A stretch of DNA of 60,858 nucleotides, taken from assembly GCA_051453625.1 (NCBI GenBank), contig JBOZIK010000001.1, positions 45,753,363 through 45,814,220 on the forward strand, in the 5' to 3' direction. How positions within the stretch are numbered: the stretch's first letter is position 1; every line of letters starts with the position of its first letter. The notes below the pieces were generated by a model. That model saw only the letters and a program-made list of their open reading frames with translations. It was not told the DNA's origin and did no database searches. This document shows, in pieces, positions 1 through 60,858 of the stretch. The DNA is from Welwitschia mirabilis. Its lineage: Eukaryota. A program made the translations under genes and the position numbers.

Positions 1-345
1 AGAGATGATGCCACCTCATAATCAATCCACATCAGCTGCCAGTAAGACCTCAGTCAGCATCTAGTTGGTATAGTTATCTGTACTATCATCCAGACGATGA
101 GGTGGATGATGGAATTCAATATTTCTTTAATTATTGCATTAGTCTTGATGTTTGAGGAAGTTATCATCAGAAATACAAAGTATTTATGTTTTCTTAGAAT
201 GACTGTAAATTATTATGGAGATTGCATATTTTCATATTTTCATCTTGGCTCTTCATTATCATGGAAACCAAGCATCTACATATCTCTTTACCTGTAACAC
301 AACTCAGAATACCCTATCAAATATGCATAAGTTGGCAGTGTAACA
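1..345 (-). mobile_element. Start of an LTR related to the 47786/55965 LTRs, abutting an older integrase remnant
   Basis: The reverse complement from 345 reads TGTTACACTGCCAACTTATGCATATTTGATAGGGTATTCTGAG. This aligns with the LTR start at 55965 (TGTTGCGATGCCAAATTATATGTTTTTGATGGGGTATTTTGAG), and similarity continues to the window edge. Confidence 0.75.
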
Positions 346-950
346 TCCATCATAAAATTTCTACTGCCTATCTTCCTCATTCTAATGGCTAAGCTAAAGT
401 GAATAATAAAGAAATTAATAGAATAATAATAAAATTGAATTTTTAGGAAGGAAAATAGATTGGGATAAAAAATTAAATGAAGCTTTATAAGCTTACAGAA
501 TAACTTGGAAACATGACATAGGATTTACACCATATGAATTTGTCTATGGAAAAAGAGCTATTTTACTAATTAAATTTAGAATAAAGACCTCTAAATTGGC
601 TAAAGGACTAAAGTGTAATTTGCATATAGATCAAGAGGAATTTATAAAAAACTTGAATATTTTGGATGAAAACATAAAAGAGGATCTTTTTCATAAGAAC
701 TTATATAACCAAAAACTAAAATATATCATGATAATAAAATTAGGAAAGTCAATTTTAGTATGGGAGATTCTGTACTAATCTATGATCCTAAAAGATCCAT
801 TTAAAATAGAAATATGAACAAAATTGGTTAGGTCCTTATACCATAAAAAAAATTTAGAAAATGGAACAACAAAGGTATATGATCTTGATGAAAAGATAAC
901 CTACCAAGTAAAATGGCATAGAATAAGATATATTATGATTATAAATCTTT
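346..950 (+). mobile_element. Degenerate Ty3/gypsy (Athila/Tat-type) integrase C-terminal remnant
   Basis: Manual translation gives HHKISTAYLPHSNG*AKVNNKEI, EAL*AYRITWKHDIGFTPYEFVYGKRAILL and WLGPYTI (GPY/F motif), with many stops. Confidence 0.85.
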
Positions 951-1245
951 ACTTTATTGTTTAGAAAACCCTAATAGAGTGGAAACGATACTTTCACTCT
1001 ACTTATAAATTAAAAATTTTTAGACTAGATAATAAAGGATGTATCATTTCTTTAAATTCTATTCAATCAATTTATGAAGTTGATTAGAATAAATCTAATG
1101 ATTCAAAAATAATAAGCTAGCTTGGAGAGCCTTCGAGAGGATAAGGTACATTATTCTTATTAAGAGGATTAAGAATACACATTTCATTACATGATAGAAT
1201 ATGTACTAGTATGTATATATACATATACATATGTATATATAGATT

Positions 1246-1421
1246 AACCACAATGTTCTACTGCAAGTGCACCGGGGTAAATATTCCCAAGAGAAGCCTT
1301 TGACAATGCAATATAGTAGTTGTAATGACTCCATTGAGGGGTCAATTGACCATGGTTTAGATTTAAAAATTTTTAGGGTCTTTCCTCCACCAGTAGGAGT
1401 TGCACTCTCCTTATTATGGTT
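1246..1421 (+). other. Conserved non-coding structured motif, copy A
   Basis: Aligns without gaps over ~115 nt to 33400-33569 and with gaps to 53197-53351. The 5' and 3' ends are complementary (AACCACAATG / TATTATGGTT). Confidence 0.7.
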
Positions 1422-3109
1422 AAAAAGTTACGTTGTGATAACAAAGGTTGAGGAACAATTATGCCCTAGGAGTCATCTGAGATACAACTAGTTACTAAGG
1501 CCACAACTATATAATATAGATTTAAAAAAACATAAATAGAATTTTATTCTAATATGTAATGAAATGTAAATCCAAAGATTTTCAATTCAATATCATGCAT
1601 GATCATTAAATTCTATTTTAAAAAAAAGTAAAGCTTCATAGTTGTTTAGTATAGATTTCCTTTAATAAAATAAATATCACCATGAGTAAATAAAAATAGT
1701 AATAAGATAAAATTATTTAAAATAAAATAACAAATAAACACTTTATTAGATAAATGAATTTATTACATCATTACTTAGAAACATAACCAAATCCTTATTC
1801 AACTATTTAAATCTAAGAAATAAATTAATATAATAAATCAATTTAATTCTTGAAATGACTAGAGAACTTGTTCTTTCTATTGGAATGCCTGGTTTTAAAT
1901 AACCCTATAAAACTCTCACCTAAGGATAGTAGGTGCATCTCACTTAAGGATTCTGATAGAATGCTTATTTCCTTAGGGTGAGCTCACCAGAAATTCTTGT
2001 AATACTTGGCATTTCGTATCATATTTTCTATGTTCTCCCTATCAAAACTTAGTATGGCTAGACTAAGTGAAAGATTGGTGCCTTAAAACTGATCAACTTT
2101 CTTCTCTGATACTTGCATTAGTTTAGCTAGTTTACCTAAGGAAACATTGTAAGCTAAGTCTTCTTGATTTAGTTGCTGAAATAATTCTTCTACCCTAACC
2201 CTTAAATACTTGGCCATAAAATTATGGATCATGGGACTAAAACTTGGAGGAATGACTTCATTATCAAAGAATTCTCTACTAGCTTTAATGATAAAGGTAT
2301 CTAATGTATCTAATATCTCTACTTATAATCAGAATGTAATGAGTACTACACCTTATTTTTAGACCTAATAACAATTTAAGGTAATTGGGGTTCTACACTT
2401 CTAATACATACATCAATTTGTATAGAACCTAAGTTAAAAAAGTAATGCTTTACCTTCTTAATACTTGAAGCAGTAATGAAAGAGTAAGGGGAAGTAGATA
2501 CCATAAGGATCGAATAGAAAGAAATAGTAAGGATTGAATGGGATTACGTAAAGAAAATCTAAGACTCAGTATGAAGAATGATGAATGGTTAGCATAAAGG
2601 AATGAGATTTATAGCATAAATACTACTTAACGTAGTTGATAAGCATTATTTATCTTAAGATACTCAATGTACATGTGTTCAATAATTAAGTAAAAGATTT
2701 TAAAGGAAATACATACCTATTCTATTCAACATCTGAGATGTGCCAAGTGTATAGCAGTGATCTTTATGTCAAGACAAAAATTGAAGAATTTCAAACTAAT
2801 CAAGATTCAACCTAAAGTTAAAACTTTAACTCAATTTATGATTAGCTCAATTTTCCCACAAGTTGAAAGTCTTTATAGGAACCCACTATATTTTATTTTT
2901 GTCATCAATTGTCAAGTGGTTAATTAAAATCTTAAAATATTTTCAAATTAAGAAAAACCTTTAGATAATGTTATAAAAATATGATAAGGGGTATATAGGA
3001 AAAATATATATTTTTAGAGGAAAATAAGAAGATAAATATTACCTATATTATTCCTTTAATAGAATGTTATCATAAGCTAAAATTTTGGATTAGGTTTATC
3101 CAGATGATT

Positions 3110-3350
3110 AACACTAATCCAAAGTCAAAAATTTGAGTAAGATTTCAAGTCAACTTGATAAACATTAAAAAATTTATGTTTCTAAATTTTGTGTTGCTCA
3201 AACCTTCATAGAACCGTATCATTTAATTAACTAATACTAGCTCAAAGTCAAAGCTTTGGTCAAATTTCAAGCTAATCTATTATGATGCAAGCTTAGAGAG
3301 TTGACTAATATCAACTCAAAGTTAGAATTTTGAGGTGGATTTCAAGTCAA
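3110..3350. repeat. Three diverged ~43-bp direct repeats
   Basis: Units resembling AAYAYYARYYCAAAGTYARAAYTTTGRG...ATTTCAAGTCAA start near 3110, 3233 and 3308. Confidence 0.55.
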
Positions 3351-6300
3351 ATAATTTCTACTAAATAGAAATCCATTACTAAAGTGTGAGGGTCCTTTTC
3401 TTACAGGCCCTTATTGACTTTCCACTACATCTTCTTTCTACTCTTTATTTCATCTCACTTAATTATATTTAAATGGCTAGGATTTTAAGGATCTTATTGA
3501 GTTCTTAATGCCTCCTTCAAATCCTTTATTGACTTCACTATGGCTTTGACAATTTCTATCAAGAACTTGAGAGTTTTCAATAACACTCATTAAATCCTTT
3601 GATTATAAAGAGTGATAACCACTTAAATATGACATCTTATTTCTCCAACCTCTTACTTAAAACCAAACTTAATGATCTGTTCCTTATCTTTGATGAGGTT
3701 CATTAAAAATTAACAAATAGTTTCTTTTCATGTCACCTAGCCCACATCAGCCTACTTAATATACATTTTAGATCAACTAATTTCTTTACTCTTCTTCTTG
3801 CCACCATGTCATTCAATTTTTCACATTAATACCCACATGGAATAATTCCATTTCTAACTATTTTCTAGTAAAAATTTTTATTCTCTTCTGTGAATTAAAT
3901 ACAACAACTGGATAGAAATTTTTATCTATTTTAAGTGGGAAATAGGTATGTAATTTTAATTTTAATTTTGAATTTTACTTTCTCATGCTTTCTCATGCTT
4001 AAGTCTATCAGAGTTATGGCAGAACAACTTCATACTAAATTTTTAGGTTCATCTAATGCTATTATTTTTAGCATTCAAGAGTATACAACATTTAAGATGG
4101 GGTTAGAATGAATAACAAAAATTTTATAAAAATAATTTATATTCTTTTAGAAAAGCCTACTTAATGAATGTGAAATTGTTTCTTAAATATTATTAGTTGG
4201 TAGTTTTTCTTTAAAATGTTTTGTTAATAAGATTTTAAATGATCTTGTCTAACTTAAACAATTATGATAATTTAATAGAATGCAAAATAATTTCTTTATT
4301 AAATTTTGTGAATGTGCTCTTAGACCCTTATTTAGCAAACTTTAAACAAAAAATTATTGAATTAGAATGGTATGAATAATTAACCATGAATGATTAGATT
4401 TACTTTAGAATCTTTCCACGAATTTTATAAGAATTTAAGGCTTGATGATAAGAAGAATGTACTAGAAAAAAATTTTGGAAATAAAAGAATATCAATTACT
4501 CAAGAAGAAATTTGAGAAGTATTGCACTTGCCACCTAGAGGTAGATCTATCAAGAATACAAGCATAAAATACAATAAAATTTAAGTATAAGTCTATTAAA
4601 GAGGATGATAGTGCAAGGTGGAATACTAGTAAATAAAGATTTAGAGCTAGAATTCTTTATTATTTCAAGAATTATGCTCAGTAATTTGATATCAATTCTT
4701 CATAAATAAAAAGATATCACATTACCTATCCTGTATATGATAGCAGTTGTGAAGAATAAGACAAATCAGACCAATGCTAATATTACAAAGGGGAATTTTT
4801 TGGGTTTAATTAGACATATTTCAAAAATGAAGAAAGTTGGAATAGAAGCTTCTAGCATAGTTGGTCTAGGATTTCCATTTTCAATAGCCAAATATTAAGT
4901 AAAAATAAAGTTCCATTTTGATCAAATAAGTCTTATGTAGACTTAACAATTCAGAATCTCTTTAGAGTCAAAGAATTAAGTGTTTTAAAAACCATAATAC
5001 AAAGAAGTTTTACACAAGAAACTTATTAATTAGAATAAGGAGAACCTTCTTCTACTCCTAAGAGTCTTTCTTCATTGCTATCTTTCCCAAGTATAGGCTA
5101 GGATTCAACATAGTTTTCTCTTAAAGAATTTCTTTCCCCTCATCCACTATAGCCTAGTTAATTCTCTAAAGAACTAGAAGAAGATAAAATCGATAGTATT
5201 TGTAGTGATTTAAATTTAGTTAAAGATGAAATTTAAATTTATCTTAATAAAAATAAAAAATATTAGAATTGCAAAATTAAGTCAGTTATTTAAAAATTAA
5301 GAATAAATTTTTGAGGCAAAATTTGGATTGAAAAAAGAAAATACTGAAAGATTATAACTATAAATAATCAAAAAGAAGGAAAATATTTAGCTCTTTAAAG
5401 CCTACAAGGACATGAGTAAAAAATTACAAAGAGTTTACAAAGAGTTTATGAATGAATTTTTAAATTGAAAACAACTATCCAAGATAGGAAAAAATTAAAT
5501 ATTTTCCAAGAGAAAGACCAAAAATATTAGTATCTTTATTGCAAAATCTTAACTCAACTAAGAAATATGATGCTGAACATATAAATCATCAATAAAAGTT
5601 CATTACATTTATACATAATGATGGGTATTTATTCTTAAATAGGGAATACTTAGATAAAATCTATGTATACCTGAAAGGTATGAATGAAAGATATATGTAG
5701 ATTCAGGCATAGGCCTAAAAATATAAATGCAAATGGCTTGAAGCCCAAAATTTAATTGGTTATTATCATTCCATTTTAGGTGCAAACAAGAGAGCCATGG
5801 ATCAAATGATAAACAAAAATAAGGCTCTTAAGAATAGAATCAAAATATCACTAAGTTTGATACAAAGTATTCCTTTAACCTGTTCAACTCTAACTACTAA
5901 AATTAAAAATAAAATAAAGGGAAATGTTGCAGATGCTTTGAAATAATCTCATGTAGATTTGAAGAAGGATATTAAGGTAATATGTCCAAAATATACTTAA
6001 CTTATTATTTAAAATTTAAAAAGAAAAAATATGAGATTAGTAAATGAACTCTACTTAAGAAAGGTTAAGTTGGATAAGCAAATTGGTTTTGGGCATGAGG
6101 AATTGATAGCTCCTAAAGCCTTGATTACTGTGCTCAGAAGCTATATGATTTATTGATAGATTTGAAGAGTAATTAGAAATCATCATTCAAAATACTTCTA
6201 GGAAGTACTCTAAGTTGATCCAAATTTTTTATACTTGTAAAAAAGAGGTTACTCTTTGAAAAATAAAACTATACAGAAAAGAAGTGAAGTTTCTATCAGA

Positions 6301-7749
6301 TAATTTAAAAATATTCTATGTGATATAGTAATAAAATTTTATAAAATAATAGAAGAATGTGAAGCAAATAAGAAAATTTTTATAGTGTCCTCTCAAGATT
6401 TTTAGTAGCTATGTTTATTTAGAGATAGAATTGTGAAAAATATAATTATGCTCAAAAGCACTTTTATAAATATCTTTTCAACATTAGAAAATAAGGATAC
6501 ATAAAAAACATATTTAATCCTAATAGGACAATACTTAGGAGTAGGCTTACAAGTTGAGGAAACTTCAAAACTAGAACATGTATCTCAAAGTCCTAGAATA
6601 AAAATTTCCTCAGCCCTTAAGAAAAAGAGAGAAGAGCCAAAGCAACTAAGGGCTACTTCAAAAGGGAGAGGTGGAGGGGTAAAAACAAAAACTAAAGAAC
6701 TAATAGATATAGAGGCTATATATTTGAATGATCTCATTTTACAGGAAAAATAAAGGAAAATTTTGGCTACCTTAGAATAGAAAAATCAATTAGCTTAATT
6801 GGCTAAGAAATTAAAATAATTAAAATCTACTAAAGAAAATCCTTTTTTTTAAAAAAAGAAGAAAAGAAAAATAATAAGCCTTTTTTTTCGTTTCTTATGT
6901 ATATATTTATCAAGGGAGTAATACAATCTTAAGCTTGGTGGAAGTGAGAAGTAAAGATAACGATGTAAATTTTCCTTATTAATGAAATGTTTTTATTCTT
7001 ATAATTATATATTTTAGATGGTATTCAATATTTCTCTTTAGTATTTAGGTTAATTTACTATTTAATTAATAGGTTAGTTAGTATGTCAATAGATTAGCAT
7101 ATACATATATCATTATGTTATAGGTACAAAATGCCATTTGGCATGTAAGGAAGAAGGTTAAGGTAGTAGAAATACAGTAACAACTTTAACCATAAACCTA
7201 TTCTTTAGGAGCAAAGAGAGAAAACAACAATATAGAAAGGGGTAAAGGTTATAACAAGGAAATCACCATGGATAATAGGTTTATTTTGGCAAAAATGCTC
7301 TAGAAATAAGACTAAGCAAGATGTCAAAGGAAAGCTCGAGACATTTCAAAAAGAGCATAGTAGCATTTCCAATGCTCTAGTATACCTGCAAAGGAAAACA
7401 CAAACTCATCAGTATATTTCTATATAACATTCTGATATTTCAATATAAAGCTAAAAAGATAATCTTTTTAAGAAGTATTATGAACATGTTTTATTACTTG
7501 AAAAAGTAATATTCTCTTTTAATTACTTCTATTTGTGTAGCTAAACATGAATTAGGATAATTAGTAATACTTATAAGTATTATTTACCATTTAGCGAAAC
7601 TTTTATTATGTTTTTCCATTTTCTTAATTCTCCCTAATGTAATATATGTATATAGAAAACTCATCAATTATCAACCTTACTAGTTTAAATAACTTCATCA
7701 TGAGTTTATCTTGATGATGTACTTTGAACTAAATGGTTTAAGTATTAGT

Positions 7750-10700
7750 GTTTCAACTAGTTCTTTAGTAAATATTTGATTTTAATTTAATGGGTTAAGA
7801 TTATTTTAGGTTAACAACATCATATTTTGTACATTTTTTAGCATAATTTTATAGAATTTTTTATATTTATTTTACAATATAAGATTTCATCACTATCGTA
7901 TAACTTCTTAAAATATGTTATAAAGTGTGATTAAATTTCTTAGTTTATTCATCTATTTTAGAATGCAAACGTGTATTGAAAAATACTTGAGGTCCAAACC
8001 ATTTACAGAATTCTTATTAAAAATTTCATATAAACTTTGGATCTCTATTTAAAATAGTAATTTTAAAAGTATCATGAAATCTAAAAACTTTTCTTATGAA
8101 CTAGTTTTTGATTTCTTGCATGATGACTATGGTATTGATTAGAATGAAATGAGCCATTTTTATCAATCTATCAAAACATGTAAAAATAAGATTTTATTTT
8201 TTAAAGTTTTTGGTAAATATATGATATAATCCATTATAATATCTTCCCATTTTCATGATGATACTTAGAGATACTTAAAAAATCTTATTGGCTTTGGTTG
8301 TTTCAACTTAATCATTCAATAAACAGAAAACTTTTAATAAGATCTTTAATTTGAATCATCATTTCTAGCTAATAGCACTGATTCCCCAAAGTAATATATG
8401 CCTTAATAGATGATTTTCATAAGAAATTTCATGAGCTTTCCTAAGAATTTAATGATTTAATCTTTCTATAAGGAGACATACATTACCTCTTCTCATTAGT
8501 ACACTATCATAGATTAAGTAATAAGGGAAGAACTCTTCTTTTATCATTAGTTTCTTCCATATTTTACCAAATAATTCATGTTGAGAAACATATTCTTTTA
8601 TTTACTTAATTATTTCAAGGGTTATAGCTACCCCTGTACTAGGTGAAAGTGCATGTAATAAATCATGAATTCATATGATCTTGTTTGACACCTAAATATG
8701 AGATCTTCTTTTATCTAATTCTTAGCTTTAAATTCATTATATGGTATGATACTAGAACTATGGTATCATCACAAACCATCATGCATCACATGCAACTAAG
8801 AACATCTACAACCTTGTTATATTTCTATGGAATATTCTTAAGTTCAAAATCATATTCAATTAATAGATTAATCCATTACCATTTTCTCACTTTTAAGAAA
8901 GGATATTTTTGCAAAAATTCTATACTTTTATGATCTATTTTCAATTGAAATTTATCTTGCAAGAGATAGTGTCTTCACATTTTTAAATCATGAATGACAG
9001 TGAAAAATTCCAAATCATGGACTATGTAATTTCACTTATGCTTGCTAATTTTTCTAGATTCACAAGTAATAACTCATTAATCTTACATTAAAGCTACTTC
9101 TATGCCTTCTTGGGAAGCATCTCTAACTATAAGGAATTCTTTTTCCATTTCCAAAATCTTTAGAACTATAGTTAAAGTTAGTAAGAGTTTGATTATAAGG
9201 AATTCATCTCTACATTTATTATTAAAATAGAATACAATTTTATCTTTTTTTAGGTTTATCATCAAGCTTACAATTTTTAAGAAATCTTAAATGAAATGTT
9301 TGTATAATCTAGCAAATCCTAAGAAACTCTTTACTTCTATGAAAATCCATAGTACCAATCAATCTCTTACTACTTGCACCTTACTTGAATCAATCTTAAT
9401 AGCTCTATTAGACATTACGTGCCCTAAATAATAGATGAATTTCTTGAATAATTCACATTTACTTAGTTTTTTTATTAACACATCTTCCTTGGATAGCTAC
9501 AAAACAAGTTTCGTTTGTTAAACATGTTCATTCTTATTTTTTGAATAAACTAAAATATAATCCACAAAAATAATAACAAAATAATATAAATAAGAATGAA
9601 ATATTCTATTTGTTAAAGTCATGAATGTAGAAAGAGCATTAGTAATATCAAAAGGAATAATGATAAAGTCAAAATAATGATATCTAATTATGAAATAAGC
9701 CTTTGAAATATCTTCTTCCTTGATTTAAATTTGATGATAAAGATACTTCAAGTTTATTTTGGTGAAATATTTTACTCCCTACAACTAATAAGAAAGATTT
9801 TTAATCTAAGGAAATGGGTATTTAATTGTAGGAATTATATTTTACAAACTTTTAATAGTTAATGGAAAGTTTAAGTGATATATCTTTGCTCTTAATAAGT
9901 AATGCTAGGAATCCTCATCGTGATATGTCAAGTTTGAGTTTGTCTTTATTTACCAACTTGTAGATTTAGGTTTCAACTCTTTTAATTCAATGATAGAAAA
10001 TCTATAAGGGGCTTAAGAGATGGATTATACTCTGGGTATGATATCAATGACATATTTAATGTTTATTTTTAATGATAAACAGATTTTATTTTCATAAAAT
10101 TCATAGAATTCATGTTACTCATTGGAAAACTATTACTCCTCATTATTTATCATCATGGTATAAAATAGCTATATTTTGCTCATAGCCTTTTCAATTTCTT
10201 TGTTAATCATGAGTAATATCTATTCACTTTTACCTTCCCCTTTAAAGATCCATCATTTAGATAGAGTAGGAATAAAAAGAGTTTCTTCTTAAAAAGAATC
10301 CTTAACATTATACTTTTCCAAAAAGGACATTCACAAGATTACATCATATTTTTCAATATCAAAAACATAAAATTTATTAGTAAATAATAAATTATTAATC
10401 TTATAGATATATTTACTTAAGGACTGGATTGTATTATCACTAGTAATACTACCTATGGGAAATGAAATAAGAGTTTTCTAATAATACTCTAAGTTTAATA
10501 ATGGAAAATTAATTTTGTACAGAACCTATTTGAATAGTAGCAAATAGTCTCTCTTTTACTTATTTCTATTCTTATGAGGATGCAAGTAAAGCTTGGTTTA
10601 TCATTTTATTTCTGTTGGGATAATTCTTGATGATGTTTCCTTTTTTGTTGCAATGACATAATGGTGCTACACAATTATAAATGGTAGCACGTGGATGAGT

Positions 10701-11300
10701 TTTAGACTAAGATTAGATGTTTTAATAAACTAGTAAACTTAGTTATTATGTAATGGTAATCATCATGCAAGATTCATTAAATCTCACTATGTTGCCTCCA
10801 TGTAATATTTGGTTTTTCTATAAGCTTCTTATTAGTGGATACACTAGATCTTATAACCTTAGTGGGAGAGTGATGATGAATTCATTAGCAAGTTCCTAAA
10901 GATTTTGTTATAATTTAAGCTTTTCTTATTTTTAAGATTCTTTTTGATTTTCATCAATACTCTTTCTTTCAAGTTATAAGTATTTAAATTGCATTATCTT
11001 ATCCTTGATAAAATCATTTGGAACAAATTTCTTATGAAATCATTTTGTAAAATTAATTAAATAAATTCAAGGATTTCTTGTTAAATTGAGATGAATTCAT
11101 CATGTTTCTGCATATCCTACTAAAAACATCACTACATATTAGATACATAATCCAAGATTAATATTCTTCAATTAGAAATGGATCTTAATAAACTAGAGAC
11201 ATTCTAGTGCTTCATTACATGATTTATAGTAGCTGTTGCATGAAAATTTACACTTTTGTTAAATATTCTTACATGTCTTTTTCTTTCATGCTATGATTTC
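7750..11300 (-). mobile_element. Degenerate chromoviral Ty3/gypsy gag-pol remnant
   Basis: Minus-strand RT motifs GVKYFTKINLKYLYHQ, IIPFDITNALSTFM and IFVDYILVYS. RNase H motifs FLIVRDASQEGIEVAL (ORF 9083-9265) and NYIVHDLE. Integrase motif KWEDIIMDY. Confidence 0.85.
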
Positions 11301-12654
11301 TAGTTTCATAATGTAGATTATGTATTTGACACTCTCATACTCCTATGTTAATATCTTAATAATTTGTGATATCATGGATTATGAGGGTTATCTCTATAGA
11401 TTTTTAATTCTTTAATTTTAAGATTGAAAAAAGAGTTTTAATTAAGATTGGAGGTTTTTTGTAAGTTTTTCTCATCATCATCTTTTGCGTGTTTGTAGTG
11501 TGGAGTTAAGTTTATCACTTGCTACTTTTTATAAGGCCTCAACATTTGCATAATTTGTTTAAATCTACTAGTGAACTTTGTTAATTCATTATTTAAGAGC
11601 ATTAATATGATTATTCAAATAGTATTCCATTATGCACAAATGTATGCATGGTTAGAAGCCCTACTAGTCCTTGTTGCTATTTCAAACCTATGTTTTTACA
11701 ATTGAATTTAGTTATTTTGATAGCTAAAGGTTAAATTTTCTTAACTTACTTTCATAATTAACAAATTGATAAGAACATATGTTTAATTAGTAAGAAAAAG
11801 ATTAGAATTTCAAATTAATAACTTCATCATGCTAAAATACTCATTTTGGAGTGTTGTAACTTTCTTTTAAATCCCAATTCATTCTTCCTAAGGATGTAGC
11901 ATAGTTAAGAAATTCTACAATAAAAAATTTTATTAATATTTACAAGACCTACAAATGCATACATTGTCATAATATGAATCTAAATGTTGTTTTTAACTTT
12001 TAAATTTTAATTCTAATCTAGAATGACTTTAGAGAAAATATCAATGCATATTACTAACTAATATAAAGATTATTAGATTAACCTCACTTCATTGAAAACA
12101 ATAGTATAAGTTAAAACCTATAAATTTATCAATGATGAAGTATAGCCAAATGAATAAAAAATAGTTTCCCCCATGCTTCTAGGATTAGCATTAATGAAAT
12201 ATAATAAATTATCTCTTTAGAATTAAGATATTGCTAATAAAATAGATTTAAAAGAAGAATATTGAAGCAACAACAAAATAAAAAATAAAAACAAGAGTTC
12301 TAGAAATGAACTTCTTGTTAATAACCTTCTTCCTATCACAAAAGAAGTGTTTAACACTAGGAATGATTCCATCATACCATCTTTCCTAAAAAACCATTAG
12401 GATTGATTAACTAAAGGGCCTAAATCCTACAGATTATGGCTAACTATTATGTATTTAAGATAAACTATTTTATAATATGTCTTACATGACTTCTGTACAT
12501 GCAAACCCCATGCAAGACATTATATAAGTAAAAGGTATCAAATCCTAGCATAAAGCACATTCAAAATAGAAAATTTTATAAGTAAAAATACTTGTAACCA
12601 TTACTTAAGTTTCTCAAAAAAGTAACATAACTAAACATAAAATGAGTATAGAGA

Positions 12655-15027
12655 GTGCATTGAATTACACTCTAACATTGTGCTCACTGTAGTGCCATTT
12701 CTAAAAGTAAAGTCATGCTGCAGTACCATGTGATAGTTTTGTAAAATCAAACAAAATCACATGCAAATTTGAGGTGGTTTTAATAACTTGTTGGCTTGAA
12801 ACTGACTCTAGAGTACTTATAAATATTCCCTCAGTGCCCATACCAATATAATATTGTTATTATACCATTTTTAGACCAAATTTTTCATTCTCAAGCATTG
12901 GGAGGAAGTTTTCTATCCATTTTCTCTTATTTTTCTTCATTTCCAAGTTGATCTTCTCTCTATATCAACTTTAGAAACCTTTTTAATTTCTCATTCTTAT
13001 CTTTAATATCATTCAAAACCATTCTTAGCCTTTTAAACCCTTTCATACCCCATTTTACATCATATTTTCTTCCATTTCCCTTCATCTAGATGGCATTAAA
13101 AGGGAGGTAAAGTGCACATGATCAGGTAATGCAAGAGAAGGATAAAGTATCAAATCTTCTAAGTAGTTGAATAGAGAATCAATGTAAAGGGCTATACATT
13201 CTTCTAAAATTAATAATCAATTTTTTCTTATGTTTTTCATGCTTTTTATTGATTAATTTATGCATGTTTATCATGATTTTCTTTCAATGTAATTAGACAT
13301 TTATAGCTTCTAGCATAACTAGTGTTAATTAGTTTGTAAAACAATGAGTATCTTTTATGGTAATCTATGATTTTTGCATATTTGATCAACTCTTTGTTAA
13401 AATAATTCATTTGTTTTATTTTTCTTTTCTCTTCTTTCCTCCAATCTTTTCATTTTAAGTACATTTCTCATGATTTCACTTTTTTTCCTAAAGAAATTAA
13501 TGTTTAATTTCTATTCTTTCCTCTCCAATAGAATTAGAATGATCTAAAAATATGTTATTTATACTTTTCTAAAATTAAAATTATTCTTTGTTGTAAGAAT
13601 TCCTCTCTTCTTTCTCCTTTCTCAAAATCAAAGTAGAACAATTAATTTTAGAGGTTGTTTTGGCCATAACATTTTTCTCTGCAACTTTAAATATTCTGAT
13701 ATTATATTAATAGTTTTTTTTTCGTAAAGTATAATAATCCAAATTTGACCTCTAAAAACCCATTTTCAGCAATTTTTAGTCTTAGTTACATTTTCTATTA
13801 GAAAATGTTCTAAACTGTCATATCTTATTTTTCTTATTTTTTATAGTGATTTTCTTAATCGTTTTAAATGTGTTTTTAAAAATTCAAGATTTTATCTTGA
13901 AGCATTTTTTAGTGCTTTCTAAATATGAAATCAATTTTATCTCAAGCTCTATTTTGCTAAATTCTTAGTCAAAGTAGGGTTAACTATAATTGTTTATAGT
14001 TTTTTTAGTTAAACTATTTTTGATCAATTATAATCTATTTTACATAATCTTAAATATTTAGTTTTATAAACTTGTTTTATGGAATATTTTGAGTATTTTG
14101 AGTGTTGTTAAATTTTCTAAGTCTATTTCTCTCAATTTTCTCTTCCCCTTTTCTCTCTCTTCTTTATTTATTCTTGTTTTATTGGTCAAAATAACTTGAA
14201 ATTGACTAGGATTTACTTTAATTTATTTAACATTCTTATACAAGTTTTATTAATTTCCTATTGATTTAAACCCTGATTTTTATTTCTAAATGCTTTTATA
14301 ATTCATTTTATGATTAAATAAAGAGTTATCATTCAAGTTAAATAGGTTGTAATTTAGCAAAGATCTTGTTTTTATCAAAAGGTTTTCCTAGTCAATGTGA
14401 AGAATCTAAGTGTTATATTTAGATTTTAAATTAATGTACATTTTAAATATAATGGATTATGATGTTTAAATTACCTAATTACATACATTTAATATGAATT
14501 AATAAGTCAAATTTTAAATGAAAATTATTTTTACATATGAAAATAACTTGATTAAATTTGAATGTTTAAACTCCTTTGGTTATTCATGTGAATTATAAAT
14601 TATGTTTAGAATCTTATAAATGTTCATAAAGGATTACTTCTTTTTATGTTCTTATATTTTCATTTTTACATCTTATAAAATTATGCTTTTAAACATGTAA
14701 TTTTTCATTATTATTTTATGTCATATGTGTTAAATTGGTTGTATGTTACTTTAGAGACATAGTTATTTTATCATATGAACTGACAGTTTGATAAGGTACT
14801 TTTAATATTTTCATAAGAATTCATGTTAAGTTTTTTATCGATTTGATACTCATGTGCTTTACTATATTTGCAATTCCATCTAGGAGATTTCTTTTTGATA
14901 TAATTTAAACTTTTTATACTTGATTTTCTTTCCCTAAGTTGAATTATCATGTTAAATACACATTTATTTTTGGTAGGGATCATATTGTGATATTTTTATT
15001 TTAAAATTTTAGTTTTTACTTCATTCA
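12655..15027 (+). mobile_element. 5'-truncated LTR of the Athila-type family at 15739-30086
   Basis: Colinear with 15739-17779 and ~27365-30086. All three end in ...AGTTTYTACTTCATTC(A/G). No PBS follows this copy. Confidence 0.8.
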
Positions 15028-15029
15028 AT

Positions 15030-15638
15030 AATATCTTATGGATCAAGACAACTTAAAATACATAAGAAAAATTATCATATTCATGATCTTGAATTAGCTA
15101 CATTAATTTTTGTTTTAAAGTTATTGAAGCATTACCTCTATAGAGTAAAGTTTCAAGTTTAGAGAAATCATAAGATTATAAAATACATTTTCACTCAACC
15201 AAACTTAAACCTTAAGCAAAGAAGATAGATGAAATTTCTATGTAATTTTAGTCTATAGATTTTATACTATGAAGGTAAGGGAAATAAGTTGTAGATGCTC
15301 TAAATGAGGTTATCTTAAAGTAATTATGAAAATTTAAAGCCAAATATTTAGCATTATTTTAGAGGAATAAAAAAGGGATGAAAATTATCACAAATTAAAG
15401 GATTAATTATAAAAATTAATAGATTTAGAGGAATTTATTATTAATTTAGATGGTAATCTCAAATTTAAGGGAAACATTTTAATTCCTAATGTAGATAAAA
15501 TTAGACATAAGTTAATATTTGAATTTCATAATCTACCTAAAGTAAGTGATTTTGGAGGAACTAAAATATATTAAAAATTAAACAAAGATTTTGATAACAC
15601 AGGATGAAATAAGATATAGCAAAATTTGTATCAATGTA
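15030..15638 (+). mobile_element. Chromoviral (Tekay/Del-like) RNase H-integrase fragment
   Basis: Translates to HDLELATLIFVLKLLKHYLY...HKIIKYIFTQPNLNLKQRR*MKFL, matching the HDLELAA..ALK.WRHYLYG..DHKSLKY..LN.RQRRW pattern. Confidence 0.85.
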
Positions 15639-15738
15639 NNNNNNNNNNNNNNNNNNNNNNNNNNNNNNNNNNNNNNNNNNNNNNNNNNNNNNNNNNNNNN
15701 NNNNNNNNNNNNNNNNNNNNNNNNNNNNNNNNNNNNNN

Positions 15739-17779
15739 ATCAACTTTGAAAACCTTATACATTCCTCATTCACATCTTTTTCTATCATATAATTTCATTT
15801 TTGGACTTTTAAATATTTTCATATCATATTTCTTGTCATATTTTCTCCCATTTCCATTCATCTAGAAGGTGTTGCAAGGGTGGTGAAGTACACATAATTG
15901 GATAGTGTAAGATGAGGAGAAAGAATCAGGTCTTGTAAGTAATTAGATGGAGGACTAATGGAAAGGTTTGTGCATTCATTTGAAATTAATAAGTTTTACT
16001 TTTTTTTATGTATTTCATGCTTTGAATTACTTGATTTATGTATGTTTATCATGATTTTCTTAAAATGTAATTAGAATTTTTATAGCTTACNNNNNNNNNN
16101 NNNNNNNNNNNNNNNNNNNNNNNNNNNNNNNNNNNNNNNNNNNNNNNNNNNNNNNNNNNNNNNNNNNNNNNNNNNNNNNNNNNNNNNNNNNNNNNNNNNN
16201 NNNNNNNNNNNNNNNNNNNNNNNNNNNNNNNNNNNNNNNNNNNNNNNNNNNNNNNNNNNNNNNNNNNNNNNNNNNNNNNNNNNNNNNNNNNNNNNNNNNN
16301 NNNNNNNNNNNNNNNNNNNNNNNNNNNNNNNNNNNNNNAAATTAAAATTATACAACATTGTAAGAATTATTTTCTCTTCTTTCTTCTTTCTCAAAATCAA
16401 AGTAGAATAGTTAATATTAGAGGTTGCTGCTGCCATAAATTTTTCTCTGCAACTCTAATGGTTCTGTAATTTGGTTAGTAGATTCCTATTAGAATTTAGA
16501 AAATTTTTTTCGCAAAGTTTTAAAACCCAAATTTGGCCTCTAAAACCATTTGGGCCATTTTTAGTCTTAGTTAGAATTTTACTTAGACAAATTTCTGAAT
16601 TGTAAAATCTTTTTTTTTTAAATTTTATATACTCATTTTTTTAGTCATTTTTAATGTATTTTTAGAAATTAAGGATTTAATATTATATTACTTTTGAATT
16701 ACCTTTAAATTATAAAATTTAATTTTTCAAAAGTTTCATAGTTTGCTTAATATTCTCAGTCAAAATAGGGTTGACTATAATTTTTTGTAGTTTTTCTGGA
16801 TGAACTGTTTTCATTGATTGCAATTGATTCTACTTAATATTGAATATTTAGTTTTACAAACTTGTTTTTAGAATATTATAAGTATTTTTAATGGTCTTGA
16901 GACTTTTAAGTTTATTCTTCTAAATTTTCTCTTTTCCTTTTCTCTCTCTTCTTCATTTCTTCTCTTTTTACTAATCAAAATAACTTGAAATTAACTATGA
17001 TTACTTTGATTTAATGAACATTCATATGCTAGTTTTTATCAATTTATTTTTGATTTAAACCCTAATTTTAATGTTTAAAAGCTTTTATAATTCATTTTAT
17101 TTTTAGTAAAAGAGTTATCTTTTAAGTCAAATGTATTGCAATTTAGCGAAGATCTTATTATTGTCAAATGTTTTGCCTAGTTAATTTAAATGATCTAGAT
17201 TTAGAGTGTTTTATTTTGATCATAAATTGATGTATACTTTACATAGAAAGGAATATTATGTTTAAATTTACCTAATTATATCCATTAAGTATGGATTAAA
17301 GAAGTCAACTTTTCAAGGAAAATTATTTTCACACATGAAAATCACTAGGGTAAATTTGAATGTTTAAACTTCTTTGCGTATTCATATGAATTATAAATGA
17401 AATTTAGAATCTTGTGAATGTTCATAAAAGATTACTTCTGCTTTTTTTTTCCTTGTAATTTCCATTTTTACATCTTGTGAAATTATGCTTTTGCACATGT
17501 AGTTTTCCATGATTATTTCAAGTCCTGTGCATCAAATTAGCTGTATGTCACTTAAGAGAAATAATTATTTTGTCATACAAGTGTTTTGTCAGTTTAATAC
17601 TTATGGGCTTTTACTATATTTACAATTTGATCTAGGAGATTTCTTTATGATACAATTTAAACTTTTTATACTTAATTTTCTTTTCCTAAGTTAAAATATT
17701 ATGTTAAGTATACATTTATTTTTATGAAGGCTTGAAGCATGATCTCCTCATTTTAAAAATTGAGTTTCTACTTCATTCA
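15739..17779 (+). repeat. 5' LTR of the Athila-type element (start hidden in gap)
   Basis: Homologous to the 3' LTR, ends in CA, and is followed by a PBS. Confidence 0.8.
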
Positions 17780-17782
17780 AAA

Positions 17783-17799
17783 TTAGCATCATTACCATG
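17783..17799 (+). promoter_or_regulatory. Decayed primer-binding site (Athila tRNA-Asp type)
   Basis: TTAGCATCATTACCATG versus the Athila PBS TTGGCGCCGTTGCCGGG. The differences are almost all transitions, and the site lies 3 nt after the LTR end. Confidence 0.7.
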
Positions 17800-17988
17800 C
17801 AACACTTGTTATTATGTGAAATACTATACTTTTCTTTGAGAATTTACATACACTAATAGAAGTTAACTATTTTCATGTGCTTTCAATACTACAATTGCAT
17901 CAAGCCTTTTAGGTGCATATGTTCTAACTCTTATTACGTTTTTGTACATATCTTTTTCTTTTAATGTTATGCATTTATGAGTAGAAAC

Positions 17989-18058
17989 CGAAGACGGGAT
18001 TTGAACCCATGACTCAAGGGTATGAGCCTTGCAAGCTACTAGGATACTCTACTCCACA
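17989..18058 (-). pseudogene. trnfM: Degenerate plastid-type initiator tRNA-fMet(CAU) copy
   Basis: The minus strand reads TGTGGAGTAGAGTATCCTAGTAGCTTGCAAGGCTCATACCCTTGAGTCATGGGTTCAAATCCCGTCTTCG. It has a CAAGG/CCTTG anticodon stem with CAT and a GGTTCAAATCC T-arm. It matches chloroplast trnfM as recalled, with C>T/G>A decay. Confidence 0.85.
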
Positions 18059-18238
18059 ATTTTCTTTATTTTACTTGTTTGTTTAAATTTTTGATAATTA
18101 CATCAAGATAATCTAAATAGTTTTGTAGAACAAATAAAAAGGTTTTGATAACGAAGTTGAAATAATCTAAAAAGGTGTTCACTATGAATAAAAAGAAGAC
18201 TTTTGAAAATTATTTTGGAAACTCTTCGAAGCAACTGC

Positions 18239-18412
18239 AAATAAAATAGTCAAAATTGCCTTAATGGCTTTTTCAAACAAAATAGCCAAAATCGCCTTAA
18301 TGGCTTTTTTAAACAAAACAGTCAAAATCGTCTTAATGGATTTTTCAAATAAAATAGCAAAAATCACCTTAATGGCTTTTTACAAAATAGCCAAAATTTC
18401 CTTAATGGCTTT
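18239..18412. repeat. Tandem repeat, 36-bp unit x5, in the retroelement leader
   Basis: Unit AAAYAAAATAGYCAAAATYGCCTTAATGGCTTTTTY, with no spacers between copies. Confidence 0.9.
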
Positions 18413-18529
18413 GGTAAATGTTTGTATAGTTCTAAATCCTCTTCATCTCATAACTTACCTCCAAATTTGATTTCATCTTCACTTGAATTTAACACCTTTG
18501 CTTAAGCTTCAAATATTCTTTCTTCTCAA

Positions 18530-19817
18530 ATGGCTACTAAAGATAATAATTCTCATATGTCTAGATCTCAACCTATATTTAGTCAGCTTTTTGAAGATTA
18601 CTAAACTAACTATTCTATTTCTTTTATCCATGATGCTTTAATATCTATTAAAAACTTAAAGGACTTCCCAAACTTTCGTGGTTTATATTGTGATAATCCT
18701 TATGAATTTCTTGAAGAATTTGACTTAATTCATAAGATTACTCCTCAAGCTCATTCTGATGAAGTCAAATTAGTAATATTTCCTCTTTTCTTAAAAGATA
18801 GAGGTAAACATTAGATTAAACTAGTTAATCATAATGAAGATATTTCAAATCTTGGTAAATCTAAGAAGGCTTTTATTAAGAAATTTCTCCCCATTGCTTA
18901 CATTAAGTAAAAGAGAAATCTTATTAGTAGTTTCAAGTAATCTCGAACTAAATATTATTCTAAAACTTTTAAGCATTTTCAAGATCTTCTAATTAAAAAT
19001 TTTAATCATTATTTTAAAGTTTGGAGATTAGTTCAAGTTTTTCTAAAAACTCTTAATAAAGACATTAAAAAATTAGTATAAACATTAACTACTAAAGATT
19101 TGTTAAATTCTACTCCTGATGGAACATGGAAAGAATTAGAAGATTTATTAGAAGTTACTCAAAGGTGGAAAAATGTTGATAATGAACATGTTAGAAGTAA
19201 ATTTAATTTGAACAAATGTTTTTATAAGGATAAATCTCATGATGAATTAGCAAAGAAAATAAAGTTCTATCTGCTTAACTTGAAAATATTAAATTAGAAC
19301 AAGAAAATATTAAGGAAATTCTAATTTAACCTTTTTCAAGTTTATCTTATTATGAGTAGTATCAAGTAGAAGATCATTCCATTAAATTTTTTAAAGTTAT
19401 TTATATCATTATCATCTTTATAAATCTTATTCCTTTAATCAAAGTTATCATGCTTCTACACCATTCAATAGGTATCCTAACTCTCATCAAAAAAATTTTC
19501 ATTAGAGTTCCTTTCATTTGTTAGTCAATCAAATAGAACAAATGTAGCAAATCACTGGTTTCATGTTTCAACAATAAAATAAAAAGAAGAATCATCCTAT
19601 CTTATCTTACTAATCTACTCTAAATCCAACACCAACCAATGTGGTGGAAGAACACACTAATGTAAATGTCATTGGATCAAGAATTCAAAAACTTAATTCA
19701 AAACCTAGTTTTAAAGCTAAAGAAGATTCACATTTAGATAAAATAATTAAAAATATTGAATCTGACTCTAGGGAAAAATTCTAAAAGAGAAAATTAGAAG
19801 ATTCAATTCCTTTTCTA
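18530..19817 (+). pseudogene. Athila gag remnant, copy 1
   Basis: FPNFRGLYCDNPYEFLEEF and VKLVIFPLFLKDRGKH resemble Athila gag motifs. Frameshifts and stops are present. Confidence 0.75.
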
Positions 19818-20023
19818 GGCGTACATGTTCTATCTCTCATTACTTTTTTGTGCATCTCTTTTTCTTTTTATGCTATGCATTCATGAGTAGAAATTGGATT
19901 CATAATGGTAAATTTTTTCATAATACTAAACCCTCTTCACCTCATAATTCACCTTCATATTTGATTTCATCTTCACTTAAATTTAACACCTTTGCTTAAG
20001 ATTTAAATATTCTTTCTTCTCAA

Positions 20024-23000
20024 ATGACTATCAAAGATAATAATGCTCATTCATCTAAATCTTTATCTACTCTTGGTTAGCTTTTTAAAGTTTTCCAAAT
20101 TAAATCTTCTATTTTACTTATGATGCTTCAATATCTAGTAAAAACCTTAAGTATTTCCAAAATTTTCATGGTTTAGATCATGAGGATCCTTATGAGTTTG
20201 TTGAAGAATTTGACTTATTTTACAAGATTACTCCTTCAACTCATTCTGATGAATCCAAATTAGCAATTCTTCTCCTTCTTTTAAAAGATAGATCTAAACA
20301 TTGACTTATACTATTTAATTATAATGAATATCTTTTAAATCTTGGAAAATTTAAGGAATATTTTATTAATAAATTTCTCCCTGCTACTTGTATTAATTAA
20401 ATTAAAAAGCTTATTATTAGTTTTAATAAATCTTTGACTAAATCTTATTTGAAGATCTTTGAGTGTTTTTAAGGTCTTCTAATTAAAAATTTTAATTATG
20501 ATTTTGAAGTTTGAAGATTAGTTCAATTGTTTTTAGATGGACTTAATAAAGAAATCAGAAAAATAGTAAAAACATTAACTATTAGATATTTATTAAATTC
20601 TACTCTTAATGAAGCATGGAAAAAATTAGAAGATTTAGCAGAAGTTACTTAAAGATAGAAAAATATTGATAATGATCATGTTAGAAGTAAACTTAGCTTG
20701 AATGAACTTTTTCATAAGTATAAATCTCATGATGAATTAGAAAAAAAAATAAAAGTTCTTTTTGCTTAACTTGAGAATCTTAAATTAGAATAAGATAAGC
20801 TTAAGAAAAGTCTAACTCAACCTTCTCTAAGTTTATCTTTTTGTGAGTTGTATTAAGTAGAAAATCACTTCATTAAATTTTGTAAAAAATTTAAGGCAAC
20901 TCTAAGTGATTTACATCTTTATCATCTTTTTGAAGCCTATGCCTTTAATTAAAATTATCATGCTCCTACACCATTCAATAAGTATTCTAACTCTCATCTA
21001 AATAATTTTCATTAGAATTTCCTTTTCTCTTTATAACAATTAATGTCAAAGGCAATCTAAATCTTTACCTCTTCCTCCTTCATAGAAAACTAAATTGGAA
21101 GAAATAATGCATTTGTTAGTTAATTAAATGGAACAAATGCAATAAACCATTAATTTCATGTCCCAACAACAAAATAAAAAGGAGAATTATGCTAGTTTGT
21201 CTTCCCAATCTACTTCTCATCTAAAATCAAATAATGTAATGGAAGTACATTGATGCATATGCCATTAGATTAAGAAGTGGAAAGTCATTTTAAAACATAG
21301 TTTTAAATCTAAAGAAGATGCAAATTCAGATAACATAATTGAAAATCTTGAATCTGATTAGTTTTAAATATAAAGAAGATGAAAATTCAAATAACATAAT
21401 TAAAAATCTTGAATCTAATTCTAGAAAAAAGTTTTAAAAGAGAAAATTAGAAGATTTTATTCTTTTTCCTAGTCATCTTTAATCTAATAAAGGTTCTAAT
21501 AACTATGATGATCTTCATAAAATTTTTAAAGATGTTAACATTAATCTTCTCCTTCTTGAGATAATTAAGTAAATTCCTTATTATCCAAGTTTCTTAAATA
21601 CTTATGCACTCATAAAAGAAAGATTCAACCTTCTAGAGAAATAATTAATCTTACTTCATCTATTACTTGTGTTTGTAATTAAACATACCTATGAAGTATG
21701 ATGGCCCTAGATTTCCTACTATCTCTATTACTATTAATGATCATATTATTTATAGAGCCTTAGTATGTTTAGAAGCTGAAGTCAACCTTATGCCAAAAAT
21801 TATTTTTCATGTCTTAGGATTTAACCATGTTGATTTGACTAATGTAATTCTTTCTATAAATAATGGAACCTTGGTTAAATCCTTTGAGATATTAAGAGAT
21901 GTATTGATCCAAATTAATAAAGTAGTTTATCTTATGGGATTCATTATTCTTAAAATTTCCATGAATTCCACTAGTTACCCTATCACTTTTAGTAGACCTT
22001 GGCTTTCTACAGTGGATGCGAAAATTAATTATAGATTTGATGCATTAAAAATTATCTTTGACAATCTTCCCATTACCTTGAATGTGTTCTATAATTAGGG
22101 AAAAAAGACTATTGAATTGAATGAACATTTACCTACGCCTGAAATTCAACCTGTAAGTGATGATTTTTTTAATTTTGAATGATATATTTTGTTCATATGC
22201 TAATTATGAATTGCTTGTTACATCTTATTTAGATTCAAATGAAATTGATACTCTTATTAGATGTGTTTATTTTGAATTTATAATTATGTTTGTAAATAAA
22301 TAAAAATGAATGTTTCTTTGAATGATGTTTTTATAGCTAATAGTATTACTAATATTGAATTAAAACCTCTACTTGATCATTTAAAGTACATCTTTCTAGG
22401 TAGTAATCAATTTAAACCTGTTATAATTAGTGCACATCTTACTTATTTTTAAGAAAAAGATATTTATGATATATTTCTTGAACGTTCTCTAGCTTTTGCT
22501 TGGTTCTATCATGATTTGATTAGTGTTCATCCTTTTGTTTGTTCATATTGTTTTATTTAGAATCTAATATCAAACCTGCTTATCAACCTCAGCATATACT
22601 AAATTCAAGTTAAGGGATATTGTTAAAGATAAAATCATGAAACTTTGGCAAGCTAATATCACTTGCCCCATTACAGATAGTGAATGGGTAAGTTCTTTAC
22701 AAGTTATTCCAAAAGAAGAACGGTAAATGATGAATTTGTATTGATTTTTATGCTCTTAATAATCATACTCAGAAAGATCCTTTTTTTGTTCATTTTATCA
22801 ATTTAATTCTTGATAAAATTTTTGACCATCATTATTGTTGTTTTTTGGATGGATACTATGGCTATTATAAAATTTTAATAACTCTAGAATGTCAAGAAAA
22901 AACTACTTTTACTTGTCCCTTTGGAAATTTTACATACAGTCGCATGCCTTTTGGGTTATGTAATACTTATACAACTTTTCAAAGATGCATGACTGGTCTT

Positions 23001-25090
23001 TTTTTTAAATTTAGTAATTAATTATTATAAATATTCATGAATGATTTTTCTCTTTATGATGATTCTTTTGATCAAATAATTTATCATTTAAAGTTAACCT
23101 TAAATTTTTGTACTGATCATAATCTTAACCTTAGTTGGAAGAAAGGTCATTTCATAGTTACTAAAGGCATTATTCTTTGTCATACCATTTTTAAAGAAGG
23201 AATAGAAGTAGATTCCACTAGTATTTATATCATTCATTCTCTTCTAGCTCCTACTTATGTTAAATATATAAGATCTTTCTTAGGTCATGTTCGTTTCTAT
23301 TGTCGTTTCATTCCATCTTTTAGTTCTCTTAGTAAATCTTTGATTGAATTGCTTTTAAAAGATGATGTTTTTCTTGGACTCTTGAGTGTGAGCTTGAATT
23401 TTAAAAACTAAAAGACTTTTTTTCATCTTCACTTGTCCATGAATATTCTAATTGACATTGTTTGTTTGAAATAATAACTGATGCAAGTAATTTTACAGTA
23501 GGTGAAGTATTAGATCAAATTGTTGAGCATAAATCCTTTGTTATTGCCTATGCTAGTAAGACTTGCATAATGCTCAACTTAATTATTCCACTACTGGAAA
23601 GGAGATGTTAGGTGTTATCTTTACTCTTGAAAAATTTTTCCACTATCTTATTGGTTATCCTATAATTATCCTTACTTATCATGTTTCTTTAAAATACATT
23701 CTAAATAAGCCCTTAACTAAACCTACTCTTATGTGTTGGGATTTACTTATGCAAGAACTTGATATTACAATTAAAGATAGAACAATAATGAAAACCCCAG
23801 TTGCTAATCATTTATCTCATCTTTCCATGTCCATTAATCCATTTTAAATTAATGAAAATTTTCTGGATGAAAATTTACTTGCTATGAATGTTTTACCTTG
23901 GTATGCTAATGTTACAAATTTTAAATCCTATGGTAAACTTTCTAGTAACATGTCTTATTATGATCAAAAGAAAATTTTGTCTTAATGAATAAATTTCTTT
24001 GGAAACTACTTGTTTTGTTTAAATATTGTAGTAATCAAGTCTTTTGAATTATGTAACTAAGAACGAAATGATTAATATACTAGAATTTTATCATAATGGT
24101 GTTTGTGATGGACATTTAAGTGGAAAGAAAACCACATCTAAAGTTTTAAATGCTAGATTTTTCAAGATGCTAATAAATTTTTTAAATCACATGATAAATG
24201 CTAAAGAATGGGTGGAATTAGTAGGAGAAACAAAATGCTTCTTGAACTTATCATTGTTTGTGAACCTTTGATGTTTAGGGTGTTGATTTTGTTGGACCAT
24301 TTCCATCCTTATTTGATATTGTTTATATTCTTATTTATGTGGATTATATTTCTAAATGGGTAAAAGACAAAGCTTATAAAGATTGTTATGCTAAGACTAT
24401 TGTTAGATTTTTAAAATATTATGTTATATCCTATTTTTGTCATTCTTAAGTAATCATTACTGATCAAGGAACCCATTTTTGTAACAAAATTTTTAGAAAT
24501 GTTATGCTTAAATGTGATATTACTCATAAGGTATCTACTGCATATCATCCTCAAAATAATGACAAAGCTAAAGTAACAACCCATGATCTTATTAGAATTC
24601 TTTAAAAAAATAGCTAATACTAATAGAAAATATTGGTCACTAAAATTTTCTGACCCCTTATGAGCTTACCATATAGCTTTTAAAATTCCCATTCCTTTTA
24701 AACTTATTTATGATAAATAATATTTCCTTTCTATTAAGATAGAACATCAAGATTTTGATATTAGTCGTACACTTAATCTTGATTTTGAAAAATGTGCTAC
24801 ACATAGATTAGATGAATCAAATGAATTAGATGAAATAAGATTAAGTTCTTACAATAATTGAGTTCTTGCTAAGAAATCAATGGAATATTATCCTGATTAT
24901 ATCATTCTTAAGAAAACATTTCATGTAAGTAATAAAGTTTTACTTTTTAATTCTCATTTTCATTTATTTCTTATAAAATTAAAGTCTATATGGGAAGGTC
25001 ACTTTATTATCACTCATGTTTTTCCTTTTGGGACTATTAACATTCAAGATCCTAAAACTGGTCATGTTTATTAAGTAAATGAATCTTAAA
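20024..25090 (+). pseudogene. Athila gag (copy 2) plus pol remnant: protease, RT, RNase H, integrase
   Basis: Protease RALVCLEAEVNLMP. RT SEWVSSLQVIPK, CFLDGYYGYY, FTCPFGNFTYSRMPFGLCN, IFMNDFS. RNase H FEIITDASNF, AQLNYSTTGKEMLGVIFTLEKF. Integrase GVDFVGPFP, VDYISKWV, DQGTHFCN, STAYHPQ. Confidence 0.92.
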
Positions 25091-25656
25091 AAAACTAAAA
25101 GATAATAAAAGTTGTTTATGTTTCTTTATTTTTCTTAAAACTAAAAAATATTGGTATTTTTTGGATAATGAAATAAGAGTTATAGATCTTGTGTAATTAC
25201 ATTCAGAAGGTCTACAAGCTTTAAGAAGGATCTACTTTTATTTATTTTATAAAAAGTATCAATCTAAAATTATTTTCAAGTTTTCTTTTTAGTTTTTATT
25301 TTTCTTTATTCCTTTAATAAATTATAACTAAGCTATGTATTTTTCACATAAAAATCCTAGTTTTCATTCAAGTTTTAAACCTCCATATTTATTAAAATTT
25401 TGTATTTAATGCTTTATCTCTTTTTTATGATAGTGTATATTTTTTGTGTATGAAGTCTATGAGATTTGCTTTCTTATGTAATATTGTTTTATAATATAAT
25501 ATTTTGCATGTTCTTTTATTTTATCTATCTTGTGTTTACATTTTTCTTTTCTTTTTACAAATGAATAAAACTTAATAAAAATTTAGTTGTAATTTTTACA
25601 TTTATGAATAAAATGTTAAAGTACTAATGTATCTGCATTTATTTCTTATCTCCTAT

Positions 25657-25657
<1 letters not shown>

Positions 25658-25729
<72 letters not shown>
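25658..25729. repeat. (AC)n microsatellite running into an assembly gap
   Basis: Uninterrupted AC repeats, directly visible. Confidence 0.98.
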
Positions 25730-26858
25730 NNNNNNNNNNNNNNNNNNNNNNNNNNNNNNNNNNNNNNNNNNNNNNNNNNNNNNNNNNNNNNNNNNNNNNN
25801 NNNNNNNNNNNNNNNNNNNNNNNNNNNNNATGAAATATTATCATTATTAAATCATTCTTTGGAAACATTTTCATGTAGGTGATAAATTTTTACTTTTTAA
25901 TTCTTATTTTCATTTATTTCTTAGAAAGTTAAAATCTAAATGGGAAGATACCTTTGTTGTTATCGTGTTTTTCTTTTTGGGACTATTGAATTAAAGATCA
26001 TAAAATACTCATGTTCAATGTGTAAATGGATCTAAACTCAAGTTATCTAATGATCAAAATTTAAATGGGATTGAGATATATTTTGATTCTTCTTTTGGAT
26101 GAAAATGTGATAAAATCTAAAAAACCAAAATATTTTAAAAATATTAGTATTTTTGGATGATGAAATGAGAATTATGAGTTTCATGTGATTGCATTCAAAA
26201 GGGCTACAAGCTTTTATAAGGGCCTACTTCTCTTTGTTTTTCCAAAAGTATCAACTCACAAATATTTTCAGCTTTTGTTTTTGAATTTTAATTTTTCTTT
26301 TTTCTTTTAATAAATTATGATCAAGCAATGTATTTTTAACTCAAAATCCTAGTTTTCACTTAAGTTGTAGGGTATCACTAATTATTTGTTAAGTTTAAAC
26401 CTCCATATTTATCAATATTTTATATTTAGTGCTTTATCAGTTTCTATATGATAGTGTGTATATTTCATGTATGAAATCTGTGAGATTCACTTTCTTATTT
26501 AACATTATTTTATAATATGATATTATAGGCATGCTTTTAGTTTACCTAGACTGTGAAATATATATTATAATGGATTTATTATTATTATTATTACTATTGC
26601 TTCATATGTTGTAATATTTATAGGACTAGCATTTAGATCCACAAACATCCACTTGAGCTATAGACATATCGATGATTAATCTGTAAGGCTTGGCAAATGA
26701 TGTAACTCCTCATCATCAGGTGAAGGATGAATGTCATTAGATATTGTAATAATATGTTTAATATCACATCCTGTAGATGAGCATCTTAATTATTAGTAGA
26801 CTTCCTTCCTCTTATCATCGTCACTTGCACAAAATGTACAAGGAGACTAATTGCAAAA

Positions 26859-29800
26859 TGTAATGAAGCCTGAATTTTGGACAAAATAAGGTATTAATAG
26901 TTAATATTTTACATTACTTTTTGAACTTTAATACTACATTTATAGGTATTTTTACACTTTTCAAGTGACATGTATCTTAGACATTCAATGAGCTTCAAAT
27001 GATGCATTATGATCTAGTTAAAGGTTTTTTAGGATGCTTGTAGTTGAGAGATCAAGATTGAGGGTAAAAATGTGGATCATAGATGAATACTTCAGCATCG
27101 AATCTTTATAGATGATTCATAGTCCCTTTTCTATCATCATATATCATCATCTTTCTGATGTGATGATGTTGACTCACTCTAACACTAGATGCCTAACATT
27201 GGATGACATCAAAGCTTTTTAGAATAGCAATACCTTGGAAATTGCATTTCAAGAGCCATAATCTATTTATTTCTAGTTATTTTTGAGTTAAAATTAATAA
27301 ATTCATATTATAAGCCTTAAAGGATAAAATTAAATTAAGTTTATTTTTAGATTTTTGGTAGTTATGTATTTAACTACCCATAATGTTGCAGTGCTAGTTT
27401 TAAGGGTAGAATGGCACTATAGTGCTATGTGATAGTTTTGGAAAATCAAGTATGATCACATATGAATTCACAATGGTTTTAGCAACTCGTTAGCTTGCAA
27501 CCAATCCTAAAGTACCTATAAAGATGCTTCTTAGTACTCATACCAATATTACCTTATTATTTTATCATTTTTATGCCAAATTTACCATCCTTAAGCATTG
27601 GAAGAATATTTTCTACCATTTTCTCTCATTTTTATTCATTCCCACTTCTCATCANNNNNNNNNNNNNNNNNNNNNNNNNNNNNNNNNNNNNNNNNNNNNN
27701 NNNNNNNNNNNNNNNNNNNNNNNNNNNNNNNNNNNNNNNNNNNNNNNNNNNNNNNNNNNNNNNNNNNNNNNNNNNNNNNNNNNNNNNNNNNNNNNNNNNN
27801 NNNNNNNNNNNNNNNNNNNNNNNNNNNNNNNNNNNNNNNNNNNNNNNNNNNNNNNNNNNNNNNNNNNNNNNNNNNNNNNNNNNNNNNNNNNNNNNNNNNN
27901 NNNNNNNNNNNNNNNNNNNNNNNNNNNNNNNNNNNNNNNNNNNNNNNNNNNNNNNNNNNNNNNNNNNNNNNNNNNNNNNNNNNNNNNNNNNNNNNNNNNN
28001 NNNNNNNNNNNNNNNNNNNNNNNNNNNNNNNNNNNNNNNNNNNNNNNNNNNNNNNNNNNNNNNNNNNNNNNNNNNNNNNNNNNNNNNNNNNNNNNNNNNN
28101 NNNNNNNNNNNTTCTCATCATCTTTTCTCCCATTTCAATTCATCTCGATGACAATGCAAGGGTGGTGAAGTGCACATGATTAAGTAGTGAAGGAGGAGGA
28201 GATAGCATCAAACTTTATAAGAAATTGAATGGAGAACTAATGAAAAGGGTTGTGCATTCATCTAAAATCAATAAGTGTTTCTTTTCTTTATGTTTTTCAT
28301 GCTTTTAATTACTTGATTTATGCATGTCTGTTACAATGTTCTTTCAATATAATTAGACTTTTTATAGCTCATAGCATAAATAGTACTAATTAGATTGTAG
28401 AAAAATTAGCATCTTCCATAGAATTCTGTGTTTTTAAATTTTTTTGATCACTCCTCCTCAAAATAAATTATTCGCTTTACTCTTATTCTCTCTTTTTTCC
28501 TCCATTCTTTTCATTTTCTAGTACATTTCCCATGATTCCACATTTCTTCTAAGACAATTGATGTTAAATTTCTATTTTCTCCTCTATAATACTAGTAGAA
28601 TGGTCTAAAAATATGTTATTTATGTTTTTCTAAAATTAAAATTATTCTTTTTTTTTGTAACAATTCTTTTCTCTTCTTTCTTCTTTCTCAAAATCAAAGT
28701 AGAATAGTTAACATTAGAGCTTGTTTTAGCCATAGCTTTTTCTATGCAACTCTAATGGTTCTAAAATTTCATTAGTAGATTCCTCTCATCATTTAGAAAC
28801 TTTTTTTTCTCAAAGAGACAGAACCTAGATTTGGCCTCGAAAACCCCTCTTTTGACCATTTTTAGTCTTAGTTGTAGTTTTATTGACAAATTTCTGAAGT
28901 ACAAAATCTTTTTTTTTCATTTTGCACAATGATTTTCTCAATGATTTTTAATGTATTTTTAGAAATTTAAGTTTCTATATTATAATACTATTCAATTACT
29001 TTTATAATATGAAATCCATTTTTTCTCAAGTTTTATAGCTTGCTTAATATTCTCAATCAAAGTAGTGTTAACTATAATGTTTTGTAGTTTTTCTAGATGA
29101 ACTATTTTTATTGCTTGCAATCGATTCCATTAATCTTGAATATTTAGTTTTAGAAACTTCTTTCATGGCATATTTTGAGTACTTTTAGGATTATGAGATT
29201 TTCCAACTTTATTCTTCTGCATTTTCCCTCTTCCTTTTCTTTCTCTTCTTCATTTCTTCTCTTTTTATCAGTCAAAAAAACTTGAAATTAACTAGGATTA
29301 CTTTGATTTAGTGAACATTCCTATGTTGGTTTTTATCAATTTCCTATTTAGTTAAACCTTATTTTGATGTTCCAATGCTTTTATAATTCATTTTATGCTT
29401 AGTAAAAGAGTTATCTTTCAAGTCAAACGTATTGCAATTTAGCCAGAGTCTTGTTATTGTCAACAAGTTTGCCTAGTTAATTTGAAGAATCTAGATTTAT
29501 AAGTGTTATATTTTGATTTTAAATTGATGTACAATTTATATAAAATGAAATATGATGTTTTAATTACCTAAGCACATCCATTTAATATCAATTGAAGATG
29601 TCAACTTTTCAAGGAAAGTTATTTTTACATATGAAAATGATTTAGGTGACTTTAAATTTTTAAACTTTCCTTTTCTTATTCATATGAATTATAAATGATA
29701 TTTATAATATTGTGAATGTTCATAAAAAATTACTTCTTATTTTTTGGTATTTCTATTTTCACATCTTGTGAAATTATTCTTTTATACATGTAGTTTTTCA

Positions 29801-30086
29801 TGGTTACTTTAAGTCATGTGTGTTAAATCAGTTGTATCACACTTCAGAAAAACAGTTGTTTTATCATATTAGGTGATAGTTTAACAGAGAAGTATTCATA
29901 TTTCCATACAAATTCATGTCAAGTATTCCATCAGTTTAATACTTATGTACTTTCACTATATTTTCGATTTCACCTAGAAGATTTCCTTATGATACAATTT
30001 GAACTATCATCTTAAGTACACATTTATTTTTGTAAAATCTCAGAGCATAATTCCTCATATTAAAAATTAAGTTTTTACTTCATTCG
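26859..30086 (+). repeat. 3' LTR of the Athila-type element (start approximate)
   Basis: Homology to the other two copies is visible from ~27365 to 30086. The start is guessed from a TG (TGTAATGAAGCCTGAATTTTGG) after a weak purine tract. Confidence 0.7.
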
Positions 30087-32531
30087 ATCTCTTTCAACTG
30101 TTTTGAGAATAGTGGTTGTTAATTGTTAAATGTCTGTATTAATTCCACTCTAAGGCTTTTTTGAGCTGAATCTTTTCTAAATCATTCAAATTTAGCCAAA
30201 CAACTCTAATAACTAGTCATTTAAGTTGCAATTTTAAAAATACTATCCATATTATGGAATACAGAGGTTTTGGTGATGTAAGATCTTATGAATCAAGCAA
30301 GGGAAAGGCAGACAACTCATTTTCTGAGAACCAATGGTCTTGATCCTTTTGAAAATAAAATGTGGTAAACTTACCTAAATTCCATCCAAGACTTTTATAT
30401 ACATATCTACATGATAACTTATTACTTAAAAGGTTTGTGATCCACTTTATGAATTCCTTAGTAACCCCTATAAAAAATTCTCTAAAGTAAATTTAGAATG
30501 TCCCATTTCTAGCCTCCTACTATTTTCAATGCATAGGCCTTCAAAATACCTTTATTTTTTGCTGTAATAGCAACTCTACTAAATGGTTTTCTTTCCAAAT
30601 AGGGACATTTTCATATGGCATTGCTGTGAATTTTTCAATAATTTTGGGATCAACTCTAATTTTAACGCTGTCAATAAAAGCAAAAAGAACTTTTCCCATA
30701 TTACTAGCAGTATAGAATTGAGTCTCTAATTTGAGGTTACCATAAAAGTGTTTCAATTTCTAAGGGAAGTTTTTATTTTGATAAGAAACTAAATGACCAT
30801 GTCCTAAACTTGTAAATTTGTTATAAATGATTGGGACAAGATGAGAAAAGAATGATAACATATTGATTTCTTCTATGAATATCCAATCAACCATACTAGT
30901 CAATTTGAATCTCTTCTTATTAGTTAGTGCTATCAACTACTGAATTCAATCCTATGCTACACTCTTAATTTCTAGTAGCAAAACCCTTCCTTACTCTTCT
31001 TCTTACTACCTTTGTCTTTTTTTAGCTTGACCCTTTGCATCAAGTAGAATCTATGCTGCAACCTGAGCTTATAGTTATCTTTTAGAGGATATCTCCATAG
31101 GGTCTAGTATTTCTTTTCTTGTTACTACTTTAGTAAGTCTTCTTGACTTTCTTTTGCTACTTGATGGTTCTAACACTTTCCTATGTTTCTTTGATAATTT
31201 CTTAAGTGTCTTTCTAGGTTTAGTATTTTTCTTCTTAGTCTAAACTTCTTCCTAAGCTGAGTTAGATAATCACACGGGATTTGAATGTCTCAAAGTTTTT
31301 ATTAAAATTTTCTCTAAATTATCATGATAAGTAGTAATCTGTTCCTAAGCATTTATATTGGGATCATCCTAATTAAATTTAATTTTCAAGGGAAGAAGAT
31401 TTACTTCTAGTGACCCTTAGACTAGTGGATTTAGAAGATGCAAGGGGATGAGGTAGGGCATCAGTTACAGGCAAATCCTCCTCCTGCTACTCACTAAGAA
31501 ATATTAGCTTTTCTTGACTTGATTCATGATCCTTTACAACCTTCTTCCACTTCATCTGCTCTTTATCAGCCTTATATTTTTTTTCAACTAATTAATAATG
31601 GTTTGATATCTTTTTTGAATACTTCCCTTTATCAATCTTTGATGATCCCTTTATCCTTTGCATTTTCTCCTTTTTGGTTAAACCTATCTGAAGCTTTGTA
31701 AATTTTTGTGGCTTGTTTCTTTTTGTCAAGCTAATTTATTTTCTTTAAACTCTTTAAGGATTGCTGATAACCTAGACTATCTAGGCTAAGCTTTTGTTGT
31801 ACATAAGTGCAAGTGCAGGAGCCACTGGAAGGTTTGAAAACTAAACTTTGTAAAATTTTGTAATTTCTAGTTTTAAATTATTAGTTTCCTACATTGTCCT
31901 GCTAAGCTTGCATAAAGCAGTTGGTTTCCACGTTTTCACCCCTAGTTCAAGAGCATGAAGAAGGTGATATTCTACTAGAAATCAGACACTTCTTACAATA
32001 TAATATTATTCTAGTAAAAGAATTCTAATGGAAGAAGGAATAAAATTCATTAGAAACAGATGTGTTCTCGTATGAGCTCCTATGTTAAAATTTTAATCTA
32101 AAAAATTGAATATAATAGAGCATAAAATCTCATTTTTAAATATCAACTCAAGTAGTGAGAAATACATTATAGTTGCTAGTAGGGATTTGAAAATATACAT
32201 GTTCACATGCTAAAGTTTACTTTTGATTCATATATAAAGAAGAATGGATGTGTAATAGAAAGATTAAGCAGAGGTATTAAATAAAATTAAAGAAATTTGT
32301 TATGGAAAATTAGAAATCGAAATCATGATGTTAAATTGCATTGGAGTTTTCATCAAAGTAGGTTTCTATTTTCGGGCATTTATAGTAGATTTCACTTAAT
32401 CTTAAAACATTCTCATGTCTATGATTCCGACTGTCTTAAGTAATTCTGTCTTAGTATGGATTACGTCAAATCTGACACTTACCTTTAATAGTGAGATTTA
32501 TGATTTACCATCCTAATGATCAATCAATGTT

Positions 32532-32562
<31 letters not shown>

Positions 32563-33399
32563 GAATAAGAANNNNNNNNNNNNNNNNNNNNNNNNNNNNN
32601 NNNNNNNNNNNNNNNNNNNNNNNNNNNNNNNNNNNNNNNNNNNNNNNNNNNNNNNNNNNNNNNNNNNNNNNNNNNNNNNNNNNNNNNNNNNNNNNNNNNN
32701 NNNNNNNNNNNNNNNNNNNNNNNNNNNNNNNNNNNNNNNNNNNNNNNNNNNNNNNNNNNNNNNNNNNNNNNNNNNNNNNNNNNNNNNNNNNNNNNNNNNN
32801 NNNNNNNNNNNNNNNNNNNNNNNNNNNNNNNNNNNNNNNNNNNNNNNNNNNNNNNNNNNNNNNNNNNNNNNNNNNNNNNNNNNNNNNNNNNNNNNNNNNN
32901 NNNNNNNNNNNNNNNNNNNNNNNNNNNNNNNNNNNNNNNNNNNNNNNNNNNNNNNNNNNNNNNNNNNNNNNNNNNNNNNNNNNNNNNNNNNNNNNNNNNN
33001 NNNNNNNNNNNNNNNNNNNNNNNNNNNNNNNNNNNNNNNNNNNNNNNNNNNNNNNNNNNNNNNNNNNNNNNNNNNNNNNNNNNNNNNNNNNNNNNNNNNN
33101 NNNNNNNNNNNNNNNNNNNNNNNNNNNNNNNNNNNNNNNNNNNNNNNNNNNNNNNNNNNNNNNNNNNNNNNNNNNNNNNNNNNNNNNNNNNNNNNNNNNN
33201 NNNNNNNNNNNNNNNNNNNNNNNNNNNNNNNNNNNNNNNNNNNNNNNNNNNNNNNNNNNNNNNNNNNNNNNNNNNNNNNNNNNNNNNNNNNNNNNNNNNN
33301 NNNNNNNNNNNNNNNNNNNNNNNNNNNNNNNNNNNNNNNNNNNNNNNNNNAAAAAGGAAAAAAGAACAAAAGAAAAAAAACATTAAAAAATAGAAAAAC

Positions 33400-33569
33400 A
33401 ATCATGATGTTATACCACAAGCACACCAAGGAAAATATTCCTGAAAGGGGCCTTTGGCAGTGCGATATGATAGCTATAGAAACTCCACTAGGGTGTCAGT
33501 TAGTCATAATCTAGCTTCAGCTTATGGTCCTTATGCTCTTGGGAGTGCTTATACTCCCCTTATCATAAT
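33400..33569 (+). other. Conserved non-coding structured motif, copy B
   Basis: Aligns with 1246-1421. Stems TACCA/TGATA, GCAC/GTGC, CCAAGG/CCTTTGG, CCT-GAAA-GGG and GGGAGT/ACTCCC, closed by ATCATGATG/TATCATAAT. Confidence 0.7.
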
Positions 33570-34420
33570 GGACAGTGTTCTCTAAACACCCCATTGACTG
33601 GATTTTCCTATCACTCTGAAGTTCTGACTCGTCGAGCATTTAGAACGTCGAGCATTTAGAACGTATTGGTCATTAAATGGTAAGTTAGTAAGATCTCACT
33701 TGTTGTTATAGTCGATAATTGAATTGAGTTATAGTCTAAACATTATGTTGATACTTTGCGGGATAACCATAGGCATTATCATAATCACTGCCCTTATCGC
33801 ATGATACTGTATGTTATTTAGCATTAAACCACATGATAACGACATCTAATAATGTTATAATCCATACTAACAGACTTTGCTAGATTAGCATTTAGAGGTG
33901 TAGAAATCAATATTCTTTATGTCCATGTTTATCCATTTTGACCTAATCTTTTCTTAGTATTTGCAATTGATTACCTTAAAGTCATTATTGCATTCACTCC
34001 TACCTGCTTGAGACTAATCCTACTTCCCAATTAGCTTGTTTTGTTTTGGTATCATCCCTTTCCACCACCCTGCCTTGCCACCTTGTGATGTTGCGATAAG
34101 CTACTTTTCCATTGTCACCACCTATCATCCCCTTTCTTTATTTACCACTCTCTTATACCCTAATTCATCCTTGTCCATTTTCATAGTTAGGGTTAGATGT
34201 CACCCTTTTCCATTTTTTGCATTTATCGCTACTCCCCTTCCCTCATATTTTACCATTTCATATCACTTGTGTCATTTTCCCATATCTTTCTCATCCACCT
34301 ATGTTGCCTTTGAAAAAAAGGAAAAAAAGAAAAAAAAGAGAGAAAACTTTAAAAAAAGTGAAAGCCCCAAAAAGAGTACGTGATCATTTTTGACATAAGA
34401 CTCGTCTTTTACCTCACACC

Positions 34421-34949
34421 AAAAAGGGGGTAACAGTAACACCAGCACTCGCTCAACACACCATGGAAGAGGAAGGCGTCCATTCCAAGGATGACAACAT
34501 GGAAGGACAGTTACATTCAGAAAACAATGGCGTCTCGAAAAGAAGACAAGCACAAAACCAACGTTAGAGGGATTACGAGAGATCTAAAAACAGGAAAAGA
34601 TCAGAACAAAGCGAACAAAAACGTGCAAGCTAGAAGGATTAAAAAACAAGCACAGTTGAAAAACAGCATTGAGGAGAAGAACGCACAGAGAGAATGCTAG
34701 GGCACGGAGTGCTAGCTAAAGGCATAGATCAGGATGAAAACAGGATTGCAGGAGGAAAACACGAACGGGTTGAGGAGGAAAACACAGATTACAAGACGAA
34801 GAACGCAACTAGGAGTAAGAGAGTAAGAGCGCTCACAGAAAGTCATGACGAAACGGTACTAGAACAAATTAGAGAGCATAGAATTTAGGAGGGGAAGACG
34901 CATTTCAGAAGAAGACGGCAAAAATGTAGTAGAAGGAGGAGTTGTTACA
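34421..34949 (+). mobile_element. Polypurine tract plus putative ~515-bp 3' LTR (Tat-like)
   Basis: AAAAAGGGGG at 34421-34430, then near-inverted termini AGTAACA (34435) and TGTTACA (ending 34949). No partner LTR was found in the window. Confidence 0.5.
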
Positions 34950-35973
34950 AATCCAGATGGATGAGTTTGCTGAAAATATTCAGTTTTACTTCACTGACAT
35001 AGCCATAGGTCAGCTTTGCCCACTTTCTTCCATTGGTTTTATCTTACATTTTTTAGACTGATTTGCCATGTATCAAATAACTTTAGACATTACCATGTTT
35101 ATGTCATTGTTTTCCAAGGGTTTTAATTGCATCATGAACAAAATTCTAAACATTAAAATATAAAACAAAAATATCCATTTGACTCCAACAGCTAGATCTG
35201 ACACATTCAAATATTGAAACCTCGCTATGAGAATTACAAGAATAAAGTTTTTCTGGAAAGCATACCGCCTAATTTCATAGAATTTTAAATAAAACACAAA
35301 AGAATTTTCATATTTTAAATAATGCTTTGAGGATTGCCATTGAATATTCCATTTTCAATAAATTATGATTAAAAATTCCTCTAAGAGAAAGAGATTTTCG
35401 CATCAACATAGACGTCTAGCTAGCTTACAAAACTCATTATCAGATCTTAGAGAATGAAATAAGGATCATCTTATTTAAACTTAGAATTCACATTTAATTG
35501 TTATGCTTTTGAGTGTGCATTAATATACTTAGTGTCTGATCAAACAGCATCAATAACACAAAAAAAGACAAACTAAACTCAAACTGTCAAAATAACACTA
35601 GACCACGCCTAATAATCCAATGTCAAGAAATAAATTTAAAACTAATATTTGGGTTTAGGAAAATTGCTTAAACCGTTTGATTTTAGGAGGGTTATACGCA
35701 AGTACCATACAATGAGATTAAAACTACTTTCACGTTGTCAAAATTAGTCAAACTAAATCAAATTCAATTCAATTCACTCAAAATGAAATAGCCAAACTTC
35801 ATCAACTAGTTAAATTTAGTGGATAACCTTGCAACGTGAAGGCCAAGTTCCAACACTTACTCAAAGAAAGTCAATGAAAGTCAGTCAAAGTTAATGAAGA
35901 ACAATCAAACCCTGTCAAAAGATTAGTCAAAGTAAATCAAACAATTAAATCTAACTTAAACTTATTTAAATTA

Positions 35974-36291
35974 ATTGCGTACTTTTCTTTTTCCTCCACT
36001 GGCAATCCATTCATCTCCTCCAACACTCTGGTGCCCGCTTCTGCATTCTTCACTTCGAAAATTCCCCAGCCCACACACGCCGCGTAGAGTCTGGCCAGCT
36101 CACTCTTCTTTTGCTGCGTCGATGACCAGAACCTCGGCGTTGATGCTGTAAACGGTGGCGGAGACCCTTTTTCCGCCTGGTCTGATGTATCGTTCCTGCG
36201 CTTTAACGGTGCGGTACTGCGCCATTTCTTGCACGTTGTCCAGTTTGTAAACGCGCTTGCTGGTCCTGCGTCTGCTCTCGTTGCCCTTCAT
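35974..36291 (-). pseudogene. Truncated, frameshifted inverted paralog of the 5' part of the LBO-like gene
   Basis: MKGNESRRRTSKRVYKLDNVQEMAQYRTVKAQERYIRP aligns with MNGDEVKRKSGKSVYQLDDVQELAKGRPAKVPERYIRP. After a deletion and frameshift it continues ELARLYAACVGWGIFEVKNA...VLEEM, then after a second deletion LPVEEKEKYA. The 5' UTR motif CAGAGAGTCAG is also shared. Confidence 0.93.
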
Positions 36292-38239
36292 TCTGCGGAC
36301 GCACTGACTCTCTGCCTTTTACGCAATCCGCGACATAATCGTTACATTATTCCTAGGATTGCAATGGGCGTAATTTTTTAGTGATGCAGAGTTATCTTTC
36401 TGCGTGAGAGAAATAAGAAAATAGTGTCGGTGCGCCGCGGGAAAGATGGAGATTACAGTGTCCTAGTCATCATTATTAAAGTTTCCTAGGGTTGCAATAA
36501 CATCAGGTTCACAATTATTCATTATTTTGAGGAACAAAACCCTCATCACTATTCTTCGTTAATTTTAGGTATGTTTTAATTTTCCAACTTTCTTTTTTAA
36601 AATGTGCTTTCCCATAGTGCCAAAAGTATTCCTTATCCTTTTTCTTGTTCTTTTTACATCATAACTTTCATCCAAATGATTTTTAATTTGATCTTTGCTG
36701 CAACGTGCATCCTCTACATATGAAATCCCCTCTAGAAAACTCTAAAATAAATGCTTTCATTTTAGAGGCATAGTAGTCATTGTACCTATCTCTATTGTTT
36801 CTTTTCATAAAGTAATGTTATAGTGATTGGCTTATATGATAATAGAAGATATTCGAAAAGCATGACGACTTTATCCTTCTCTTTGATCTTGACCTCAATG
36901 TTGAGTAGTTAACAAATCAACTTAATAAAGGAATATAGGTAATCTACAATGGGTATCCCTTTTATTATCTTAAAGTTGTCTGGTTCCATGTCTAGCTATG
37001 GTTTATTTATTAAAGATATAATCATATAAAGTTGGTCTAACTTCTTCCACAATGTAATAGAGGGGTTATTTCCTACTTTAAATATGACTTGGTTTATAAG
37101 GTTCAACTAAATATTACTTTAAACCCATCAAATCCATATCATTCTAATCTTCATTTGATACTCTAGTAGCATTTTATGATTTCCTTTGTTATACCTTGTG
37201 TAGAACTTTTTACATGAGACCCTTCAACTTCATATAGCCATAACCCTCTTTTCTTATTAATACTTTTTTTTTTTTTTGTTGAACCTCGTCATGTTGAAAT
37301 TTACATTTGAAGCCTGAAGAGCATTCTTATTGCACCTAGTACCAATTATTTACTTTTACACCAATTGAAAGTAATGAAATTCATGGGCGTACTCAAATTG
37401 AAGTGTAGATAGACGAAAGAATTCCAAACATGAAATTATGAGGGAAATGGTAGAAAGAAACAATAGAATGCCAAAGAGATGTAATATAAAGAAGTAGAAA
37501 GACATAGAGATTTATATGATTGAATCCAATCTTATCCACCTGATTTAATCAGATCGCATAACTCCTTGACAATGGATGATTCCCTTGAGCTAACACAAAA
37601 AGAGAAGATACAACAATGCTTTATGATATAGCAAAAACAATAACATGCCTCTGTACACTTCTTTGAACAATGCCTTACACACTTTTTTGGCTTATACACA
37701 AAGCTTACTTGCATATCTTCTACTAATGCTCATCCTTTTGTCCCAATTAAATAATGATCGAATAATGTTTAATTTAACAAACCCTAAAATAAACATGTTA
37801 ATATATAAACTTCATAAATTCTTAAGTATGCTTCATTTCAATCACAACTTCAAGCACCAAAAAGTTTGGTGAATGTTGATCACTTACTTTGTTGTTTGCA
37901 ATTTTAATTTGCTATAACTTTACAGTTGAAGTTCTTCTTGTCTTTCACCTGATTTATAATGGCTTGTACATTGAATTTGATTTAATAATACATTTTTTAG
38001 GGTCCGACACCCAAGTGAGTTGTATTTTAAGTGGTCCAAGTCTTAACACAAAAATACATGAATTTTTCATTTCATAATGTGGCCTGTGGAAGTGGGAGGT
38101 GCGTCTTGTGTTGGCTAAAAAGGCGGCCTGAACCCAAAGAGGCAAAAACGGGGCCGTGCGAATAAAGAATCTTTCTTTAAATGGAAGAGAATCTTTTGTA
38201 ATGGTTTCGCATAATGCCTTATCCTAAAACGCCATTCGT

Positions 38240-38245
38240 CACGTG
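38240..38245. promoter_or_regulatory. G-box (CACGTG) about 400 bp upstream of the ATG
   Basis: GTCACGTGT in the CpG-retaining promoter region. A short motif; function not shown. Confidence 0.35.
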
Positions 38246-38575
38246 TAAAAGAAATAAAGTTTGTGCTGCATTATTGAATATTTTATTGAAAATTGTTAAC
38301 CACCTGGTGTTGCTATTGTTCAATATGTTATTGTGTGTTGGAGCAGAAGGAAAGCCAAGGCCCATTTGCAACTCTTTCTTTCGTAGACAAGTCGATTCCT
38401 CGTCACCCAAACAGACCACATGCGACGTCCACAGCACCACCGCCCATCACAACTCTTCCCTTCATAGTGCGTGCACCACCACCACGTCAAACACACTCAC
38501 CACCCAACAACGTCTTCCCTTTCCCAGCAGATTTTTTTAATCCCTGTTTACATGGAAATATCACTTTTCCTTCAC

Positions 38576-38583
38576 TATAAATA
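38576..38583 (+). promoter_or_regulatory. TATA box of the dioxygenase gene
   Basis: CTATAAATAC about 70 bp upstream of the ATG, matching the plant TATA consensus. Confidence 0.75.
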
Positions 38584-38649
38584 CCGCCCGCTTTTCTATC
38601 CTCCGCATAACGGTCATTCCATAGACCACACAGGATACAGAGAGTCAGA

Positions 38650-39807
38650 ATGAACGGCGATGAGGTCAAACGCAAGAGCGGCAAGAGCGTTTATCAACTG
38701 GACGACGTGCAAGAGCTCGCCAAAGGGCGCCCCGCCAAAGTCCCGGAACGATACATCAGACCACGCGAAGAAAGAGCCTCCGCTACCGAGTACGACAACG
38801 ATGCCAAGATTCCCGTCATCGATATGAGGAAGCTTCTGCAACCGCGCTTTGCGCAGGAAAAGAAGGACGAGCTGGCCAGACTCTACTCTGCGTGCGCGGA
38901 CTGGGGAATTTTCGAGGTGGAGAATGCTGGAGTGGACAGGGGAGTGGTGGAGGAGATGAAGAGGCAGGGGATAGGCTTCTTCAAGAAACTGCCACTCGAG
39001 GAAAGAGAAAAATATGCAATGGAAGCAGGCGGCATCCAGGGCTACGGCCACGGCTTCGTCTTCTCGAAGGAGCAGAAGCTGGACTGGTGCGACATGTTCG
39101 CGCTCGGCACATACCCTGCGTCTGTGCGGATCCCTCGGCTGTGGCCATCGAACCCGCCGCGGTTTTCGGAGGCGGTGGAGGCGTATGCGCGGAGCATGAT
39201 GGCGTTCTCGATAAGCATTCTGAGGGCGATGTCGGAGGCTCTGGGGCTTCCTCCCGACGCCATAATCGAAGCGATGGGGCCGGCGGAGGAGCGCGTGCAG
39301 GCGGTGCGCATGAATTACTATCCGCCGTGCAGTCAGCACGAGCTCGTTCTTGGTCTACCCCCACACTCGGACGGGAGCGCAGTGACGATACTGACGGAGG
39401 AGTTGGGGGAGAAGGAGGATGAGGAAGAAGGAAAAGATGAAGAAGAAAGATGGGGGTTGGAGGTGGTGGACGGGAGGAGTGGGAAGTGGGTGAGAGTCGA
39501 AGTGAAAGAGATGCTTGTGAATGTGGGAGACAGCATTGAGGTGATGAGCAATGGACGTTTCAGAAGCTGCGAGCACAGAGCGGTGGTGAGTAAGAATAGG
39601 GAGAGAATGTCGATTGCGACGTTCCACGCTCCCTCTTATGCGACGACGGTGGGTCCGCTGCCTGCGCTTGTGGACGAGGTGCACCCCGCTCTCTTCCGTC
39701 GTTACTCCCACGCCGAATTCAACCGTCATTACCTCTCTCACCCCCTCAACCACAAGCACTCCCTCGACTTCGCCCTCCTTCCTTCTTCCCCTCCCTCTGC
39801 CTTTTGA
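38650..39807 (+). CDS. LBO: 2-oxoglutarate/Fe(II)-dependent dioxygenase (DOXC class), LBO-like/SRG1-related, intronless, 385 aa
   Basis: DIOX_N region (IPVIDM, ACADWGIF), NYYPPC, HxD (PHSDG), distal His (CEHRAV) and RxS (RMS). DDVQEL, KVPERYIR, QKLDWCDMFALG, VQAVRMNYYPPCS, PHSDGSA and C-terminal SLDFA match Arabidopsis LBO as recalled. The family call is very secure; orthology needs a phylogeny. Confidence 0.9.
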   Translation: MNGDEVKRKSGKSVYQLDDVQELAKGRPAKVPERYIRPREERASATEYDNDAKIPVIDMRKLLQPRFAQEKKDELARLYSACADWGIFEVENAGVDRGVVEEMKRQGIGFFKKLPLEEREKYAMEAGGIQGYGHGFVFSKEQKLDWCDMFALGTYPASVRIPRLWPSNPPRFSEAVEAYARSMMAFSISILRAMSEALGLPPDAIIEAMGPAEERVQAVRMNYYPPCSQHELVLGLPPHSDGSAVTILTEELGEKEDEEEGKDEEERWGLEVVDGRSGKWVRVEVKEMLVNVGDSIEVMSNGRFRSCEHRAVVSKNRERMSIATFHAPSYATTVGPLPALVDEVHPALFRRYSHAEFNRHYLSHPLNHKHSLDFALLPSSPPSAF

Positions 39808-39957
39808 GTTGACCATGTCATCCTTTTCTCTTCTGCGCTCGTTCCGCTGGTTAGATCGTCTACCCCCGGTTGCTCTCCTCACTTGTAGTATTGTATGCTT
39901 ATGCTAGTGTGACAGCTGAGTGATGTATGGCTATAGTGTATTATTATTGGGTATAAT

Positions 39958-39963
39958 AATAAA
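39958..39963 (+). terminator. Putative polyadenylation signal AATAAA
   Basis: Lies about 150 nt after the stop, preceded by TGTA-containing U-rich sequence. Confidence 0.5.
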
Positions 39964-40329
39964 TATGTAAAAATGGTTTGTAGTACCTTTTAGTTAATCG
40001 GATCACGATAGATTTCAAGGCGATTCTAATTCAACTTCCTTCAAAGTTTTTGAGATTCCTTAATTAAGAATCTAACACTAGTATAGGTATTTTATGACAT
40101 AGCTACCAAAGCCAAACGGCAATATAAAAATATAAAACATCAGTAATACTTTTAAAATTTTTTATTATTAAGTTAAATGTATTTTATCTAAGATTAATAT
40201 CTCTGTTTATTCTAATATTTTACAATTTTCAAGGAGTGTTAGATTTTGAACAGTGAATTGCTATTAACAATTGAAAGCATCTAAAATTCATACTAAGTAC
40301 AAGATTAAGAAGCATATGACAAGGCTAGA

Positions 40330-40449
40330 TAGATAATGCGAGAGTAGCTGAAAGTGTCATTGGCTTACGCTCTAACCCGAGTAGCATGGGGCACAGTGAG
40401 TCCTGTGTGAATCAGTAAGGACCACCTTGCAAGGCTAAATACTCCTGGG
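40330..40449 (+). pseudogene. rrn23: Plastid 23S rRNA fragment (NUPT)
   Basis: CCCGAGTAGCATGGGGCAC...GTGTGAATCAGTAAGGACCACCTTGCAAGGCTAAATACTCCTGGG matches chloroplast 23S rRNA domain I as recalled, with transitions. Confidence 0.88.
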
Positions 40450-41849
40450 AGAAAAAGGAGATAACCATGTAATCAAGCACCACATCATCATAAGCAAAGA
40501 TAGATTCTTTGAAAGTAGTAAAATAGCTTTAAGCATCCTTTGCTACATGATCCTTGAGTAGTATCAAACCCGTTCATAGCTTTTGTTGTCCATTGATTAT
40601 AGGTTGCGCAAAGGCTATCATGGGGGTCTAAAGAAAAGGATATGCTATGGAATAGCTAAATTCTAAGGAGGCACCTTGCTTGTGATTGAAATTTAGTTAC
40701 TTGAATGTGGGTCTAAAAAGAAATCCTTTGTAAAATGGAAGACTAAAATCTTGAGTCTAGAAAAGTAAAGTTATCGATTTGTTGAAAAGTTTCTTGCATT
40801 AATTTTTTTTAGATTATGTGAAATATGTAGGGTCTAAAACACTTCTAAGGGAATATATACTACCTTAGAAGGTTTGATACATGTTTAAGAAGAATATGCT
40901 TCTAATTTAGATGAAATACTTAAAAGGATATAAGAATTCATGGCCAAGAACTTTAAGCCATGAAGTGACTAGTGAAACAACATCAAAAATTATCTTGATT
41001 ATATTAAAAATGGCAAGTAGTGATTGCAAATCCCGTATGGGAAAGTCTTCTACTAATGAGTAGACTTTGATGGAGGAGATACTATAAAAAGTGGTTTTGT
41101 TTTAGTGAGACAAATAATTTCTAAATGCTTTGAGCTCTTAATATCCATTAGCACCTTAATTTTGAGGTATTCGATAATTTATCACAATGGTTCTTTATGG
41201 TTATGTCTTTCAAAAATATATGATAAGATTTTTTCTCTTTGATTTTAGAGATAAAACATAATTAGCTATCATAGAATTGCTAAAAGGTTTCCCATGAAAT
41301 CTATTAATTATTTAAGTGAAGACATGAAAGATAGATCATACCCCTATTAGACTAATGAGCTGCTAACTAAGGTCTTAAAATAAGTAATTGAAGTACCATT
41401 TAATGGTAACCATGAGTACATCTACAACATGGAAAAAGGTATTAAAAAATTCTCCTAAATTACCTTCTTATAAATCATCTTCCATGCATTCCAAAATATT
41501 TTTAGAATAGTGGATTCTTGAATCTTAACATCCAATGAAGACAAACAAGTTAAAAAGATAAATACCTTTTCATCTTCGCCTATTCTTGGAATACACAACT
41601 CTTAATTATTCCAAAACTAATTCATACTACCATCCTATGGGGTTAAAATAATTAGCTAACCACTTATTATGCTTTGTTTTTAGATCATAATTATAAGGTT
41701 AATTAGAATGCAAAAGAAACACATAAAACATATAACCCAATTTCACTTCATTCAACTTCTTTATTTACAATTTGTATCAAATTTCTATGTGCGTAACTAG
41801 TTCAATGTGTGGTGCAATTCCTAGCGTCAATTGTATTCTATCTTCTCCT

Positions 41850-42720
41850 CTATGACATGCAATCCATTCATTAGATTCATTAGGGAAATGGATTGTAGAA
41901 AATTATTATTTATACTTCAAGATATGGTTAATAGGATTATATATTACCATTATAAGATTGATGCCATTCATCTTTATTTTTAAGTACATAAGAATGTTGA
42001 AATCAATAGTATCTTTGTGCTTTTTTTTCCTTTCACAATAACATTTCATTCAATTTAAGTTGTTTTATTCATTAATTATAAAAATCAAGTAGTTAGATGT
42101 GATTAGCTTAAGCCTAATTTTTATTATTTTAAATCCACATCTAAAGCTTCCATAACATATCCTAAACTAGTCATGAATTAGCTTAGATAGTTTCTTATCA
42201 CTATCACCAATCTTTAGGAAAAGCATCATCTATAGGTAATGAGAATAAATAAGAATGTAAGGAGGATGTAATGTGAAATAAAGGATTACCAAAAACATTT
42301 TCTACTCCTCTCTTGTCCATAATCTCTAGCTTAAATTTGTGTAATAAAAAAAAGCATCTTGTAAGTTTATCTTCGAAATCTTTCTAACTAACTAGATGTT
42401 GAAGAGTAGAATAATAAATAAAGACCATATTTTTTTCACTTGTTAGATATGATGTAAATTTTTCTAAGGCAAAAGCTATAGGAAAAATTTCTTTTTTAGT
42501 TGTTGTGTAATTTAGTAGAGGACCTTGTAACATCTCACTTGTGTAATGAATAAATATGGTTTTTGATCCCTTCTTTATCCTAAGATAGCTCCTAAAGCAT
42601 ATCTCTTGCATCATAGAGTACTTCAAAATGAAGTGACTAATCATGTGGTTATAAAGCATGGGATGAAGTAGGAAGGGGTTTTCATGTTTTAAATGGGGAT
42701 TGGCATTTAGGAGTCAATGC
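41850..42720 (-). mobile_element. Highly degenerate Athila-type RNase H/integrase fragment
   Basis: ORF 42384-42659 contains LNYTTTKKEIFPIAFALEKFTSYL, compared with the consensus NYTTTEKELLAIVFALEKFRSYL. Confidence 0.75.
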
Positions 42721-44949
42721 AAATAGCACATTGATAATAGAAGATTAGTTAAGGATTTGAAGTTTTAGAAAATTCTTGAATGAATACTCTGTAACAAACA
42801 TCAGTTTCGGAAAAGATCATAATGATTAAATTCAAATACCCATAATTTTCTAAACATGAGTAATAAAATAAACTTAAAGAACATGATGTACTAAACAAAG
42901 TATAATAAAATTCATGAAGATAATTTAATTAATTAAACAATATATTTAATTTTTCAAATTTACTAAGAGAATTTATTTAATTTTGACTTAAATTTTAGTT
43001 AATAACTAGATTCAGAAATACGACCTACATTTTGACATTAAATCAAAATAAACTAAAGATTTTGTTTATGCAACAACAATGTATTATAAAATTAACTTAG
43101 AATACAATATTTAGTTAAATACTAAATTTAATGTCTCTGATGAGGATATAGCAATGTTTCTTTGGCTTTGTGGTTGTGGGTTCAGTTCTTGAAAAGTTCC
43201 TTTTAACAATAATCAAAAGAAAGTTTTAACTTTCATTTCAAGACTGTCTGAAAGAATTGCACTCCAATAAATCTTAATAAAAATAGCACTTTGTTTAAGA
43301 GAAAACAATCCTATACTTCTGAAATGATATTTTGAGAAGTTAAAAAATAAAAGTGCATTGTTATTACAATTAATACTCGTTGGGACGCTAAGGATTGAAA
43401 CGTTTTAGATCAGATATGCTTTGGGATTAGAATAGGACCCAGAACTCTGTGTCTGTGAAATTCACGGCAATGCTTTGAATTTTGGAGTCAGAAGAACTTG
43501 ATTAAATTTAAAGTTGTGTTGCTTCTGGATATCTCTATTTGCCCTTAGCTTCCCTTTCCCCTTTATCCTTGTTTCCCGGAACTGGGACAGGCCTTGAGGC
43601 GGGACCTGAAAAAGAAACGAGGACTCAATCAAGGTGCCTTCCAGAACTTCAATTTAGCAGTCTATGTTCTACGTATCATTAGCAGTTACTTGTCCAAGCT
43701 GTTGCCCACTCGTACATGAAATCTTAAGAGGTTGAGGGTCAGCAACCGCCGGACTAAGTCAGTGACAAATCCTCCCTATAGAATTGGTGAGCCATATAAT
43801 TAACGTCTCTGTTTTCAAGGTTCAAACAGACTTTGGCGTCTTGGATGCAGTTCTTGATGTTTCTTCAGTTGGCTAAGTTCTACATGCGTTTCTGGAGGCA
43901 GTTCGAATAATCGCCAAACTTCTATTCGATAAGACTTCACCCGCGCCTTTGTTCTTGACAACGAATGTGAAAACGCTACACAAGAAAAGCTAAACTATTT
44001 ACCAAACCTTATCACCAGACGTATGCATAACACGCAGCTCACTCTGCAGCGGCCACCGGCAGCCTCTACTAGAGAAATAAACATACGAAAAGCTTCGATC
44101 GCGATTAGAGGCTTCTACAGTAACTTCTTGCAGGCGGTTTTGATCTTCTGCCTGCGCTGATTATCTGAATTGATAGAACAACTGTTACAAAGTTGAGAAC
44201 GCTGACGCGGCTATTGCTGAAACGCGCCGGTTCTGCTTTGCTGGAAGCAAGACACCAATGAAAACAGGCAAATAGAAAGAGGACGAGATTTTATAGACAA
44301 TACCCAGGAACCGTTTCTGCTATTTTGCTCATTTCTTTGAAAAAAAAAATAAATCTAAATTTCTCCAAGAATTTCAAAAAGCGTGCATATTACAAATCCT
44401 TCAATATCATCATGTGTTTGTTATAAACTAGGAAAATATTTTTTGACTTGACAATAATTAACTATATATTGTAAGAAACAGTTAGATTTTGTTTTATAAC
44501 AAGATCCAAGAAATGAAAGTTTATCAGAATCTTTTTTATTCAAAAAACTTATAGAAGCTTATGCAAGGTTTAATTTGATTACGTAAGAATTTGGAACCAA
44601 ATAGAATTTGTTGAGAACCTGAAGTATTTATTGTAATATTCCTTGGACCTTAATGGTAATATTAAATTTCCTCTAAACTCTCCTTTAACATTAAGGCCAG
44701 AATGCAAAAAACAAATCCCTAATCGAGAATTTGAATCACACTAGGAATTTGAACAAGCCAATCACAACAACAGAAACATGAAAACACGCAAGCAACAATT
44801 TGAATGATTGCTGTGTTATTCAAATTGGAGCAGCACCAACTGGCTTGTGTTTTTCCATCATTTCTCTTCTTAACATTAAACATCAATGCATCTTGAGTTT
44901 CTTCCTCAAATCTTGAAAGCAACCTTTGTCACAATCTTTTGTTAAAAAA

Positions 44950-47785
44950 TCAATCTGCTATAGCTTTTAAGGGTAATAGTCAAGATTTAAAGCCCATCTT
45001 AAACCATAGTTTGAATAAAATGATAATTTAATATCAATACATCTTTTTCTAGCATACATAACAACATTTTTGGAAATTTCTATTGTAGAACAACTATTAC
45101 ATAAGAAATGCATAGGCCTACTATGAGGAATTATAGGCTTAATAAAGAGTCTATTAGTTCTTACCAATTGTTGACTTGTCAAATAGATAGTAATGAATTT
45201 ATCTTTAATAGAAGAAATAACTAAACAATATTACTTTTAATTTCCTTAAGAATAGGGGTTACCATCAAGCATCACTGCATAACTAGGTGCTCCTTCTATC
45301 ATTAAGACTACTAGCCTAATATGCATTAACATAGCTAATCATTACTTTTCTAAGCTTATAATTATTAGTAAAATTAGTAGAAATAGGCTTATATTCATGC
45401 ATTTTGCAATTTTTAAGCATATTAAAGCCATACTCACTTTGATTCAACAATGTGTAATTTAGGAATTACCAGACTTGGATTCCAAAATACTATGATAATT
45501 TTCCATGATTTATCATTTCAAACTCATTTTTCAGATCAACTTGAAGTTTATCAACATGATGCTTATTCATACTACAAAAATCATGTCATCAATATAACTC
45601 GAGAAAATGATAGAATGGCCTTTAATTATTTTCTTATACAAGGTTTTTTAAGCAAAAACATGTTTTACAGTCATGATTTTTCAGAATAAGAATCCTATCT
45701 AGAAAGACAATGCCTAGACACTTGTTTCAAGCCACATAGAGTCTTCTTAAGTAAATATACATGATATTTCATATCCTATTTTACAAGGCCTTGAGGCTGG
45801 AATATTTACAGTTGTTCTCTAAGAATTTCATTTAAGAAGGATGATTTAACATCCATGTGATAAACACTCATATAGGTTTTGGAGGCATCTCTAAGAAAAT
45901 CCCTCATTAATTCAAGATGAGTAATAAAAAAATACATTTCATCATTGTCTATACTTTCCTTCTGTACACAACCAAGAATAACAGGATGAACTTAATACTT
46001 CTTAGTTGTTTCATTAAAGTTATCTTTAGTTTAATAAATCCACTCTATTCTAATAACATTCTTATTCTTTGATCTAAGAATAAGTACAAAGTCTTGTTCT
46101 TTTCAATTTAGTTTATTTCTTCTTTCATCGTCAAGATAATACTTCTTTAAGAAAATATAAGTAAGGTCTTTTGAGATGAAACTATCAATACTACCAATCA
46201 CCTATAAAACAATATTATCACAAGAACTTTAAGTATTCAACATCCTATGAGTAGTATTATGGCATTAAAACAAACCTATTTTATTTATAAAGTTCTAATT
46301 CAAAGTGCTTTTTAATACATATTAATCCTAATCAAAGTAAGTTAGGACCTAGATTAAGGTCTTTCATTTCTCATAGTTATTCCAATAAAAGAAAAGCTCA
46401 TGAATATTATGATTCTAATGCTAAGACTTTAATAAGTTACACTATGAAACTACACTTTAGAAACATAGAAAACCTAGTGGAAATCTAGTTAGATGTGCTT
46501 ACCTATAAAAGCAAGGTTTCAGTTATGTTTGTTTTTACATTTAGAGGTTGTTTACACATACATCTATTTGTTTATAAGTTTTTCTAGTGTTACAATCAAA
46601 GAAAGGAAAGCTTCCATGACTTTTTAAACCCTTCTCTACTATGGAATTTAGGTTTATAGTTCTTCTTAGTATTCTGTTCAAGGAAGCTTCTAGTGTTCAT
46701 GCATATTTCACACTCTTCTTTTCTTTTCAAATCAATCTCAGAGCCTAAGACCTTTGCTCATTTGCCTTTTTCTTTACCTTTCCATATCTATTGCATTTTA
46801 TTATAAGAAGTAATGAATTTTCTTTAGCTCATCATGTTAACCATAACAACTAGCTCTTCATGTGTAGCATTTATTACATTTACTATTTGGAGGTAAAATA
46901 TTAGGGTATCCTCTACTGACACACTCTATGGCATGTAGTGGCTTTGTAGATGATAACCCATTCTATCTTCTTCATTCTAAATATTGTCCTTGCTTCCTAG
47001 GTTCATTCTTACTTTATTTAACTCTACATTTGTTTAACATTTAATTCCTATACTTTCCCCTTAACTATTTTATCCTTGCTTCTTCTCTTCTTTGTAGAGC
47101 CATCATCTACATTTTTAAGTTAGTTTTCGTGCCAGGTTTGAGTTTAGTAATGGATTTAAAATAGTGCAATTTCTACTTTTAGAACTATTATTTTGAAATG
47201 CTAAAAATTTGATATCTCATTTTATGAATCTGTAATTCAAAGAACATTGTAAAGGAAAAGGCTTTGGTAAAGTTAACAATGTAAAACTACAACTAGATTC
47301 ATATCCCATGCTTTTTTCTCTCATGTAACTTCTTTAATATGACATTCTATTATTGTCACCCGTACTTCCATCTCAATGAGTCTCTCATTGTCAACTAAGT
47401 TTCTCATTATCAATCACATGGTAATCAAAGAGAAAAATTTTTAGCACAATAGTTGCATTATTTCTTTTGAATTTCATGTTATTTTTATCATCAAAGCCTA
47501 ACCTATCCAACCTAAATGTGCTCAAGCTAGATTTCCTAGTTCTTGAGTGAATATTTTAGTGGCCTAGCTACTTAATATATTACCATGGCTGCTACTATTC
47601 TTCTTACACTTACTTACACAACTATGACTTTTGTGTTATCTTTCTCTCATAGTCCCCTCCTTGCTACTACTGTTGCATAGTGTTTTTTACTGTTACGTTA
47701 GTACTATCATTCTCCAATGTTAAATTTTTCTCTTTCTCCCACAACCCTTCCCTCCCTATAGCATCTGTGACTATGGATTTAGAAC
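44950..47785 (-). mobile_element. Degenerate Ty1/copia remnant (RT and RNase H recognisable; upstream extent uncertain)
   Basis: Minus strand gives VYHMDVKSSFLNEILREQL*IFQP (~45800-45865), YIDDMIF (~45575-45595) and KRCIDIKLSF (compare KHIDIRYHF). Confidence 0.75.
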
Positions 47786-49021
47786 TATTATGATGCCAAA
47801 TTATATGTTTTTTATGGGTATTTTAAGTAGGTTTATAGGACATTTAAATAGTTTTATCACAAAATGACGATTATTGAAAGTCAAGAAGAAAATCATGAAA
47901 ATGCGCAAATACTAATACATTTGAAGGCATTTTAGATTAATTCAGATACTTCACATTATAAGGAAAAATTAATGAGATTTAAGACCAATTTAACTTGATA
48001 AAGAGATTTAAGAAGGTTATCGTTCTCTCTATTGTTTGGATGACGTACGAGGATGACACCACTTACATGCTAACTAGGATGCTGACTAGATCGATATGAA
48101 AGCTAAATATAGAACTCTCTTGATATGACATTGTCTTCACCATTGTCCAAACGATACACAGGATGACAATCTAATTTTAGTCAATGTACCAAACTTCATC
48201 TAACTTGTGAAATGTGTCAGTCACTTTCTATGAACCATTAGGATTTTGGTTGCATCTATTAGATTTGCTAATTTTGAGTCTGTTGTTGTTAATAAATACT
48301 GCTTTTGCCCTTGACTCCAATCATCTTTTTTGGTAATAGAAATTATCATAACAAGAGATTAAAGGGAAGGAGGCCCATCCATTAGTTGTAGAGAGGAGTC
48401 TTCCTTGGTGATGGGCTATGTCTCCTCCATTAAGTGTTAGTGCTTTCTAACAAGATGTTGGTTTAACTATTAATGAAAATGTTCTTTTAGTTTTATTCAT
48501 ATTCAGGTGCATTTTCTTTATGATTTATATTTCTTTTGATTATATGATAGTTTCATTTGTTATATATGTCATTAAGGATAATATTTATTAAGGTTAAAAA
48601 CATTAGTTTAGGAACTTGCATTACATTTTATATTTCCTAGATTAATCATTACATGTTTTCATATTCTATTTCATACACTTGATAGCCTAGGTTGATTTGG
48701 TTAGTGATAGTTTCCTTGATTGATCTAGATTATATAGGGATGATCTTGATGATAGAGATTTGGTAGTTGAATAGATATTGCATTTAGGGTAGTTTTCATT
48801 TTGCATTTGCATAGTCTATTTATTTTTCTTGCGTTATTGATTTTCATTTTGAATCTTTACTTTGTGAAAAGAAATTTTCTTTCTTCTTGTGTAGTGCCTT
48901 TGGTAAATTATGACATCTGGGTTCACTCTCATCTATATTAGTGTGTTGTATTTATGCATATATTTATGATTAATAAAAATTGATAGAGGATGTAACATTT
49001 GCATAAATATGCACTACAACA
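47786..49021 (+). repeat. 5' LTR
   Basis: Colinear with 55965-57200 and ends in CAACA before the PBS. Confidence 0.9.
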
Positions 49022-49023
49022 TC

Positions 49024-49041
49024 TTAGCGTCATTACTAAGG
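49024..49041 (+). promoter_or_regulatory. Decayed tRNA-Asp-type PBS
   Basis: TTAGCGTCATTACTAAGG versus TTGGCGCCGTTGCCGGGG; every difference is a transition. Confidence 0.8.
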
Positions 49042-52000
49042 AAGGACACAAGGAGTTTGAGGATTATTGTTACACAGATAAGTGCTTTGGATTTCGATTC
49101 AGTTTCTTTTTTATGGTAGCATTGCATTATTACTGTAAATATCACAATTTTTTTAATGTTTTTTCATGTTTTTTATTTTTGATTTTACATTTTTTAAGCC
49201 TGTTATTCTATTTGTCATTTAGATGACATAGGTAGATGACAACCTAGGATTAGGATTTTTGTGTATTAAGTCGATATCATCTACTCTATTACCCAAACAA
49301 TAAAGGAAGACAACTGACAATAGGTTTATGTTCTGGTTTTCAGTGATTCTATTTTTTGTTTCCTTTTTTTTAGTCATTCAGGATATTGTTTAGACAAACG
49401 AATAGGTAGACATTTTGCTAAGCATGTAGGAACATGATTAAATCTAGTGAAAAGCTAAAATATCTGAGGGAATGAAGCTTACTCAAAAAATATCAAAAAA
49501 GGATTAATTAATAAAAATAAATATAGGTATGCATAACTAAAATATGTAATTTCCAAATTTGAAGAATTTTTTTTTTCTTTTATGATTCTAGAACCAAATC
49601 TTTCCAATAGTAGTAATGGAAATAATTAGAATAGAAGAAAAATTGTTTTATCCCCTTCTTATTAATGAGTAGTGTTGCTTAATACAAATATGATAGAACC
49701 CTCTAGTTCAAATATGAACATTACCATAGAAGAGATAATTACTAAAAGGAGATGGAAAAGATAAAAGTCTTATAACTTATCTTCTAAAAATGATCTAGAA
49801 CTTAAAACCAAGAATTCTTCTTATTTATCTTTCACATCTACTACTAAGAAAAATGATAAAAGATCACTATGAGAAATGTTGGCTAAAAGAAGAGCTGAAA
49901 TAATGAGAAGAAAACATAGAAATTCTAAGAATAATGGAAATAAAACACTTAGAGAAATATTTTAAGAATAATTTTGGGAAACTTCAAATGATGTTGAGAC
50001 TAGAACCCCTTCCTCTTTTCAAACCTCTTATTTTTACCCTCCTTCTTTTTAAACTTCAAATGACAATGACAATTTGCAACATTTTAGGGATTTCATTTCA
50101 TTTAGTAAAATATCCTACAATTATTTTTGTAAATTCCAAAAATCTCCCATGAGTTATTATGAAGAACAACCATCTTTCATGGATTATTGTGAAGAATAAA
50201 GTTCTCCCATCCATTATCATGAAGAAGAAGATCCATCTATCACAAGTTGCTATAAAGAAAGAAATAACTCAGTAACAAGAATAATTAAGAAAATTAAAAT
50301 GAGATAAGAAAATACCAATAAGAACTTAAAAAATTTGATTGAAATGTTTCAACAAAATTTATTACAAATTCAACAATCTCAAAGTTCTTTTACACAACAA
50401 ACCTATCTTACTACATCCCACTTTAAGAAACATGAGGAGAAATTTGAAATAATAAGTAACAATGATTCTTTCTTTAACATAGAAAATGCAAGTATGAATC
50501 AACCTACAACATCAAACTTATTAAAATATGGACAATAAAAGAAAAATAATAATGATTCAACTCTATTATTTAATAGTAAGGATGAAGGTGATTATTTCTC
50601 AGATGATAAGATAGGTTATAATCCCATTTAATTTCTATTAGAAAATAAAGATGAAACAAAAGAATTAACTCATGAAAATTTGAAAATTCTCTAAACCATG
50701 ATAAACATAATGATCACATTCTCCTTCTGATGAATCTAATGAATTAGAAAGTAACAACATACAACAAGATGATGAAAATGGTGAGGAAGAAGATGTTGAT
50801 GATTATATTAAAATGTTAGAACATATCTGTAGTTTCACCTACTTTATGATGAGGATGAAGGAGTTCAAAGTTTAAAATAAGTTCAAAATATGTTATTAAG
50901 GAAGAATTTACATAATGAAACAAAATCAGTGGAGAATTTACATTATGAAAGAAGTTATCCACCCATGTCATCTAGACGACAGTCTGAAATGATAGTCAGC
51001 AATAGTATCTTAACAACAGAAAATAAGGATTATAGTTTAGAATTAATAAAATTATTCAACAAAGAGGAAAAGGATTCAACTCAAGAAATATCAGAAAACC
51101 TTCCATTACATAATGAAGACAATAAGAACTTTTCTTTCTATGATCTTTTTAATAATATTTTTGAGGAATCCACCAACTTAGAAAATGAAAATAATTCTCA
51201 AATCAATAATGAATTCAATAAAAAAGAGCAATATAGTATCAATGATAGTGACAAAGATAATGAAGAAGAGGGAGATATTATCAAAGATAATAATGAACAA
51301 ATCAAAATAAGAATTCAACCAAGTCATGATAAAGTCAACAATGAGGAGGAGACAAATAAAGAAGAACCAATAGAAAATCAACCAAATATAATGAAGAATA
51401 GACTTATACCTTTTAATGAAACAAACCAACTTTAAGAGTCTACACATTTTTCTACATCTCTTTCACTTATACTTTCATGTAAAACATTAAATGACATTGC
51501 TTCTTCTACTCCTCCTTTCACATTATCTTGTAATCTTAATAAAGATAATGTTTCTTCCTCTCTCCCATTTAAACATTAGTTAATTCTCCAAATCACATTC
51601 CTCTTCTTGAATTTAATGAACACATTACCTTAAGGAATATACTTCTACAATCTCTCTCTTTTCCCTTTATAACTCCATGTAAAACTCAAAGCAACATCTT
51701 TTCCTATTTTACAAGTTAATTTTACCTTGTGCTTTTAATGATTACTCTTTTTAGAAATAAGACTTGGGATATCTTGAAACTCTAAATTGGGGTTAAACCT
51801 TATATTCTTGATCTAAATCTATGCTTAGAATTGGACATGAAGGATATTTTTAAGTATAGTAAACCTATCTTGATCAATCATCCTAAGAAGTTTCCTCAAA
51901 AACCTTGGATCAATAATTGTACCACTCATGTCTTTCATGTTTAGTATCAAGATTTGAATGAAATATATGTTTCAAATTCTTTAGATTATAAGTTTCATAA

Positions 52001-53196
52001 GAGATTATTTTTCTATGAGTTATATGAATTTTTTATGTCTCATATTACTAATACATCTTGTAGAGATAAAATGTCATTTAGTCATAATAATTGGAAAAAG
52101 GCTTATTCCTTTAATGAAAATCCATATCTTAAGTTGAATGATAGAAAGCTTTATTATTTTACTAGACATTTTAAAAATCCCTCAAAAGCTTCTTGGATAC
52201 TTTTTTTGAGTACTTCCTTATGCGCACTATATGATGATATTCATGATTTATGTTGTTTTAATAAGAGATTATTCTTCAATGAGATTTATCATTTCTTTAT
52301 CTCTTCTTTAAAATCTGAAATTTGTGCTATCAAAGTTTTATCCTTTTATTATTTTTACCTTTAATTAATTTTACTAAAAAATGATTGTATATGTTTTATT
52401 TTGTATTAATTGGTGAATATTTGGTTTGATCCTTATTTTTTGATAGAATACAATATTCTAGGATCATAGCCTTAGGAATAAATCTTTCTTTTTCTTTATT
52501 TTCAATAAAAGTGTTGATAATATTTTAGGATTTGAATAAAATTTAGTTTTAGTTTACTTTGATATTTCCTTTTTACTCTTATGTTTTTATGTTTTTATCT
52601 TTGATTTTTATTTTAAGGAATAAATTAATCTATAGATGGTTAGGTCCTTATCTTTTAGAGAAACTACATTTTTAATGGACCAGTTGAAATTTCTGATTTA
52701 AACACTATGTAAATTCAAAAAATGGACAAGAGTTAAAAATCCATGAATCATCAAATCTTGAATATGATTGAAGTAATTATTTTGCAAGTCATCTTATCAT
52801 TATCTAAATTATTTCTTAGCTTATTATTTTGGTGGACTCATGATATCACTTGAACATCTTTTAAACTTGACTTATGCTTTACTTTGTAAAGTTATCATGA
52901 CTAGTACTTTTTACTTGGGAATTAGAGTGATAAAATTGGATTCACCCAATCTTAAGACATTGAAATGTTTATCAACTTCATTTAAAGGAAGATTTTTTAG
53001 TTTCTTGTATTTTCTCTCAATAGTGTGAGTCTTTGGTTACTGGGGGTGTTCTTTCTTATCTTCAATCTCATTTCTTTACCTTCGTCTTTGCAAGTGTGTG
53101 GCCATGTATAATTTATTTTAAAGAATTATGTGGGAAAAAAAGGAAAGAAAGAGAGCAAATAATAACCATGATCTATTATTTCTGTGTTAAATACAT

Positions 53197-53351
53197 GATC
53201 ACCATGTTGCCCTACCCCACTGAGGTAAATTTTCCTAAGAGGGACCTTTAACAATGTTGGTAGCTATGAGAACTCCACTAGGGGGTCAGTTGTCTATGCT
53301 TCGTGGGTTCTTACTTCTTTGACTATGGTTGCACTCCCTTCATCATGGATT
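53197..53351 (+). other. Conserved non-coding structured motif, copy C
   Basis: CACTGAGGTAAATTTTCCTAAGAGGGACCTTTAACAATG...GTAGCTATGAGAACTCCACTAGGGGGTCAGTTG...GTTGCACTCCCTTCATCATGG aligns with copies A and B. Confidence 0.65.
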
Positions 53352-55964
53352 AAAATAAAATACTTTGAGGCTATGGAATCAGTGGTGTCCTTGGTGTCAT
53401 CAAAGGCATTTCTTATTTCCTAAACTTATTGTGATTATAGTATTTCCCCATGGTCATTTTACTTTTGAGGATTTGGATGTGTTTTGGGGTGTTAGCAAGT
53501 GAGTTCATTTCTAGGAGCTTTTGATCTTAGCATTAGTTGTTTAAAAGAATTAGTTACTTAGCATAATCATAATCANNNNNNNNNNNNNNNNNNNNNNNNN
53601 NNNNNNNNNNNNNNNNNNNNNNNNNNNNNNNNNNNNNNNNNNNNNNNNNNNNNNNNNNNNNNNNNNNNNNNNNNNNNNNNNNNNNNNNNNNNNNNNNNNN
53701 NNNNNNNNNNNNNNNNNNNNNNNNNNNNNNNNNNNNNNNNNNNNNNNNNNNNNNNNNNNNNNNNNNNNNNNNNNNNNNNNNNNNNNNNNNNNNNNNNNNN
53801 NNNNNNNNNNNNNNNNNNNNNNNNNNNNNNNNNNNNNNNNNNNNNNNNNNNNNNNNNNNNNNNNNNNNNNNNNNNNNNNNNNNNNNNNNNNNNNNNNNNN
53901 NNNNNNNNNNNNNNNNNNNNNNNNNNNNNNNNNNNNNNNNNNNNNNNNNNNNNNNNNNNNNNNNNNNNNNNNNNNNNNNNNNNNNNNNNNNNNNNNNNNN
54001 NNNNNNNNNNNNNNNNNNNNNNNNNNNNNNNNNNNNNNNNNNNNNNNNNNNNNNNNNNNNNNNNNNNNNNNNNNNNNNNNNNNNNNNNNNNNNNNNNNNN
54101 NNNNNNNNNNNNNNNNNNNNNNNNNNNNNNNNNNNNNNNNNNNNNNNNNNNNNNNNNNNNNNNNNNNNNNNNNNNNNNNNNNNNNNNNNNNNNNNNNNNN
54201 NNNNNNNNNNNNNNNNNNNNNNNNNNNNNNNNNNNNNNNNNNNNNNNNNNNNNNNNNNNNNNNNNNNNNNNNNNNNNNNNNNNNNNNNNNNNTTAAAAGA
54301 ATTAGTTACTTAGCATAATCATAATCACTACTTATTTAAGTGGTAGTTTATTAAGTTTTTGCATTATATCATGCATCATTAATTAAGTGATTTTATGATT
54401 ACTTTCAAGGGGGTTTTCTAGGTTTGAATATAGGATAGGTATACAATCTTATTTAAGTTGTCCATTTCTATTTTGTTTTTCTTATTTGTTTTCCTTGATA
54501 TTTCAAAGTCACATTTTCATTACAAAGGTTTAATACTTGATCATTTAGTAGTTCTCTTATTGACTTTTATTTCGATTTGTTGCTTTTCTTTATGGAAGTT
54601 GATTTTTTTTTTGCGAATAAATTTCCTTAGTTTATGATGCTAATTTTTCCTATTTATTTTTCTGGATCTCTTTAAGTTTAGTTTTCTTTAAACTTTTTTT
54701 TAAGTTTTGATACATTTAATACTATTTTTCAATGATTACGTGTTCATGACATATTTCTTCTATTTTCCTTAGCTTGGTGCATTCACCTCATTTATCATGC
54801 CTTGATTTATCATGATTCTTAGCCATTTCCCATCTTTTAGACTCTCTGATACCTTTTTAAGACCTACTTGATGATATTTGAGCTTAACTAATTGTTTTGA
54901 TAATTCTAAAATTTTTGATCTTTTAAAAAATCCTTGTCATACTTCTTGTCATCTAGACGATCAAGTGAATGACACAACATATTTTTTGAGCCTTAACTCT
55001 TTACCTTTTATTTTTGCCAGAATATTTTTCTGACATTTCTTTCATGCACAAAATACTTCTCCTAGACCTATCTATTTTTGTTATTTATCCTTAACTTGAG
55101 TATGGATCTTTTTTTCCTTATGTTATTGCAATATAGAATGTATTGATTTACTTATGGGGTTTTGGGGGAGGAGGGGATGGGATAGAAAGGGGGGATGAGG
55201 GATAGGAGATATATTTTTAGATATTTTGAAAAAAAATAAAATTTTTAAGGGTTATCTTTACATTTTCATAAGACATATCAATAATGTACTAATCCGATTT
55301 TGAATGCTTATTATTTAAGTGATATATATTATGAATAATGTTTAGTAAAACATGTACTTAACAACAAAAAACTTATATTATGTTTTTCTCATAGGAATGA
55401 TCAAAGCAATTCCTGAGACCATGGATGAAGGGAATAATATTGTGATTGATTATTTTTAATATATTTTCCCTTATATATTATACTTAAAAACTCAACATTT
55501 GATTTATGAATATCATTTTTGAGTTATTGCGTTTTCTAATTATACATGCACATCATTTTTCTAAGTTTCTAAGGTTATATCTTATGTTGATTCTTTTGTT
55601 TTAACATTAAATATTTATCTTTTTAATGTGCTAAATGTTTTAAGTGAGGGAATAATGCACAGGTAGGTATTTGATTCTTATTTTCTGATAAACATGATTG
55701 TAGATAATTGATTTTATAGATTAATTTTTAGAAGTCTGTCGTCCCCATAATCATCTAGACGATAGTCTGCATGACACCATGGTCACCACATCTATCAAGG
55801 TAAAATACTTTACTTTATTTAATTTTATGATTTACTCTTGCATACTGAGATTTATGAACTTGATTTACATATCCCTAAATAGTGTTTTATCTAATTCAAT
55901 TTGACTACTAATTATAGTTGTTTGCTAACTTTATTAAGGACTGACAAGGCTAAGTGGGGGGCTA

Positions 55965-57200
55965 TGTTGCGATGCCAAATTATATGTTTTTGATGGGGTA
56001 TTTTGAGTATTTTTATAGGATATTTTAGATAGGTTTAAGCACAAAATGATGATTACTGAAAGTCAAGGAGAAACTCATGAAAATGCATATATACTGAGAC
56101 ATTGAGGTATTTTGGATTAATTCAAATAATTCACATTTTGAGGAGGAATTAATAAGCTTCGAGATCAATTTAACTTAATAAATAGCTTTAAGAAGTTTAT
56201 CATCCCCTTCATCATTCAGATGACATACTAGGATGACATCAGTTACATGCTGAAAGGATGCTGATTAGAATGACATGAAAGCTAAATATAGAACTCTCTT
56301 AACATGGCACCATCTCCATCATCATCTAGATGACACACATGATGACAATATAATTTTAGTTAATGTACCAAACTTTACATAACTTGTGTAATGTATCATT
56401 CACTTTCTATGAATCATTAGGATTTTGATTACATCTGTTAGATTTGCTATTTTTGAGTCTGTTGTTATTAATAAATACCACCTTTGTTTTCAACTCTAAT
56501 AATTTTCTTTAGCACCAGAAATTCTTGTGATAGAAGATTGAAGGCTAAGAGGTCCATCTGTTAGTTGTAGAGAGGAGTATTCTTGTTATTAAGCTGTGTC
56601 TCCTTCATTGAGGTGTTGCTACTTTATAATAGAATATTGGTTGGACTTTCAATAGAAATCTTCTTTTAGTTTTATTCATATTCATGTGCATGTACCTTAC
56701 AATTTATGTTGTTTATGATTCCATGACAACTTCATTTATGATATAGGTTATTAAAGGCAACCTTTGTCAAGGTTGAAAATGTTAGTTTAGGAACTTGCAT
56801 TGCATTTTATATTTCTTAGATTAAGCATTTCATGTTTTCATATTCTATTCAATGTACTTAATAGCCTAGGTCAGTTTTGGTTAGTGATAGTTTCCTTAAT
56901 TGATTTAAGTTATAGAAGGCTGATGTTGATGACAGAGATTTAGTAGTTGGATAGATATTGTATTTAGGGTAGTTTGCATTTTGCATTTGCATAGTCTGTT
57001 TACTTTTCTTGCATTGGTAATTTTTATTTTAAACTTTACTTTGTGAAAACCAATTCTATTTCTTCTCATATAGTGCCTTTGATGGATTATAACATTTGGG
57101 TCCACTTTCGTCTATATTACTGTGTTGTGTTTGTGCATATATTTGTGATTGACATAATTTAATAAAGGACTTAATATTTACATAAATATGTATCTCAATA
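55965..57200 (+). repeat. 3' LTR
   Basis: Starts TGTTG after the PPT and is colinear with the 5' LTR. Confidence 0.9.
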
Positions 57201-60200
57201 AGTACTATCATTTTCTAATGGTTAATCTCTCTTTTCCTTCAATGCACTTTACTTTTAAGTTTTAATTTTGACTCAGATAGCTATTGATGCTACTTCTAAA
57301 AACCTTTCTCTTATTGCCAATTATGTGCCTTTATCCTATTGCCAATGTGAATCTCTCTTTTAATGCATCTAAACTTTCTATTACTGTAGTGCTTAGAAAC
57401 ATATACTACAAGCCCTCATTCATGCTGACATCCACATCACTTGTTGCAAAATTTAGCTAGTATTAGGCTGCAAAATTCATTGCAACCATAGCCCACTAAT
57501 AAGCATTGATAATGTGATTGTGAGTGCTAACAATCTCTCCTACCAAACTTTTCATAAATTTTTCCTCTCTTCTTTTTAGTTATGATTTATATTAGTCATT
57601 TTTCACTTAACCTTGTGCACTTGTGTTTTATGATAACTATCTTAACTCATTAGTTCACACATATCAAGCTACTAAGCTTTTAGGAACTTTTCTTTTGAGC
57701 TTGTGCATACCTTATTTATGAGGCTTTCTTAGCTCTTTTTTGTGCACATGCACTTTTAGTATTTAATCATTATAAGAACATTTACCTCATTTTTTCTTAT
57801 ATCAAGTTAAGTGAGGATGTGGAGAAAGATTCAATTTCAATATTTTTTTACTTGAAATTTAAATTGAATTAAGTTAAGTTTAGGATGTTGGGTAAGATTC
57901 ACTTAACTTAACCATACCAAAACAAAGTAACTTTTCTATTTTTTAAAATATTTTTTGGTATCCTTTTTTACACTTAGCATCACTTACATTTTTAATGTTA
58001 TTTAACAATTAAACTTAGAAATTACCAATGCTTAACCATATTATGTTTTTATTAGATGTTTACAAGGTTTTTTGCAAATGAAGTGTTATTTCAAATATCT
58101 CTTGATGATGGGTGACCAGGCTTAATTAGACGTCGTTTTAATAATTGGATTTAATTGAATTTAACTCAGTTTGACAACTTGATGTTGACTAAGTTTTGAC
58201 TAGATTTGACTATTTAACGAAGTTTGATTATTTATTGGAGTTTGATGTAAAACTGTTTACGAGCTTTCTTTGCTGCCATGAATTTTGTATTCTTGGTTTA
58301 TTCTAGATTTGCTAATGCTCACATTTAAAGCCCTTCTTAATAGCATAAAGCATTACCATTGCTAAATGCCCTATCAAGGCTTAGAGATCTAGGAGTTTAC
58401 AGGAAGAGTTTAAGCCATTAATGATGTTTAACCCCAAAAGAAGAGTGAGAGTAAAGCAAATAACTAAAATAAAACTTGAGTTTCATTTAAATCTCTTTGT
58501 TAAAAAAGAAAAAATTCCCCTAATGCTCCAAAAGGGTTATAATATTGTAAACATTTTAAGTCCACCTTGGTTTTATACAAACTTATGTATATACACACTT
58601 TCATTTAAATTTTGATTTAAGTGTCTTCACTTGCAAAAGTAGGATCTTGAAAACTATACTCAGGTTACACATAGTTTAATTCCTAAATAGTAGCTTTAAA
58701 ACTTGAATTAAGTTTTACTAATGAAAAAAATGAAAAAATAAATAAATAAATTATGTCATTAGAAGATAACATCAGATGTCAAAAGATATTTTTTAACATA
58801 TTTTTACTTGACTTAAAACTTTTAGCTAATTGGGATTTAGATCAACTTCATTAATTCTAAATTTCAGTGTTATTAAATATAGAGATGTAAAGTAAAAGAA
58901 CAAACTTAAGAAAAAGTTGGATTATTGTAAACAACCCAATCCAGATGAAATGGGGGAGGAGTATATTCTAAACTTACTATATTCAGTTTACCCAAAAAAA
59001 AAAGGAAGTCCTTTATGAGGTAAATAATAAAGGTGTTAATAATCAAAGAAGCTAAACAACCTCCCCAGTCCTATTAACTTTGTGTACTATGTGTATTGCA
59101 TAATGCATTTTGGTCATGACATGTTGCATACACATGTTAAACATATGGAATGTATTTCACTTGTACACCTCATTTAATAAGAGATCGAAGGCTATTTAAC
59201 CCGCTCCATTAATAATTGAACATGAGTATTCCATAAATACTATAGGAATATACATTTTAACAGGAGAAAAGGATTAATGGAATAGTGAGGACAAAGAGTG
59301 ATCTAACATCATGTCAGCAATCATCTGTTAATGCTGACAGAAACCTTTGCCAATCTTGTTAATTCATTCAAGGGGTGACATCATGGTAATATTTGAAAGT
59401 TCCTCTTGTAACAGGCAATGCGCACCCCTAGGCGCTGCTTGTTCAAAACGATAGTTGGATGGTGGGCGGTGCTGCCAACTGCCATGGTGGCATTAGAAAA
59501 CGAGGCGTTGCCCACGCTATGTAAGAGAAGAGCAGAAGGGAAAGAAAACAAAAGGGAGGTGAAATCAGCGAAAAACAAAGAGGACAACAAAAAAGCAAAA
59601 ACGTAGGAAAAAGCCAGAAATAGAGACGGAGCAAACGCCAGGAAGGGAGGGAAACGTTTCCCAGGTTTCTTTTATTTTTATTTTTATTTTTATTTACTTT
59701 TTATTTAAAAAAAAGCTTTTTTCTGGGAAAAAAGGGGTTATTTAAATTTTTTCCCTTTTAAGCCANNNNNNNNNNNNNNNNNNNNNNNNNNNNNNNNNNN
59801 NNNNNNNNNNNNNNNNNNNNNNNNNNNNNNNNNNNNNNNNNNNNNNNNNNNNNNNNNNNNNNNNNNNNNNNNNNNNNNNNNNNNNNNNNNNNNNNNNNNN
59901 NNNNNNNNNNNNNNNNNNNNNNNNNNNNNNNNNNNNNNNNNNNNNNNNNNNNNNNNNNNNNNNNNNNNNNNNNNNNNNNNNNNNNNNNNNNNNNNNNNNN
60001 NNNNNNNNNNNNNNNNNNNNNNNNNNNNNNNNNNNNNNNNNNNNNNNNNNNNNNNNNNNNNNNNNNNNNNNNNNNNNNNNNNNNNNNNNNNNNNNNNNNN
60101 NNNNNNNNNNNNNNNNNNNNNNNNNNNNNNNNNNNNNNNNNNNNNNNNNNNNNNNNNNNNNNNNNNNNNNNNNNNNNNNNNNNNNNNNNNNNNNNNNNNN

Positions 60201-60858
60201 NNNNNNNNNNNNNNNNNNNNNNNNNNNNNNNNNNNNNNNNNNNNNNNNNNNNNNNNNNNNNNNNNNNNNNNNNNNNNNNNNNNNNNNNNNNNNNNNNNNN
60301 NNNNNNNNNNNNNNNNNNNNNNNNNNNNNNNNNNNNNNNNNNNNNNNNNNNNNNNNNNNNNNNNNNNNNNNNNNNNNNNNNNNNNNNNNNNNNNNNNNNN
60401 NNNNNNNNNNNNNNNNNNNNNNNNNNNNNNNNNNNNNNNNNNNNNNNNNNNNNNNNNNNNNNNNNNNNNNNNNNNNNNNNNNNNNNNNNNNNNNNNNNNN
60501 NNNNNNNNNNNNNNNNNNNNNNNNNNNNNNNNNNNNNNNNNNNNNNNNNNNNNNNNNNNNNNNNNNNNNNNNNNNNNNNNNNNNNNNNNNNNNNNNNNNN
60601 NNNNNNNNNNNNNNNNNNNNNNNNNNATAAAAAAACTTAGAAAAATAAAAAAAAAAAGACAAAAAAGGAAAAAACAACTTAGGAAAAGATTGTTATTTTT
60701 CTTTAATCATTTTTTTCTTTAAAAAAAACCTCTTTGTATATTTTTGAAATCGTATTTAAAATTTTGTCTTTGTCTAGTTTTAGTCTTTTGATTGAAATTT
60801 CTCTTAAAACCAAAAAAAAAAAAAAAAAACATTTTTATATTTTAAAAAAATGTTTTTT

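Follow-up and report, generated by a model that had tools for sequence, protein, structure and literature searches.

The window considered here, i.e. the whole stretch of 60,858 nt that was analysed, consists of plant-like repeat DNA with 28.6% G+C outside seven runs of N and a CpG observed/expected ratio of 0.33. The best-preserved pol region in it belongs to a gypsy element in which RVT_1, RNase H and rve domains were recognized by Pfam in that order on the + strand, an arrangement that places the element in the Ty3/gypsy type. One LTR of about 2.3 kb occurs in three copies; two of them bound this element with its reverse transcriptase, RNase H and integrase, and the third stands directly in front of it, either as a solo LTR or as the remains of a second element. 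Two internal tandem duplications, one before gag-pol and one after integrase, were also found in the element, together with a complete tRNA-Met gene in antisense orientation. The latter lies about 200 nt past the end of the 5′ LTR; its position is not that of a primer binding site, and it has no relationship to the sequences discussed below. Another feature of the window is an uninterrupted open reading frame for a 2OG-Fe(II) oxygenase, which forms an island of G+C-rich sequence in repeat DNA of 29% G+C and has an inverted fragmentary counterpart nearby. The coordinates of these and other features are collected in Table 1.

Table 1. Features of the window, with positions counted from its first nucleotide.
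Feature	Positions	Strand	Remarks
Block, copy A	1246..1421	+	176 nt, 40% G+C, 1 CpG
Block, copy B	33400..33569	+	170 nt, 41% G+C, 1 CpG; N run ends 49 nt upstream
Block, copy C	53197..53351	+	155 nt, 45% G+C, 1 CpG; gaps of 3, 4 and 15 nt relative to A and B
Integrase remnant before A	198..961	+	decayed, frame-shifted; last open piece closed by stop 962-964
Weak extra A-C similarity	1445..1484 (A), 53368-53408 (C)	+	absent from B
Purine-rich tract before B	33351..33380	+	ends 20 nt before B
Purine-rich tract before C	53130..53159	+	ends 37 nt before C; (GA)n at the matching place in an expressed relative
Further purine tract, 3′ region of B	34311-34347	+	
Purine run A5G5	34421..34430	+	starts 851 nt beyond the end of B; taken for the polypurine tract that precedes the 3′ LTR of its host
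5′ LTR, host of C	47792..49011	+	80.65% identity over 1225 nt with 55971-57190
3′ LTR, host of C	55971..57190	+	purine tract 55946-55961 directly before it
Gypsy element with best-preserved pol	15739-30085	+	RVT_1, RNase H, rve
LTR of about 2.3 kb, three copies	12722-15030, 15739-17780, 27421-30085		75-77% alike
Tandem duplication before gag-pol	18412-19514 / 19906-21025		80% alike
Tandem duplication after integrase	24880-25527 / 25830-26548		72% alike
tRNA-Met (CAT)	17986-18060	-	complete; Rfam 37.1 bits; ARAGORN
2OG-Fe(II) oxygenase frame	38611-39807	+	398 codons; DIOX_N, 2OG-FeII_Oxy, E about 7e-25; about 51% G+C, CpG o/e 0.99
Inverted fragment of the oxygenase frame	36010-36295		70% identical
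Match to PF20167, upstream of B	30270-30470	-	E 0.003, 17.8 bits against a cut-off of 45

Three copies of one block, designated A, B and C, are scattered through this repeat DNA on the same strand. Comparison by blastn within the window gave 70.5% identity over 95 nt between A and B (E 1e-7), 75.3% over 73 nt between B and C (E 8e-9) and 70.5% over 88 nt between A and C (E 4e-6). A profile search with nhmmer, all filters being off, recovered the three copies with E values from 1e-42 to 5e-51; the next match in the window stood at E 1.1, no further copy being found there below E 1, and everything that follows on the window is based on these three full readable copies. Copies A and B are aligned without gaps over 115 columns, 78 of which are identical, and transitions account for 33 of the 37 differences. 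The middle part of the block is more variable (identity 39–47%, gaps of 5, 11 and 15 nt), and 22 nt are kept again at its 3′ end with identity of 64–77%. Private differences number 21–26 per copy in about 157 aligned columns and are mostly transitions.

Sequences around the block behave in another way. When 1.2 kb on each side of the three copies were compared by a local alignment scheme without penalty on transitions, the best scores were 15.5–24.5 against shuffle maxima of 20–26.5, whereas simulated pairs of about 55% identity reached a score of about 450 in the same scheme, so the flanks either have no relationship at all or have diverged much further than the block has. The sole exception is a marginal match between A and C, 23–63 nt past the block, where a score of 22.5 compares with 21 for the best shuffle. 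The block stands out as an island of conservation with sharp edges. The two LTRs of the host of C are 19% diverged and the window is strongly depleted in CpG, and for these reasons much of the divergence between the copies is probably decay that followed insertion. Such decay would probably explain much of the 29–32% divergence in the 5′ part of the block, the copies having been more alike when the elements inserted. It may be inferred that the flanks were probably already unrelated at that time, while the blocks were more similar, and this combination fits a cis-acting signal under strong constraint.

Copy A begins about 285 nt past the stop that closes a decayed integrase remnant. One piece of this remnant matches the rve-positive segment of the gypsy element mentioned above (tblastn, E 0.002); the rve assignment (PF00665) was made on that matched partner, Pfam having returned nothing on the remnant itself. 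On the minus strand downstream of A, Pfam also gave nothing, which is weak evidence. The upstream context of copy B is mostly unreadable beyond 49 nt because of a run of N, and the 3′ LTR of its host, 0.85 kb downstream, has no partner within the window. Further upstream of B, there is a weak match below the cut-off to PF20167, a "putative plant transposon protein", on the opposite strand, which could be a remnant of an antisense extra ORF. Copy C is located in an element bounded by LTRs on both sides, and the purine tract directly before the 3′ LTR shows that this element has the + orientation; C lies 57% of the way along it, 2.6 kb before the 3′ LTR. A stretch at 47700–47740, some 90 nt ahead of the 5′ LTR of this element, resembles the sequence just past its 3′ LTR (57199–57240), and the similarity extends partly to the start of the internal region (49012 onward); the true ends of the element may lie elsewhere, or the arrangement may be tandem.

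These results agree with most of the observations made on the block in the original prediction: three same-strand copies at the positions given in Table 1, a gapless and transition-rich match of about 115 nt between A and B, flanks that do not align, and distances of about 300 bp after an integrase for A and about 850 bp before a polypurine tract and LTR for B. The placement of C in the 3′ half of its host also holds, but the description of this host as pol-less is less secure, as Pfam on read-through translations upstream of C found nothing and was equally blank on the visible integrase remnant of A. The statement that the block was kept across lineages goes too far. The element with the best-preserved pol in the window carries no copy in its readable sequence, which is interrupted by three runs of N, and thus the block is not a common property of gypsy elements. 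Each of the three copies runs in the same direction as its host and is found either after pol or in the 3′ part of the internal region. Judging by this arrangement of sequence, the block is situated on the genomic RNA outside the genes, in sense orientation near the 3′ end of the internal region of Ty3/gypsy-type elements.

Four public sequencing runs (two DNA and two RNA) were aligned to positions 52700–53575 at 80% likeness. Short DNA contigs matching this stretch numbered 21,635 and 23,514 per run and were distributed across its whole length; more than 20,000 contigs per run mean that the family of C is very abundant. The RNA runs contributed 72 and 22 reads, which cover the block, and the loose ends of these reads carry less decayed, CpG-bearing versions of it. 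No strand bias was found in the RNA libraries. In one expressed CpG-rich relative (run X17), the variable middle from 53292 contains a short hairpin with UUCG as its loop, where B reads UUCA and C has a deletion.

Contigs and joints from the same runs bear on the best of the alternatives, according to which the block is not a selected signal but a portable module, distributed by MITE- or SINE-like insertion or by template switching between co-packaged RNAs of different families. This explanation would account for the sharp boundaries and the truly non-homologous flanks, as well as for ends resembling inverted repeats (10 pairs, 80% of cells paired), the letters of which are the same as those of the closing stem proposed for the RNA. 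Copy A is, moreover, framed by TTAA on both sides. Summed word depth, which is not the same as copy number, is about 2.5–4.5 times the mean of the flanking bins at 53240–53359 in both DNA runs, and a frequent break with mixed following letters was found at 53350 (run X5, 103 contigs, agreement 0.61). However, the depth of the upstream bin 52940–52969 equals or exceeds that of the block, which is therefore not alone in its abundance. In the family of C it is co-linear with both flanks: contigs cross its 3′ edge (for example, 53203–53364, 53289–53572 and 53325–53524), joints link 53100 to 53158, 53183 or 53223, and no precise empty site was present among the 15 of 108 joints inspected, all of them from the DNA runs. 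All three copies have the sense orientation of the host, and no target-site duplication shared by the three sites was seen by eye. A portable module is judged unlikely, even if it retains more in its favour than the other alternatives.

Two particular forms of mobile DNA were considered. MITEs and SINEs resemble the block in size, sharp edges and inverted-repeat-like ends, but the block has neither target-site duplications nor consistent pol III boxes nor tRNA likeness, no stand-alone copy of it was seen, and it always follows the sense of its host. The lack of a shared target-site duplication and of a precise empty site among the joints inspected speaks against an origin as a MITE. As for a tRNA-derived SINE, no tRNA match falls on the block, and the best matches to the pol III A and B box consensus used for this comparison have 1–3 mismatches and occupy different places in each copy. 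The block also showed no likeness, in either sense, to the tRNA-Met of the window.

Purine-rich tracts suggest another explanation, namely, a signal acting at the level of DNA or reverse transcription together with such a tract: extra plus-strand priming, an internal promoter or a protein-binding site. Tracts of this kind precede the block in two of the three copies (B and C) and in one expressed relative, where a (GA)n run was recognized from a loose end before 53144 (run X14, 13 reads). In the 3′ region of B they form a cluster, at 32532, 33351, 34311 and 34421. Stems and loops of the block are alike conserved at the sequence level, which speaks for a signal of this kind. Clustered polypurine tracts with conserved flanking motifs are described in Sireviruses (PMC2829016). 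Against this explanation, copy A has no purine tract upstream, the tracts before B and C differ in sequence, and the block is unlike any LTR start in the window. Its comparison with seven LTR-start stretches was not clearly above shuffles (2 of 21 comparisons exceeded the maximum of 40 shuffles by 0.5), and an identity with the LTR 5′ end (the start of U3) was rejected. A length of about 170 nt also far exceeds the need of a priming site. We regard a DNA-level role as rather improbable.

The original prediction described the block as a structured RNA, with a long arm capped by a GNRA loop, subsequent hairpins, and a closing stem in which paired positions had changed together between the copies. 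The helices can indeed be formed: 81.5% of cells pair, compared with 32–48% when the partners are slid by 1–3 columns, and this is expected, as the structure was derived from the same sequences. Beyond the fact that they can be drawn, the helices gain no support from folding energies. Minimum free energies have z values against dinucleotide shuffles of +0.2, −0.8 and +1.34 on the + strand of A, B and C, respectively, and −0.43, −1.34 and +1.0 on the − strand. The GNRA cap exists as GAAA in B, but A and C read AAGA there. One arm of the proposed long helix is shorter by 6 nt in an expressed relative and by 3 nt in C, which is a poor fit to that helix.

RNAalifold on the three copies gave a weak consensus of −18.98 kcal/mol, about half of the mean single energy (single sequences, −34 to −42 kcal/mol), partly different from the proposed fold and with an unfavourable covariation term of +1.22. 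Pairs changed on both sides do occur (5 of 40), but, with three sequences only, as many are seen in 81 of 500 column shuffles, and 44 of 500 attain the covariation score. All five double changes are transition pairs and, consequently, can be produced by symmetric cytosine decay. Three copies are too few for covariation, and the label of RNA structure is not supported by these data; a fold that once existed may be masked in these decayed copies. Pairing of C with the leader of its host was also considered and rejected: the duplex energy was −74.3, shuffled sequences had −62.1 ± 5.0 and reached −79.8 at the lowest, and the structures obtained were meaninglessly long.

A stronger version of the RNA hypothesis would see in the block an undescribed structured signal for export, packaging or dimerisation, common to several very abundant gypsy families of this AT-rich plant genome and their non-autonomous riders, with a fold blurred in old copies by cytosine decay, and marking which elements can use the proteins of each other. 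This version seems rather improbable. The block also shows no affinity to known classes of RNA, as had been predicted. With Rfam (release 15), the only match in the whole window at gathering scores was a tRNA at 17990–18055, and none was on the block. Searches at E up to 10 covered the surroundings of A and B, the surroundings of C being covered by the scan at gathering scores; they gave no matches around B (33351–33700) and 17 around A (1150–1520), all far below gathering scores. The latter were mostly miRNA-type models on the TA-rich microsatellite just upstream, while the block itself was touched by one snoRNA model and two lncRNA models.

The possibility that the block is a small ORF, or the conserved start of one, arises from an ATG that is invariant in all three copies (1253, 33407 and 53204). 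In B this frame runs for 36 codons without a stop, counting the codon that precedes the ATG, and the stop that follows reads TGG in an expressed relative; from the ATG to the GGTAAAT stretch, the length differs by 3 nt in C and by 6 nt in an expressed relative, multiples of three in both cases; and A has an open frame of 82 codons, though in a different frame. Nevertheless, the differences in the ATG frame are distributed over the codon positions as 14/7/13, 9/8/11 and 10/7/10, without any excess at third positions, gaps of 4 and 5 nt disrupt every frame, and when substitutions were re-placed at random, over six frames and several blocks, the smallest p in 48 tests was 0.005. Comparison of a profile built on the ATG frame with 1.84 billion proteins found only four chance matches to repeat proteins and no true relatives. 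Word searches for relatives of another frame, read in the sense direction in A and B, and of one antisense frame in B were blank, a result that is weak for very short ORFs. The block does not look protein-coding, as there is no coding signal in six frames, and a small ORF seems quite improbable. For the same reasons, i.e. the absence of protein relatives and of a codon pattern of change, the extra ORF of plant Ty3/gypsy elements was rejected as its identity. A self-cleaving ribozyme or other catalytic RNA, raised in the original prediction as an unrecognised ribozyme, is scarcely credible, as only size and drawable hairpins speak for it, whereas the surroundings of A and B gave no match to any Rfam ribozyme model at E up to 10 and the folding energy is no better than that of shuffles.

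Several known systems can be compared with the block. The constitutive transport element of Mason-Pfizer monkey virus and the direct repeats of Rous sarcoma virus are about 100–170 nt long, lie after the last gene and before the 3′ LTR, and act in cis on unspliced RNA; their folds and protein partners have been established experimentally. The block agrees with them in size and place, but has no supported fold, and no sequence relation to them is claimed. Cis signals common to autonomous and non-autonomous LTR partners are also known, for example, in BARE-1/BARE-2 and RIRE2/Dasheng; such signals are found in the LTRs and the 5′ leader and at the primer binding site and polypurine tract, and are not known from a block after pol. 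Likewise, the block is kept both in an element without detectable pol (the host of C) and in an element with an integrase remnant (the host of A).

The nearest described kind was found among Sireviruses, i.e. elements of the Ty1/copia type. According to Bousios et al. (2010, PMC2829016), very divergent members of this group share short, highly conserved non-coding blocks between the last gene and the 3′ LTR, with several polypurine tracts. The likeness, which is one of description only, consists in conserved non-coding blocks before the 3′ LTR accompanied by polypurine tracts; the difference is that Sireviruses belong to copia and not to gypsy elements and have repeated short boxes, polypurine tracts and junction sequences in place of a single block of about 170 nt (PMC2829016). 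In the literature searched, with supplements outside the search, no description was found of a structured and conserved block that follows pol in gypsy elements of plants, and the available portions of papers on ATHILA junction motifs and on Diaspora describe no such block. Four short strings of the block met only unrelated primers in full-text literature, and two conserved stretches used as exact patterns had no matches in metagenome contigs or in a scan of viral contigs. The block is, apparently, undescribed.

In our opinion, it is best considered as an undescribed conserved non-coding cis signal of one group of retroelements, with a role at the level of RNA in handling or selecting genomic RNA; we would give this reading a probability of somewhat less than one half (about 0.45). 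The block would belong, as a conserved non-coding component, to the internal region past pol of related and very abundant Ty3/gypsy-type LTR retroelements, and its sense strand would be carried in the 3′ part of the genomic RNA of the element. Its conservation would then reflect selection. Most likely, it acts in cis for the element's own propagation, as an RNA signal that would be recognized by proteins supplied in trans, and the step served may be the export or stability of the unspliced genomic RNA or, alternatively, its selection and pairing. A cis signal read by trans-acting proteins would explain why the block stayed nearly unchanged while its surroundings were replaced, and also why it is present in an element without detectable pol. 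In favour of the cis-signal reading, besides the similarity of the copies amid unrelated flanks, are their common orientation in the hosts, the purine tracts before B, C and an expressed relative, the co-linearity with both flanks in the family of C, the occurrence in RNA reads and the lack of a coding signal. The points against the cis-signal reading are that the copies fold like shuffles, covariation does not exceed that of the controls, the consensus fold is weak, and A is without the purine tract. The missing copy in the gypsy element with the best-preserved pol, the nucleotides missing from one arm of the long helix in C and an expressed relative, the RNA libraries without strand bias and the small number of full copies, three, count against it as well.

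Summarizing the significance of these data, the block, as it stands, is a well-bounded conserved non-coding sequence that is useful for the annotation of repeats in the genome, and it gives no evidence for a new class of RNA. If it proves to be a required cis signal, it would provide a handle on how an abundant group of plant retroelements gets its RNA handled or chosen, and it would also serve as a simple marker by which autonomous elements could be matched to their non-autonomous dependants.
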